Shown: in pieces, positions 1-64,000 of the stretch
Layout of the letters: every line of letters begins with the position of its first letter
Position numbering within the stretch: position 1 is the stretch's first letter
Source of the DNA: Acidobacteriota bacterium
GTDB lineage: Bacteria; Acidobacteriota; Thermoanaerobaculia; Multivoradales; J023
NCBI GenBank assembly: GCA_039194425.1
Contig: JBCCVZ010000022.1
Location: 48,451 to 112,450 of the forward strand
Length of the DNA: 64,000 nt
Direction: 5' to 3'
Made by a program: the position numbers and the translations under genes
Notes under the pieces: model-generated
The model's input: only the letters and a program-made list of their open reading frames with translations
Database searches by the model: none
What the model was told of the DNA's origin: nothing

Positions 1-2702
1 CCGACGAGTGGCAGGGCTACCTCGAGGACGATGTGCGCCTCGCCGCCGAGCGCGTCTACCCCGACACGCTGCGCGTGCTCAAGCACGCACGCGCGCAGAT
101 GATCACCACCGCCGAGGCGGCCGACCAGCTTTCCGACATCGCCGCCAGCGAGCTGCATCCGCTGATCGGCCATCGCGGACGTCGCCTGCTCGATCATCTG
201 GTCGCCTCGGGCTGGCATCGCCCGACGGCGCCCGACGGTCCTGCCAGTCGGTCAGCGACCCGTTCTCGCTACCTGCCGCCGTTCGACCCGGGCGTCGACG
301 AGCCGCGTCTGCGCATGCGCTGGGAGCACGACCTCGATCGTGCGATCGCCGCGCCGGCCGGCGCGATCGCCGCCGCACCGGTCGCCGCCTCCGGACGACC
401 CGACCTCTCGACGCTCTGCTCGGCGCTGCTCGCCGACGTCGCCGCACGCGCCGACCAGCTGGCCGACGGCCGGCCTCGGCGGCGCGTGCTCGGCGCGGAT
501 CCCGGCGGTCTCACGCTGCAGCTCGCGGTCGAACGCGCCCTTCCGTTCGAGCGCGAAGAGATCGGCCGCGGCCGCTTCGTCGAAGTCTGCCACGACGCCT
601 ACGCCACGTTCGACGCCGCTGTCCGCCAGCAGCTCCACGAGCTCGGCGTCGAGCTCGACGCGCGGCGCTGGATCGATGTTGCCGGCTCGCGCGGCCGTAC
701 CGCCACCCGGCGGCTGCTCGCCGCTCTCGGAGATCGTGGCCTGGTGCGGCGTGAGCGTCGGCTCACGTGGTTCGACCCGGCGAGCGCGACGGTCCTGGTG
801 TCGCCCGACGTGACCCGCACCGAGGTCGAGGTCGCCGAACGCTGGACGCTGCGCTACCCCGTCGCCGCGGCAGCCGATGGCGAGGGCGGGGCCGACGGCG
901 AGGGAATCGCTGAAGAGATCGCCGTCCACTCCTTCTTTCCCGAGCTGCTGCTCGGCGCCGTCGGCGTCGCGGTGCGTGCCGACGGACCGCATGCGCATCT
1001 CGCCGACCGGCACGTCGACGATCCGCTCCGCCCCGGTGAGCGCCTGCCGATCGTGGCGGTCGACGAGCTCGAGGCCGATGCCACCGCCATCGTGCCGGCG
1101 CACGACCGCAGCGACGCCGAGCTGGCGCGAGCTCACGGACTCGGCGACGGTAGCGAGCGCGGCGTGCTCGATCGCCGCGGGCTGGTCCGCCTGCCCGGCA
1201 GGCCGCCGCTCGAGCGCGAGCAGGCGCGCCAGGAGTTGGCGACCCGGCTCGGCGGTCGGCTCAGCCACGAGGAAGGGGTCTGGCGGGTCGAGACCTGGCG
1301 CGCGCGCGGTTCCGGCACGCTGGTCAACCTCGGCCCGTCGCGCCAGGTTTTCGTCGACCTGTCGCTCGGCGCCGAGCGTCTGCGGCGCGCGATCGAGGAC
1401 GGCGCCGTCACCGTCTCGCACGAGCGCTGGCGCCGGCAGGTGCTCACCGCGCTCGACGAGCTCGAGCCCTGGTGCATCTCGCGCGGCCACTGGTGGGGAC
1501 ACCCGCTCGAGCTCGACGATCCCGGAGCGCGCTCCGACGCGAGCGACGACGAGCAGACCACCGCGTCGGTGTGGCTCACCCTGGCCGCCTGGACGCTTCA
1601 TGCTCTCGGCTGGCCCGAGGCGGCCGAGCCAGCACCGCTCGACGAGGTCTTCGTCGACGCCGAGCTGATCGAGCGCTGGCTGGTCCCGTCGCAGATTCTG
1701 GCCCTCACGCTCTGCCACCGCCCGGCCTTCCGCCACGTCCACGTGCACGGCACCGTCCACTTGGCGCGCCGCGAGCTGGTCGAGCGCCCGGGCTCGACGC
1801 CCGACCAGCCGGACGAGGAGCGCTTCGTGTCGCGTCCGGTGAAACGCCCGATGCGACGCCGGCTCGGCAACTCGATCGAGCCGGCGACGCTGATCCGTCG
1901 CTTTGGCGCCGATGCTCTGCGTCTCGGCTACCTGCTCTCGCTGCCGGTCGGTGGCGGCGCCAGCGCCACTCTCGACGAGTCGCGCCTGCGCCGTGGCCGG
2001 AGCACCGTGCAGCGACTGGTCTCCAAGGTCGGCGGCCTGCTCCACCTGGTGCCGGAGCCTCTCGACACGCCAGCGACGGACGACCCGAACCCGCAGCTCG
2101 CCGACCTGTGGATTCTGGCCCATCTCGACGCACTCGCCGATGCGGCGCGCGCCGACCTCGCGGCGCGGCGCGTCCGGCCGGCCGCCGAAGCCTTCGCCCG
2201 GGCCGCCGACGCGCTCGCCCGCTACGCCCGAGTCGCCGCCTCACGACCGCGCCGCCCGGCGCACCAGGCGTCGATCCGCCCGACCGTCGCGCGTCTCGTC
2301 GCCCTGCTGCACGATCCGTTCGCCGCGCTCTGCCCGTTTGCGCTCGAGAGCCTGCGCGAAACCGTCGCACCCCATACCGCCGCCGACCCCGCGGCCTGGG
2401 CACCCGGCGGCATGCACCATCTGCCGCTCCTGGTCGAGGTCCTGCGCCGGCGACCGCCCGGCGCGCGCACCGCCGTCGTCGCGACGCCGGACGCACCGCT
2501 GGCCGCGCTGCTGACCCCTGGTGCGCACGAGCTCGGGCTGCTCGCCGGTATCGATTTCCGGGTCGAGCCGGAGCCCCCGACGGGCGATGTCCGCCTCGCC
2601 GGGCCGGCGGTCGTCGTCTATCCCCCGGGACCTGCCGGACCGACGCTTCCGACCGGCGACGAGCCGGCCGCGATCTGGTACCGTTCGCTGCATTCGCTCT
2701 GA
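1..2702 (+). CDS. Valyl-tRNA synthetase-like paralog (class I aminoacyl-tRNA synthetase fold), 5'-partial. The KMSKS motif is degenerate and the protein is probably non-catalytic.
   Basis: The frame is open from nt 3 to the stop at 2700-2702, so the N-terminus lies upstream of the window. It aligns along its length with the adjacent genuine ValRS: WTLRYP vs FYTLRYGP, PWCISRGHWWGHP vs DWCISRQIWWGHRIP, and VKRPMRRRLGNSIEP...GADALRLGYLL vs HKMSKSKPETAVDP...GADVLRLSML. The KMSKS box is replaced by KRPMRRR. Confidence 0.6.
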   Translation, partial: DEWQGYLEDDVRLAAERVYPDTLRVLKHARAQMITTAEAADQLSDIAASELHPLIGHRGRRLLDHLVASGWHRPTAPDGPASRSATRSRYLPPFDPGVDEPRLRMRWEHDLDRAIAAPAGAIAAAPVAASGRPDLSTLCSALLADVAARADQLADGRPRRRVLGADPGGLTLQLAVERALPFEREEIGRGRFVEVCHDAYATFDAAVRQQLHELGVELDARRWIDVAGSRGRTATRRLLAALGDRGLVRRERRLTWFDPASATVLVSPDVTRTEVEVAERWTLRYPVAAAADGEGGADGEGIAEEIAVHSFFPELLLGAVGVAVRADGPHAHLADRHVDDPLRPGERLPIVAVDELEADATAIVPAHDRSDAELARAHGLGDGSERGVLDRRGLVRLPGRPPLEREQARQELATRLGGRLSHEEGVWRVETWRARGSGTLVNLGPSRQVFVDLSLGAERLRRAIEDGAVTVSHERWRRQVLTALDELEPWCISRGHWWGHPLELDDPGARSDASDDEQTTASVWLTLAAWTLHALGWPEAAEPAPLDEVFVDAELIERWLVPSQILALTLCHRPAFRHVHVHGTVHLARRELVERPGSTPDQPDEERFVSRPVKRPMRRRLGNSIEPATLIRRFGADALRLGYLLSLPVGGGASATLDESRLRRGRSTVQRLVSKVGGLLHLVPEPLDTPATDDPNPQLADLWILAHLDALADAARADLAARRVRPAAEAFARAADALARYARVAASRPRRPAHQASIRPTVARLVALLHDPFAALCPFALESLRETVAPHTAADPAAWAPGGMHHLPLLVEVLRRRPPGARTAVVATPDAPLAALLTPGAHELGLLAGIDFRVEPEPPTGDVRLAGPAVVVYPPGPAGPTLPTGDEPAAIWYRSLHSL

Positions 2703-2807
2703 GCTCGGATCGCCGCACATCGGCGCCGACCGCCGTCGATCGACCCATCGTCTTGTCGAGCCGACACCTTTGCCATCCAACGCCTGAGAGCACCGAGAGA
2801 GACCGTC

Positions 2808-5531
2808 ATGGCCCTGGACAAGTATTTCGAGCCCCGCGAGGCCGAGCCCGAGATCTACCGCCGCTGGGAAGAGTCGGGCGCCTTCGTCGCCGACGCCGAC
2901 TCCGAGCGCGAGCCGTTCGTCATCTCGATGCCGCCGCCGAACGCCACCGGCACCCTGCACACCGGCCACGCCGTGATGCTGGCGATCGAGGACCTGATGA
3001 CGCGCTGGCGGCGCATGCAGGGCTACGAGGCGCTCTGGCTGCCGGGCACCGACCATGCCGCGATCGCCACCGAGAGCCGCGTCATCGGCGACCTGCAGAA
3101 GCAGGGGATGCCGGATCCGCGCCACGAGCTCGGCCGCGAGGGTCTACTGCAGGCGATCCGTGAGTTCGTCGCCGACAGCCAGGACACGATCCGGCGCCAG
3201 ATTCGCGCCATGGGCTCGTCGTGCGACTGGTCGCGCGAGCGCTACACCATGGATCCGCAGCTCAACCGGGTCGTCATCGCGGTCTTCGCGCGCATGTTCC
3301 GCGACGGCCTGATCTACCGTGGTCCGCGCATCGTCAACTGGGACCCGGCGCTGCAGACCACCGTCTCGGACGACGAGATCGACTCGCAAGAGCGCACGGC
3401 GAAGTTCTATACCCTGCGCTACGGTCCGTTTCTGGTCGGCACCAGCCGCCCCGAGACCAAGCTCGGCGACACCGCGATCGCCGTCCATCCCGACGACGAG
3501 CGCTACAAGGACTACGTCGGCAAGACCTACGAGGTGCCCTGGCCGAAGGGACCGACGATCACGGTGCGCGTGGTCGCCGATTCGAAGGTCGATCCAGAGT
3601 TCGGCACGGGTGCGCTCGGTGTCACGCCGGCGCACTCGCACATCGACTTCGAGATGGCCGAGCGGCACGACCTGCCGCTGATCCAGGTGATCGGCGAGGA
3701 CGGCCGCATGACCGAGGCCGTCGGCCCGCACTACGCCGGCATGACGGTCGAAGAGTGCCGCGAGGCCTTCGCCGCCGAGCTCGACGCCGCCGGCCTCCTC
3801 GAGTCGGTCGAGGACTACCAGCAGAACACGTCGATCTGCTACCGCTCGAAGCAGCCGATCGAGCCACTGCCCAAGCCGCAGTGGTTCATCGACGTCAACA
3901 AGCCGGCGGTGCCGTGGAAGGGCCAGCGCCTGTCGCTCAAGCAGGTGATGCGCGACGCGGTCGCGTCGGGCGACATCCGAATCCTGCCCGAGCACCAGGA
4001 ACGCACCTACTTCCACTGGATCGACAACCTGCGCGACTGGTGCATCTCGCGCCAGATCTGGTGGGGCCACCGGATCCCGGTCTGGTACCGCGGCGAGGAA
4101 GAGATGTACGTCGGCCATCGTCCGCCCGGCGCCGGCAACGTCGACGAGGCGGCCCGCGAGGGCTGGGAGCAGGATCCCGACACGCTCGACACCTGGTTCT
4201 CTTCGGCGCTCTGGACCTGGTCTACCCTGATCGACCCCGAGCTCGCAGAGGACGAGACGCTCGACCTGCGCCACCTCCTCGCGGACAGCCCGGATTTCGC
4301 CAAGTTCCATCCCACCTCGGTGATGGAAACCGGCTACGACATCCTCTTCTTCTGGGTCGCGCGGATGATCCTGATGACTACCTACGCCACCGGCGAGGTG
4401 CCCTTCCGCACCGTCTTCCTTCACGGCCTGATCCTCGACCGCGACGGCCACAAGATGTCGAAGTCGAAGCCGGAAACCGCGGTCGATCCGCTCGAGGTGA
4501 TCGAGGAGCAGGGCGCCGACGTGCTGCGCCTGTCGATGCTGCTCGGCAACGCACCGGGCGTCGATCTCAAGCTCACAAAGGAGCGGATGGTCGGCTCGAA
4601 GCGCCTGATCAACAAGCTTTGGAACGCCGCCAAGCTGGTCGACCTGACGCTCGACCGCATTCTGGGCGACGCGCGCGCCGAGGGGCACCCGGAGGCTCCC
4701 GCCGACGTCGAGCACCCGGTCAATCGCTGGATGCTGGCGCGGGTCCGTGAGCTGGTGGAGCGCACCACCTCGCGCCTCGAGGCGTTCTCGTTCGGCGACG
4801 CCGCCGAGCAGATCCGGCAGTCCTTCTGGGGCGAGTTCTGCGACTTCTACCTCGAGGCGGTCAAGGTGGAGCCGCTGGCCTCGGCGCGCGAGACGGCCGA
4901 CGTCCTCGGCTACGCCTACCGAACCTACCTGGCGCTCTTCCACCCCTTCGTGCCCTTCGTCACCGAGCGGCTTTGGGCCGAGCTTTTCGCCGCCGGCGAC
5001 GACGAGATGCTGATCCGCGCGCGCTGGCCCGAGGCGGCCGACGGGCATCGCTATCCCGACGAAGCCGAAGGCGTCGCCGCGGTCGAGCGCCTGGTGCAGG
5101 CGGTGCGCGGCCTGCGTGTCGAGCAGAACCTCGACGCCGGCGCCAAGATCGAGCTCGAGGTGCGCCCGCTGGCACACGACGCGACGCTGCGCTCGGCCGA
5201 GGAGATCGTCGGCCGCCTGGTGCGCGCCGAATCGGTGACCTTCGTCGACTCCGACCCGTCGGAGCGCCCGGGCGCCGCGGTCGCCGTCGACCCGGCCTTC
5301 CAGGCCGCCGTCCGCCTCGGCAGCGCCGATCGCGACGCCGAGCGTCAGCGCCTCGAGAAGCAGCTTGCCGACGCCGAGAAGCGTCTGGTCGGACTCGAGA
5401 AGCAGCTCGCCAACGAGAACTTCGTCACCAAGGCGAACCCGAATGCGGTCGAGGCGGTGCGCAAGAACGCCGAAGACTGCCGCGCCACCATCGAGTCGGC
5501 CAAGGAGCGCCTCGCGGTGCTCGGCGAGTAG
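2808..5531 (+). CDS. valS: Valine--tRNA ligase (valyl-tRNA synthetase)
   Basis: ATG at 2808 preceded by gagagagacc. HIGH region PPPNATGTLHTGHA, WCISRQIWWGHRIP, KMSKSK, and a C-terminal coiled-coil tail (LEKQLADAEKRLVGLEKQLANENFVTKA) typical of bacterial ValRS. 907 aa. Confidence 0.93.
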   Translation: MALDKYFEPREAEPEIYRRWEESGAFVADADSEREPFVISMPPPNATGTLHTGHAVMLAIEDLMTRWRRMQGYEALWLPGTDHAAIATESRVIGDLQKQGMPDPRHELGREGLLQAIREFVADSQDTIRRQIRAMGSSCDWSRERYTMDPQLNRVVIAVFARMFRDGLIYRGPRIVNWDPALQTTVSDDEIDSQERTAKFYTLRYGPFLVGTSRPETKLGDTAIAVHPDDERYKDYVGKTYEVPWPKGPTITVRVVADSKVDPEFGTGALGVTPAHSHIDFEMAERHDLPLIQVIGEDGRMTEAVGPHYAGMTVEECREAFAAELDAAGLLESVEDYQQNTSICYRSKQPIEPLPKPQWFIDVNKPAVPWKGQRLSLKQVMRDAVASGDIRILPEHQERTYFHWIDNLRDWCISRQIWWGHRIPVWYRGEEEMYVGHRPPGAGNVDEAAREGWEQDPDTLDTWFSSALWTWSTLIDPELAEDETLDLRHLLADSPDFAKFHPTSVMETGYDILFFWVARMILMTTYATGEVPFRTVFLHGLILDRDGHKMSKSKPETAVDPLEVIEEQGADVLRLSMLLGNAPGVDLKLTKERMVGSKRLINKLWNAAKLVDLTLDRILGDARAEGHPEAPADVEHPVNRWMLARVRELVERTTSRLEAFSFGDAAEQIRQSFWGEFCDFYLEAVKVEPLASARETADVLGYAYRTYLALFHPFVPFVTERLWAELFAAGDDEMLIRARWPEAADGHRYPDEAEGVAAVERLVQAVRGLRVEQNLDAGAKIELEVRPLAHDATLRSAEEIVGRLVRAESVTFVDSDPSERPGAAVAVDPAFQAAVRLGSADRDAERQRLEKQLADAEKRLVGLEKQLANENFVTKANPNAVEAVRKNAEDCRATIESAKERLAVLGE

Positions 5532-5551
5532 CGACAGTTTCTGGCCGTAGC

Positions 5552-5567
5552 CCGGGCGCCAGCCCGG
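5552..5567 (+). terminator. Candidate hairpin downstream of valS (ccgggc-gcca-gcccgg), between convergent genes
   Basis: Perfect 6-bp inverted repeat with a 4-nt loop, 20 nt after the valS stop. There is no U-tract, so this is weak as an intrinsic terminator. Confidence 0.2.
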
Positions 5568-5669
5568 ACTGGTGACGGGTGCCCACAGATGAAGCGGGCC
5601 GGCGTCCCCACAGTCCACCCGAGTCTTCGTCAAGCATTGCACACGACTGCTTGCTGGCTGACGGCGACG

Positions 5670-6617
5670 CTACATCGGAGGAGCCTGCCGCCTCACCCGG
5701 CGCACCATGAGCCAGCCGGCGAGCAGGACCATCGGCAGGCCGTGGGCGAGCGCGTGCAGCAGTCCGAGGCGGCGTTGCGACGCGGCGAGCTCGTCACCGA
5801 GAGAGCCCGAGCCGATGAGCACGACGGGCCGTTCGCACGGCCGGGTCGAGCCCTCCGTACCGGAGAGCGCATCCTCGATCGCATCCCGATAACCGGCCTC
5901 CTCGACTCCGATCGGCTCGTGCAGCCACAGCGGCACGTCGGCGACCAGCTCGCGCTGCGCTTCACGCACAGTCGGCGCGTCGCCCAGACGTCGCCCGAGC
6001 CATACGCAGCCTGGCCGTCCATCGCTTGCGTCGGCCAGCGGCGCGACCAGGCTGTAGGTCTCGACACGCCGCGCGTCGCCGAGGAGCCAAACCTGGTAGT
6101 CGACGCCCAGCGGCTCCTCGAGCACCCGCCACGACGGGCTCCGCCGGTAGAGGATCGTCTCTCCCGCCCCGGCCTCGACTTCACCGAGCGAACCCGCGAG
6201 CCGCTCGTCGGCACGCAACAGCCACACCAGACGCCCCGCCTCGTCGCTGCCGACGAGCACGATGAACAGCCCGGCGAGTCCGAGCAGGAAGAGGTAGCCC
6301 CAGGCATGCTCGCGCCCCTCGACGTCGAGCACCAGCCAGCGACCGACGAGAGCCTTGAGCGCGATCGGGAAGCCGAGAAACACCGGCACACCGAGAAGCA
6401 GCCCGAGCAGCGAGCCGATGCTCAGGCCGAAGAGAGCACCCACCACCAAGGTGAGCGCCAGCCCGGCGCCGCCGACGACCAGCAACGCCAGGTGCCCGAG
6501 CACCAGATTGCGCGCCCAGGCGACGAGAATCGTCCCCCCGGCGGTCGGCGAGACGGACTCGGGCTCGATGGCGGTCGATGGGTCCTGCATCGCGCGGATC
6601 GTACCCGCCCGGCGCAA
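5670..6617 (-). CDS. Hypothetical integral membrane protein
   Basis: TTG/alternative start. The N-terminal approximately 130 aa contain 3-4 strongly hydrophobic helices (LVLGHLALLVVGGAGLALTLVVGALFGLSIGSLLGLLLGVPVFLGFPIALKALVGRWLVL...), followed by a soluble domain. The overlapping plus-strand ORF 5589-6710 is R/Q/E/H-rich low-complexity typical of antisense translation. Confidence 0.45.
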   Translation of the reverse strand: MRRAGTIRAMQDPSTAIEPESVSPTAGGTILVAWARNLVLGHLALLVVGGAGLALTLVVGALFGLSIGSLLGLLLGVPVFLGFPIALKALVGRWLVLDVEGREHAWGYLFLLGLAGLFIVLVGSDEAGRLVWLLRADERLAGSLGEVEAGAGETILYRRSPSWRVLEEPLGVDYQVWLLGDARRVETYSLVAPLADASDGRPGCVWLGRRLGDAPTVREAQRELVADVPLWLHEPIGVEEAGYRDAIEDALSGTEGSTRPCERPVVLIGSGSLGDELAASQRRLGLLHALAHGLPMVLLAGWLMVRRVRRQAPPM

Positions 6618-6657
6618 AATCGCCGTTGCCTGTCCGTCTCATCCCGCGGAGGGTTTG

Positions 6658-9600
6658 ATGAGTACCACCGCGATATACTCTTCTCAACGTTTATCATCGG
6701 AAGGGTTTGATGTGTCGCGGTGGTACGCATCAGTTTTTGCGTTGCTGACAGCCTCCGCGGTCTTGCTCACTGCTGGCGCTCTCTGGAGATCGGACCAGGA
6801 GACGTCACAGAGCGATACGACGCTGGGCCATCGCGCCCCACCCATCGCCCTGCTGGCCGATGCGCTGCAGCCCCACCGTCCGATTCACGGACGGCTCGAC
6901 GGCGTCCGTCACGGACTCTTCGACCCGACAGCGACCGTGCCTCTCGAGGCGATCTCCCGCACCGCCCGACCCGGCTCGCGCTCTGCCACGGCGGCCGGCG
7001 ACCCGGGAGGGCCCCCGGGTTCCGACCCGGCTGCACTCGGCGCCGAGGCTGCGCGTCTGCTCTACCTCGGCGAACCGGACGTCGCGGTCGAACTCCTCGA
7101 CGAGGCCATTCGGCTCACTCCTGACGATGCCGCCCTGGCCAACGATCTCGGCGTTGCCTTGCTCGAGTCGGCGCGAGTCGACGACCGTGCGTTCCACTTC
7201 GTCCGCGCGGCCGACGCACTGCTCACCGCCACGCGCCTCGACCCGTCGTCGGCGACCGCGCACTTCAACCTGGCGATCGCGCTCGAAGAGCTCGGCCTCG
7301 TCGACGCCGCGATCGCCACCTGGCGCAGAGGCTTGGTGCTCGAGACCGACTCCGACTGGCGGGGCGAAGCCGAGTCTCGGCTGCGCCAGCTGAGTGTGTC
7401 GCGGCGCTCGCCGGGAGCCTTGCGTGCTCGGCTCGACGCCGCCTCCTCGGCGCCGGAGACGTCTGAGCTCGGCGCCGTGCTCGACGCCGTCCTGCGCGAG
7501 CGAGCCGGCGTCGTGCGGCGCTGGACCGTCGACTCCGTGCTCGACGCGTGGGCCGACGCGTACCTGCAAGGTGACCTGCCGACGGCGGACGGACGGCTCG
7601 CTACGTCCCGCAAAATCGCCGTGCGCCTGCAGGTGCGACTCGGCGACGCCTACCTCGGCGACCTGATCGCGGCGATCGAGCAAGCCGAAGCGCAAGAGCT
7701 CGATCAGCTCGCTCGCGCCCATCGTCGATTCGCCGAGGCGACGCGGCTCTTCGGCGATTTCGACGCGGGCGCCGCACGGGACGCCTTCCGAGAAACCGTC
7801 GAGCTGCTCGACGATGCGCCAACCCCGCTCGGCCTGGCCGCGGCGACCGAGCTCCTGGCCTGCACCTGGTACGACTATGCCCAACGCGGCAGCCTGCGGA
7901 CAGAGGTCGAGGCTCTGTTCGAGAGCCTCGGCGATCGCCCGTACCCGGCCCTGCGCGGGCGGCTCCACTGGATCGCAGCGGTGCCCGCGTACATGGCGGG
8001 CGACACGCGGAGCGCTGAAAAGAGTCTCGAGGCGGCTGCCGAGGCCTACCTCCAAGCGGACGACGTCGACGAGCTGGCCGGCGTGTCGGACCTCTTCGCG
8101 CTCGTCGACGGCTACCTCGGCGAAACTGAACGGGCCTGGAATCACCACCTCGACGCCCTCCGGCAGGCACCACGGCTCGAGCGTGCACGGCGTCGAATGA
8201 TGGTGACCACCGACGCCGCCCGCGCGCTCTTCGAGCTCGGGCACCCGGAGGTCGCCGTGCTCTTGATCGATGCCGGGGTCGTCGCAGCCGACGCCCTCGG
8301 CGATGCTCTGCCACGCGCCGAAACGCGCTGGTGGCGCGCTCGCATCCAGCATCGGCGCGGCGCATGGAACGCGACGAGCGGCGATCTCGCCGAGGCCCGG
8401 CAGTTCGCGACCGCGATCCGCTTCAGCGAGCAGCGGCGTCGCATGGTCGCCGACATCGCCCTTCTCGAAGCTGAAGTCTCGATCGTGGAAGACCCCGAGC
8501 AAGCGCTGGCCAGGCTCGAAGAGGCGGAAGCGCTGCAACGAGAGCTCGAGGTCGACGACTTGCTGCCCGAGATCCTGCTCGCGCAGGGGCGCCTGAAACG
8601 ACTCCAGGGCGACGACCCTCGTCCGCCGCTCGAGCGCGCCGCGGCGCTTTTCGCCGCGCGGCGCGCCGGGATCGGTGGCGCCCGCGCACGCAAGACCTTC
8701 GATGAGCGCTTCGAGACGCTGGACGAGGAACGGATTCTGGTCGAGCTCGAAGCCAATCGCCCCTGGAATGCGCTCGAGCTTGCCGACAGGATTCGGCGTC
8801 GCGCCCATCCCCTGCCTGCCACCTGCGCGCCCGTCCCGTTGTTCGGCGCGCTAGAGGCGCTCGCGCGGGAGCTACCCGACGACACGATGGCTCTCGTCTT
8901 CCGACGGCTCGACGGCGAGCTCGTTCTCTTCGCCGTGCGCGGCGACGGCCTCCGGGTCCACCGCCTGCGCGACGCGGAGCTTTCGAGCGCGCTTCCCCAC
9001 ACGAGCCTCGCGCGCGCCGTCGAGCACTTCGATGTGCTAGTGCGTCGCGACGCGCCGACCAATGACGTCGGGCATCTCGCGGCAGCGCTCGGCCAACACC
9101 TCCTCGGCGCAGAGAGCGCACGGCTCGAGACGACCCGTCGGCTGTTGATCGTGCCCGACGAGGAACTGCACCAAGTCGCCTGGGCGGCGCTCGCCGCGCC
9201 CCACTCTGGGGCCTGGTTGGTCGAGAGTCACGAGCTCGTCGTTTCGTCCAGCCTCGCCCGCTTCCTCGCCTGCTCCACGTCCGTCGACCCCACGCAGACC
9301 ACGGGTACACCGTCGGTGCTGGCGATCGCCGCACCGCTCGGCGCCGAAGAGCCGCTGCCGTGGACGCTCGAGGAAGCGCGTGCGGTCGCCGCCGCTTACG
9401 CCGACGGCCGCATGCTCGACGCTTCCGACACGCCGCGGCGCGACTTGCTGGCTGCTCTCACCGCGGAGCCGATCCTCCACCTGGCCACGCACGGAGAGGT
9501 CGACGAGGAATTCCCGAGCCGCTCGCGCCTGCACCTCGGCCCGACGGCCGGCGTGCTCACCGCCCGCGACCTGAGCGACCTTGACCTCCGCGCCACGCAG

Positions 9601-9885
9601 CTCGTCGTGCTCGCCGCTTGCGACACCGCGCGCGGACGTATCTGGCGCCAGAGCGGCGTCGACAGCCTCGCCTCTGCCGCCCTCGCCGCCGGCGCCCGGT
9701 CCGTGGTCGCCCCACTTTGGGCTGTCGACGACCGCGCCACCGCCGCCCTCATGACCGACTTCCATCGCCGGCTCGCTGCCGGCGCCTCGCCCGCCGCGGC
9801 GCTACGCCAAGCCCAGCGCGCCGCCATCCGCGACTCCGCATCGCCCAGCGTCTGGGCGCCGTTCCAGGTCCACGGCGTCAACTGA
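6658..9885 (+). CDS. TPR-repeat protein with C-terminal CHAT (caspase HetF-associated with TPRs) peptidase-like domain and an N-terminal signal anchor
   Basis: The internal ATG (MSTTAIYSS...) avoids a 260-nt overlap with the upstream minus-strand gene. A hydrophobic anchor (VFALLTASAVLLTAGALW) follows the start. Long alpha-helical TPR-like region. C-terminus LVVLAACDTARG...ARSVVAPLWAVDD...WAPFQVHG is characteristic of CHAT domains. Confidence 0.85.
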   Translation: MSTTAIYSSQRLSSEGFDVSRWYASVFALLTASAVLLTAGALWRSDQETSQSDTTLGHRAPPIALLADALQPHRPIHGRLDGVRHGLFDPTATVPLEAISRTARPGSRSATAAGDPGGPPGSDPAALGAEAARLLYLGEPDVAVELLDEAIRLTPDDAALANDLGVALLESARVDDRAFHFVRAADALLTATRLDPSSATAHFNLAIALEELGLVDAAIATWRRGLVLETDSDWRGEAESRLRQLSVSRRSPGALRARLDAASSAPETSELGAVLDAVLRERAGVVRRWTVDSVLDAWADAYLQGDLPTADGRLATSRKIAVRLQVRLGDAYLGDLIAAIEQAEAQELDQLARAHRRFAEATRLFGDFDAGAARDAFRETVELLDDAPTPLGLAAATELLACTWYDYAQRGSLRTEVEALFESLGDRPYPALRGRLHWIAAVPAYMAGDTRSAEKSLEAAAEAYLQADDVDELAGVSDLFALVDGYLGETERAWNHHLDALRQAPRLERARRRMMVTTDAARALFELGHPEVAVLLIDAGVVAADALGDALPRAETRWWRARIQHRRGAWNATSGDLAEARQFATAIRFSEQRRRMVADIALLEAEVSIVEDPEQALARLEEAEALQRELEVDDLLPEILLAQGRLKRLQGDDPRPPLERAAALFAARRAGIGGARARKTFDERFETLDEERILVELEANRPWNALELADRIRRRAHPLPATCAPVPLFGALEALARELPDDTMALVFRRLDGELVLFAVRGDGLRVHRLRDAELSSALPHTSLARAVEHFDVLVRRDAPTNDVGHLAAALGQHLLGAESARLETTRRLLIVPDEELHQVAWAALAAPHSGAWLVESHELVVSSSLARFLACSTSVDPTQTTGTPSVLAIAAPLGAEEPLPWTLEEARAVAAAYADGRMLDASDTPRRDLLAALTAEPILHLATHGEVDEEFPSRSRLHLGPTAGVLTARDLSDLDLRATQLVVLAACDTARGRIWRQSGVDSLASAALAAGARSVVAPLWAVDDRATAALMTDFHRRLAAGASPAAALRQAQRAAIRDSASPSVWAPFQVHGVN

Positions 9886-9923
9886 CCCCAAAGGACCTCG
9901 ACTGACATCTCGGAGGACACACC

Positions 9924-10877
9924 ATGCCCAAGGTTCGCATCCGCTTCACCGGCGTCTGCGCGTTCGCACTCCACGAAGACGGCGGCTCTGCCCGCGTCCT
10001 GCTCAAGAATGGCTTTGAACGATACAACGAGCTCGTCTCATTGCTCCCGATTCTGCGTTTCGATGCCGATCGGCTTGTCAACGACGACCAACCGTACATC
10101 ATGCGTTCGAATCGCAGGGGACGCGAGTTCTTCGGCCGGGACGCATTCAGCTTCCTCCGACACGAGACGATTCGCTTCGAAGTTCCGGACGGCAATCTCA
10201 TCCGGGACGCTGACGCCCTCTCGATCGACGAGACGGACATCGGAGAGTCGCTCGAACCGACTCCGGAGAATCGACATAGCTGGCAATGGATGCCAGACAT
10301 TCGCGAGCTCGCACGCCGCGCCCACATTCGACCGGAGCTCTTCGAGAAACCATCCGCGTACGCCGATGAAATCGCGACATGCGTCGACCTCGACAAGGGT
10401 CATCTCTTCACCGAAGAGTTCTTGCGGGTCAATAGCTCGGGAGACGAACCGAGCCCTGTTCGTCTGTTCTGGTACCCGAGAACAGACCGGGGGCCCCGTG
10501 CTTTCACTCTCCTGGCGGCCGCCGACCTCGAAGTCAGCGACGGCGCGACATTCCGCGTCCACGCGACCCACTGGGACGGTACGACACGGCACTGGGACTT
10601 CGTCGTCGACCAGCCGCTCTCGGTCGGCATCTGGAACGTCCCGATGACCGACATCATGCTGTCGTGGAACCTGCCGTGGTACTTCGAAACGGACCACGGC
10701 AAGAGCTTCCGCCACCACTACGAAATGCTCTCCGACGCCACGCGATACAGCCACTACCCCGGAGCTGACTACGAGGCCGCGTCGACCACCCTTCCTTTCG
10801 AAGTGGCCAACATGAATCTGCTGGCCGACAAGACGGTCGGCTGCATGAAGACTTATCACGGAATACTCCGCTGGTAG
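9924..10877 (+). CDS. Hypothetical protein (317 aa), with a lower-GC codon composition than its neighbours
   Basis: Clean ORF 38 nt after the CHAT gene. It has a non-repetitive, balanced amino-acid composition (W/Y/F-rich) unlike the antisense junk ORFs. No family recognised. Confidence 0.55.
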   Translation: MPKVRIRFTGVCAFALHEDGGSARVLLKNGFERYNELVSLLPILRFDADRLVNDDQPYIMRSNRRGREFFGRDAFSFLRHETIRFEVPDGNLIRDADALSIDETDIGESLEPTPENRHSWQWMPDIRELARRAHIRPELFEKPSAYADEIATCVDLDKGHLFTEEFLRVNSSGDEPSPVRLFWYPRTDRGPRAFTLLAAADLEVSDGATFRVHATHWDGTTRHWDFVVDQPLSVGIWNVPMTDIMLSWNLPWYFETDHGKSFRHHYEMLSDATRYSHYPGADYEAASTTLPFEVANMNLLADKTVGCMKTYHGILRW

Positions 10878-11027
10878 ACGCTCGTCGGTAGAACCGAGGA
10901 GCTCGCTTCAGTTTGCCTGGCGGGCTTTGGTCGGCGGCCTCGTACCTCCTGTCGAACTTCACCGGATGCCCGGCGGCGCGTGCCGCCGGACACGGACTTC
11001 AACTCTTCCTCGACAGGAGCGCTCCTC

Positions 11028-12755
11028 ATGCGAGCTTCAACCGTTTGTGTCCGCGCGGGCGTCATCGCCTGCTTCTGTTTCCTGACCGCCGTCGCCGCCT
11101 TCGGCGCGACACCGCCCGGCGGCTACGACACCGCCGGCGCCTGGCCGCTGTGCGGCAACTACTACAACGACAGCGCCGGCGCGACCGCGACCTCGTGCCC
11201 GTCCTCGCGCATGGGCAGCACGGCCCACCGCGACCGCACCAACGATGCCTTCGGCCCGCGCCTGCGCGCCGGCGACTACAACTGGCACCGCGGCATCGAC
11301 CTCGACACCGACGGCGCCATCGGCCGCTCGGTCTTCGCCTACAGCTGCGGCGAGGTGGTGAGGGTGGAGGGCGACGAGCCGAACCGGGCGGTCGTCATCC
11401 AGCACTTTCGCAACTACGACTGCACCGGCACACGCCCCACCACATGCGGCACCGACGGCTGCTACTTCAGCCGCTACAAGCACCTCGATGACGTACTCGT
11501 GAGCGAGCAAGATCCTCACGAATGGGTCGACCGCGGCGCCAAGATCGGAACTAGCGGCATCAACTGCGAGTACACCGGCAACCTGGACGGGGACGGCCGG
11601 CTCGAGTGCGACAAGCCGCACAGCAGCACTCACTGCTACTGCGACGCGTCGACCGGCGTCTGCGACTCCGGCGTTTCCGGCGTGAGCTGCTTCGAGCACG
11701 TGCATTTCGAGGTTCGCGACTCGTACGGCTCGGTCGGCTCAGGGCGCTCGCAGCGCCGCGTCGTCCATCCGCTCGCGGTGCTGCCCTACAACAACACGGC
11801 CGGCGCCGGAGACATCACTCTCAGCTTCGACACCGTCGTCACCAGCTCGCCGCTGCAGGTGACGCTCGACCTCAGCATGCCGAACACCGACATGTCGAAC
11901 GGCGGCATGTCGGGCATCTCGAGCACCGACAACGACCTCGCGCGCGTCGAGATCGAGGTCTACGAGAACATGGGTACGTGGCTCTACCCCGTGACGCAGC
12001 CCAACCCGGGCGCCCTGTACACGACGCCAGAAGGCGACGCCTACCAGGTTCATCCGCCGTTCCTCGATTTTCGCGAGCGCAGCCGGCAGTACAACTACGA
12101 GAACTCGCCGTCCACGCTGCCGTTCTCGGACTTCCGCAACGACGGGACCTACGAGAGCCCGTTCGCCGACACCACCGGCACGCACTACGACTCCAGCTTT
12201 CCGGCGTCGTACGACGCCGATTACCACCTCGGCGCGACCGTCGCGAGCAATGACAAGCGCGGCGACTTCAACGGCATCGAGGTCGAGCCGGCCGACTACA
12301 ACTTCGGCGACGCGACTTACGACCTCGAGGTGAAGTTCAAGCGCCTGACCGGTCCCAGCGACTTGTCGAAGCTCTGCCTCAAGGCGTTCGCCGTCGACGC
12401 GCGCGGCGTGTCGACCGACAAGGTCGAATGGGGCGACTGCGACACCACCCCGCCGCCTCCGCCGCCGCCCGCCGCGCCGGTCTGGGTCGACGTCCAGTCG
12501 GCGCTCTGCTACGGCCTCAACGACATCGACTGGCCGGCGGTCTCCGGCGCCACCTTCTACGAAGTGTGGCTGTCGCCGCGGTCGTCCTTCAGCGGCTCGT
12601 GGCTCGACGCCAAGACGACGATGACCGGACACTTCGTGAACGTCTCCGCCGTCGATCGCCGGCTCTACGTCCGCGTCCGCGCCTGCAACGCCGGCGGCTG
12701 TGGCGCGTTCAGAAACGGCGACGAGCCCGCGGATTACCTGCACGGCTGCCTCTGA
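11028..12755 (+). CDS. Secreted M23-family (LytM/lysostaphin-like) metallopeptidase with a long C-terminal extension
   Basis: Signal-peptide-like N-terminus (MRASTVCVRAGVIACFCFLTAVAAFGA). Zinc-binding motifs HRGIDL (HxxxD) and HVHFEV (HxH) with SRYKHL in between. A TPPPPPPPAAP linker is followed by a Cys-containing C-terminal domain. Confidence 0.75.
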   Translation: MRASTVCVRAGVIACFCFLTAVAAFGATPPGGYDTAGAWPLCGNYYNDSAGATATSCPSSRMGSTAHRDRTNDAFGPRLRAGDYNWHRGIDLDTDGAIGRSVFAYSCGEVVRVEGDEPNRAVVIQHFRNYDCTGTRPTTCGTDGCYFSRYKHLDDVLVSEQDPHEWVDRGAKIGTSGINCEYTGNLDGDGRLECDKPHSSTHCYCDASTGVCDSGVSGVSCFEHVHFEVRDSYGSVGSGRSQRRVVHPLAVLPYNNTAGAGDITLSFDTVVTSSPLQVTLDLSMPNTDMSNGGMSGISSTDNDLARVEIEVYENMGTWLYPVTQPNPGALYTTPEGDAYQVHPPFLDFRERSRQYNYENSPSTLPFSDFRNDGTYESPFADTTGTHYDSSFPASYDADYHLGATVASNDKRGDFNGIEVEPADYNFGDATYDLEVKFKRLTGPSDLSKLCLKAFAVDARGVSTDKVEWGDCDTTPPPPPPPAAPVWVDVQSALCYGLNDIDWPAVSGATFYEVWLSPRSSFSGSWLDAKTTMTGHFVNVSAVDRRLYVRVRACNAGGCGAFRNGDEPADYLHGCL

Positions 12756-12767
12756 CGCAGCCCGGCT

Positions 12768-14168
12768 TCAGTCGGCCGACGCCTCGGTGGCCTCCGCGGC
12801 CGCCGGGGTGCTCGGCGTCGGGGTAGAGGCCTGCGCTTCCCCGAGACAGTAGAGATGCTCGGCGCCGCGCAGGAAGATCTGGTCGCCAGCGAGCGCGGGT
12901 GACGAGGCGAAGGAGTCGTCGAGCTGGTTCACCGCCAGCGTCTCGAACTCCTCGCCGTGGCGCAGCACCGCAGTCGCGCCGTTGCGGCCGACGATGTACA
13001 CCCGGTCATCGGCGCCGACGATCGACGAGTACACACCCTGCACACCGTCGAGACGCACGGGACCGTACACCACCTCGCCGGTCGAAGCATCGACGCTGGT
13101 CAAGATCGCGTTGTTGACCTTGAGGTAGTAGAGCTGGTCGCCGACCAGGGCCGGCGACGGCACGTAGGGAGTGTCGGCGTCGCGCGTCCAGCTGACCGCC
13201 TCTCCTCCCGCCAGGTCGCCCTCGGCGGCAGCGACGCGGATCGCCTGCAGCGCGGCGCCGCGGAAGCCGCTGGTGACATAAACGTGGCCGTGGCCATAGA
13301 CCGGCGTCGGCACGACGTTGAGCGTCAGGCCGCCGAGCTGCCAGAGCAACCCGCCGTCGGCGAGGGCGTAGCCACGCGTGGCGTTGTGGGCCGCGACGAT
13401 CACCTGCGGCGGCGTCGCCCCCTCGAGCACCAGCGGCGTCGACCACGAGGTCGGTTCGTCGCGCGCGACGCGCCAACGCTCCTCACCGGTCGTCTTGTCG
13501 AGGGCGACCAGGAACGAGTCGTCCTCCTCGTGGTCCCAGTTGATCAGCACCAGGTCGGACGACAGCGCCGGCGAGGCTCCTTCGCCGAAGCCACGGCGCG
13601 TGCGCATGTCGCCGAAGTCGCGATGCCACAGCAGCTCACCGTCGAGACTGTAGACGAAGAGACCGCGCGATCCGAAGAATGCGTAGAGGCGCTCGCTGTC
13701 GGCGGCCGGCGATGCCGAGGCCCAGGTCGCGTCGGTATGCGTGCCCTCGTGCGGCTGCATCGACACCGCCGTGCGACGCCAGAGCTCGCGACCGTCGTCA
13801 CGCGCCAGCGCCAGCACCACGAAGTCGAGCGGATGGTCGGCAGCGACGCCGCGGCGACCCTCGGCGGGCTCGTCGTCGGCCGCGGCGGATGGCGCCTGCC
13901 CTCTCGACGGCACCGCGGTGAGCACGAACACCCGGTCGCCGACGACGATCGGCGAGGCGTGTCCCTTGCCCGCGACTGGCACCTTCCAGCACACGTTCTC
14001 GTCCTCGCTCCAGGTGATCGGCGGATCGGCGCCCGGCGCCGTTCCGGTGCCGTCCACGCCGCGCCACGTCGGCCACGGGCCGGCGTCGGCTCCGAGCAGG
14101 GTCGTCGGACCCAGCAGCAGCAAGAGTGAGAGTCGAAACGTCGTCAGCGGGAGCGAAGCGCGTGCCAT
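12768..14168 (-). CDS. Secreted PQQ-like beta-propeller repeat protein (BamB-like fold)
   Basis: The internal start MARASLPLTTFRLSLLLLLGPTTLLGA gives a signal peptide. Repeated motifs of the form ...GELLWHRDFG..., ...TTGEERWRV..., ...GGLLWQL... are typical of PQQ/BamB propeller blades. The ORF-track extension to 15005 is antisense to the IPTL-CTERM gene and was rejected. Confidence 0.75.
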   Translation of the reverse strand: MARASLPLTTFRLSLLLLLGPTTLLGADAGPWPTWRGVDGTGTAPGADPPITWSEDENVCWKVPVAGKGHASPIVVGDRVFVLTAVPSRGQAPSAAADDEPAEGRRGVAADHPLDFVVLALARDDGRELWRRTAVSMQPHEGTHTDATWASASPAADSERLYAFFGSRGLFVYSLDGELLWHRDFGDMRTRRGFGEGASPALSSDLVLINWDHEEDDSFLVALDKTTGEERWRVARDEPTSWSTPLVLEGATPPQVIVAAHNATRGYALADGGLLWQLGGLTLNVVPTPVYGHGHVYVTSGFRGAALQAIRVAAAEGDLAGGEAVSWTRDADTPYVPSPALVGDQLYYLKVNNAILTSVDASTGEVVYGPVRLDGVQGVYSSIVGADDRVYIVGRNGATAVLRHGEEFETLAVNQLDDSFASSPALAGDQIFLRGAEHLYCLGEAQASTPTPSTPAAAEATEASAD

Positions 14169-14480
14169 GGAAGCCTCCGGCGGCGGTCGTGGTCTTGCCC
14201 AACGGTACCACCGGGCCGTGAAGCGACGATCAAGACCCATCGCACTCATCGACCGTCGCCCGCTCGGCGCACCGGGTCGAGCACACCGGCGAACGTCCGC
14301 TGGAAGTCCGGTGACAGGTGGCGGACGTCCGTTCGGCGCCGCGACTCCCCGCGAAGGCCCGTCGGCCCGCGATCCAGGCCCTCGGCGCATCGTTCGGCGG
14401 CCGGCACAAGCCTTGCTCTCCACGCTCGACAGAACGCCGAGCGAACCGAATCCCTGAGCCTGCCCGAGGAACCCGATCCC

Positions 14481-15119
14481 ATGAAGAGCTTCTTCCACGT
14501 CCTGTCGATCGTTGGCTTCGCCCTCACCGTCCTGGTCCTGGCCTCCAGCGTCGATGCACAGATCATTTCCGGCCCCGAACAGATCGAGTTCGTCGAAGAG
14601 GTCGGCACGACCACCGTGTTCTTCGGAGATCCCCAACAAACGGTCGACGGTGTCGTCAACGCCGCGGACAGCAACGGCTACGCCTATGCGCCGCTCGGGG
14701 TGCTCTTCACCTTCAACTTCGACCAACCCTACGACTTGACCGCGTTGCTGTTCGCCGGCCAGGTCGGAAGCTCGCCGAGCGAGATGGTCGAGGACTTCGA
14801 GATCACCTTCTTCGCCGACCTCGACGGAGGCGGCCTCCAGGTCGGCCCTGTTTTCGCCGGAACGCACACGACACCGAACGCGCTCGAGAGCTTCGACCTG
14901 TCGGGCCTGGACCTCGGCGCGGTTCGCTCCTTCACCTTCGTCGCGACGAGCCGCTTCGACGGGTCTCCGACGGACAACACAGAGTTCTCGGAGATCCAGT
15001 TCCAAGGCACCCCGACGCCGGTGACCGCGGTACCGACCCTGGGTCAGTGGGGTCTCGGCGCGCTCACTCTGCTGCTCCTACTCTCTGCCCTGTCGATGAT
15101 TCAGCGGCTGCAGTCCTAG
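14481..15119 (+). CDS. Secreted protein with a C-terminal IPTL-CTERM sorting signal
   Basis: N-terminal signal peptide (MKSFFHVLSIVGFALTVLVLASSVDAQ). The C-terminus VPTLGQWGLGALTLLLLLSALSMIQRLQS matches the IPTLxxWG + TM helix + basic tail architecture. Lower-GC codon usage. Confidence 0.7.
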   Translation: MKSFFHVLSIVGFALTVLVLASSVDAQIISGPEQIEFVEEVGTTTVFFGDPQQTVDGVVNAADSNGYAYAPLGVLFTFNFDQPYDLTALLFAGQVGSSPSEMVEDFEITFFADLDGGGLQVGPVFAGTHTTPNALESFDLSGLDLGAVRSFTFVATSRFDGSPTDNTEFSEIQFQGTPTPVTAVPTLGQWGLGALTLLLLLSALSMIQRLQS

Positions 15120-15152
15120 ATCTTTTAGCGCGCGGGAACGTACTCTGGCACC

Positions 15153-16205
15153 ATGCCGAGACGACCCGCGACCCTCTGCCTCCTCGTCGAGATCTTGCTC
15201 GTCGGCCTCCTCGCGTCGAGCCCCGAGGTCGTCGCTGCGGAGATCTGCCCAGGACGCTTTCCGGTCCTCGATGGCGACCTCGACGCGCGCCTGCCCTTCT
15301 GCAGCTCGGCGCCGCTGCATGTCGCCGATCTCGCGATCGAGCGAATCGTGGTGTCGCTGCCGAGCTCGAACTACGACGGTCGGATGGCGCTCGACAATGT
15401 GCTCTCGGCGCTCGCGCGCCGACCCGAGCTCGCCCGCGGCACTCTCGTGGTGGCGCCCCAGTTCCTCCACCGCGACGAGGCCGAGCCGCGGCACACGGCG
15501 GCCGGCTCGAACGTCCTGCTCTGGCGCACCCGCCCGTTCTGGGGCTCATCCAAGGCGACCGTCGGCGGTGGCCCCGTCCGCACCAGTGCCTACCGGGTGC
15601 TCGACACCCTACTCGCCTATCTGACGCGCCCCGAGCACTTTCGCAATCTCCGGAGAGTGGTCGTCGTCGGCCACAGCGCCGGCGGCCAGATGGTGCAGCG
15701 GTTCGCCGCGTCGAGCGGATTCGAACCGAAGCGACCCGGTCTCGAGATTCGCTATGTCGTGTTGAATCCATCGTCGTACCTGTACTTCGATGCCGACCGC
15801 CCCGTGGTGGCGTCGAGCGAGCGCTTCGCGCCTCTGCCCGAGCTGTCGCGCGACGCCTGCCCCGGCTGGAACGACTACGGCTACGGCCTCGAGGCGCTCT
15901 ACGCCGTCCAGCGCGAGGCCGGGCTCGATGCCGAGGCGATGCGCCGGCGCTACGCCTCCCGGCGGGTCGTTGTGCTCGTCGGCGGTGACGACAGCCGCCG
16001 CGGTGACGGTCTCTCGACCCATTGCGCCGCCGAGCTCCAGGGACGCCATCGCCTCGAGCGTGGACAGCTCTTCTGGACTCACCTGCAACGCCACTTCGGA
16101 CCGTCGATCGAGACCCGGCATCGCTTTGCCGTGGTCCCCGGAGTCGGACACTCCGGGCGCCACATGCTGCGCTCACCGCTCGGCCTGCGCGCGCTCTTCG
16201 ACTGA
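15153..16205 (+). CDS. Secreted alpha/beta-fold hydrolase
   Basis: Signal-peptide-like N-terminus. Nucleophile elbow GHSAGG (VVVGHSAGGQMV) and a C-terminal VPGVGHSGRHM segment containing a candidate catalytic His. Confidence 0.7.
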   Translation: MPRRPATLCLLVEILLVGLLASSPEVVAAEICPGRFPVLDGDLDARLPFCSSAPLHVADLAIERIVVSLPSSNYDGRMALDNVLSALARRPELARGTLVVAPQFLHRDEAEPRHTAAGSNVLLWRTRPFWGSSKATVGGGPVRTSAYRVLDTLLAYLTRPEHFRNLRRVVVVGHSAGGQMVQRFAASSGFEPKRPGLEIRYVVLNPSSYLYFDADRPVVASSERFAPLPELSRDACPGWNDYGYGLEALYAVQREAGLDAEAMRRRYASRRVVVLVGGDDSRRGDGLSTHCAAELQGRHRLERGQLFWTHLQRHFGPSIETRHRFAVVPGVGHSGRHMLRSPLGLRALFD

Positions 16206-16263
16206 CTCGGTACGGTAGATCACCCCGCAAGCCCTCGGTGGCGCGCGTGAGACACTGGCGTTC

Positions 16264-16917
16264 ATGGACGATCGGCCCGCTACCGTCTTCGACGCCTACG
16301 GCACAGTGTTCGACGTCGCAGCGCCGGCGCGCGAGGTCTTCGACGACCCCGCGACGGCGGCGCGCGTCGCCACTCTGTGGCGCGGCCGCCAGCTCGAGTA
16401 CGCCTGGACCGAGGGCTCTCTCGGCCGCGCGCCGGACTTCTGGTCGGTCACCGGGCGGGCGCTGCGCAGCGCGCTCGAGCTCGCCGGCCTCGGCGACGAC
16501 GAGGTTCTTCACGAACGGCTGCTCGCGGTCTACGGCCACGTGCGCGCCTACGACGACGCCGCGCCACTGCTCGCCGCCCTACGCACGCGCGGCCACCGCC
16601 TCGTCATCTACTCGAACGCCAACCAGGACATGCTCGAGCGCAGCGTTGCGGCCGCCGGCCTCGACGAGCATCTCGACCTCGTCCTGTCGGTCGAGGGCTC
16701 CGGCGTCTACAAGCCCGACCGCCGAGCCTATGAGCACGTCTGCGCGCGCCTCGGAGTCGAGGCGCGCACTGTGCGCTTCGTGTCGTCGAACGCCTGGGAC
16801 GTCGCCGGCGCACAGCACGCCGGCCTCGACGCCGTCTGGGTCGACCGCGACGGCCTCACCTACCCTTTCGGCCCGCCGCCGACGACCGTGGACTCCTTGG
16901 GTGCGGTATCGGCGTAG
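16264..16917 (+). CDS. Haloacid dehalogenase type II (HAD superfamily)
   Basis: N-terminal motif FDAYGTVFDV (the DxYGT signature of L-2-haloacid dehalogenases), plus YSNAN and downstream HAD motifs. 217 aa. Confidence 0.85.
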   Translation: MDDRPATVFDAYGTVFDVAAPAREVFDDPATAARVATLWRGRQLEYAWTEGSLGRAPDFWSVTGRALRSALELAGLGDDEVLHERLLAVYGHVRAYDDAAPLLAALRTRGHRLVIYSNANQDMLERSVAAAGLDEHLDLVLSVEGSGVYKPDRRAYEHVCARLGVEARTVRFVSSNAWDVAGAQHAGLDAVWVDRDGLTYPFGPPPTTVDSLGAVSA

Positions 16918-16948
16918 CAGACTTCGCAGCCTCGAACCACGCACTGAA

Positions 16949-17770
16949 TCAGGAAGCCATCTGGACCTTGACGATCGTCGGAGAGATACGGCGCAGACGG
17001 GGCACCGTGAACCAGAGCCATGTCATGCACCTCGAGATTCCCCGCGGGAAGACCGGGTAGCCGATGTCGGTGATCTCGGCGCGATCACCGAACCAGCTGC
17101 CCATCGTCGCTTCGATGTCGCCGCGATCGATTCCCCACGGCATGGCTGGCGCCCGGTAGTGCCTGGTCCTCTGGAGGCCCTTTCTGGACAGAGTCTTGCG
17201 AGAAAACCAGCGTGGGATCGTATCGAAGACGATGCAGCAACCCGGAAGGTCTCGAGACAAGTCGGTCAGCAGCGAACGCACGTCGGCCTCGGTGAAATAC
17301 ATGAAGAGCCCCTGAGCCGTGACGAGCGTGCTGCGCCCCTCGGGAATCGCGTCGATCCAGGCACGATCGAGTGCAGAGAGCGCCAAATGCTGATGACGCT
17401 CGTCGGGTTCGATGAAACGCTCGCGAATCTCGATGGCTTCGGGCAGATCCACCGTCAGCCAAAGACTCGCACCGTCGACTCGATAGCGCTGAGTCTCCAG
17501 TCCTTCACCGAGATTGACCACGACCCCGTGAGGATCGGCGTTGAGAAACTCTCGGATCTCGTGGTCGAAGACCAGGGACCTGAGTGCATGAGACGGTTCG
17601 GGCCGACCGAAGTGGCGACGGTAGTCGTAGTCGATGGCGCGAAAGATCTCGATCGCTTTCTCGTCTTCGAGCACACAATCGTGCCGCATGGCTTCCGACG
17701 CTCGGTTGTGCAGGGTCCACAGCATGGTCTCGGGAACGTCGGTCAGAGTCGGCTGCTCACGGGGTTTCAT
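16949..17770 (-). CDS. Class I SAM-dependent O-methyltransferase (TcmP / leucine carboxyl methyltransferase-like)
   Basis: The internal start MKPREQPTLTDVPETMLWTLH... gives a 273-aa product. The VVNLGEGLETQRY and CIVFDT segments resemble LCM/TcmP-family methyltransferases. The ORF-track extension to 18463 overlaps the DUF1684 gene and is Ser/Arg-rich junk. Confidence 0.7.
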   Translation of the reverse strand: MKPREQPTLTDVPETMLWTLHNRASEAMRHDCVLEDEKAIEIFRAIDYDYRRHFGRPEPSHALRSLVFDHEIREFLNADPHGVVVNLGEGLETQRYRVDGASLWLTVDLPEAIEIRERFIEPDERHQHLALSALDRAWIDAIPEGRSTLVTAQGLFMYFTEADVRSLLTDLSRDLPGCCIVFDTIPRWFSRKTLSRKGLQRTRHYRAPAMPWGIDRGDIEATMGSWFGDRAEITDIGYPVFPRGISRCMTWLWFTVPRLRRISPTIVKVQMAS

Positions 17771-17867
17771 CAAGGCTCCTCGTTCCACACCACGGACCCG
17801 AAAGTGACGTCGAACCGGCACAGCCCGAACCACCGCGACGTGGCCTCGGGCAGCTCGGCACCACTCG

Positions 17868-18950
17868 TCAATGCTCCTCGCCGAAGGCTCGCTCGCCCGC
17901 CTCGATCGCCAGCTGCAGCCGGTTCTGCGACGGCGGCAGCGGGCACGTGGCATAGGGCGTGAAGGCGCACGGCGGATTGTACGACTTGTTGAAGTCGAGC
18001 ACGACGGACCCCGGCGTCGCGAGGTCACCGTCGAGCAAGGCGTAGAGGAACCGCCCGCCGCCGTAGGTCGCGCGACCGTTGGTGGTGTCGGCGAAGAGCA
18101 CGAAGACCTCGTTCTCGTCGCCGCCTTCGAGCACGTCGAGGCGATGCTCGGCGCCGTCACGCTCGAACGCGACATAGCCCGGCGCCAGCTCCTGCGTCGA
18201 GTAGCCGAGCGCCGACGGCACCGGAATCTCGCGCGGCGTCTCGTAGGGCACGTAGCGCGCCTCGACGCGCCAGTCGCGATCGATCGCGTACTGCGCGATG
18301 CCATGGAAGCTCCGGAGCACCTCGCTTTCCTCGTCCTTGACGCGCACTCCGACGCGTCCGGAACGCTCGATGAGGTAGAAGACGACGGGACCAATCTCGA
18401 CCCGCGTCGGTGCGCCCTGGGCATCACTGCGCAAGACCGCGCCGCGCGACGGCTCGCCGGCAATCATCAGCTCGACGCCGTCGGCCACCTCCAGCCGGTA
18501 GGCCGTGGAATCATCCGGGGCGGGCTCGGCGAGCAGCCGACCGACGCGCTCCGGCACCGAGTCGGGTAAGCGCACGAGGGCATCGGCGGCACTGCCGACG
18601 AGGTGGACCCCGTCGCCGAGCCAGTGCAGACCGGCGAGCGTCAGCCAGCCGTCGGGATGGCGCAAGCGATCGTCCCGTTCGCGCCGCCACGCCTCGATCG
18701 CGGCGCGGTACTCGGCGTCGGACTCCGCCATCGGACTCACATCCGGATCGGCTTCGGCGAGCGCAGCGTCTGCCGGCGCCGGCTGCTCGCCCGCCGTGTT
18801 CTGGCCGGGAGCCAGCTCACCTGCCGCGAGCAGGCTCGATGTGACGCTGAGGGCGCAGAGAGGGAACAGGACGAACACGAAGAACAGAGAGTGCACGGAG
18901 ACGACGGCGCGGGGGAGCCACGCGGGTCGCCGGAAGCGAGCGGTCATCAT
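17868..18950 (-). CDS. DUF1684-family protein with signal peptide
   Basis: The C-terminal block [34 protein letters not shown] matches the conserved DUF1684 signature. Hydrophobic signal sequence at the N-terminus. Confidence 0.7.
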
Positions 18951-19149
18951 CGGAGGACACCTCGATCAGGTCATCAAAGAGCGTATTGTAACAGAATTCT
19001 ACCGCCCGGTAGGTTCGCACCCTCGCTTCCACCACCGTCGTCGACGTGGTAGTCTGCGCCGCTCTCGCGGCATTCCTCCCCGCCGCCACTCCCTCCCCCG
19101 CCGCCGCGTCCGCGGCAGTCCCGACCCTCGACACCTCCCGGAGCTCGCC

Positions 19150-20973
<1,824 letters not shown>

Positions 20974-20976
20974 GCG

Positions 20977-22587
20977 TCAGAGACTCAGGCGCACGCCGAC
21001 CGACAGCGTGTCGAGGGTCAGGTCGGAGCGTTCCAAGTCGGTGTCGTACTGGAGGTAGGCGGCGAAGCCGCCACGCAGCTGAGCGGACAGGCCGAGCCCG
21101 AGGCGGAAGAAGTTCTCATCGGGCTCGGCCGTCGGCAGGCGCAGCAGCGTCCCTCGCGGGTCGGCGAGGAAGCGAGCGCGCACCACGCGGTCGTCGCCCT
21201 CGAGCTCGCGCACGCCGCTGAATCGCAGGCGCGGCGTGAGCATGCCCCAAGGACGGGCGATCGGCCAGGCGAGGTCGACGCCGGTCTCGACCTGGAGCGA
21301 CTCGATCTCCTGCTCGAGGAATTCGAGGTAAAGACCCGCACCATCCGGGTCGCCCGACTCGCGGTAGGCGTCGAGCGTCGCCTCGAGCCAGGCAGCGCGG
21401 ACGAAGCCGGTGACTTCGAGCTCGCTGCGCAGGCGGCGGTCCCAGCCAACCTCGGCGAAAAGAGACACCTCGTCGCTCTCGGTCGCGCCGGTCGCGACGT
21501 AGCGTGTGCGGCCGCGCAGCGCCACCGGCAGGTCGATCGCGCGCGTCTGCTCGAGATCGGCGCGGCCGACGCCGGCGACCGCCTGGACGTAGACGCCGCG
21601 CTCCCAGACGGCCTGGACGAAGAGCGACAGGGCCTCGCCGTCGGCCTCGAGCGCGCCGCCACGATCGAAGAACTCGGCGTCGGCTCTGGCGACGGAGAGC
21701 GCGCCGCCGAGCACCGCATGCTCGCCGAGCCGGTAGTCGACGCCGAGCATCAGGTCGTCGAGATCGAGGTCGAAGCCGGCCTCGTCGACGTCGAGCGGTC
21801 GCTCGCCGGTCGACAGCGCGCCGCTGACGAAGAGGCCGAGCCGTCGGCGGTCGCCGGAGGCCCGTTCCTCGACGGCCCCATCCTCCGCCCACGACGCGGC
21901 CTCACCGTCGACGCGTAGCCGCAGGCCGTCGAACGCGCGTCGCGCGTCGCCCCGCCGATGCGCCGCCAGCCTCTCGACCAGGTGCAGCTGGCGCGAGCGT
22001 GCGATGCTCTCGAGCACCGTCGCCTGTGCCGCGAGCTCGTCGGGCTCGAGCTCTTCCAACACGCGCTCCTGGTCGTCGTCGCTCAAGCCGTCGACGTATC
22101 CGCAGAGTCCGTCGAGCGCCGCGAGATCATCGTCACAGGCCTGCTCGAAGGTCGTCTGGATCGGGTCGAGCGCCGACACGACCGTGGCAGTGAAGAACAC
22201 GGAGCGCTCGGCACCGACGACCCGCGCTGTCACCCGCACCAAGCCGAGCCGGGCGCCGAGCCGCAGACGGTTGCTCGCGATGCCGTCGCCGCCGGTCGTG
22301 GTCAGGCCGCCGGCGACCAGCGTCGCGTCGCCGAACACCACAGTCCACTGCACGCTCGCATCGGCGACCGGCTCACCGTCGGCGCCGCGCACCCGCAGCC
22401 GCAGCGAGCGCCCGAGCAGACTGTCGACCGCGCCCCGCTGGGCGTCGCCGCCGGCGATCTCGATGGCGTAGACTTCGACAGCCTGCGGCGTCGTCTCGAG
22501 CTCCCCGCCGGAACTGCCCTGCCCGACCAGGGGGCAACACAGCGCCAGCATCAGCAGGAACACCAGGGATTTCTTCTGCTCGTGCAT
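20977..22587 (-). CDS. Autotransporter-like outer membrane protein (N-terminal passenger / Ig-like domain + C-terminal beta-barrel)
   Basis: Signal peptide MHEQKKSLVFLLMLALCCPLVGQG. The C-terminal approximately 280 aa show alternating hydrophobic beta-strand periodicity (GVDYRLGEHAVLGGALSVARADAEF..., ...TLDTLSVGVRLSL) typical of autotransporter translocator domains. Confidence 0.7.
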   Translation of the reverse strand: MHEQKKSLVFLLMLALCCPLVGQGSSGGELETTPQAVEVYAIEIAGGDAQRGAVDSLLGRSLRLRVRGADGEPVADASVQWTVVFGDATLVAGGLTTTGGDGIASNRLRLGARLGLVRVTARVVGAERSVFFTATVVSALDPIQTTFEQACDDDLAALDGLCGYVDGLSDDDQERVLEELEPDELAAQATVLESIARSRQLHLVERLAAHRRGDARRAFDGLRLRVDGEAASWAEDGAVEERASGDRRRLGLFVSGALSTGERPLDVDEAGFDLDLDDLMLGVDYRLGEHAVLGGALSVARADAEFFDRGGALEADGEALSLFVQAVWERGVYVQAVAGVGRADLEQTRAIDLPVALRGRTRYVATGATESDEVSLFAEVGWDRRLRSELEVTGFVRAAWLEATLDAYRESGDPDGAGLYLEFLEQEIESLQVETGVDLAWPIARPWGMLTPRLRFSGVRELEGDDRVVRARFLADPRGTLLRLPTAEPDENFFRLGLGLSAQLRGGFAAYLQYDTDLERSDLTLDTLSVGVRLSL

Positions 22588-22747
22588 CGACTCTCTCCTC
22601 TCGTCGACTCGGTCGTAGAGATCTTTGGCAGCTTTTTTTCGCGACCTTCCATAGCCCGGCCCTCGCCCTCTCGCGACGGCCGAATCGCTTGAACTTTCTT
22701 CGGTGGAGGTCCGGCGCCCTCACGCGCACGGAGCTCGAGGAGGATCC

Positions 22748-23878
22748 GTGACATCGACTGCCCCGGACGATGAGCTGGAGCGCATCGAGCGTGCGCCGAT
22801 CGAGCGCCTCGGCGCTCTGGACCACGAGCGCCACCGCGTCGACCGCCTGCTGCGACGGCTCGACGAAGAGACCGGCGACGCGTCGGCGCGCATCGTGCGC
22901 AAGATCGCCGACGACTACCGCATGCGACTCGCCGACTTCGACGCCGAGATCGCGACTCTGCGCGGTGACGCGCTCGCGGGCATGCGCCGGCTGCAGGCGC
23001 TGGTCGCCGCCCGGCGCGACGCGCACGAAACCGCACGCGACGCGCACGATGAGCTCGAGCTGCGCCTGCGCATCGGCGAGTTCGACGACGATTCCGGCGC
23101 CGGCGACCGGCTGCGCGCCGCCGCGCGGCAGGCCGAGGCCTGCGCGCAGCGCTTCGAGGCGGCCCGCGGCATGCTCGACGTGCTCGCGGCCGCGGCGCCG
23201 TCTCTTGTCGACGAGCCACCGCCCAGCACCGACGCGCCGCCCTTCGACGGAGCGCCGCGGGCCAGCGACGGACCACGGGCCAGCGACGGGCCACGGGCCG
23301 ACGAGACACCGTCGCTCGAGCAGCAGCTCGCCGACGTCGCCGACGACCTCGACGCCACCCACGGCGGCGAGCCCGCGCCGGAGCCCTTCGACACCGGGGC
23401 GATGCCGCGGCTGCGCGCCGATGACACGCCTCCGGGCGGCAGGTCGTACGATCTCGGCGACGGCGAGGCGAACGAGGTTGCTCCGCCGATCAGCGTGGAC
23501 AAGCTGCTCGGCGCGACGATGTCGATCTCGCGCGCCGACTTCGATCTCGGTGAGCTGCAGACCCAGCGCGAGACCGTCGTCTGTCTGGCGTCGAGCGACG
23601 TCGACGATCTCTACTACATCCTCGAACCGGAGATGACCGTCGGACGTCTCGCCGACGGCGGCAACCAGATCGTGATCGACGACCTTGCCGTTTCGCGCCA
23701 GCACGCCAAGATCCAGCAGGAAGACGGTCGCCACCTGCTGATCGACCTGAGCTCGGCGAATGGCACCTTCGTCAACGACGAGCGCATCACCACGTGCACC
23801 CTCGAGCTCGGCGATCGCGTACAGTTCGGCCCGGCCGGCTTCGTCGTGCGTCCGCTCACCGACCTGCTCACCAACTGA
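22748..23878 (+). CDS. Coiled-coil protein with C-terminal FHA (forkhead-associated) domain
   Basis: GTG start 6 nt after AGGAGGA. The C-terminus YYILEPEMTVGRLADGGNQIVIDDLAVSRQHAKIQQEDGRHLLIDLSSANGTFVNDERI is a canonical FHA domain. The N-terminal half is heptad-rich and helical. Confidence 0.75.
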   Translation: MTSTAPDDELERIERAPIERLGALDHERHRVDRLLRRLDEETGDASARIVRKIADDYRMRLADFDAEIATLRGDALAGMRRLQALVAARRDAHETARDAHDELELRLRIGEFDDDSGAGDRLRAAARQAEACAQRFEAARGMLDVLAAAAPSLVDEPPPSTDAPPFDGAPRASDGPRASDGPRADETPSLEQQLADVADDLDATHGGEPAPEPFDTGAMPRLRADDTPPGGRSYDLGDGEANEVAPPISVDKLLGATMSISRADFDLGELQTQRETVVCLASSDVDDLYYILEPEMTVGRLADGGNQIVIDDLAVSRQHAKIQQEDGRHLLIDLSSANGTFVNDERITTCTLELGDRVQFGPAGFVVRPLTDLLTN

Positions 23879-23886
23879 CGCCGCCA

Positions 23887-26800
23887 TCACTCGAGCTCCT
23901 GGCGCACGGCCATCGCCGCAAACAGGCCACCGCGCGCCATCAGCTCGTCGTACGAGCCCGACTCGGCCACCTTGCCCTCGTGCAGGTAGAAGATGGTTTC
24001 GACGTTGCGAATCGTCGACAGGCGGTGGGCGATCACCACGCGCGTGACCTGCAATGCTTCGAGACTCTTCTGCACCGTCAGCTGGGTTTCGTTGTCGAGC
24101 GCACTCGTCGCCTCGTCGAAGAGCAGAATCGCCGGCTCGTTGACCAACGCGCGGGCGATCATCAGACGCTGCTTCTGGCCGCCCGAGAGACCGCCTCCAC
24201 CTTCGCTGATCACGGTGTGGATGGTCATCGGCATGCGCCGAATGTCGCGCTCGAGCCCGGCCTTGGCGGCGGCGGCCCAGGCCTCTTCCTCGGTGCGCGA
24301 GCTGGCGCCGACAATGTTGCGCAGAATGTCGGCCGGCAGGATCTTGCTGTCCTGCAGCACGACGCCGAGCTGCTGGCGCAGCAGGCGCAGGTCGAGCATC
24401 GACAGGTCCTGGCCGTCGTAGAGAATCGAGCCGCGCTCCGGCTGCTCGAAGCCGAGCAGCAGACGCAGCAACGTCGACTTTCCCGAGCCCGAACTGCCGA
24501 CGATCGCGACGCTGCCTGCCGCAGGGATCGAGAGCGAGAGATTGTCGAGCACCGGGGGCCCGGACGGGTCGTAGCGGAACGAGAGATTCGAAATCTCGAT
24601 GGCGCCGCGCAGCGCGCCCGGCGACATCTTGCCCTCGCGCACCTCGGGCCGCGCCTGGAGCACCGGCCGCAGCCGATCGAACATCGGCAGCACCTGGAGC
24701 AGGTCGACCGACGCGGTGCCGAGTGCCTGAACCGCGGTGGAGAAGATGCCGAACGCGGCCATGAACGCGAGGAAGTCGCCGGTCGAAAGGTCGAACGTCT
24801 CGCCACGCTCGGCCGCGCCTTCCTTGAGCTGAACCATGACGAAGAAGAGCACCAGCGTGGTGAAGGTGGTGTAGCCCGCATTGACCACGGCGACCCAGTT
24901 GCCGCGATGCCCGGACTTGAAGGCGACCGAGCGCTGGCGTGCGAAGCGCTGCGCCCAGACGTGAAAGGCGTGCACCTCGGCGCCGCTCACCCGCAGCTTC
25001 GCCATGCCGCCGATCAGCTGCACCATCAGGCCGTGGATCCTCCCGCGCAGCTCGAACTCGTCGCGCTGCAGGCGTACCCGCGTGACGTTGATCAGCCAGG
25101 TGCCGAACACATAGGCCACGGTCAGCAGAACGGCGACGACGGCGAGCTTCCAGCTATAGACCCCCATCTGCACAGCGTTGAACAGCGACGCGACCGAACC
25201 GAGAATCGCCGACACGCCGACCCGAGCCAGCAGGCCGCGGATCTTCGACACGCCGCCGGCGCGATCGGACAGGTCGCCCGCGGTGAATTCATGGAAAAAG
25301 CCGACCGGCAGCTCGAGGAGGCGGTCCCAGACCGCCGCCTGTGCGCTGTAGTCGGCCTTGCCCTGCACTCGCAGCACGGCGATCTTCTGGGTGATCTGGA
25401 ACGCTGCCGTGGCGCAGGCGGCGAGCGCCAATCCCAAGCTGAGATGCAGCAGCATCGTGGTCTCCGACTGCAGCAGGGCGACGTCGTAGATCTTGCCGGT
25501 GATGAACGGCGCGACCATGCTGAGCAAGCCGAGGCCGACGCCCATCGCAACGATCACGCGCAGCTCGGCGCCGAGATCGCGCAGCGCGAACGCCCCCAGC
25601 TCGCGCGCGCCGAGCGTGTTCAGATCGCTCGGGAAGGGCCGGTAGAGCACGTGGCCAAAGCCGGTGAGCTCGCGCGCCAGCGCGCGATCGACCTGCCGCT
25701 CCTCACCCGTCACCGGGTCGATGCAGGTGTAGGTCGGCACGCCGCGGCGCCACCACGAGCGCTCGCCCTGGAGCATGACGACAACCGACTTTCCGTCACG
25801 GCGTGGAGCGAGGAAGTGCCCGATCTCGTGCGTCCACCAGCCGTCCTCGAGCCAGATCTGGCGCACGCGAAAGCCCGAGGCGACGGCGATGTCGGCGAGC
25901 GCGTCGTCGAACTTGCGCTCACCGTGGTGGTAGGGATGCGGACGCACCTCGAATCCCTGCGCGCGGCCGAGGTGCCGGCAGGCTTCGAGCAACGGCTCGA
26001 GTGGCACCTCGTCGTGGATGCGCGGGCGCCACTGCTTGGTGCCGCCCATGACCGACTTGATCGCTCCCAGCGCCTCGTCGCCGACGCGCTCCCACTCGCG
26101 CGCCCGCTGGCGCAGACGCACGGCATCGTCGAGCTTGCCCATCTTCAGCTGCAGCAGGAACGACGCGGCAAAGGCACGGTGATAGAGCTCGAGCGCAAGC
26201 CACGGCTCACGCCGCACCAAGGCCTCGGCGGTCGACCACGCACGCGCCGTCACCGCACGCGCCGTGGTCTCGAGCGCCAGCCAGTCGTCTGGGGCGAGCG
26301 GAAAGAGCGGCGTCGGCCCCTGGTAGGTCTCGTCGCGGACGAAGAACGGGCACTCGACCTCGATCCAGGTGACCCCCTGGCCGACCAGCACGCCGGACAC
26401 CGACTGCGGCTCGGCCGTCGGTCGCACGACCGTGCGCTCACGCGGCATCCGGTCGCGCGGCAGGCGTGAGCCGAGCGCCGTGATCCAGGCGTCGAGCGCC
26501 TGGGCGACGCGCGCCCGGTGCCGGCGCACCAGAACCTGCACGTGATCGATGCCGATCTCGCGCACCGCCGCCGCCTTGCCGACGGCGATGAACCCGACCT
26601 GGTCGTCGTCGCCGTAGTCCTGCGGATCCGGGTGGAAGAAGACGCCGCCCGCCCGCACCGTGGCGACATGGGTCCGCTCGCCGTACGGCCGGCCGTCGAC
26701 CAGCGGCACCGCGAAGAGATCGACATGCCCCCGCAGCACCCACCACGAGACGTCCGGGTCGGTGAGCGGCAGCGGCGCACTGGCGGTCAGCTCGAGCCCG

Positions 26801-27243
26801 CGGCCCTGCTCCTCGAACGGATCGTCCAGAGTCGGCAGCAGCTCGTCGAGATTGCGGATGCGCTGCGTGCGCGACGGCATCTCGGGCGAGGGGCCCTCGG
26901 GCGCCTCCGCCGCGACGCGGTGTCGCGCGAAGCGGAAGGTCGAGCGACCGATCGAGAATTGGCCGCCGACCTCGAGCGTCGCGGTCGACACCTGGCGCCC
27001 GTTGACGATCATCCGGTTGCTGCTGGCCTGGTCCTCCACCCGCAGCGTGCCGTCGTCGCCGAGGCGTACGACGACGTGACGACGCGACATCGCCGGGTCG
27101 AGCAAGCGCAGGTCGCAGTCGTGGCCGCGGCCGATCGACAGCGCGCCGTCGGCGAGCTGGATCCGCCGCTCGATCCACGAGCTGTCGGGACTGGCGGTGA
27201 CCGTCAGGTAGGCGCCGCCGCGGGCGGTCGTCGCGCGCGCCAT
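23887..27243 (-). CDS. NHLP/NHLM-type bacteriocin-export ABC transporter (permease + ATPase) with N-terminal FHA domain and cNMP-binding-like domain
   Basis: N-terminus: an FHA domain (SIGRGHDCDLRLLDPAMSRRHVVV...DQASSNRMIVNGRQV) then a cNMP-binding-like beta-roll. Then a 6-TM ABC exporter domain and an ATPase with Walker A GSSGSGKST, ABC signature LSGGQKQR and Walker B LLFDEATSALD. Its start is 1 nt after the stop of the upstream ABC gene. Confidence 0.9.
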   Translation of the reverse strand: MARATTARGGAYLTVTASPDSSWIERRIQLADGALSIGRGHDCDLRLLDPAMSRRHVVVRLGDDGTLRVEDQASSNRMIVNGRQVSTATLEVGGQFSIGRSTFRFARHRVAAEAPEGPSPEMPSRTQRIRNLDELLPTLDDPFEEQGRGLELTASAPLPLTDPDVSWWVLRGHVDLFAVPLVDGRPYGERTHVATVRAGGVFFHPDPQDYGDDDQVGFIAVGKAAAVREIGIDHVQVLVRRHRARVAQALDAWITALGSRLPRDRMPRERTVVRPTAEPQSVSGVLVGQGVTWIEVECPFFVRDETYQGPTPLFPLAPDDWLALETTARAVTARAWSTAEALVRREPWLALELYHRAFAASFLLQLKMGKLDDAVRLRQRAREWERVGDEALGAIKSVMGGTKQWRPRIHDEVPLEPLLEACRHLGRAQGFEVRPHPYHHGERKFDDALADIAVASGFRVRQIWLEDGWWTHEIGHFLAPRRDGKSVVVMLQGERSWWRRGVPTYTCIDPVTGEERQVDRALARELTGFGHVLYRPFPSDLNTLGARELGAFALRDLGAELRVIVAMGVGLGLLSMVAPFITGKIYDVALLQSETTMLLHLSLGLALAACATAAFQITQKIAVLRVQGKADYSAQAAVWDRLLELPVGFFHEFTAGDLSDRAGGVSKIRGLLARVGVSAILGSVASLFNAVQMGVYSWKLAVVAVLLTVAYVFGTWLINVTRVRLQRDEFELRGRIHGLMVQLIGGMAKLRVSGAEVHAFHVWAQRFARQRSVAFKSGHRGNWVAVVNAGYTTFTTLVLFFVMVQLKEGAAERGETFDLSTGDFLAFMAAFGIFSTAVQALGTASVDLLQVLPMFDRLRPVLQARPEVREGKMSPGALRGAIEISNLSFRYDPSGPPVLDNLSLSIPAAGSVAIVGSSGSGKSTLLRLLLGFEQPERGSILYDGQDLSMLDLRLLRQQLGVVLQDSKILPADILRNIVGASSRTEEEAWAAAAKAGLERDIRRMPMTIHTVISEGGGGLSGGQKQRLMIARALVNEPAILLFDEATSALDNETQLTVQKSLEALQVTRVVIAHRLSTIRNVETIFYLHEGKVAESGSYDELMARGGLFAAMAVRQELE

Positions 27244-27244
27244 C

Positions 27245-29497
27245 TCAGCCCTCTGCCTTCATCAAGCGGTAGTAGAGGCCCTTCTTCGCCAGCAGCTCGG
27301 CATGCGTGCCCGACTCGGCGCGCTGGCCCCGGTCCATGACGTAGATCTGGTCGCAGTCGCGGATCGTCGACAGGCGGTGCGCGACGATGATGCAAGTGCA
27401 GCCGCGGCGACGCAGCGCGTCGTCGATGCGCTGCTCGGTGATCGGGTCGAGCGCGCTGGTCGCCTCGTCGAGCACCAAGATGCTGGGATCGGCGACCAGA
27501 GACCGCGCGATCTCGAGGCGCTGGCGCTGGCCGCCGCTGAAGTTGTCGCCACCCTCCGCCACCCTGCCGTCGAGCATGCCCTCGCGACCGCTGACCATGG
27601 AGCGCAGCTCGGCGTCGTCGATCGCGGCCTGCAGCCGCGCGTCGCGCACGGTAGCGTCCCAGAGCGCGAGGTTGTCGCGAATGCTGCCCTCGAACATCAA
27701 GACCTCTTGGTCGACCATCGCCAGACTGTTGGTCAGGACCCGGCGCGGGATCTGCTCGCGCGGCACGTCGTCGAAGAGAATCTCCCCCTTCTGCGGCTGC
27801 AGCAGACCGGCGACCAGGCGCGCGACGGTCGACTTACCGCTGCCGCTGGCGCCGACCAGGGCGATGCGCTGCCCCGGCGTGACGACGAGCGAAAAGCCCT
27901 TGATCAGCGGCGGGTCGAACCGGCCGTAGCCGAAGGTGACGCCACGCAGCTCGACCTTGCCGGTGAGCTTGGCGCCCACATCGCGACCCAAGACGTCACG
28001 TTCCGCGACCCCGTCGCCGACGAGATCGCCGCCGGCCACATCGCCAAGCTGGATCTCCGGTGCGTAGCGGCCGACATCGTCGATGCGATTCATGTCGGCC
28101 TCGAGCTCCTGCAGCGCCGAGCCGAAGGACACCAGATTGGTGAGCGGCCGCGTGAACTGCGCGGCGAGCAGCTGGTAGGCGACGAGCTGGCCGACGGTGA
28201 GCGCACCCGCCATCACCTTCGAGCCACCGACGAAGAAGATCATCGCCGTGGTCAGCGCGGTGACCAGCGGCGGCACGATCGAGATCCAGTCGCCGAGGCG
28301 CTGCAGCTCCTGCTCGCTGCGCAGCGTCTTCGACTGGTAGCCGGCCCAGCGCGAGAAGAACTCGAGCTCATTGCCCGTGGCCTTGAGCGTCTCCATCATG
28401 CCCAGGCCGTAGCTCGCCGTCGACTGCAACTTGCCGCGGTCGGCGAGCAGTCGCTGGCTGGCGTCGCGGCGGGCGCGGCCAGCGAAGTGCAGCGCGGCGA
28501 CGTTCACCGCGGCGAGCGCCATCACCCAAAGCGTCAAGTCGAGGGCGTAGAGGCAGAGCAAGAGGGCGTAGAAGACCATCGTCAGGCAGTCGATGGCGGT
28601 GGTCGCCAGCCGGCCGGTGATCGTCTTCGCCACCTTGTCGTTCATCTGCACGCGCTCGGCGATCTCGCCGGCGCCGCGCTGCGCGAAGAAACCGACCGGC
28701 AAGCGCAGCAGGTGGCGCACGAACTCGGTCGAGGCGCCGAGCGCGAGGCGCGTCTCGAGCTTGATCAGCGCCCGCTCCTGCAGGTACGTGAGCACCATGC
28801 TGACGACGAAGGTGACCGCCATCGCGACGAGCAGCGGGTTGATCATGCGCTCGCGCTCCGCGATCAGATACTCGTCGACGAAGATCTTCGAGAACGCGGG
28901 AGCCAACAGCCCCGGCAACACCAGCGCCAGGCCGCACAGGACGATGAACGCCAGGGGCACGCGCGACGAGCTGATACGGCGCCAGATCGCCGCCACCAGG
29001 CTCCGTTTCTGGCCTCCAGGCTCGAAGCTCTCGCCCGGCGTGAAGGTGAGCACGACGCCGGAATAGGCGAGATCGAGCTCTTCGAGCGACACCGCGCGCG
29101 GGCCGCGCGCCGGATCGCTGAGCAGAGCCTTGCCCTTTTTGAACCCGCCCAGCACCACCCAGTGATTGCGATTCCAGAACAGGATCGCCGGGTAGTCGAG
29201 CTCGTAGAGGCTTTCGATCTTGGAGTAGCGGCGACCCGACGCCTCGAGGTCGTAGCGCCGCGCCGCCTCGACCATGTGCACCGCCTTGGTGCCGTCACGC
29301 GACACGCCGCAATCCTCGCGCAGCACCTCGAGCGGCACCACCCGACCGAAATGCTGCAGCACGATGCCGAGCGCCGCCGCGCCGCACTCGACGTTCTCCA
29401 TCTGGATCAGGGTCGGCAGATCGACATGGCGATCCGGCGGCGGAGCCAACGTCTCGCCGCCGGCCGCCGCCGCGGCCTGGGCTCCGATGGGTTCCAT
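27245..29497 (-). CDS. NHLP/NHLM-type bacteriocin-export ABC transporter with N-terminal C39 peptidase domain (leader peptide GG-cleaving exporter)
   Basis: C39 motif QMENVECGAAALGIVLQHFG (catalytic Cys) and an HW motif (NRNHWVV). TM domain, Walker A GASGSGKST, signature FSGGQRQR, Walker B LVLDEATSALD. I chose the start at MEPIGAQ, overlapping the HlyD stop (ATGA-type coupling). Confidence 0.9.
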   Translation of the reverse strand: MEPIGAQAAAAAGGETLAPPPDRHVDLPTLIQMENVECGAAALGIVLQHFGRVVPLEVLREDCGVSRDGTKAVHMVEAARRYDLEASGRRYSKIESLYELDYPAILFWNRNHWVVLGGFKKGKALLSDPARGPRAVSLEELDLAYSGVVLTFTPGESFEPGGQKRSLVAAIWRRISSSRVPLAFIVLCGLALVLPGLLAPAFSKIFVDEYLIAERERMINPLLVAMAVTFVVSMVLTYLQERALIKLETRLALGASTEFVRHLLRLPVGFFAQRGAGEIAERVQMNDKVAKTITGRLATTAIDCLTMVFYALLLCLYALDLTLWVMALAAVNVAALHFAGRARRDASQRLLADRGKLQSTASYGLGMMETLKATGNELEFFSRWAGYQSKTLRSEQELQRLGDWISIVPPLVTALTTAMIFFVGGSKVMAGALTVGQLVAYQLLAAQFTRPLTNLVSFGSALQELEADMNRIDDVGRYAPEIQLGDVAGGDLVGDGVAERDVLGRDVGAKLTGKVELRGVTFGYGRFDPPLIKGFSLVVTPGQRIALVGASGSGKSTVARLVAGLLQPQKGEILFDDVPREQIPRRVLTNSLAMVDQEVLMFEGSIRDNLALWDATVRDARLQAAIDDAELRSMVSGREGMLDGRVAEGGDNFSGGQRQRLEIARSLVADPSILVLDEATSALDPITEQRIDDALRRRGCTCIIVAHRLSTIRDCDQIYVMDRGQRAESGTHAELLAKKGLYYRLMKAEG

Positions 29498-30639
29498 CAG
29501 CTGAAGCCCAAGGTCTTCTTGACGTAGGGGATGACCAGCTCGATCGGCGCCCGCTCCCCCACCGTGATGCGCGCCGAGCACGGCGTATTGCTCTCGATGT
29601 CGAGCTCCTGACCCTTCGACGTCGTCCACTCGAACACGTCATCGCGGTCGGGGTCGGGGTCGATCACGACCTCGTACGGCGTACCCTCGATGAACTGCTC
29701 GACGAGCTGATCGTTGTTCAACGTCGAGCGCACCTGCTCCGGAGTCACCGGCTGGGCCGACACGGTCAGGACGACGCCGCGGATGTAGCCGTACTCCTCC
29801 GGCTTGATGGTGGACGGCGCGATGCGCACCGGCATGCCGGCCTCCGCCCGCTTGCCCTCGGCGAGCGCGACGTAGAGCACTAGCTGATACGGCTCGCCGG
29901 CGGCCTCGAGGTTGAGAATGCGGCCACCGGCATCGATCATCACGCCGTCGGTGACCAGCACCGCGGCGACCCGGCCGGCGACCGGACTGATCACCTCGGA
30001 GCCGTCTTTCTGGTCCGCCTGCAGCTGCTCGAGAGTGCGCTTCTCGTCGCGGATGCGGGCGGCGAACTCCTCTTCGCTCAGGTCGATCTGCAGCAGCTGG
30101 CCCTCGACCTGGGCGATCTCGCCCTCGATCGCCAGGATGTCCTGTCGCCGCGCGAGCCCTTTCGCCTGCAGCCCCTGCTTGGCGCGAAGGCGCTCCCGCA
30201 GGCCGCTCAGCTGGCGCTCGTAGGCACCGCGCTGGCGGCGCCAATCGGCCAGCTGAAGCAATCCCTGGCGCTCGAGATCACCGATGCGTTTCTCGGTGGC
30301 GTCGATCTGGTTCTGCAGCTCGGCGAGGTCGAGCGTAGCCACCACGTCGCCGGCGGCGATCGTGTCACCGACCTCGACCTGCACCTCGACGACACGGCCG
30401 GCGACCGGCGCTTGCACCGTGCCGACATTCTCGCCCTGGAGCAGCATGCCGACACCGTCGACCTCGATCGGCAGGCTGCCGAAGACGCTCCACGCCACCA
30501 CCGCCGCGAGCCCGGCGAGAATCGCCAGCAGCGCCGTCCAGCCGGCGGGCGAGGTCACCGTCATCGGTAGGTCGAGCTGCTCGGGCGAGGCCGAGCGCTC
30601 GAGCTCGGCCTTGCGCATGAGATCCTGCGGTCCGAGCAC
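29497..30639 (-). CDS. NHLM-bacteriocin-system secretion protein (HlyD-family membrane fusion protein)
   Basis: N-terminal TM anchor (WTALLAILAGLAAVVAW). Lipoyl-like hairpin motifs (GTVQAPVAGRVVEVQVEVGDTIAAGDVVATLD ... VISPVAGRVAAVLVTDG), a long coiled coil, and a C-terminal beta-domain. Confidence 0.85.
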   Translation of the reverse strand: MLGPQDLMRKAELERSASPEQLDLPMTVTSPAGWTALLAILAGLAAVVAWSVFGSLPIEVDGVGMLLQGENVGTVQAPVAGRVVEVQVEVGDTIAAGDVVATLDLAELQNQIDATEKRIGDLERQGLLQLADWRRQRGAYERQLSGLRERLRAKQGLQAKGLARRQDILAIEGEIAQVEGQLLQIDLSEEEFAARIRDEKRTLEQLQADQKDGSEVISPVAGRVAAVLVTDGVMIDAGGRILNLEAAGEPYQLVLYVALAEGKRAEAGMPVRIAPSTIKPEEYGYIRGVVLTVSAQPVTPEQVRSTLNNDQLVEQFIEGTPYEVVIDPDPDRDDVFEWTTSKGQELDIESNTPCSARITVGERAPIELVIPYVKKTLGFS

Positions 30640-30642
30640 GCC

Positions 30643-32655
30643 TCACGCTCCCCCGCCGCCCGCGGACTCAACCACCGGCACCTCCAGGCGACCTGCGGCG
30701 AAGCGTAGCTGCGCGTCGAGGATCGCCACCCGCTCGGCCACCGCCACCTGAGCTAGCCGCGCCGCGGTCAGCTGCTCTTCGGTGAGCAGCACGTCGACCA
30801 TCGTCTCCTCGCCGGCGCGGAACAGGCTACGGCTCGTGTCGAGCACCTTGCGCTGCGCCGCCACCGTGCGCTCGGCCTCAGCGAGCTCCGCGCGCGCCTC
30901 CCCGAGCGCCCGATGCGCGGCCTGGATCTGCAGCCGGATCGAGCGCTCGAGATCGTCCTCGGTCACCGCGCTGCGCACCATCGACGCCTCGGCCTGCAGC
31001 AGCTGACCGCGCGCCGCGCGGTTGCGCAGCGGCACCTTCCAGATGATGCGGAATCCGTAGCTCGGCCCCGCGACCTCGCCCTCCCAGGCATCGACCAGGC
31101 CGGCGAAGTCCCAGGCGCGCTCGTCGAAGCTCTCGTGCAACACGTTGTAGGAACCGAAGAGCGACAGGTCGATCTGGTGGCGCAGATTGAGCTCCGCCGC
31201 CTCGAGCAGAATGCGCGACGCCTCCGCCGCATGACGCGCAGCGCGCAGGTCGTCGCGCCGGGTCTCGATCTCGACCAGCCACTCAGCGGGCACCGCGTCG
31301 AGGGCTCCATCGGCCGCCTTCGGCGACACTTCGAGCGCTCCGTCGACGGCCACAGGCAGCGGCGCCGACGACGGCAGTCCGATCGCCAGCGCCAGCTGCT
31401 GGCGCGCCGCCACCCACGCCTGGCGCGCCGCCGCGATGTCGGCCCGCGCCTGGTCGGTACGCGCCGCCACCAGGCTGCGTTCGGCAGGCGCCAGCTCGTC
31501 GCCCTCGATCATCAGGTCGGTGAGCTCGAGCAGCTCGGTGCGCGCAGTGCCCGACGCCGACTGCCAGGCGACGCGCCGCTGAGCGGCAGCGACCCGCCAA
31601 TAGGCGTCTGTGGTCGCCAGCACCTGCTCCGCGGCGACGTGCAGGGCCAGCGCCTCGGCTGCGCGCAGGCCCGCCTCGGCCGCTCGCTCGGCCGCCGTCG
31701 CCGCGGTGCGCCCGCGCCCCTTGCCGAGAGGCATGGTCAGCTCGAGGCCGGCCTCACTGGTGAACAGGTTCGGCACGCGCGAATCGCCGAGGTCGGGATC
31801 GTGCGGCTTGCCCTCGTAGTTCTCTTCGGTGTTCATCACCGCCAGGAAGGGCGACGCCACGAGGCCGCTGCGCAGCCGCGCCTCGTAAGCCAAGCGGAGA
31901 TCGAAGCGCACCTGCTCCACCACCTCCGGCAAGTCGCCGAGGCGGGCGCGCTGGGCGCGCAGCGCGTCGGCCGTGCGCAGCAGCAGGTCGGCGGTGGTGC
32001 GCAGACGGGTCGCGATGCCGGTCTCGATCACCCGCCGCACACCGGCGCGCAGGTCGTCATCGAGCAGCTCGTTCAGATCGAGCCCGGCGGCGGCTCCACC
32101 GGGCAGAATCAAGCCGGCGATCTGGCCGCCGAGGCCGCGGCAGACGACGATCGAGCCGGTCTCAGTCTCGACGATCAGCGGATCCTCGGCGAGCTCGTCG
32201 CACTGGTCGCGGATCTCGATCGGCCGGTCGCCGACGTTCTGCCCGGCGAGACGGGCGAGAATCTGATCGCCGGTGAGCTCGAGCGCGCCGGCGGACAGCT
32301 CGAGCAACTGGCGACGTTCGATCTCGCGCTGCAGGCCCTCGCCGATCAGCTGCTGGCGGTCGAGCTGGTAGCCGAGCTCGAGCTGCAGGCGATTGTCGAA
32401 GAGCCCGCCCTCCTCGAGCCACAGTCCACGACGCTCGGCGACGTCTTCAGCGGCGCGCCGGATCTCGGGATCGAGCGCGAGGGTGCGCTCGATGGCGTCT
32501 TCGAGGGTCAGTGGTGGGCCGAAGGCGCTCGGCTCGAAGACCGATTCGGGAGAGTCCTCGAGTGAGGGTTCCAGGGCGGGCTCGGTCGTCCACGCGGCAC
32601 CGGGCAGGACCGCCAGGAGGAGCAGGCAGGCCAGGATGTTCGCTCGATGCATCAC
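30643..32655 (-). CDS. TolC-family outer membrane efflux protein (copy 1)
   Basis: Signal peptide MMHRANILACLLLLAVLPGAAW. Two-fold internal repeat of long helical hairpins and beta-strands. The LTLEDAIERTLALDPEIRRAAEDV start is typical of outer-membrane-factor proteins. Confidence 0.8.
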   Translation of the reverse strand: MMHRANILACLLLLAVLPGAAWTTEPALEPSLEDSPESVFEPSAFGPPLTLEDAIERTLALDPEIRRAAEDVAERRGLWLEEGGLFDNRLQLELGYQLDRQQLIGEGLQREIERRQLLELSAGALELTGDQILARLAGQNVGDRPIEIRDQCDELAEDPLIVETETGSIVVCRGLGGQIAGLILPGGAAAGLDLNELLDDDLRAGVRRVIETGIATRLRTTADLLLRTADALRAQRARLGDLPEVVEQVRFDLRLAYEARLRSGLVASPFLAVMNTEENYEGKPHDPDLGDSRVPNLFTSEAGLELTMPLGKGRGRTAATAAERAAEAGLRAAEALALHVAAEQVLATTDAYWRVAAAQRRVAWQSASGTARTELLELTDLMIEGDELAPAERSLVAARTDQARADIAAARQAWVAARQQLALAIGLPSSAPLPVAVDGALEVSPKAADGALDAVPAEWLVEIETRRDDLRAARHAAEASRILLEAAELNLRHQIDLSLFGSYNVLHESFDERAWDFAGLVDAWEGEVAGPSYGFRIIWKVPLRNRAARGQLLQAEASMVRSAVTEDDLERSIRLQIQAAHRALGEARAELAEAERTVAAQRKVLDTSRSLFRAGEETMVDVLLTEEQLTAARLAQVAVAERVAILDAQLRFAAGRLEVPVVESAGGGGA

Positions 32656-32659
32656 GGCC

Positions 32660-34774
32660 TCACTCGGAGCGGTCGAGTCGTGAGCTCGAGGGCGACGGCA
32701 AGGCGGTCAGCGACGCGCTCTCGACCGCGTAGCCCGACGCGTCCGACGCGATCAAGGTGCCGGTCTCGAAGCGCAGGCGGGCGAGCAGACCGGCGATCTC
32801 GAGCCGCGCGTCGATCGCGGCCAGCCCGGCTTCGGTCTGCTGCTCCTCGGTGACGATCAGATCGAGCAGCGTCGACTCGAGAGCTCCGAAATTCGTCTCC
32901 TCGGCGCTGTAGGCATCGACGAAGCCGGCCGACGCGCGCTCCGCGTAGCCCAGCCTCTCGACCGCCTCGGCCAGCTCGCCGAGCGCCTGGCGGGTGGCCA
33001 GCCCGATCGTTCGCTCGAGGTCGGCGCGGTCGATCCGATCGCGCTGCGCCAGCGCCTGCGCCTGCGCCAGGCGCCCCTCTCGCTCGTTGTTGCCGTAGAT
33101 CTTCTCGTAGCTGGCGGCGACGCGGTAGCTCGGCGCCTGCCACTGGTCGGTGGCATTCGAGAACGAGTCTTCGCCCACCGCCGTCGCCCACAGGCGCAGC
33201 GCCAGGTCGAGGCGATCGCGCGTCGCCAGGCGCGCGCCCGCGACCCGAAGCTCGCTCGCCTCGAGGAAGGCACGGGCGGCCTCGAGGTCGGCGCGTCGCC
33301 GCGCCACCACCAGCCGCTCGGCCTCGTCGGCGAGCGCACGCACCGCGGCGCCCTGCGGCGGGGCCGGGAACTCGGAAGCGGCCCGTGGAACAGTGACTTC
33401 GCTCGGTGCGGCGACGCCGAGCACCTGGGTCAGCGCGAGGCGCGTCGCCACCACCTCACGTCGCGCGGCGCTGAGCGCCGTCTCGGCGCGCGCCAGGCCC
33501 GCGTCGGCGCGCGCGCGCTCGGCCGGGATCAGCTCGTCGCCGGCGATCAAGTCGTCGGTGTAGTCTACGATGGTGCGCTGCCGCTTGACGGACGCCTCGA
33601 GCAGCTCGACGCGCTCCTCGGCAGCGCGCAGGTCCCAATAGGCGAGCACTGTCTCGAGCACGCGCTCGGCGGTGACATGGGCGAGTAGATGACGAGTCGC
33701 CTCGACTTCGCGGGCGGCAGCACGCTCAGTGGCGGCCACTTCCTCCGCGCCGCTGCCGCGCAGCAGCGGCACGTTGAAGTCGAAGCCGACACGCACCGTG
33801 TAGAGGTCGGGGATGTTCTTGCCGCCGAAGTCGACGAAGCGCTCGCGCGGAATGCCGAAGTCGACGACTTGTTGGCCGGTGTCGTCGAGCACCGGCTCGA
33901 AGAAGCCGTTGCGCTTGCCGAGATACTGCGTCGCCTCGTAGTCGGCGTCGACGAAGGGAGCGAAGAAGAGGCCGCTGCGGAAGAGTTTCTCGAGCCGCAG
34001 GTCGATGCCGGCAGTGTCGAAGTCCTCGCGCTCAGGGGTCTCGCCGATGCGTCCGAGCAGCGCCGTCGACTCGGCGCACGCCTCGTCGTTGGCGTCACGT
34101 GAGGCGATGGTTTCGGCCAGCTCCTGGTTCAGCCGCAGCGAGCGCTCGTTGAGCAAGAACTCGGCCTCGGACGGCGTCGCGTTCTGGATCAACGTCTCGA
34201 GCGCGCGCAGCTCGGCGTCGAAGATCGCGTCGTTGGTGATCGCGACGCCGCCGACCGTGGCGATGGCGGCCTCGAGCTCGGTGATCTTGGCGCGGTCGGC
34301 GTCGGCACCGGTGCAGGTCTCCCCCTGCAGCCGGCGCAAATCGTCGCGCCGCTCCTGTTCGCGTCGCCGCACGCTCTCGCGCAGCTCGAGCTCCTCGTGC
34401 TCGTAGAACGCCTCGCCGGTGAGTGTCCAGTCGAAGAGGCCGCGCGCCTCCTGCTCGAGGCCCAGCTGGAAGGCGACGTCGGCGGCCTGCAGGCGGATCG
34501 CCGGATCGCTGCCGAGGGTCTGCTCGACCGCCGCGAGCAAGGTCAGGTCGCCGTCCTCGAGGACCGCGGGAGCCCACGGCGCGAGGTGAATCGAAGCCTC
34601 GGATTCCGGACCGGCCGGGTCTTCGGACCGGACGGGCATGTCTTTGGCGGGCTGCTCTTCGGCATGCGCGGGCGAAGCCCAGCCGGCGAGGGTGACCCAC
34701 GCGGCGAGGGCGACGCCCGCGGTGAGGGCGACCCAAGGGGCGGGACGCGACGAGACGGGACGCGACGGGATCAT
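32660..34774 (-). CDS. TolC-family outer membrane efflux protein (copy 2)
   Basis: The internal start MIPSRPVSSRPAPWVALTAGVALAAWVTLAGWASPAHA (signal peptide) coincides with the stop of the upstream GNAT gene. Outer-membrane-factor-like LTLLAAVEQTLGSDPAIRLQAADV... and a repeated helical/beta architecture. The N-terminal 292 aa of the ORF-track call are Arg-rich junk. Confidence 0.75.
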   Translation of the reverse strand: MIPSRPVSSRPAPWVALTAGVALAAWVTLAGWASPAHAEEQPAKDMPVRSEDPAGPESEASIHLAPWAPAVLEDGDLTLLAAVEQTLGSDPAIRLQAADVAFQLGLEQEARGLFDWTLTGEAFYEHEELELRESVRRREQERRDDLRRLQGETCTGADADRAKITELEAAIATVGGVAITNDAIFDAELRALETLIQNATPSEAEFLLNERSLRLNQELAETIASRDANDEACAESTALLGRIGETPEREDFDTAGIDLRLEKLFRSGLFFAPFVDADYEATQYLGKRNGFFEPVLDDTGQQVVDFGIPRERFVDFGGKNIPDLYTVRVGFDFNVPLLRGSGAEEVAATERAAAREVEATRHLLAHVTAERVLETVLAYWDLRAAEERVELLEASVKRQRTIVDYTDDLIAGDELIPAERARADAGLARAETALSAARREVVATRLALTQVLGVAAPSEVTVPRAASEFPAPPQGAAVRALADEAERLVVARRRADLEAARAFLEASELRVAGARLATRDRLDLALRLWATAVGEDSFSNATDQWQAPSYRVAASYEKIYGNNEREGRLAQAQALAQRDRIDRADLERTIGLATRQALGELAEAVERLGYAERASAGFVDAYSAEETNFGALESTLLDLIVTEEQQTEAGLAAIDARLEIAGLLARLRFETGTLIASDASGYAVESASLTALPSPSSSRLDRSE

Positions 34775-35856
34775 CAGGAACTCCTCTCTGGCGATGCAAG
34801 ACGGCTCTGGGGGTCGTGGGGCTCGACCTGCCGCCTCACCACGCGCGTCTCGCCGAGAAAGCTGGCGATCGGCGCCAGGCGCCGGCGGATGAACTGCACC
34901 ATCGGCGCGTAGTCGAAGGGCGTGATGAACGAACACTCGCGGCAGGTCCCATGCACATCGCGCAAGACCGCGTCGTAAAGTGGCACGATGCGGCCACGTC
35001 GGCTGAGGCTCGGGTGCATGAAGCTGCAGGTGAAGCGCACGATGTCGGGCGTCGGTCGATGGGTGATCACCCAGCCGACGATCCGGCCGCGCCAGCGCGC
35101 GGCGACGCTCGACGGATCGAAGCCGTCGCGGTCGAAGCGCCAGGGCACGAGCAGCGGCTCGATCCAGGGATTCTGCTCGTGCGACGCGCGCAGTGCGGCC
35201 TTCTCGTCGGCACCGATTTCCGACCAGCGCACAATCTCGAGACCGCGCCGCTGCGCACGCAGCCGACGCTCGAGCAGCAGGTCGGAGCAGAAGGCCGCAC
35301 GCGGCGTGAAGCGCACGAGCAGAGAGCGCGCCGCGGGAGGAGTCCAGCCGCGGCGCGCGAAGATCCGCTCGAGCCAGTCGCTCGGGGCCCCTCCCGCCGG
35401 GGCGGACGTCGTGTCGAAGAACGCTGTGCCGACGGGCGCCTTGCAGACGGACGCCGCGCCGACGGACGCCGTATAGACCGCCTCGAGGGAACCGCCACCG
35501 CGGTGCGCGACCTCGTCCTCGAGCGCCGCGACCAGGGCGCCACCGACACCACGCCGCCGGTGCGCGCGCGCCACGTAGAGCGAGAGCAGGCGCGGCACAG
35601 CGGGCCCGAACTGCGCCACCTCGGCGGTCGTCGGCCTCGAGGCCGGCCACTCGGCGAGGACAAGGCCGGCCGGCGCGTCGCCGATCCTCGCCACCAGGGC
35701 GATCGGAGCGATCGTCCGCTGGTCGCCAGCGGCGGGATCGCGCGCCATCGGCTCGAGCGCGAGCAGGCGCGTGTAGGCGGGAAAAGTCATCGCCCGGAAC
35801 GGCGTCACGCTGTCCGGCCGGAGCTCAGCGATCGTCACCTCGGAGTCTGCGGTCAT
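34774..35856 (-). CDS. GNAT-family N-acetyltransferase (tandem GNAT-like halves) embedded in the lanthipeptide operon
   Basis: The internal start MTADSEVTIAELRP... gives 361 aa. The acetyl-CoA-binding motif region is LSLYVARAHRRRGVGGALVAALEDEVAHRGG (Q/RxxGxG/A). A second GNAT-like half follows. It overlaps lanM by about 32 nt (alternatively it starts at the next Met, about 35790). Confidence 0.6.
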   Translation of the reverse strand: MTADSEVTIAELRPDSVTPFRAMTFPAYTRLLALEPMARDPAAGDQRTIAPIALVARIGDAPAGLVLAEWPASRPTTAEVAQFGPAVPRLLSLYVARAHRRRGVGGALVAALEDEVAHRGGGSLEAVYTASVGAASVCKAPVGTAFFDTTSAPAGGAPSDWLERIFARRGWTPPAARSLLVRFTPRAAFCSDLLLERRLRAQRRGLEIVRWSEIGADEKAALRASHEQNPWIEPLLVPWRFDRDGFDPSSVAARWRGRIVGWVITHRPTPDIVRFTCSFMHPSLSRRGRIVPLYDAVLRDVHGTCRECSFITPFDYAPMVQFIRRRLAPIASFLGETRVVRRQVEPHDPQSRLASPERSS

Positions 35857-38800
35857 CCTCGTCTCCCTCACCGGCGTTCTGGCGTCGTCGCAGCTCCGAA
35901 GGCAGCTCGAGCACCAGGACATCCGGCAGCCGGACCCCGGCGATGCGCAGCAGGTGCCAGCCGATGCCGGAGACGCCGCGCAGGAAGCTCTCGCTCTGCC
36001 ATCGATCGCGCAAGAAACCATCGCGCAGCCGAAACCGCGATCGGCTCTCGGCGCGCGCGAGGAGGCGTGTGGTGAGGTCGGCGGCGGCACGCCGAGCGGC
36101 CGGATGTCGAAGACGCTCGGCGGCGCCGAGCAGCGCCGCGGCGCGCCCGGCGAGGCCGCAGCACAGGTGGTCGACCGCGGCCAGCGGCGTGTCGCGCGTC
36201 GTGGCGAGCGCGGCGTCGACCTCAGAGGTCCAGGCGTCGTCGCGCCACGACGCGTCGAGCGTCGAGCGCGCCGCCAGGATGCCGGGGGCGCCGTGACACC
36301 AGGCCACCCGGTAGGCCATCCGGGTCGCCGAATCAGGCTCGGAAAGCAAAAGCGGCCAGTTGCGCTCGGCGGGGTCGAAGAGCGAGCGCTCCCAGGCCAG
36401 ACCCGCCGTCGCCGCCAACGCGAGCCCGCGGTCGGCGTCACCGTCGACAGACGCCAGCGCCGTCAAGGCACGCACGACGCCGGCCGCGCCATGCGCCATG
36501 CCGGCGAGCGGTCTGCCCTGCCCTCGCGGTGAGAGATCGCTGCACGGAGCATCACCGAACCATGCAGCGCCCGCCGAGCCGACGCGGTCTTGGCGCGTGC
36601 GCAGCCGCGTACCGGCTTGTCGAGCCAACGCCAGAGCCTCGTCGCGCAGCCCGCTCGCAACGTCGGCGCCCTCGGTCACAGCAAGCATGCCGAGCAGCGC
36701 GCCGGCGGCACCACCGACCAGATCGCATCCGACCCGCGATGCCTGCTCACCGGGTGCGAGACGTTCGGCGAGCTCCGCCAACACCGGGCGCAGCAGACGC
36801 TCGTCGGGCCCCTCATCGAGCAATTGCGCGCTCCACGTTGCGGCATAGAGCGCCGAGCCGAGGCCGTCAAAGCCGCCGATCGACGACACCTCGTTCCAGC
36901 GTGTCGGCCGCTCGGCGAGGCCGACGAGGAGAGAGCGCGCCGCCCCGGACGCGGAGTCTGCGAGCTCGCGCTCGCCTGCGGTGCCGCGCTCCGAGGTCGC
37001 GCGGGCAACGCCGGCGAGGAAGAGCGCGACGCCGAGGGCACCGCGCCCAAGAGTCGGATCGTCCTCTGGCTTGATCGACCGCGACGCCTCGAGCACCCGC
37101 GCGCCGAGCCCGACGGCCCAGCGCCACGCACGCTCCTCGAGCGCCGCCGGCGGCGCCGTGCGCAACGCGGCGACAAAGCCATAGCGCACCGGCGGGCGCA
37201 GCGCGAGGTCGATCACCTCGAGCTGGCGCGCGAGGTCGTCGGCGCTCAGCGCGCGCAGCCGGGCGCGAACGGCATCGAGCGGCGACCGATGGAACAGCGT
37301 GACCTCACCGCCGTCGACCGTGGGCACGCCGACCCCGTCACCCGCGACCGAGAGGTGCGGAATGTCACCGGCGAGCAATGCGGCGCGCTCGGTGGCGGCC
37401 AGCGGCCAGACCTGCGGTCGCCGACCGCGCGCCACCAGCGGCGCGAGCAAGGTCTCGGCGATCAGGCCGGTGGCGAGCCCCGAGCGCTGATTGCGCGCCC
37501 GACGCGCCAGGGTGAGCGCGCGCCCGTAGGCCTGGCTTGGCCGCAGCAGGACACGCACCCGGGCCGTCGCGACCTCGTCGAGCGCCTCGTCGATGAACGC
37601 ATCACGCTGTGCCTGCAGGCACTCGTACGCATCAGTGAAGCCTGCTTTCAACTCGTCGCCGAAGGCCGCCGGGTCGAGAAGGTCACCGTCGAGCCGAGGC
37701 GTGTTGTCGCCGCGGCGACCGCGCACGGCGCGCGCTTCGACTGCGATCGCATCGCCACCGAGACCGCTCCAGGCGGCGCCGACTCCGACGCCCGGACGCA
37801 GCCGCGCGGGGCGGAGCCCACCCAGGTCGCGCGGACCCTGGGTCTCGTCTCCACCGTCCGTGTCGCCCTCGGCCGGCAGCAACAGGAGGCCCGAATGCAG
37901 GCACGAGGCTCCGCCCTCGGCTGTCGTCGTGCCGGTCGACCCGGAAGCGGTCGATCCTGCGGCGGTCGACCACATCACGGCCTCGGGCTGGAAGAACATC
38001 TCGCCGTCGACCACCACCGGCCCCTCGGCTGTCGCCACCACATTCTCGGCGTGCAGGTCGCGCGCACGGAGCGCATACGCCAACGCCACCAGGGCGCCGG
38101 CGCGACGAACGTAGCGCACCGCGGCGGCACGGTCGTCCAGCGGCGCGGCGACGATCGTTTCCACCCAACCGTAGCCCGCGCGCTCGAGCACGCGGGGTGC
38201 CGGCGGAAGGTCGCAGCCGAGGCTCCGCAAAGTGGCGACCAGGCGCTCGAAGACGGCGTCGGCGCCGACGTCGCGCGGCTTGTAGACCAGCCGCCCGCCG
38301 CCGGTGAAGCGCAGCCGGCGGACACTCCGGCCGCCGTGATGACCGTCCGACAGGCCACCGTCGACGCTTTCGATGCGCAGCGCCGGCGACTCCCCGCCGC
38401 CCACGAGCTCTGGCCACAGCTCGAGCAAGGCCCGCTCGTCGACCTCGAGGCGCTCGAGCATCTCGAGCAAAGCGTCGGTCCACCGCGCGACATGCTCCGC
38501 AGCTTGCCGCGCGAGGACCGGAAAGCGTCCGTAGAGTCGGAGCGGCTCGTGGAGCACGGCCTCGACGAAGCGACGGTAGGCACCTGAGGGATCGGGCGCA
38601 CGGCCCTCTTCGAGCTGACGGTCTTCCTCGAAGAGAAGATAGGCGGCGAGCGCGGCGAGCTCGCCCAGTTCTTCGTGCAGCGCGTCGACGAGATGAATGC
38701 GTGCCGACGCACTGAGCCGGCGATCCCAATCCGCGCGGGCGGCGACCAGACGCTGCTCGGCGAGCGCCAGCCACGGCCGCCAGAGGGTTGCGAAGGGCAC

Positions 38801-39232
38801 CGAGGAGGCCGCGTCGCAGGCGATGGAGCGCACCGCGGCGGCGCGCGCGGCAAAGCTCTGTGACAGCTCGACGAAGCACTGGAAGTCGCGATGCCAGGCG
38901 ACCGGCGCCGGCGCTCCCTGGTCACCGACGCCGAAGGCACGGGCCGCGGCCTCGAGGCTGGACCCGTCCCAGGAGAGACGCTTCGCGAGCTGTGTGAGAT
39001 CGCCGCCGGCGACCGCCCGGGCCCACGGCTCGAGCGCACGACGTTGCGCTGGGGACAGTGCGGCGACCTGCGCCGCGAGGCTGTGTGGGGGGCTGTCCGG
39101 AGGCGTCGAGGGGGGCTGTGATGGGTCTGCGGAAGACGACGCGGAGGCAGAACGGGCGAGACGCTCGTGCAGCGTCTCGCCCCGGGCGAAGACCTCCGAC
39201 AGCTCGGCGTGCGGTGTCGCGGTGCGAGCCAT
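35825..39232 (-). CDS. lanM: Class II lanthipeptide synthetase LanM (bifunctional dehydratase/cyclase)
   Basis: N-terminal LanM dehydratase region (GGRLVYKPRDVGADAVFERL..., DLHAENVVA). C-terminal LanC-like cyclase with all three zinc-ligand motifs GMAHGAAG, AWCHGAPG and LCCGLAG, plus the terminal GVSGIGWHLL. I chose the start at MARTATPHAELS (ATG after GGAG) to avoid overlap with the precursor gene. Confidence 0.88.
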   Translation of the reverse strand: MARTATPHAELSEVFARGETLHERLARSASASSSADPSQPPSTPPDSPPHSLAAQVAALSPAQRRALEPWARAVAGGDLTQLAKRLSWDGSSLEAAARAFGVGDQGAPAPVAWHRDFQCFVELSQSFAARAAAVRSIACDAASSVPFATLWRPWLALAEQRLVAARADWDRRLSASARIHLVDALHEELGELAALAAYLLFEEDRQLEEGRAPDPSGAYRRFVEAVLHEPLRLYGRFPVLARQAAEHVARWTDALLEMLERLEVDERALLELWPELVGGGESPALRIESVDGGLSDGHHGGRSVRRLRFTGGGRLVYKPRDVGADAVFERLVATLRSLGCDLPPAPRVLERAGYGWVETIVAAPLDDRAAAVRYVRRAGALVALAYALRARDLHAENVVATAEGPVVVDGEMFFQPEAVMWSTAAGSTASGSTGTTTAEGGASCLHSGLLLLPAEGDTDGGDETQGPRDLGGLRPARLRPGVGVGAAWSGLGGDAIAVEARAVRGRRGDNTPRLDGDLLDPAAFGDELKAGFTDAYECLQAQRDAFIDEALDEVATARVRVLLRPSQAYGRALTLARRARNQRSGLATGLIAETLLAPLVARGRRPQVWPLAATERAALLAGDIPHLSVAGDGVGVPTVDGGEVTLFHRSPLDAVRARLRALSADDLARQLEVIDLALRPPVRYGFVAALRTAPPAALEERAWRWAVGLGARVLEASRSIKPEDDPTLGRGALGVALFLAGVARATSERGTAGERELADSASGAARSLLVGLAERPTRWNEVSSIGGFDGLGSALYAATWSAQLLDEGPDERLLRPVLAELAERLAPGEQASRVGCDLVGGAAGALLGMLAVTEGADVASGLRDEALALARQAGTRLRTRQDRVGSAGAAWFGDAPCSDLSPRGQGRPLAGMAHGAAGVVRALTALASVDGDADRGLALAATAGLAWERSLFDPAERNWPLLLSEPDSATRMAYRVAWCHGAPGILAARSTLDASWRDDAWTSEVDAALATTRDTPLAAVDHLCCGLAGRAAALLGAAERLRHPAARRAAADLTTRLLARAESRSRFRLRDGFLRDRWQSESFLRGVSGIGWHLLRIAGVRLPDVLVLELPSELRRRQNAGEGDEDDRRLRGDDR

Positions 39233-39260
39233 CGAGTGTCTTCGTGCTCCGATCGATCGA

Positions 39261-39587
39261 TCAGAAGAGACTGGCCTGAATCTCGACCACGGTGCTGGCC
39301 GTGGCGTCGCTGCAATTGGCGTCACCCTTCACGGTGTTGCCGCCGGCGAGCGACTCGAGATCAGCGTTCGACAGCTCGGCGCCTTCCGGGATCATGTACG
39401 GCAGCACGACGTAGGCCTGATCCGGCGTCTCTTCGAGCACGTCGATCTTCAGATCGTCCGGCAGATCCATCTGGAACTGCTCCGCGACCACACCCTTCGG
39501 ATTGCGCTTCAGAGCCGAGCGGTAGTCCGGGTTCTGGGTCGAAAACTTGATCAGAAGATCGAGCATTTCACCACGGGTCATCTTCAT
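39261..39587 (-). CDS. lanA: NHLP-family (nitrile hydratase-like leader peptide) lanthipeptide precursor, LanA
   Basis: ATG 7 nt after AAGGAGG. Leader MKMTRGEMLDLLIKFSTQNPDYRSALKRNPKGVVAEQFQMDLPDDLKIDVLEETPDQAYVVLPYMIPEGAELSNADLESLAGG, with the NHLP hallmark block VLEETPxxxYVVLP and a terminal double-Gly. The 25-aa core NTVKGDANCSDATASTVVEIQASLF is rich in Ser/Thr with one Cys. Confidence 0.85.
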   Translation of the reverse strand: MKMTRGEMLDLLIKFSTQNPDYRSALKRNPKGVVAEQFQMDLPDDLKIDVLEETPDQAYVVLPYMIPEGAELSNADLESLAGGNTVKGDANCSDATASTVVEIQASLF

Positions 39588-39644
39588 GAGCTGGCCTCCT
39601 TGAAATCCCGGCGAACCGGGTCGTGTGGGTTGTCCAGGCTGATA

Positions 39645-39663
39645 GAGCACGATGCCTGCCAAC
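39645..39663 (-). promoter_or_regulatory. Candidate sigma-54 (-24/-12) promoter upstream of lanA
   Basis: The minus strand reads TTGGCAGGCATCGTGCT, i.e. TGGCAG-N5-GTGCT against the consensus TGGCAC-N5-TTGCW. The GG to GC spacing is exact, and the element lies about 60-75 nt upstream of the lanA ATG and immediately downstream of the sigma-54 activator gene. Confidence 0.4.
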
Positions 39664-39797
39664 TCTGGTCGGTCTCTGCCGACGGGGCCCACGAGCCCCG
39701 CGGAACGGGCATTTCGTCGCGGTTCACCTCCTCTCGGATCGGCTCTCGGTGCGGCGGTTCCGGAAGCAGGGCTCCATACGATCGAGCTCCGGCTCCA

Positions 39798-40964
<1,167 letters not shown>

Positions 40965-41065
40965 GCCTCCTATCGCGTCGGCTCTCCGGGCAGAGGCTCA
41001 CGCCGAGTCATGATCACTGTGTGCAGGGGTTTGGTCTCTCTCCGAGATCGCGTATATTGCGCCGC

Positions 41066-50826: not shown

Positions 50827-51162
50827 ATGCGAGGCAAGAAGAACGACATTCTGCAGGGCACGCTGACCCTCTTGGTTCTCCGAACGCTCGAGCACCACGG
50901 ACCGAGCCACGGCTACGGCCTGTGCGGCGCCATCCAGTCGAGCTCACACGACCTCTTGCGGGTCGAGGAAGGCTCTCTCTATCCGGCACTTCACCGGATG
51001 AGACAACGCGGCTGGCTGCGCGCCAGCTGGGGGATGAGTGAGAAAGGGCGCCGCGCGAAGTTCTACGAGATCACCGAGCTCGGCCGGCGCCAGCTGGCCG
51101 AGGAACAAGACAGCTGGGAACGTCTGACGCGCGGCGTCGCACTGGTCCTCGGACCGTCCTGA
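50827..51162 (+). CDS. PadR-family transcriptional regulator
   Basis: MRGKKNDILQGTLTLLVLRTLEHHGPSHGYGLCGAIQ...EEGSLYPALHRMRQRGWL is the canonical PadR wHTH (the LYPALHRLE motif). Confidence 0.8.
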   Translation: MRGKKNDILQGTLTLLVLRTLEHHGPSHGYGLCGAIQSSSHDLLRVEEGSLYPALHRMRQRGWLRASWGMSEKGRRAKFYEITELGRRQLAEEQDSWERLTRGVALVLGPS

Positions 51163-51192
51163 CCTTCGCGATCGAGACCAAGGAAGATCGTC

Positions 51193-53895
51193 ATGAGTAT
51201 TCTCTCCCGAATCGTCGGCGTCTTTCGCGCCGAGAAAGACTATGCCGAGCTCGACGAAGAACTGCGCTTCCATCTCGACGAGCGCACCGAGGAGCTCATC
51301 GAGAGCGGCCTGTCGCCCCGGCAGGCACGGCGTGAGGCATTGCGCCGCTTCGGCCACTACACGGCACAACGGGAGGCGGTGCGTGATGTCGACGTCTTCC
51401 GTCGGCTCGAGATGCTGGTCGGCGACGTGCGCTATGGCGTCCGGCAGCTGCGGCTGAATCCGGGGTTCGCCATCGTTGCGATTCTCTCTCTCGGCCTCGG
51501 CATCGGGGCCAACTCGGCAATCTTCCAGCTGATCCACTCGCTGCAGCTTAGGCCGTTGCCGGTGGACGATCCTCATCGCCTGGTCAGCCTGGCGGAAGGA
51601 CCCGAGTTCTTCTCGGCCGGGCGCTACTCGGGGCGCACCACGCCCTTCACCTATCCTCAGATCGAGGCCCTGGAAGACTCGCAGCGGTCCTTCTCCGCTC
51701 TGTTCGCCTTCGGGACGACCCGATTCGACCTGAGCCGCGGTGGCGAGAGCCGCATGGCCTCGGGGCTCTTCGTCACGCCCAACTTCTTCAAGGCACTTGG
51801 CGTCGAGCCGCTGCTCGGCGGCGGCATCGACCCGTCCGCCGATCCGCGGGATTGCTCGGACGCCGGCGCGGTGCTCGACTACCACTTCTGGCAGCGCGAG
51901 CTCGGCGGTGACCGCGGCGCGATCGGTCGCGAGATCAGCCTCGACGGTCTCATCCTGCCGATCGTCGGCGTCACGCCTCCCGCCTTCTTCGGCCTCGAAT
52001 CGGCGCGGCGCTACGACGTCGCGGTGCCGCTGTGCGTCGATACCCTGCTCGCCGACGGCGGGACCGGGCGCATGGACGACCGCGCGGCCTGGTGGCTGAC
52101 GGTGATCGGGCGTCTCAAGGCCGGCTTCTCCGCCGAGCAGGCGGCGGCCGAGCTGCGTACGCTCTCGCCGGCCGTCTTCCGTGAGACCGTCCCGGAAAGC
52201 TATCGGCCGGCGGACGCCGAGGAGTACCTGGAGAACATCTTCGACCTCGAGCCGGCGAGCGCCGGGGTGTCCTCGGTGCGCGAGCACTACGGCAATCCGC
52301 TGTGGATCCTGATGGCGAGCACGGCGTTGGTCTTGCTTCTCGCCTGCGCCAACCTGGCGAACCTGCTGCTGGCGCGGGCGAGCACTCGCGAACGGGAGAT
52401 CTCTCTACGCCAGGCGATCGGCGCGTCGAGATCTCGCCTGATCAGCCAGCTGATGGTCGAGAACTTGCTGCTCGCGGCGCTCGGGGCGGTGCTCGGAGCC
52501 GTGGTCGCTCAAGGTCTCAGCCAGGCTCTGGTGCTGATGCTCGATTCCGGCTCGGACCAACTGCAGATCCGGCTCGGTGTGCACTGGCACGTGCTGGGAT
52601 TCACCGCGGGCGTGGCTGCGCTCACCTGTCTCCTCTTCGGCTGGCTACCGGCGCTGCGCGCGACGCGGCGCGCCCCCGCGGACGCCATGCGCGGTGGCCG
52701 TGGCACCGAGGGACAAGACGGGCGTCAGAGCCTCCGCGGAGCCCTGGTGGTCGTGCAGATCGCGTTGTCGTTGGTACTCCTGGTGGGTGCACTGCTCTTC
52801 GGCCAGAGTCTTCGCAATCTGACCGAGTCGGACACCGGAATCCGCAGCGAGGGGGTGCTCTACGCATGGGTGCAGGCGGGCTCGCTCCCGAGCGAGCAGC
52901 GCCTGGCGGCGTACCGCCAGCTGGAGGAGCGCTTCGGGTCGGTGCCCGGCGTGGTGGCGGCGAGCTCGGTGGTGTTCAGCCCGTTCAGCGGTTCAGGGTG
53001 GAATCAACAAGCCTACGCAGCCGCGCAGAGCGCCGAGGACACCGTGTTGGCGTGGTTCAACCGCGTCGGACCGGACTACTTCTCGACCCTCGGGACCACT
53101 CTGGTCTCCGGCCGTGAGTTCGCTCCGGCCGACGGGGACACGTCTGCGCCGGTCGCGATCGTCAACCAGTCGCTCGCTCGGCAGCTCTTCGGCGACGAGG
53201 ACGTTCTCGGTCGCCAACTGCGCTACCGTGCGGCTGCCGGCCAAGAAGACCCGAGCTTCGAGATCGTCGGCGTGGTCGCCGACAGCAAGTACTATTCGCT
53301 ACGAGACGAAGAGCGGCCCTTCGCCTATCTCCCGGTGGCGCAGGACAGCGCCTCTCCGGGCGCCATGACGTTCGCCCTGCGCGTCCAGGGCCCGATCAAC
53401 GCCATTCGGCAGGGCGTGCAGGAGCAGATGAAGCTGGTCGACGGCGGCCTCCTGGTCGAGTACCAGTGGCTCGACGAGCTGATCGACGACACGCTGCGTC
53501 GCGAGCGCATGATGGCGCTCCTCTCGGCGGGCTTCGGCGTGCTCGCGGCCCTGCTGTCCGCGCTCGGGCTCTACGGCGTCATGTCGTACCTGGTCACCCG
53601 CCGGCGTCGAGAGATGGGTGTGCGCATGGCGCTCGGCGCCAGCGTCGCGCACCTGCTCTCCCTGGTGACCCGCGAGGCCGGACGCATGGTCGCGCTCGGC
53701 CTCGCCTGCGGCGTGGCGGGGGCGCTCGCCCTGTCCCGATTCGCCGAATCGCTGCTCTTCGGCCTGTCGCCCTACGACGGGACGACCCTGGTCGCCGGCA
53801 GTCTGCTGCTCGTCGCGACCGCCGGGCTGGCCATCTTGGTGCCGATGCGCCGAGCCGCCCGCTGCGATCCGTCGGTCGTGCTCCGCGACGATTGA
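51193..53895 (+). CDS. ADOP-family duplicated ABC-type permease (FtsX/MacB-like, two permease modules in one chain)
   Basis: N-terminal MSILSRIVGVFRAEKDYAELDEELRFHLDERTEEL (conserved ADOP N-terminus). Two FtsX-like 4-TM modules, each preceded by a large periplasmic domain. It sits directly downstream of a PadR gene, the usual arrangement. Confidence 0.85.
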   Translation: MSILSRIVGVFRAEKDYAELDEELRFHLDERTEELIESGLSPRQARREALRRFGHYTAQREAVRDVDVFRRLEMLVGDVRYGVRQLRLNPGFAIVAILSLGLGIGANSAIFQLIHSLQLRPLPVDDPHRLVSLAEGPEFFSAGRYSGRTTPFTYPQIEALEDSQRSFSALFAFGTTRFDLSRGGESRMASGLFVTPNFFKALGVEPLLGGGIDPSADPRDCSDAGAVLDYHFWQRELGGDRGAIGREISLDGLILPIVGVTPPAFFGLESARRYDVAVPLCVDTLLADGGTGRMDDRAAWWLTVIGRLKAGFSAEQAAAELRTLSPAVFRETVPESYRPADAEEYLENIFDLEPASAGVSSVREHYGNPLWILMASTALVLLLACANLANLLLARASTREREISLRQAIGASRSRLISQLMVENLLLAALGAVLGAVVAQGLSQALVLMLDSGSDQLQIRLGVHWHVLGFTAGVAALTCLLFGWLPALRATRRAPADAMRGGRGTEGQDGRQSLRGALVVVQIALSLVLLVGALLFGQSLRNLTESDTGIRSEGVLYAWVQAGSLPSEQRLAAYRQLEERFGSVPGVVAASSVVFSPFSGSGWNQQAYAAAQSAEDTVLAWFNRVGPDYFSTLGTTLVSGREFAPADGDTSAPVAIVNQSLARQLFGDEDVLGRQLRYRAAAGQEDPSFEIVGVVADSKYYSLRDEERPFAYLPVAQDSASPGAMTFALRVQGPINAIRQGVQEQMKLVDGGLLVEYQWLDELIDDTLRRERMMALLSAGFGVLAALLSALGLYGVMSYLVTRRRREMGVRMALGASVAHLLSLVTREAGRMVALGLACGVAGALALSRFAESLLFGLSPYDGTTLVAGSLLLVATAGLAILVPMRRAARCDPSVVLRDD

Positions 53896-54025
53896 CAGGA
53901 CCAACGGTCCGCTGGCGGAGACCCTGGAAGTTTCTCCGTCGGCGTGCCATCAAACGAGCGTCTCGTTCGTCTTCTCTACACCGGCCGACAAGTCTGTCGC
54001 GCCGACCTCTTCAAGACTCCAGGAG

Positions 54026-54445
54026 ATGACGACGATGCATAAGACCGCGAAGCTTCTCGCCACGACTCTGCTTCTCACGCTGCTGATGCCTGTCGCCGCC
54101 GCCGGTGCCGCGCCGGCCGAGCCCGAAATCATGGCGGTCAAGTTCCATGCCGACTGGTGCGGCAGCTGCAAGCGGATGGGGCCCGTCTTCGAGGACCTGC
54201 GCAACAAGTACGACGGTAAGCCGGTGCTCTTCGTCGAGCTCGACCTGACCAACGGGACGACGCGGACCCAGGCGGAGTTCTTGGCCTCGGCTCTCGGCTT
54301 CGGCGACGTCTACGCCCAGAACCAGGGCACCGGCTTCATCCTCCTGCTCGACGGCGACTCGCGCAAGCAGCTGGCCAAGCTCACATCCGACCAGGACATC
54401 AAGGCCATGGGGAAGCAGATCGTCGAGCAGCTCGAGAGCCGTTGA
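54026..54445 (+). CDS. Secreted thioredoxin-family protein
   Basis: Signal peptide MTTMHKTAKLLATTLLLTLLMPVAAAGA. CxxC active site in FHADWCGSCKRMGP. Confidence 0.7.
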   Translation: MTTMHKTAKLLATTLLLTLLMPVAAAGAAPAEPEIMAVKFHADWCGSCKRMGPVFEDLRNKYDGKPVLFVELDLTNGTTRTQAEFLASALGFGDVYAQNQGTGFILLLDGDSRKQLAKLTSDQDIKAMGKQIVEQLESR

Positions 54446-54469
54446 GGGTCTGCGTCCGTAGATCTCGAT

Positions 54470-54958
54470 GTGCACGACGACTCGGACATGACCGATCTCG
54501 AGCTCCTGCAGGCGGGCTATCGCTACGCGCTCTCTCTGACCGCCGACGTCGCGGAGGCAGAGGACTTGGCCCAGCAGGGTTGGCTGCGCCTGCACAGGCG
54601 CTACGGCGGTCGAAAGAAGACGAGCCTCCTGTTCACCACGGTGCGCCGGCTCTTCATCGACCGCTTTCGGCGCGGCCGGCGCGTCGAGCTCGTGGCCCTC
54701 GAGGACCTCGAGACCGAACCGGAGGACCTCGCCATGCCGAGTCTCGAGCACGTCGACCTCGAACGACTTCTCGCCGGGCTGCGCGCAAAGGAGCGTGAGG
54801 CCCTCTTCCTCCACGCGGTCGAGGGCTATACCGCCGCGGAAATCGCGGAGCTCACGGACCGAAGCCGCGGCACGGTGCTCAGCCTGATCCACCGCGCGCG
54901 TCGCAAGCTCGTAGCCGAGGCGCGGCAGCTCGGCGAACGCCAGGAGGCGGGACGATGA
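54470..54958 (+). CDS. ECF-type RNA polymerase sigma-70 factor
   Basis: Sigma-2 region (LAQQGWLRLHRRYGGRKKTSLLFTTVRRLFIDRFRR) and sigma-4 region (ALFLHAVEGYTAAEIAELTDRSRGTVLSLIHRARRKL). Confidence 0.75.
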   Translation: MHDDSDMTDLELLQAGYRYALSLTADVAEAEDLAQQGWLRLHRRYGGRKKTSLLFTTVRRLFIDRFRRGRRVELVALEDLETEPEDLAMPSLEHVDLERLLAGLRAKEREALFLHAVEGYTAAEIAELTDRSRGTVLSLIHRARRKLVAEARQLGERQEAGR

Positions 54959-55569
54959 GCACTCGACCGTTCGATCGGAAACAGCCCGGGGGGCCTCACT
55001 CGGGCGGCGTCGACAAGCAGGTGCGGTCGTTCTACCGCCGGGCGACCCTGCCGCCAGAGCGGGCGCAGGCCCTGCTCGACGCGGCGCACCGCCATCGAGT
55101 CGTTCGTCGACGCAGACGGTTGCTCGCCGCAGCGGCGGTACTGGTCGTCGCCGCCGGCATTGCGCTCGTTCGCACCGTGCTCGATGCGCGCGCCCTCGGC
55201 GACCGGGTGGCCGCCGAGGTCGTCCTAGGGCACACCAAAGATCTCGACGTCGAGATCGCCACCTCGAGCTACGCGGATCTTGCCGAGGCCCTCGACAAGC
55301 TCACCTTCCCGCTCCACGAGCCTGCCCGCCTGAGGACCTCCGCCAGCAACTACGAGCTCGTCGGCGGTCGCTACTGCTCGATTCAGGCCCAGCTCGCCGC
55401 GCTGCTCAAGGTTCAGGACGCCCGCGGCCGCACGGCGACGCTCTACGTCACCGGACTGTCGGCCGAGCTCGACTCGTTGCCCGGCACCACGCGGTCGCTC
55501 GAAGGTGTCGAGATCGACGTGTGGAACGAGCACGACCTGCTCTACGCCTTGGTGCGCGACGCGAGCTGA
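54955..55569 (+). CDS. Putative membrane-anchored anti-sigma factor
   Basis: The start overlaps the sigma-factor stop (ATGA). Single TM helix (LLAAAAVLVVAAGIALV) after an approximately 60-aa cytoplasmic N-terminus, with a periplasmic C-terminal domain. Confidence 0.55.
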   Translation: MSTRPFDRKQPGGPHSGGVDKQVRSFYRRATLPPERAQALLDAAHRHRVVRRRRRLLAAAAVLVVAAGIALVRTVLDARALGDRVAAEVVLGHTKDLDVEIATSSYADLAEALDKLTFPLHEPARLRTSASNYELVGGRYCSIQAQLAALLKVQDARGRTATLYVTGLSAELDSLPGTTRSLEGVEIDVWNEHDLLYALVRDAS

Positions 55570-55781
55570 GAGCGCTCCATGCGGGGCCCGACACGGCAAG
55601 TCCGCCATCGTCGCGAGCAGGACCAATCGACTGGGCCAACTCCGTGGACGGCCGACTTGCCGCCCGACGTCGACTAGGCGAGGGAGATGGAGCCCGAGGT
55701 CGATGCATTGTCGTTCGGCAGCGATCCGTTCGTCGGCTTCGGCGGAGGGATCCTGTCTTTGAGCGTTCGCAGCAGGACACA

Positions 55782-56291
55782 CTAGGCCATTCCGCACCGG
55801 CAGAACACCAAGTCACCGGCATCGTAGCTGTACAGCGGATGCGGCAAAGGTGGCTCAGCTCTCACATAGCCACAGCGGAGCAAGAGCCTCTGCGACCGGA
55901 CATTCGCCTCGACGGTGGTGGCCCAGGACTCGGCAACCTGCTCGGAGCGAAGCAACTCCTCGTGAAGCCAGAGAAGGCTCTTGGTCGCCAGCCCTCGGCC
56001 CCACGAAGCTGGACTGAAGAGAAACGCAACCTCGGCAACACCATGATGCACGGTGGCCTCGAGGCGGCCAATCATTCTCCCTGACGTGCTGCGGACCAGG
56101 TAATTGAGCCAACGCTCGTCGGAGTGAACCGACGAGGGTCCTCCGAGTGCGCGCTCCAGGCCCAGCTTGAAATCACTCACTGACGGCAGCGATGCTTCGA
56201 TGTGCTCGTACACTGCAGGATGCAGGAGTACGGTCGCAAGCTCATCGAGGTGGGAAGTCAGAAGTGGCTCGAAGCGCAAGTCAGACCTCAT
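55782..56291 (-). CDS. GNAT-family N-acetyltransferase (RimJ/RimL-like)
   Basis: Start at MRSDLRFEPLLTSHLDEL. The AEVAFLFSPASWGRGLATKSLLWLHEEL region contains the GNAT motif A. Confidence 0.65.
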   Translation of the reverse strand: MRSDLRFEPLLTSHLDELATVLLHPAVYEHIEASLPSVSDFKLGLERALGGPSSVHSDERWLNYLVRSTSGRMIGRLEATVHHGVAEVAFLFSPASWGRGLATKSLLWLHEELLRSEQVAESWATTVEANVRSQRLLLRCGYVRAEPPLPHPLYSYDAGDLVFCRCGMA

Positions 56292-56694
56292 GCGGGAGCC
56301 TCTCGCGGTTTGATGTCCGAGTCTCTGCGGAACTAAGCGCGGTCCTCTTTCTTGACTCCCGACGAAGCACAAATTCGGGCCTTCATACTCTGCCCGCTAG
56401 AGACACTCGCGGTCTTGTACGAGCCCTCGAAACACGTGGACGAAGGGTATCGTCAGCCACTTCGGCCGTCAATTCGCGACGTGAAGGAAGCTCTTCAGCG
56501 GTCCTGCCGAGCCAAGCTTCCAGTCTCCCTCGCCCCGCTTGATCGAGTTGCCGTGCACGAAGCGCTGATCGAGAGCACCGTTCGAGGCCACCACACGACA
56601 GAATGGAAGCGGGGCCCCGCTCGGCTCTCCGGGCACGACCGATTCGCCGACATCGAGTCCGATACGCTCGACCCGACCAACCCGGAGACCCACG

Positions 56695-58209
56695 ATGCCC
56701 CTGAGCCAGTTCACCGAGCTCGACGAGCACGACATCGACCCGCGCTCGGTCCGCCTCCTCGACGAGTCGTTCTGTCGCGACGAGCAGGTCGTCGTGCTCG
56801 GCGCGGTCGACCGAAACGGCGACGAGGTGGTGAGCCTCGGCGCCGTCGAGCCCCGCTCGCGCGCAGTGCGCGAGGCGGCGAGGCGCCTCGGGCGCCGCGT
56901 CGAGGCGGTGCGGCTCAACGCCTACGAGGTGACACGAGCGCTCGACCTCGGCTGGGGTCTACCGGATCCGGCGCAGACACGTCCCCTGCTCCACCTCAGT
57001 CCGGTGGAGCGCATCTCGTTTCGCGACGACACGGACATTCCCTTCCTGGTCGACCAGATCCTCTCGGTCGCCGTGCAGGCGGGCGCCAGCGACGTGCACA
57101 TCGAGACTTATCCGCACGACATCGACGTCCGTGTGCGCATCGACGGCGTCTTGCGACAGTTCGCCACGCCATTGTCGCGCGCCAACATCGATGCTGTGGT
57201 GGCGCGGCTCAAGGTGCTCGCCGACCTCGACATCGCGGAGCGTCGCCGCGACCAGGACGGACGCCTCCACGCCCGCTGGCGCGGAGGTCGCGACGAGCGC
57301 GGCATCGATTTCCGACTCTCGATCGTCCCAGGCCCGTACGGCGAGGACGTCGTGCTGCGCATTCTCGATCGGCATCGCGGCTTGCTCGACCTCGACGAGC
57401 TCGGCTTCTCCGAATGCGACCTCGCGACCTTCGAGCACCTGATCACCAACCCCGAAGGCATGGTCCTGGTCACCGGACCGACCGGCAGCGGCAAGACGAC
57501 GACGCTCTACTCCGCCCTGCAGCGCATCAACACGCCCGAGAACAAGATCCTCACGGTCGAGAACCCGATCGAATACCGCTTCGCCAAGACGAACCAGAAG
57601 CAGGTCTCGATGCAGATGGACTTCGCCGACTACGCGCGCGCCTTCCTGCGCCAGGACCCCGACATCATCCTCATCGGCGAGGTCCGCGACCACGACACCG
57701 CGGACACGGCGTTGAAGGCCGCGCAAACCGGCCATCTCGTGCTCTCGACCCTGCACACCAACGACTCGGTGCGCAGCGTCTCGCGCCTGCAGTCGCTCGG
57801 CGTCGACCCGCAGCTGATCGCCAGCTGCCTACTCGGCGCCCTCGCCCAGCGCCTGCTGCGCCGCATCTGCCCCGATTGCCGCGAAGAAACGACCCCGACC
57901 GCCGCCCAGGCCGAGCGCCTCGGCCTCGCCCCAGATACCGTGGTCTTTCGCGGCGCCGGCTGCGACGCCTGCGACGACCGCGGCAGCAAGGGCCGCATCG
58001 GCATCTACGAGCTCTTCGTGGTCGACGCCGAAAGCGCCGACCTGATCGCCGAGCGCGCCCCGTCGCACACCCTCCGCCGCGCCGCGCTCCAGAGCGGCAT
58101 GCGCACCCTGGTCGACGACGCGGTCGACAAGGCCCGCCAAGGCCTGGTCGCGCTCGACGAGGTCCTGCGCATCGTGCCTTACCGCATGCTCGGAGACTCG
58201 AGGCGCTGA
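56695..58209 (+). CDS. GspE/PilB-family type II secretion / type IV pilus assembly ATPase
   Basis: Walker A GPTGSGKTT. Asp box and His box (LIGEVRDHDTADTALKAAQTGHLVLSTLHTN). Tetracysteine motif CPDC...CDAC. N-terminal GspE_N-like domain. Confidence 0.85.
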   Translation: MPLSQFTELDEHDIDPRSVRLLDESFCRDEQVVVLGAVDRNGDEVVSLGAVEPRSRAVREAARRLGRRVEAVRLNAYEVTRALDLGWGLPDPAQTRPLLHLSPVERISFRDDTDIPFLVDQILSVAVQAGASDVHIETYPHDIDVRVRIDGVLRQFATPLSRANIDAVVARLKVLADLDIAERRRDQDGRLHARWRGGRDERGIDFRLSIVPGPYGEDVVLRILDRHRGLLDLDELGFSECDLATFEHLITNPEGMVLVTGPTGSGKTTTLYSALQRINTPENKILTVENPIEYRFAKTNQKQVSMQMDFADYARAFLRQDPDIILIGEVRDHDTADTALKAAQTGHLVLSTLHTNDSVRSVSRLQSLGVDPQLIASCLLGALAQRLLRRICPDCREETTPTAAQAERLGLAPDTVVFRGAGCDACDDRGSKGRIGIYELFVVDAESADLIAERAPSHTLRRAALQSGMRTLVDDAVDKARQGLVALDEVLRIVPYRMLGDSRR

Positions 58210-58592
58210 CGCCGAGTCCTCAGGAGTGCCCATCGGTCGCACCGACCCCAATGGATGCAGCGAGCGAGATGCTGCTGAGATGCGAGATCGGATGGGTCGA
58301 GACAGGTGCAGGCTCGCGGGCAAGTCCGGCGATGTGCCCTTCGGCCGGCGAGACGCCGGCGCTACTGTCACTCCAATGAACGTGCCTGACGCTGAAGAAC
58401 AAGCCCTTCAAGCAATCGCAGGGCACAGGCGGCTCGACGGAGACGAGCACCACTATCCCAATCAGTAGCGCCGGCATCTTGCCGGCTCTGGGCGCAGTGC
58501 ACTCGCTCCAGAGCCACCTGAGACCGGTGGCCCCTGCCACTCCTGCCGGCCGACGTCTCGAACAGACACGGACGACAGGGCGTAGGCGTGGG

Positions 58593-59591
58593 ATGATTCA
58601 CCGACACAAGAAGCCGGCCATGATCTCTTCCCACCTGCCATCGAAGCCGACGGTTCGTGCCTTCGGCCTCTTGAGCGTGGCGCTCGCTCTTCTCGGCCTG
58701 GGTGACGTTCGAGCCGCCGATGCGCCCCGGCCCGAGGCCGGCGCGGCGATCGAATCGGCCGACCATCAGGTCCTGATCGACTGGGCCGAGGCTGTCGGTC
58801 GCGTCGAGTCGCTGCATTTTCGCGCCACCAGTCGGATCCAGGGTCGACCGAATGGTTTCGAGGGATCGGGTGTCGCGGTGCTCGAGCTCTGGGAGCACGA
58901 AGACAAGTATCGGTTGACGAGTACTGTCGACGACGACCTGGTCGAGATCGGGGTCTTCGGTTCGACCGATCTGTCCTGGGACGGCGAGATCGCCTTGATG
59001 AAGACTCCGATCGGAGACGAGATCGCGCTGCGCGAAGCGCCGCACGAGGTGCTTCTCGCCAGCGCTCCCAATCCTCTCCAGCTCGCGTTCGGTTACCTCT
59101 GGGCAGCGACCGCGGGTCCGGCCGATCGCCTGACCCTGGTCCGCGATCTCGCGGCCTCGGCGGGCAGTGCACCGACGGTTCGAGTCGTCGCAGCGCACGC
59201 CGTCGAGACCGAGCCGCAGCCCATGCCAAGGGACGAGCGCGCCGTCGCCGTGCTCGCCGACGTGCAGGTCGACGGCTCGACGCATCGCCTGCCGGTGTGG
59301 CTGCGCATGGTCGAAGGACAGGGGGTCACGACCGTGCGCATCGAGGAGTACCTCGAGCGGGACGGAGTCCTCTTTCCATCGCGGTTGAGCTGGAACGCGG
59401 CGGACTCGCCCGACAGCCACGCCACGCTCCGCGGCTCGATGTCGATCGAACACTTCGAGGTGAACCGACCGATCGATCCGTCGGTGTTTCGCCTCGAGGT
59501 CCCGGTCGGCATAGCGCTCTACCACGCCGACCAAGAGCGACTCCTCGACGAGGAGTCGGCCGCTCGCCTACTCGGCGCCACCGACCACTAG
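58593..59591 (+). CDS. Hypothetical secreted protein
   Basis: Signal peptide (MISSHLPSKPTVRAFGLLSVALALLGLGDVRA). Non-repetitive globular composition. No family recognised. Confidence 0.5.
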   Translation: MIHRHKKPAMISSHLPSKPTVRAFGLLSVALALLGLGDVRAADAPRPEAGAAIESADHQVLIDWAEAVGRVESLHFRATSRIQGRPNGFEGSGVAVLELWEHEDKYRLTSTVDDDLVEIGVFGSTDLSWDGEIALMKTPIGDEIALREAPHEVLLASAPNPLQLAFGYLWAATAGPADRLTLVRDLAASAGSAPTVRVVAAHAVETEPQPMPRDERAVAVLADVQVDGSTHRLPVWLRMVEGQGVTTVRIEEYLERDGVLFPSRLSWNAADSPDSHATLRGSMSIEHFEVNRPIDPSVFRLEVPVGIALYHADQERLLDEESAARLLGATDH

Positions 59592-59609
59592 TGCGCCGCC
59601 GCGGCCGGA

Positions 59610-60962
59610 TCAGGTGCCGGCTGCGATCTGTTCTCCGGCGAGCTCGCGCACTCCGGCTTCGATGCGGCGCATCATCTCGGGCAGCATCTCGGCCGCCACC
59701 GAGCAGGTGGCGAGGCGCAGGTAGTTGGGCTGGGCGCCGACGATGCCGACGTCGTGGCGGGCGATCAGGTATCGGCGGACGTCGTGAGGGTCGAGGCCGA
59801 GCTCTTCGGGAAGCTCCATGAGCACGAAGAAGCCCGCGTTGAACGGCAGCGGGCGCAGCAGCGCGCGGTCGACCGTCTCGAGCACCGGCATGACCGCGTC
59901 GTAGCGCGCGCGAGCGACGCGGCGCACGTCGTTCACCTCGGCCTCGGCGTCGCCGCGCAGGCTTTGGAGGAGCACCACCTGACTGCTGGCGACCGGCGAT
60001 CCGACCGTGGAGCGGATCATGCTCGCGAACTTGTTGTCGAGCGCCGACTGCGCGCGTTCGCTGAGCTCGAGGCCGAAGGTGACGAAGCCGACGCGCCCGC
60101 CGAAGAACGAGAATTCCTTCGTCGCGCCGTCGAGCTTCACCGCCAGTAGGTTCTCGTGGCGGCCGGCGAGGTCCCAGAACAGTGAGCGGCTCGGCGCGTC
60201 GTCGGCGTAGACCAGGCCGCTGTAGGCGTCGTCGCTGAGGACCAGCAGCGGGCGCTGGTCGGCGATGCGCAGCAAGCCGTCGACCAGGCGTCGGCGCTCG
60301 TCGGCGGTCGGCATGTAGCCGCCCGGATTCGACGGGAAGTTCACCAATGCCATCGTCGGCTCGTCGGACCCGCCCGACTCACCGGACTCGTCAGAGAGCG
60401 TCGCGAGCAGCTCGGGCAACGCCTCGGGACGCCAGACGCCGTCGGCGTAGGCGGGCGCGGTGTGCACCGCGGTGCCGGTCCGCATCGTGTAGATCTGGCG
60501 GTAGTTGCCCCAGTAGGGCGACACCACCGACAGCCCGCGTCCTGGCTGGCCGAAGAGATCGGCGATCAGCGACAGGCCGTGCGACAAGCCGCAGGTGACG
60601 ACCGGCAGACTGGTCGGCGCGGCGGCGTCGATCTCCTCGCCGCACAGCTGCCCGCCGCGCTGCCAGGAGGCCCAGGCGCGGCGCAGCTCGGGCAGGCCGA
60701 CCACCGGCGAGTAGAGAAAAGCGCGAGAGAGGTCCTGCGCATCGAGCTCGAAGGCTCGGCTCATCGACGGCAGCGGCACGGCGCCGCCGGCTCCGTCGGT
60801 GAAGACACCGATCGTGCCGTTGTACGTGGTGCCACGGGCCTCCTGCGCCTGGAACGGAATGTCGGGCGGAAAGAAGGCGTCGCGACCGAGGCGCGACAGG
60901 AAGCGGGCCAAGAGTGGCGCTTCGGCGTCGAGAATCGCATTCACTTCGGCAACGGTCTGCAT
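59610..60962 (-). CDS. PLP-dependent aminotransferase, class I/II (aspartate aminotransferase superfamily)
   Basis: NFPSNPGGYMP (the substrate/PLP region typical of class I aminotransferases, NPxGxxxx). The downstream SFFGGRVG is a degenerate stand-in for the usual SKxxxxxGxRxG lysine motif, with no Lys at the Schiff-base position. Confidence 0.8.
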   Translation of the reverse strand: MQTVAEVNAILDAEAPLLARFLSRLGRDAFFPPDIPFQAQEARGTTYNGTIGVFTDGAGGAVPLPSMSRAFELDAQDLSRAFLYSPVVGLPELRRAWASWQRGGQLCGEEIDAAAPTSLPVVTCGLSHGLSLIADLFGQPGRGLSVVSPYWGNYRQIYTMRTGTAVHTAPAYADGVWRPEALPELLATLSDESGESGGSDEPTMALVNFPSNPGGYMPTADERRRLVDGLLRIADQRPLLVLSDDAYSGLVYADDAPSRSLFWDLAGRHENLLAVKLDGATKEFSFFGGRVGFVTFGLELSERAQSALDNKFASMIRSTVGSPVASSQVVLLQSLRGDAEAEVNDVRRVARARYDAVMPVLETVDRALLRPLPFNAGFFVLMELPEELGLDPHDVRRYLIARHDVGIVGAQPNYLRLATCSVAAEMLPEMMRRIEAGVRELAGEQIAAGT

Positions 60963-61049
60963 CGGAGTCTCCAGGAGGGCGGACGTCTGCGAACCTCGGG
61001 TCGGGATCGGGATTTGAAAGCCAGCAGTCGGACCAGCTCAGAGCCTGTC

Positions 61050-64000: not shown

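What the first reader, a model, noticed from the sequence alone, without database searches (positions are those of the whole stretch)
1..5531. Tandem ValRS genes: an intact valS preceded by a full-length paralog with a destroyed KMSKS motif
The upstream copy retains the synthetase scaffold in frame over more than 880 aa (conserved WCISRGxWWGHP, editing-domain-like region, anticodon-binding-like tail). Its KMSKS is replaced by KRPMRRR, and it lacks the C-terminal coiled coil. This looks like a pseudo-synthetase maintained under selection, possibly acting only as an editing or tRNA-binding factor or as a regulator, rather than a decaying duplicate.
Basis: seen in the sequence. Interest (0 to 1): 0.55.

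Follow-up and report, generated by a model that had tools for sequence, protein, structure and literature searches.

The report
Amino-acid dehydrogenase fused to dead ValRS
The gene in front of valS is not a free-standing, decaying ValRS copy: it is the tail of a 1,262-residue protein that joins a leucine-dehydrogenase-type enzyme to a catalytically dead but strongly conserved ValRS body, a family I found undescribed, seen only in uncultured bacteria and usually next to valS.

Summary

The ORF runs off the 5' edge of the window. A near-identical contig (1 mismatch in 2,995 nt) supplies the rest. The product is 1,262 aa: an N-terminal Leu/Phe/Trp-type amino-acid dehydrogenase with its catalytic Lys/Lys/Asp and NAD motif intact, fused to an ~800-aa ValRS-derived body. 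HIGH lies inside the window and is also gone (DLST).

About 96 homologues from at least seven phyla, all metagenomic, share this fusion. Across the family the ATP motifs and the editing residues are lost, and the CP1 editing domain is deleted in a ~1,000-aa short form. The amino-acid pocket is kept (D81, P42, W456, W495).

dN/dS of the dead domain is 0.05-0.27, about the same as the neighbouring essential valS. A class Ia synthetase gene (valS, alt-valS or ileS) lies within 8 kb in about 24 loci.

Best reading, which is inferred: a HisZ-like ligand-sensing or regulatory module that controls the fused dehydrogenase. I found no literature on it.

The parts
1..2702 (+). 3' 71% (codons 364-1262 plus stop) of a 1,262-codon fusion gene: amino-acid dehydrogenase joined to a pseudo-ValRS. 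The 5' 1,089 nt lie outside the window.
   Evidence: Open frame. P0001 is ~100% identical at 1,262 aa. L001 overlaps window 1-2995 with 1 mismatch.
3..218 (+). C-terminal helices of the Leu/Phe/Trp-type (ELFV) dehydrogenase domain, P0001 aa 364-435.
   Evidence: Alignment to leucine dehydrogenase 6acf through P0001 aa 408. Coordinates.
219..278 (+). Poorly conserved linker between the two domains.
   Evidence: Mean top-residue frequency 0.30. pLDDT below 50.
279..713 (+). Pseudo-ValRS, first half of the Rossmann fold. The HIGH position reads DLST (nt 402-413). The GxDxxG segment with the retained D81 equivalent is GADPGG (nt 492-509).
714..1343 (+). CP1 editing-domain-like insertion. Editing residues are replaced (SFFPELL nt 930-950; VPAHDRSD nt 1092-1115) and both Zn knuckles are lost in this copy (DPAS nt 774-785; RARGSG nt 1299-1316).
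1344..1793 (+). Pseudo-ValRS, second half of the Rossmann fold. WCISRGHWWGH is at nt 1470-1502. The retained W456 equivalent is in SVWLTL (nt 1566-1583) and the W495 equivalent in VDAELIERW (nt 1653-1679).
1794..2033 (+). Remodelled KMSKS loop and stem-contact region. It has a family-specific insertion (DEERF, nt 1812-1826), PMRRR in place of KMSKS (nt 1848-1862), then LGNSIEP and FGADALRLGYLL. This is the most conserved part of the dead domain.
2034..2393 (+). Alpha-helical bundle corresponding to the ValRS anticodon-binding domain. Weakly conserved; the ValRS signature W..CD.Y.E..K is lost.
2394..2699 (+). Small alpha/beta C-terminal tail, junction-domain-like. No coiled coil. Hardly conserved in sequence.
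2703..2807 (.). 105-nt spacer between the fusion gene and valS. No terminator-like or promoter-like site and no Rfam element.
2808..5531 (+). Intact bacterial-type valS, 907 aa, with HIGH (HTGH), KMSKS, editing motifs, anticodon domain and C-terminal coiled coil.

Best explanation
What is shown: window nt 1-2702 encodes the C-terminal 899 residues of a 1,262-residue, two-module protein.
- Module 1 (mostly upstream of the window) is an NAD(P)-dependent amino-acid dehydrogenase of the Leu/Phe/Trp-dehydrogenase clade, and it looks catalytically competent.
- Module 2 is an ancient derivative of a bacterial-type ValRS. It keeps the whole ValRS architecture except the coiled coil. It cannot activate an amino acid, because neither HIGH nor KMSKS survives. 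It has lost the threonine-recognising residues of the editing site.

What is inferred: the dead ValRS body works as a ligand-binding regulatory or scaffold module for the fused dehydrogenase, as HisZ (a dead HisRS) does for HisG. Its retained amino-acid pocket (D81, P42, W456, W495 equivalents) would bind a valine-like amino acid without activating it. Occupancy would be transmitted to the dehydrogenase, coupling oxidative deamination (or reductive synthesis) of a branched-chain-type amino acid to the supply needed by ValRS. The ValRS gene is probably co-transcribed 105 nt downstream.
For: Architecture:
-.
- AF2 models with pLDDT 86 and pTM 0.81-0.83.

Dehydrogenase looks competent:
- Equivalents of LeuDH K68, K80 and D115 are invariant in the 31 fusion and 17 stand-alone sequences compared.
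- The VQGxGNVG NAD motif and GAANN are also kept.

Synthetase is dead:
- H53 is kept in 0 of 91 members. K528 is P in 70 of 91. K531 is K in only 13 of 91.

Amino-acid pocket is kept:
- D81 is D or E in 91 of 91, P42 in 90 of 91, W456 in 89 of 91, W495 in 91 of 91.
- The ribose-binding D490 is acidic in 54 of 57 long forms.

Where the constraint sits:
- The two Rossmann halves and the KMSKS-loop region are the most conserved parts. The helix bundle and tail are the least.

Selection:
- omega is 0.05-0.27 for the dead domain against 0.06-0.22 for valS in the same genomes.
- The Zn knuckles are either all four Cys (29 of 57) or none (28 of 57), which points to maintained structure.

Functional link to branched-chain synthetases:
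- valS, alt_ValS or ileS lies within 8 kb in about 24 fusion loci, 9-111 nt away for short forms.
- This includes stand-alone dehydrogenases of the same clade directly upstream of valS (L052) or alt_ValS (L050).
Against: - No binding or activity data exist. The regulatory role is inferred from sequence only.
- The dehydrogenase substrate is unknown. Its side-chain pocket differs from characterised LeuDH (L40->Q, V294->C, plus invariant Arg at four nearby positions), so valine is not assured.
- About 13 loci with full 10-kb flanks (Sericytochromatia, Wallbacteria, Planctomycetota) have no synthetase gene nearby.
- Adjacency to valS could partly be a relic of origin by tandem duplication.
- D81 and the Trp residues could be conserved for folding rather than for ligand binding.
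- I could not inspect model coordinates, so the interface between the two modules is unknown.
Confidence: 0.4

Rival explanations
1. tRNA sensor, GCN2-like. The dead ValRS body still binds tRNA(Val), charged or uncharged, and switches the dehydrogenase according to charging status.
For: - The whole tRNA-binding architecture apart from the coiled coil is predicted to fold.
- The helix bundle is kept even in the short forms.
- Many conserved Arg residues surround the former active site and the KMSKS loop.
- The acidic D490 equivalent, which binds adenosine ribose in ValRS, is kept in long forms.
Against: - Only 3 of 14 ValRS-conserved positions of the anticodon-binding bundle survive, and the W..CD.Y.E..K signature is lost.
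- The bundle is among the least conserved parts, after the C tail.
- The coiled coil that holds the tRNA elbow is absent.
- CP1 is dispensable.
Confidence: 0.2
2. New chemistry in the remodelled site. The former synthetic site has become a different catalytic or substrate-channelling site. It might hold the 2-oxo acid or an adenylated or tRNA-bound aminoacyl group that the dehydrogenase acts on.
For: - The remodelled residues are not random but family-invariant: RRvLGsDxGG, S885, R921-W922, the DEERF insertion, RPMR.
- The dehydrogenase has four extra invariant Arg residues near its substrate site.
Against: - The same Arg residues occur in stand-alone dehydrogenases that have no ValRS module.
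- The carboxylate-binding Lys (K68 equivalent) is kept, which fits a free amino acid.
- No catalytic residue set can be named.
Confidence: 0.12
3. Pure scaffold. The dead ValRS only provides oligomerisation, solubility, or docking onto ValRS or the translation machinery, without binding a small ligand.
For: - Strong synteny with valS.
- The linker is variable but pTM is high, suggesting a fixed domain arrangement.
Against: A scaffold role does not explain why the amino-acid-pocket residues are kept while the ATP motifs are lost. It also does not explain why the active-site region is the most constrained.
Confidence: 0.12
4. Trans-editing factor. The CP1-like domain hydrolyses mischarged Thr-tRNA(Val).
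For: - The universal Asp (D279 equivalent) is kept in 53 of 57 long forms.
Against: - R216, T219, K270 and T272 equivalents are replaced by hydrophobic residues family-wide.
- CP1 is deleted in 34 of the 91 members compared (34 short, 57 long), possibly more than once.
- In real ValRS CP1 is the most conserved domain; here it is below the core.
Confidence: 0.03
5. Recent decaying duplicate of valS (pseudogene) or assembly artefact.
For: It sits in tandem with valS, its signature motifs are destroyed, and it scores very low against ValRS models.
Against: - No stop or frameshift over 1,262 codons in two assemblies.
- Only ~23% identical to ValRS.
- Homologues occur in several phyla.
- omega is 0.05-0.27.
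Confidence: 0.01

Closest known systems
HisZ, the HisRS paralogue that is the regulatory subunit of ATP phosphoribosyltransferase HisG
   Same: A catalytically dead aminoacyl-tRNA synthetase paralogue physically coupled to an enzyme of amino-acid metabolism. [quoted passage not shown] That it mediates histidine feedback is from my own knowledge.
   Different: - HisZ is class II, a separate subunit, and lacks the anticodon domain.
- Here the paralogue is class Ia (ValRS), about 800 aa, covalently fused, and coupled to a dehydrogenase.
- Ligand binding is not shown here.
HisRS-like domain of the kinase GCN2
   Same: A dead synthetase domain fused in one polypeptide to an effector enzyme. GCN2 is activated by deacylated tRNA (PMC7373986). 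That its HisRS-like domain is the tRNA-binding part is from my own knowledge.
   Different: - GCN2 is eukaryotic, class II-derived, and its effector is a kinase.
- Here the anticodon-domain signature is largely lost, so tRNA sensing is the less likely reading.
Canonical bacterial ValRS (T. thermophilus 1GAX; the window's own valS)
   Same: - WCISRQxWWG and GADALR motifs, the amino-acid pocket residues, and the CP1 and helix-bundle domains are shared.
   Different: - No HIGH, no KMSKS, editing residues replaced, no coiled coil.
- 17-aa insertion before the KMSKS loop.
- N-terminal dehydrogenase fusion.
- 158 bits against the 704-bit cut-off.
Leucine dehydrogenase (6acf, 1leh) and tryptophan dehydrogenase ScyB
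   Same: - The N-terminal module aligns over aa 57-408: 242 bits to 6acf and 223 bits to the ScyB model.
- The catalytic Lys/Lys/Asp and the NAD motif are retained.
   Different: - Extra ~56-aa N-terminal extension.
- Pocket changes L40->Q, V291->I, V294->C, with invariant Arg at the T35, L36, Y67 and A288 positions.
- Below every NCBIfam equivalog cut-off.
- Fused to a dead synthetase.
Catalytically active aaRS paralogues (YadB/GluQRS, MshC)
   Different: Those keep the ATP motifs and still adenylate their substrate (my own knowledge). This family has lost them.

Membership tests
Valine--tRNA ligase (functional ValRS) | HIGH signature in the first Rossmann half | tested here: not met
   DLST at nt 402-413. 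The H53 equivalent is kept in 0 of 91 family members.
Valine--tRNA ligase (functional ValRS) | KMSKS loop | tested here: not met
   PMRRR at nt 1848-1862. Family consensus is P-M-R-x-x.
Valine--tRNA ligase (functional ValRS) | Score above the curated equivalog cut-off | tested here: not met
   PRK05729 scores 158 bits against a 704-bit cut-off. TIGR00422 scores 131 against 612.
Valine--tRNA ligase (functional ValRS) | Class Ia fold with CP1 insertion and helical anticodon domain | tested here: met
   [not shown]
Valine--tRNA ligase (functional ValRS) | Editing-site residues that recognise threonine (R216, T219, K270, T272, D279 of T. thermophilus) | tested here: not met
   F, L, A, V and D in the window copy. 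F/Y, L, F/L, V and D in the family. CP1 is absent in the short forms.
Valine--tRNA ligase (functional ValRS) | C-terminal coiled-coil tRNA-binding arm | tested here: not met
   PF10458 is found only in the downstream valS. The tail here is a small alpha/beta unit.
Glu/Leu/Phe/Val (ELFV) amino-acid dehydrogenases, Leu/Phe/Trp clade | Catalytic Lys (K80), carboxylate-binding Lys (K68), Asp (D115) and the GxGxxG NAD motif | tested here: met
   Equivalents of K68, K80 and D115 are invariant in the 48 sequences compared (31 fusions, 17 stand-alone). The VQGxGNVG motif is kept. These residues lie upstream of the window, in L001/P0001.
Glu/Leu/Phe/Val (ELFV) amino-acid dehydrogenases, Leu/Phe/Trp clade | Leucine/valine-type side-chain pocket (L40, A113, V291, V294 of LeuDH) | tested here: inconclusive
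   Q, A, I and C in all fusions. The substrate cannot be assigned from sequence.
Regulatory dead-aaRS paralogues (HisZ-like) | Loss of the adenylation motifs with retention of the amino-acid pocket | tested here: met
   ATP motifs are lost, while D81, P42, W456 and W495 are kept in 89-91 of 91 members.
Regulatory dead-aaRS paralogues (HisZ-like) | Physical coupling to an enzyme that handles the cognate amino acid | tested here: inconclusive
   The covalent fusion to an amino-acid dehydrogenase is shown. That its substrate is valine is inferred only from synteny with valS and ileS.
Regulatory dead-aaRS paralogues (HisZ-like) | Allosteric control of the partner enzyme by the bound ligand | not testable with these tools
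   Needs enzymology.
GCN2-type tRNA-sensing pseudo-synthetase domains | Binding of uncharged tRNA | not testable with these tools
   Indirect evidence only: 3 of 14 ValRS-conserved anticodon-domain positions are kept, and the coiled coil is lost.
Pseudogene / decaying duplicate | Frameshifts or stops, relaxed selection, restricted distribution | tested here: not met
   The ORF is intact. omega is 0.05-0.27. The family occurs in at least seven phyla.

The most novel reading that the evidence does not exclude
The fusion is a tRNA- or adenylate-linked amino-acid oxidation machine. The dead ValRS body would hold the aminoacylated 3' end of Val- or Thr-tRNA(Val), or an aminoacyl-adenylate, in its retained amino-acid/ribose pocket and present it to the dehydrogenase. 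That would give a new kind of aminoacyl-tRNA clearance or 2-oxoacyl-tRNA formation. A milder form of the same idea is the first bacterial GCN2-like device that reads tRNA(Val) charging to gate branched-chain amino-acid catabolism.
Probability: 0.07. Interest if true: 0.9.

Novelty: new variant of a known kind. Interest (0 to 1): 0.62.

Why it matters
Dead synthetase paralogues that have become regulators (HisZ, the GCN2 HisRS-like domain) are few, and those two are class II-derived.

This would be a full-size class Ia example. It is covalently wired to an amino-acid dehydrogenase, is under selection as strong as the essential valS beside it, and is spread across Acidobacteriota, Sericytochromatia, Planctomycetota, Wallbacteria, Calditrichaeota and others, all of them uncultured.

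It offers a directly testable system for three questions:
- How a synthetase scaffold is re-used as a sensor.
- Which parts of ValRS are needed for amino-acid binding as opposed to catalysis.
- How branched-chain amino-acid turnover is tied to tRNA charging in little-studied phyla.

It also corrects annotation. These proteins are currently labelled 'class I tRNA ligase family protein', 'valyl-tRNA synthetase' or 'leucine dehydrogenase'.

Tried and rejected
- Exact look-up of the window valS product: not on record.
I modelled homologue P0004 and the window ORF instead.
- The afdb50 fold library was unavailable, and model coordinates are not exposed. So neither the domain interface nor pocket geometry could be examined.
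- Rfam on the window and on L001, and ARAGORN on the window: nothing. No T-box, leader or tRNA gene.
- Promoter and terminator scan of the spacer: nothing between the two genes.
- Neighbour clustering across 80 loci: apart from class Ia synthetase genes, and in one acidobacterial subgroup a large NAD-GDH plus an SDR, no recurrent partner was found. The sensor kinase, NifU-like, sigma-factor and secreted CAP-like neighbours are lineage-specific.
- Stand-alone pseudo-ValRS proteins: the candidates inspected (P0018, P0043, P0100) are a frameshift split or 5'-truncated fragments.
- Seven literature searches (dehydrogenase-ValRS fusion, pseudo-synthetase ValRS, the Pfam domain pair, aaRS-like plus amino-acid dehydrogenase, ValRS-like/paralog, HisZ/GCN2 paralogs): none found a description of this protein.
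- The antisense ORF at 252-2123 was rejected as a shadow frame typical of a 74% G+C gene, because the homologues all support the + strand.
Full report
**What is in the window**

The region is about 70-76% G+C. Reading frame 3 is open from nt 3 to a TGA at 2700-2702, which is 899 codons. After a 105-nt spacer, an ATG at 2808 opens a 907-codon gene that ends at 5531.

The downstream gene is an ordinary bacterial valS:
- NCBIfam PRK05729 scores 921 bits against a cut-off of 704.
- Pfam finds tRNA-synt_1, Anticodon_1 and the C-terminal coiled-coil arm.
- HTGH is at nt 2958-2969 and KMSKS at nt 4452-4466.

The upstream ORF is ValRS-like but far below every ValRS threshold. It scores 158 bits against 704, and Pfam tRNA-synt_1 gives 84 bits. 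WCISRGHWWGH is at nt 1470-1502. VKRPMRRRLGN sits where KMSKSxGN should be, with PMRRR at nt 1848-1862. There is no coiled coil.

The ORF has no start in the window. Its first ~72 codons are not ValRS.

A protein search found P0001, ~100% identical and 1,262 aa, with Pfam ELFV_dehydrog_N plus ELFV_dehydrog plus tRNA-synt_1. Its contig L001 (Logan assembly of SRR22824306) overlaps window 1-2995 with a single mismatch and supplies the missing 5' 1,089 nt.

The gene therefore encodes these parts:
- aa 1-56: a conserved N-terminal extension.
- aa 57-~435: a Leu/Phe/Trp-type amino-acid dehydrogenase.
- a ~20-aa variable linker.
- aa ~456-1262: a ValRS-derived body.

Aligned to T. thermophilus ValRS 1GAX, the HIGH position falls inside the window and reads DLST (nt 402-413). 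Both class I signature motifs are gone.

**It is a family, not an accident**

About 96 homologues of 960-1,270 aa share the fusion. A scan of one genome per GTDB species returned full-length copies only from MAGs. These were Acidobacteriota (Thermoanaerobaculia, Holophagales, Pyrinomonadaceae, Blastocatellia), Candidatus Sericytochromatia and Blackallbacteria, Planctomycetota, Wallbacteria, Calditrichaeota, Cloacimonadota, and 'Deltaproteobacteria' and 'Cytophagia' bins.

In a library of 1.84 billion 50%-identity representatives, only 22 score at E<=1e-30. Below them the list drops straight to ordinary ValRS at 75-125 bits, so the family is small and discrete.

There are two forms:
- Long (~1,150-1,290 aa), like the window gene.
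- Short (~1,000 aa), which lacks the CP1 editing-like insertion and the C-terminal tail.

One MAG carries both forms (L042 and L043). The apparently stand-alone ValRS-like entries I inspected are 5'-truncated fragments or a frameshift split.

**What is lost and what is kept in the ValRS-like body**

Counts are from 57 long and 34 short members, in T. thermophilus numbering.

| Site | Role in ValRS | State in the family |
|---|---|---|
| H53 (HIGH) | ATP binding | never His |
| K528 (KMSKS) | ATP binding | Pro in 70 of 91 |
| K531 (KMSKS) | ATP binding | Lys in only 13 of 91 |
| R216, T219, K270, T272 | editing, Thr recognition | F/Y, L, F/L, V |
| D279 | editing, universal Asp | kept in 53 of 57 long forms |
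| P42 | amino-acid pocket | 90 of 91 |
| D81 | binds the alpha-amino group | D or E in 91 of 91 |
| W456 | amino-acid pocket | 89 of 91 |
| W495 | amino-acid pocket | 91 of 91 |
| P41 | narrows the pocket in ValRS | A, M or T |
| D490 | binds adenosine ribose | acidic in 54 of 57 long forms |

Further points:
- CP1 is absent from all short forms.
- The remodelled residues are themselves invariant or nearly so: RRvLGsDxGG, S885 for D454, R921-W922, a 17-aa insertion with DEERF, and RPMR.
- By domain, the two Rossmann halves and the KMSKS-loop/stem-contact region are the most conserved. CP1-like is lower, the helix bundle lower still, and the tail hardly conserved.
- In the neighbouring genuine valS genes, CP1 is the most conserved domain.
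- Of positions at least 80% conserved in 45 diverse ValRS, the dead body keeps 38-41% in the Rossmann, CP1 and KMSKS regions. In the anticodon-binding bundle it keeps only 3 of 14, and the W..CD.Y.E..K signature is lost.
- The two CxxC zinc knuckles are either fully present (29 of 57) or fully absent (28 of 57). The window copy has none, like its valS.

**Structure**

Two AF2 models were made: homologue P0004 (1,168 aa, pLDDT 85.9, pTM 0.81) and the window ORF itself (pLDDT 86.1, pTM 0.83).
- The tail folds as a small alpha/beta unit and there is no coiled coil.

**The dehydrogenase**

The best solved relatives are leucine dehydrogenases (6acf at 242 bits), then tryptophan and phenylalanine dehydrogenases. 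NCBIfam's closest model is ScyB tryptophan dehydrogenase, at 223 bits against a cut-off of 600.

The equivalents of K68, K80 and D115 are invariant in the 48 sequences compared, and the NAD-binding glycine motif is kept. The side-chain pocket differs, however: L40->Q, V291->I, V294->C. Four nearby positions are invariant Arg (T35, L36, Y67 and A288 equivalents). Most of these changes are shared with stand-alone dehydrogenases of the same subfamily in Saprospiraceae, Myxococcota and Ignavibacteria.

The enzyme therefore looks active, but its substrate cannot be read from sequence.

**Selection**

Nei-Gojobori dN/dS was computed with my own script on 25 close pairs (one could not be scored for the ValRS-like part because dS was saturated). 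It gives 0.05-0.27 for the ValRS-like part and about 0-0.18 for the dehydrogenase part.

In seven of the same genome pairs, the adjacent genuine valS gives 0.06-0.22. The dead domain is thus under purifying selection about as strong as an essential gene.

**Genomic context**

A class Ia synthetase gene lies within 8 kb of the fusion in about 24 loci.
- Bacterial-type valS is downstream on the same strand in most of them. The gap is 9-111 nt for short forms and 267-5,300 nt for long forms.
- L039 (Calditrichaeota) has valS directly upstream.
- L031 has a bacterial valS divergently upstream and an intact alt_ValS-type gene 215 nt downstream.
- L045 has two bacterial valS genes flanking the fusion.
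- L081, a 12.2-Mb chromosome, has ileS ending about 4 nt before the fusion start.
- Two stand-alone dehydrogenases that nest inside the fusion clade in a neighbour-joining tree (no support values) sit directly upstream of valS (L052) or alt_ValS (L050).
- About 13 loci with full flanks have no synthetase nearby. These are Sericytochromatia, Wallbacteria, Planctomycetota and some Acidobacteriota.

In the window, no terminator-like or promoter-like site, RNA family or tRNA gene separates the fusion from valS. That is compatible with co-transcription but does not prove it.

The dead body scores best against the bacterial-type valS model: 158 bits, against 83 for the archaeal type and 26 for alt_ValS. 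Together with the synteny, this suggests an ancient tandem duplication of valS that fused to an upstream dehydrogenase.

**Mechanism**

Shown:
- The fusion architecture.
- The loss of both ATP motifs and of the Thr-recognising editing residues.
- The retention of the amino-acid pocket.
- Strong purifying selection.
- Recurrent linkage to valS, alt-valS and ileS.

Inferred:
- The dead ValRS body binds, but does not activate, a valine-like amino acid in its old synthetic site.
- It acts as an allosteric or scaffold module for the dehydrogenase, as HisZ does for HisG.
- This ties turnover of a branched-chain-type amino acid to the needs of ValRS.

I put this at about 0.4. The rivals are:
- A GCN2-like tRNA sensor (0.2). 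It is weakened by the degraded anticodon domain and the missing coiled coil.
- A new catalytic or channelling site (0.12).
- A pure scaffold (0.12).
- A trans-editing factor (0.03).
- A pseudogene (0.01).

**Comparison with what is known, and novelty**

The closest concepts are HisZ and the GCN2 HisRS-like domain. HisZ is cited as an aaRS paralogue, and GCN2 as activated by deacylated tRNA, in PMC7373986; the finer details are from my own knowledge. Both are class II-derived.

This protein fails membership as a functional ValRS on four defining features. It fits the ELFV dehydrogenases on catalytic residues, but with an unassigned substrate.

Searches of the paper library for the fusion, for ValRS-like or pseudo-ValRS proteins and for the Pfam domain pair found no description of it. 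Database names are generic: 'class I tRNA ligase family protein', or 'valyl-tRNA synthetase/glutamate dehydrogenase/leucine dehydrogenase'.

I rate it a new variant of a known kind (regulatory dead-synthetase paralogues), with interest 0.62.

Noticed in passing
window 23887-39328: Likely class II lanthipeptide gene cluster. It contains a LanM-type synthetase (DUF4135 + LANC_like, 35825-39328, minus strand), a C39-peptidase ABC exporter (27245-29638), an FHA-domain ABC transporter (23887-27258) and an outer-membrane efflux protein (30643-32706). I did not search for the precursor peptide.
   Followed up: no
window 6355-9885: A 1,176-aa TPR + CHAT (caspase-like) domain protein lies downstream of valS. 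The 5589-6710 stretch between them has overlapping ORFs on both strands with no Pfam hit.
   Followed up: no
L031 7406-15788; L045 7270-15183; L018 21333-23687; L050 11406-13799: Some Acidobacteriota carry two intact ValRS genes around the fusion: a bacterial type plus an alt_ValS/archaeal type (L031), or two bacterial types (L045). Repeated valS duplication or acquisition at this locus may be the source of the dead copy.
   Followed up: partly
L081 6788-13630 (OZ375331.1, 12.18-Mb chromosome): Here the fusion gene starts about 4 nt after a type-2-like ileS (TIGR00392 at 684 bits, with the DUF5915 tail) rather than next to valS.
   Followed up: partly
L042 and L043 (same MAG, DATAJY01): One genome holds both a long form without a valS neighbour and a short, CP1-less form followed by valS after 72 nt. 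In the neighbour-joining tree the short forms fall in two separate groups, which hints at more than one CP1 loss.
   Followed up: partly
window 774-785 and 1299-1316: The two CxxC zinc knuckles flanking CP1 are all-or-none across the family: CCCC in 29 of 57, none in 28 of 57. The window copy has none, matching the Zn-less state of its own valS.
   Followed up: yes
window 1413: This is the single difference between the window and contig L001 over 2,995 nt. G in the window against T in L001 gives Val against Phe at residue 834 of the fusion protein.
   Followed up: yes
L002-L006, L080, L083 upstream of the fusion: In the closest acidobacterial relatives, a large (~1,600-aa) NAD-specific glutamate dehydrogenase (Bac_GDH) lies upstream on the opposite strand, often with an SDR. 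In the window's own organism the upstream genes are instead a NUDIX hydrolase, a flavin reductase and a PolX-like gene.
   Followed up: partly
L054-L079: Stand-alone dehydrogenases of the same subfamily occur in Saprospiraceae, Myxococcota and Ignavibacteria without any synthetase neighbour. They share motifs MTRKNALA and NRMGI[TV]NC and the extra Arg residues. As far as I could find, the subfamily is uncharacterised.
   Followed up: partly

What the first reader, a model, noticed from the sequence alone, without database searches (positions are those of the whole stretch)
39261..39587. Precursor peptide: NHLP leader ending in LESLAGG, with a 25-aa core containing a single Cys
The leader carries the diagnostic VLEETPDQAYVVLPY block and an acidic ELSNADLESLAGG end. 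The core NTVKGDANCSDATASTVVEIQASLF has seven Ser/Thr but only one Cys. So at most one (methyl)lanthionine ring can form, with several free Dha/Dhb residues, or the peptide may be cleaved or processed differently from what I infer. There is a single precursor gene; no further copies are visible in the window.
Basis: seen in the sequence. Interest (0 to 1): 0.7.

Follow-up and report, generated by a model that had tools for sequence, protein, structure and literature searches.

The report
Lipidated one-ring lanthipeptide precursor (selidamide-type)

Summary
Window 39261-39587 (minus strand) encodes a 108-aa NHLP precursor (TIGR03793 55.5 bits, cutoff 50.9). It has an 83-aa leader ending LESLAGG and the 25-aa core NTVKGDANCSDATASTVVEIQASLF. 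The core has one Cys and six Ser/Thr, not seven. It is the only precursor in the window.

This GNAT belongs to the same family as cyanobacterial GNATs sitting beside NpuA-like precursors (profile-profile E 8e-80). The order sigma-54 activator, precursor(s), LanM, GNAT, two TolC-like proteins, HlyD, C39-ABC recurs in dozens of Acidobacteriota genomes and some proteobacterial ones.

Among 61 distinct GNAT-linked cores, 60 have one Cys and all have a Lys before it. The only conserved Ser/Thr lies 5-11 residues after the Cys (usually 7-10). LanM has the ProcM-type three-Cys zinc site.

Best reading: a Lys-type selidamide, acylated on Lys4, with one methyllanthionine ring, probably Cys9 to Thr16. 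It would be cleaved after GG and exported. No chemistry was tested. I rate it a new member of a known kind, of moderate interest.

The parts
39261..39587 (-). Precursor gene, 108 aa plus stop. Leader is 39339-39587 (83 aa, NHLP type, ends LESLAGG). Core is 39264-39338 (25 aa).
   Evidence: TIGR03793 55.5 bits, above the 50.9 cutoff. 19 homologues at 55-82% identity.
39327..39329 (-). Codon for core Lys4, the only Lys in the core and the predicted N-epsilon acyl acceptor.
   Evidence: Lys is invariant in 20/20 close homologues. All 61 GNAT-linked cores have a Lys before the Cys. In characterised selidamides the most N-terminal Lys/Orn is acylated.
39312..39314 (-). Codon for core Cys9, the single thiol available for the (methyl)lanthionine ring.
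   Evidence: Invariant in 20/20 homologues. 60 of 61 family cores have exactly one Cys.
39291..39293 (-). Codon for core Thr16, the predicted Dhb partner of Cys9 (inferred).
   Evidence: Invariant in 20/20 homologues. It is the only Ser/Thr column conserved across 50 distinct family tails, at 94%.
39647..39661 (-). Sigma-54-type -24/-12 promoter element TGGCAGGCATCGTGC, 74 nt upstream of the precursor ATG.
   Evidence: It is the only match to TGGCA-N7-TGC on either strand of the 64 kb. The same element lies 72-132 nt upstream of the first precursor gene in most related loci.
39798..40964 (-). Sigma-54 enhancer-binding protein (AAA+ activator) with no receiver domain, directly upstream of the precursor.
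   Evidence: Pfam Sigma54_activat 178 bits. Its position is conserved in related loci.
35825..39232 (-). LanM class II lanthipeptide synthetase, 1135 aa. It carries kinase-like motifs DLHAEN (392) and VDGE (408), and cyclase motifs AHG (913), WCHG (978) and CCG (1024, window 36155-36163).
   Evidence: TIGR03897 489.7 bits, above the 304 cutoff. DUF4135 plus LANC_like domains. Aligns to LicM2 (PDB 6st5) at E 3.8e-40, where LicM2 'LCHG' corresponds to window 'LCCG'. Motif positions.
34774..35856 (-). Tandem-GNAT acyltransferase, 360 aa. Its start overlaps the last 32 nt of lanM. The CoA P-loop RRRGVG lies in the N-terminal half.
   Evidence: Gene call. Pfam Acetyltransf_1 36.8 bits. 70 homologues. 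AF2 model pLDDT 90.2. Top PDB folds are tandem GNATs. BLASTP E 5e-42 and hhalign E 8e-80 to cyanobacterial NpuN-type GNATs.
32660..34774 (-). TolC-like outer-membrane efflux protein 1, 704 aa.
   Evidence: Pfam OEP. Position conserved.
30643..32655 (-). TolC-like outer-membrane efflux protein 2, 670 aa.
   Evidence: Pfam OEP 73.8 bits. Position conserved.
29497..30639 (-). HlyD-type periplasmic adaptor of the NHLP bacteriocin export system.
   Evidence: TIGR03794 258.6 bits, above the 156.2 cutoff.
27245..29497 (-). C39-peptidase / permease / ATPase ABC exporter, predicted to cleave after Gly-Gly.
   Evidence: TIGR03796 977.5 bits, above the 853.3 cutoff. Peptidase_C39 101.8 bits. Catalytic Cys in NVECGAAAL.
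23887..27243 (-). Second ABC exporter subunit, with an N-terminal FHA domain and about 300 further residues ahead of the transporter core.
   Evidence: TIGR03797 811.3 bits, above the 709.4 cutoff. FHA 46.2 bits at aa 36-99.
40904..42378 (+). Divergent pair of putative regulators: a cNMP-binding + FHA protein (40904-41890) and a STAS-domain protein (41887-42378).
   Evidence: The same pair lies beside the cassette in L002, L003 and L006, and a homologue of the cNMP/FHA protein beside it in L004/L005 and in many genome loci.

Best explanation
This is the precursor of a Lys-type selidamide, that is, a ribosomal lipo-lanthipeptide. The proposed pathway has five steps. (1) Transcription starts from a sigma-54 promoter and is driven by the adjacent activator. 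(2) The LanM dehydrates Thr/Ser in the 25-aa core. Its three-Cys-zinc cyclase domain adds the single Cys9 to one dehydrobutyrine to give one methyllanthionine ring. The most likely ring is Cys9 to Dhb16, with the Cys N-terminal to its partner. (3) The tandem GNAT, encoded immediately after LanM and overlapping its stop codon, transfers a fatty acyl group to the side-chain amine of Lys4 while the leader is still attached. The donor is presumably an acyl-CoA. (4) The C39 domain of the ABC exporter cuts after LESLAGG. (5) The ABC1/ABC2 pair, the HlyD adaptor and the TolC-like proteins export the peptide. With Lys4 acylated, the product would be net negatively charged (three Asp/Glu against one Lys). 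It would carry a conserved amphipathic tail, TVVEIQASLF. Shown here: the genes, their family memberships, motif integrity, conserved gene order and conservation patterns. Inferred: the acylation, its site and chain length, the ring partner, the number of dehydrations, and the biological activity.
For: The precursor is NHLP type with a GG end. The LanM passes the TIGR03897 cutoff and its catalytic motifs are intact. It has the CCG motif, as do 30 of 35 related LanMs. According to PMC13060382, this ProcM-type zinc site goes with cyclisation in either direction.

The GNAT gene overlaps the lanM stop and holds that position in relatives. Its model is a confident tandem GNAT (pLDDT 90.2), and the top PDB hits are tandem GNATs including VipF. 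This matches the published description of NpuN, including a P-loop only in the N-terminal half. It is homologous end to end with cyanobacterial GNATs that sit beside Nif11 precursors with NpuA-like cores (K1, T9, T12, C14, S18, C20, S23, C25). BLASTP gives 29% identity over 329 aa at E 5e-42. The profile-profile comparison gives probability 100% and E 8e-80 over 295 columns.

Hubrich et al. state that the selidamide GNAT clade includes Acidobacteria, and that kamptornamide and phaeornamide each have one MeLan ring, with phaeornamide's running Cys4 to Thr7. Among the family cores, 60 of 61 have one Cys and 61 of 61 have a Lys before the Cys. Seven have no Ser/Thr before the Cys. A Ser/Thr 5-11 residues (usually 7-10) after the Cys is conserved. 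No arginase turned up among the scanned ORFs, which fits a Lys acceptor rather than ornithine. The export trio TIGR03794/03796/03797 all pass their cutoffs.
Against: Nothing chemical was tested. I could not obtain the sequences of the characterised enzymes KspN, PhaN or NpuN. The link to them therefore runs through cyanobacterial homologues identified by gene context and precursor pattern. Nostoc punctiforme PCC 73102 was not named among the listed hits.

Identity to the cyanobacterial GNATs is only 28-31%, so the acyl-donor preference cannot be transferred. The acceptor Lys is at core position 4, whereas characterised selidamides use position 1 or 2. KspN acylated non-native positions with under 50% conversion. 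The window GNAT also carries a unique insertion of about 28 aa, modelled with low confidence. Thr2 is conserved in 19 of 20 close homologues, so a Thr2-Cys9 ring is not excluded for this subclade.
Confidence: 0.68

Rival explanations
1. This is a plain class II lanthipeptide. LanM alone matures the core into one ring, perhaps Thr2-Cys9, plus free Dha/Dhb. The GNAT would be unrelated, or an immunity or detoxifying enzyme.
For: The LanM and precursor are clearly paired. Thr2 is conserved in 19 of 20 close homologues. Nostolysamide C is bioactive without its acyl group, and GNATs often serve in resistance.
Against: The GNAT overlaps lanM and keeps that position across dozens of species-level genomes in several phyla. 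It belongs to the RiPP-associated tandem-GNAT family found next to NpuA-like precursors. A Lys before the Cys is universal, 61 of 61. Seven family cores have no Ser/Thr before the Cys.
Confidence: 0.12
2. The GNAT modifies the peptide, but not as in selidamides. It could add a short acetyl group rather than a fatty acyl. Or it could acylate the new N-terminal alpha-amine after leader removal, as in lipolanthines and goadvionins.
For: Pfam sees only a generic acetyltransferase domain. NpuN accepts acetyl-CoA in vitro. Other lipidated RiPPs are acylated at the N-terminus after leader removal.
Against: Leader removal here is coupled to export by the C39-ABC transporter, so a free N-terminus should not exist in the cytoplasm. 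Hubrich et al. found no export signal in the selidamide N proteins and inferred that they act inside the cell; I did not run a signal-peptide check on the window GNAT. All three characterised relatives act on side chains of leader-bound precursors and selected C10-C16 acyl groups in vivo. The conserved Lys is hard to explain under N-terminal acylation.
Confidence: 0.12
3. The cluster is decayed or silent in this genome and makes no product.
For: The source is a metagenome-assembled genome, so expression is unknown. The GNAT has an unusual insertion of about 28 aa. The cyanobacterial producers of known selidamides did not yield product in culture.
Against: All nine cassette ORFs are intact, with overlapping start and stop codons. 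Catalytic motifs are preserved in LanM, C39 and the GNAT P-loop. A sigma-54 promoter is present. The core and enzymes are conserved among relatives.
Confidence: 0.05

Closest known systems
Nostolysamides (npu cluster, Nostoc punctiforme PCC 73102; PMC8784127, PMC13060382)
   Same: A ProcM-type (three-Cys) LanM plus a tandem GNAT acylating a core Lys directly. No arginase. A 25-aa core. GG cleavage by a C39-ABC exporter. A single precursor type per LanM. The GNAT family is shared (hhalign E 8e-80 to GNATs beside NpuA-like precursors).
   Different: NpuA has a Nif11 leader, four Cys and four rings, and is acylated at Lys1. Here the leader is NHLP type, there is one Cys and so at most one ring, and the Lys is at position 4. 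Here there are also two TolC-like genes and a sigma-54 activator. GNAT identity is only about 29%.
Phaeornamide (pha cluster, Pseudophaeobacter arcticus; PMC8784127)
   Same: NHLP leader with GG. A single MeLan ring in which the Cys lies N-terminal to the Thr (Cys4 to Thr7). The acylated residue lies N-terminal to the ring. A Gram-negative producer with a peptidase-containing exporter.
   Different: Phaeornamide's acceptor is a hydroxylated ornithine, made from Arg by an arginase and then a hydroxylase. Its ring spans four residues. Here the acceptor would be Lys, no arginase or hydroxylase was found, and the predicted ring spans eight residues.
Kamptornamide (ksp cluster, Kamptonema sp. PCC 6506; PMC8784127, PMC13647313)
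   Same: NHLP leader, single MeLan ring and C12 side-chain acylation by a GNAT. The paper places that GNAT in the subclade that also holds acidobacterial members.
   Different: The acceptor is ornithine at position 1, which requires an arginase. The ring is Thr11 to Cys19, in the conventional direction. The cluster has no dedicated exporter.
Prochlorosins / ProcM
   Same: A three-Cys zinc site (CCG) in the cyclase domain, long NHLP/Nif11-type leaders, and GG cleavage.
   Different: ProcM serves many hypervariable cores. Here there is one precursor, and the core is at least as conserved as the leader (0.685 versus 0.656 pairwise identity). A GNAT is also present.
NHLP bacteriocin export system of Haft et al. 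2010 (TIGR03793/03794/03796/03797)
   Same: All four models are matched above their curated cutoffs.
   Different: This cassette adds two TolC-like genes and an FHA-domain extension on the second ABC subunit.

Membership tests
NHLP leader peptide RiPP precursors (TIGR03793) | Leader matches the nitrile-hydratase-like model above the curated cutoff | tested here: met
   55.5 bits against a cutoff of 50.9, E 3.9e-15, model positions 1-77 of 77. Pfam NHase_alpha 33.3 bits against 27.2.
NHLP leader peptide RiPP precursors (TIGR03793) | Leader ends in a double-glycine cleavage motif | tested here: met
   The leader ends ELSNADLESLAGG, with Leu at -4, -7 and -12. GG is invariant in 20/20 homologues.
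NHLP leader peptide RiPP precursors (TIGR03793) | Linked HlyD / C39-ABC / second-ABC export trio | tested here: met
   TIGR03794 scores 258.6, TIGR03796 scores 977.5 and TIGR03797 scores 811.3. All exceed their cutoffs.
Class II lanthipeptides | Bifunctional LanM (DUF4135 dehydratase plus LanC-like cyclase) adjacent to the precursor | tested here: met
   TIGR03897 scores 489.7 against a cutoff of 304. Both Pfam domains are present. Matches LicM2 (6st5) at E 3.8e-40.
Class II lanthipeptides | Catalytic residues present in both LanM domains | tested here: met
   Motifs DLHAEN, VDGE, AHG, WCHG and CCG are all found. This is a sequence-level test only.
Class II lanthipeptides | Thioether (Lan/MeLan) crosslink in the mature peptide | not testable with these tools
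   The core has one Cys and six Ser/Thr, so a ring is possible. The chemistry was not observed.
ProcM-type LanM clade | Three-Cys zinc ligand set (CCG in place of CHG) | tested here: met
   Window 'HLCCG' aligns with LicM2 'LCHG'. 30 of 35 related LanMs have CCG. The criterion comes from PMC13060382.
ProcM-type LanM clade | One enzyme serving many diverse precursor cores | tested here: not met
   The window holds a single precursor. Where relatives have several copies, the cores are near-identical. NpuM is the same exception.
Selidamides (side-chain fatty-acylated RiPPs) | RiPP-associated tandem GNAT encoded with an NHLP/Nif11 precursor | tested here: met
   The gene overlaps lanM. The fold is a tandem GNAT. 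It belongs to the same family as GNATs beside NpuA-like precursors: BLASTP E 5e-42 and hhalign E 8e-80.
Selidamides (side-chain fatty-acylated RiPPs) | Placement in the same clade as the characterised enzymes KspN, PhaN and NpuN themselves | not tested
N. punctiforme was not named among the hits. The paper reports acidobacterial members in the KspN subclade.
Selidamides (side-chain fatty-acylated RiPPs) | Lys (or Arg plus an arginase) near the N-terminus of the core as acyl acceptor | tested here: met
   Lys4 is invariant in 20/20 homologues. 61 of 61 family cores have a first Lys at position 1-6, before the Cys. No arginase was found among the scanned ORFs.
Selidamides (side-chain fatty-acylated RiPPs) | Fatty acyl group on a Lys/Orn side chain of the product | not testable with these tools
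   Requires co-expression and MS/MS.

The most novel reading that the evidence does not exclude
The acidobacterial clade may make a structurally distinct selidamide subclass. It would be a net negatively charged 25-mer, acylated on an internal Lys4. It would have one large reverse-direction ring (Cys9 to Dhb16) and a conserved strand-like C-terminal tail. Three features point away from a diversifying antibiotic and towards a conserved physiological role, such as a signal, a surfactant or a surface-active morphogen. First, the core is as conserved as the leader. Second, duplicated precursor genes encode the same core. Third, the cassette is wired to a sigma-54 activator, a cNMP/FHA/STAS module and an FHA-tagged exporter. 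In sister clades the predicted ring carries a D-x-D-G motif (CNDSDGAMNT). That raises the possibility of ribosomal mimics of calcium-dependent lipopeptides, but the window's own peptide lacks this motif.
Probability: 0.15. Interest if true: 0.6.

Novelty: new member of a known kind. Interest (0 to 1): 0.36.

Why it matters
Selidamides are the only known ribosomal peptides with side-chain fatty acylation, and only three have been characterised, from cyanobacteria and one alphaproteobacterium. This locus belongs to a large, conserved and uncharacterised branch. GNAT relatives were confirmed at 116 places in a one-genome-per-species collection, most of the 80 listed being Acidobacteriota. The phylum is abundant, mostly uncultured, and has almost no known natural products.

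The branch offers a minimal three-gene system: precursor, LanM and GNAT. The predicted acceptor is an internal Lys, and the single ring is probably reverse-direction. Both features are useful for engineering lipopeptides. The unusually conserved core and the dedicated sigma-54 and FHA regulatory wiring also give a handle on what these peptides do for the producer. That question is still open even for the nostolysamides.

Tried and rejected
1. I searched the window for further precursors by tblastn, a leader HMM run with --max, a Nif11 leader query and a regex for double-Gly leaders. Only one spurious, non-precursor regex hit appeared, at 10859-11122.

2. I looked for a peptide arginase, hydroxylase, LanJ/LanD or radical-SAM partner among 31 larger ORFs. 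None was found. ORF 22373-23890 has no family hit and a GC-by-codon-position pattern typical of a non-coding frame, so I did not count it as a gene.

3. I tried to obtain the KspN, PhaN and NpuN sequences. The PNAS supplements are not held. The last large protein search, seeded with the Nostoc sp. FACHB-152 GNAT, did not name N. punctiforme among its hits. The link to characterised enzymes therefore rests on gene context and on precursor cores that match the published NpuA residue positions.

4. I considered the C-terminal tail as a mimic of the outer-membrane-protein beta-signal. The hydrophobic register (positions 2, 4, 6, 8 from the C-terminus) does not fit the usual 1, 3, 5, 7, 9 pattern, so I dropped the idea.

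5. I considered a Ca-binding DxDG motif. It occurs only in sister clades, not in this core.

6. Literature searches found no report of an acidobacterial selidamide.

Full report
**Observation**

- Its ATG at 39587 follows a GGAGG ribosome-binding site, and the stop is TGA.
- The 108-aa product is MKMTRGEMLDLLIKFSTQNPDYRSALKRNPKGVVAEQFQMDLPDDLKIDVLEETPDQAYVVLPYMIPEGAELSNADLESLAGG followed by NTVKGDANCSDATASTVVEIQASLF.
- It passes NCBI's curated NHLP model (TIGR03793, 55.5 bits against 50.9, E 3.9e-15, full model length) and Pfam NHase_alpha.
- Leu at -4, -7 and -12 fits the double-glycine leader pattern.
- The start codon is secure. 17 of 19 homologues also begin MKMTRGEM or a one-residue variant of it, and the other two begin at the second Met.
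- One correction is needed. The core has six Ser/Thr (T2, S10, T13, S15, T16, S23), not seven. The single Cys is C9.
- No second precursor exists in the 64 kb.
- An identical protein is already annotated at NCBI as an NHLP RiPP precursor from an Acidobacteriota MAG.

**Surroundings**

The gene heads a minus-strand operon.

| Window coordinates | Product |
|---|---|
| 39798-40964 | sigma-54 activator |
| 39261-39587 | precursor |
| 35825-39232 | LanM (TIGR03897, 489.7 bits) |
| 34774-35856 | 360-aa GNAT |
| 32660-34774 | TolC-like protein 1 |
| 30643-32655 | TolC-like protein 2 |
| 29497-30639 | HlyD (TIGR03794) |
| 27245-29497 | C39-ABC exporter (TIGR03796) |
| 23887-27243 | second ABC subunit (TIGR03797) with an N-terminal FHA domain |

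Its ATG lies 32 nt inside the end of lanM, and its stop overlaps the next start. That layout is the signature of a co-translated operon member.

**The GNAT**

The GNAT has 70 homologues at 35-59% identity. A scan of one genome per species confirmed relatives at 116 places. Most of the 80 listed are Acidobacteriota (Thermoanaerobaculia, Vicinamibacterales). Some are Lysobacteraceae or Rhodanobacteraceae, Deltaproteobacteria, a Chthoniobacter, or cyanobacteria.

The order activator, precursor (1-4 copies), LanM, GNAT, OEP, OEP, HlyD, ABC recurs across these loci.

An AlphaFold model built on 29 sequences is confident (pLDDT 90.2, pTM 0.84). It shows two GNAT halves. The only poorly modelled stretch is a window-specific insertion at residues 135-155. 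The best PDB matches are tandem GNATs: 2wpw, VipF and MshD, at 11-17% identity. The CoA P-loop (R-x-x-G-x-G, here RRRGVG, with Arg100 and Gly103 invariant) is in the N-terminal half only. This is just what van der Donk's group describes for NpuN.

**Link to selidamides**

Hubrich et al. (PMC8784127) defined selidamides as NHLP/Nif11 RiPPs in which a GNAT fatty-acylates a Lys or ornithine side chain. These usually also carry LanM-made rings.
- Kamptornamide and phaeornamide each have exactly one MeLan ring. Phaeornamide's runs Cys4 to Thr7.
- Their GNAT clade is reported to include acidobacterial members.

Among my loci, Aliinostoc (L083) and Nostoc sp. FACHB-152 (L085) carry LanM, GNAT and Nif11 precursors. 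The 25-aa cores there (KAHTCPIDTRFTFCVFISECWGSVC and KGRSCPSDTRFTFCVLISSCWGSAC) put K1, T9, T12, C14, S18, C20, S23 and C25 exactly where the papers place them in NpuA.

The window GNAT aligns to the L085 GNAT over 329 residues (29% identity, E 5e-42). A profile of 29 acidobacterial-type GNATs aligns to a profile of 19 cyanobacterial ones with probability 100% and E 8e-80 over 295 columns. I could not obtain KspN, PhaN or NpuN themselves. Membership of their clade is therefore inferred, not shown.

**What the cores say**

I extracted 61 distinct cores from GNAT-linked NHLP precursors.
- 60 have exactly one Cys.
- All 61 have a Lys before the Cys, with the first Lys at position 1-6.
- Seven have no Ser/Thr before the Cys at all, for example KQDIEAECTGFGGQVTVTQINL, FLDKKVRCSAKQLGFASVVKVSL and LGDKAKCSAKMSSIINISAG.
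- When the sequences are aligned from the Cys onward, a single column is Ser/Thr in 47 of 50. The other three have it two residues later. That column is followed by an alternating hydrophobic tail such as TVVEINASLF.

The single Cys is therefore the family norm, not an anomaly. If the ring is conserved across the family, it must join the Cys to the downstream Thr, which here means Cys9 to Thr16. The LanM carries the ProcM-type CCG zinc site, as do 30 of 35 related LanMs. That class of enzyme is known to cyclise in both directions. In the closest 20 homologues, K4, G5, A7, C9, T16, I20 and A22 are invariant and T2 is present in 19 of 20. A Thr2-Cys9 ring therefore remains possible for this subclade.

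Unusually for a lanthipeptide, the core is as conserved as the leader (pairwise identity 0.685 against 0.656). Multi-copy relatives also repeat the same core.

**Regulation**

TGGCAGGCATCGTGC at 39647-39661 (minus strand) lies 74 nt upstream of the ATG. It is the only TGGCA-N7-TGC match on either strand of the window. Near-consensus TGGCAC-N5-TTGC or -CTGC elements lie 72-132 nt upstream of the first precursor gene in most related loci. Together with the adjacent activator, this makes a sigma-54 promoter likely.

**Mechanism and confidence**

The best-supported reading is a Lys-type selidamide. LanM makes one MeLan ring, the GNAT acylates Lys4 on the leader-bound peptide, the C39 domain cuts after GG, and the product is exported through the ABC/HlyD/TolC-like system.
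- I put 0.68 on the overall class.
- I put about 0.5 on the specific Cys9-Thr16 ring.
- Chain length and activity are unknown.
- Rival readings are an unacylated lanthipeptive, acetylation or N-terminal acylation, and a silent cluster. Each is less likely, for the reasons given in their entries.

**Novelty**

No paper in the searchable library describes an acidobacterial selidamide. The kind of system, however, is known, and the clade was noted bioinformatically in 2022. I rate this a new member of a known kind, with moderate interest.

Noticed in passing
window 23887-27243 (-), 40904-41890 (+), 41887-42378 (+): FHA domains appear twice around the cassette. One is at the N-terminus of the second ABC exporter subunit, about 415 aa ahead of the TIGR03797 region. 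The other is in a divergent cNMP-binding protein that is followed by a STAS protein. The cNMP/FHA + STAS pair is called beside the cassette in L002, L003 and L006, and a homologue of the cNMP/FHA protein lies beside it in many other relatives; L006 also has a Ser/Thr kinase and a SpoIIE phosphatase nearby. This suggests phospho-threonine / partner-switching control of production or export.
   Followed up: partly
window 30643-34774 (-): Two tandem TolC-like genes of 704 and 670 aa lie inside the RiPP operon. By my recollection that is longer than a typical TolC; no comparison was run here. Both are conserved in relatives. Why two are needed is unexplained.
   Followed up: partly
window 35383-35466 (-), GNAT residues about 131-158: The window's GNAT has an insertion of about 28 aa (SVGAASVCKAPVGTAFFDTTSAPAGGAPS) that is absent from all 28 aligned relatives. 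It is modelled with pLDDT below 50.
   Followed up: partly
L009, L010, L011, L012, L016, L018, L021, L022, L029 (precursor cores): Sister-clade cores carry D-S-D-G inside the predicted Cys-to-Thr ring (for example CNDSDGAMNT). From memory, this resembles the Asp-X-Asp-Gly calcium-binding motif of daptomycin-type lipopeptides. The window's core (CSDATAST) lacks it.
   Followed up: no
L053 and L059: Some relatives have four precursor copies with very long cores of 59-72 aa. In these, Lys1 is separated from the conserved DTYTCNTSQGGQNTRVEFNAGVTLK module by a Gly-rich spacer.
   Followed up: no
L082 (Candidatus Wallbacteria): A GNAT of the same family sits beside three NHLP-like precursors whose cores have Lys/His-rich starts, Ala/Val-rich tails and no Cys. 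No LanM was detected in that locus. [quoted passage not shown]
   Followed up: no
window 39798-40964 (-): The sigma-54 activator has only about 37 residues before its AAA+ domain, so there is no receiver or other sensory domain. No Pfam DNA-binding domain was detected in its C-terminal 100 aa or so.
   Followed up: no
window 20977-22587 (-), 42395-44029 (-), 61050-63428 (-), 6355-9885 (+): Neighbouring genes are an autotransporter with a Big_1 domain, a choice-of-anchor I protein, a penicillin-amidase-family hydrolase (605 bits) and a TPR-CHAT protein. A CHAT protein also lies near the cassette in L002. No link to the peptide was established.
   Followed up: no
window 33-2702 (+) and 2808-5531 (+): A valyl-tRNA-synthetase-type gene (381 bits) is preceded by a long ORF with only a weak, partial class-I tRNA synthetase match (83.9 bits). 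This may be a degenerate paralogue or an overlapping-frame artefact.
   Followed up: no
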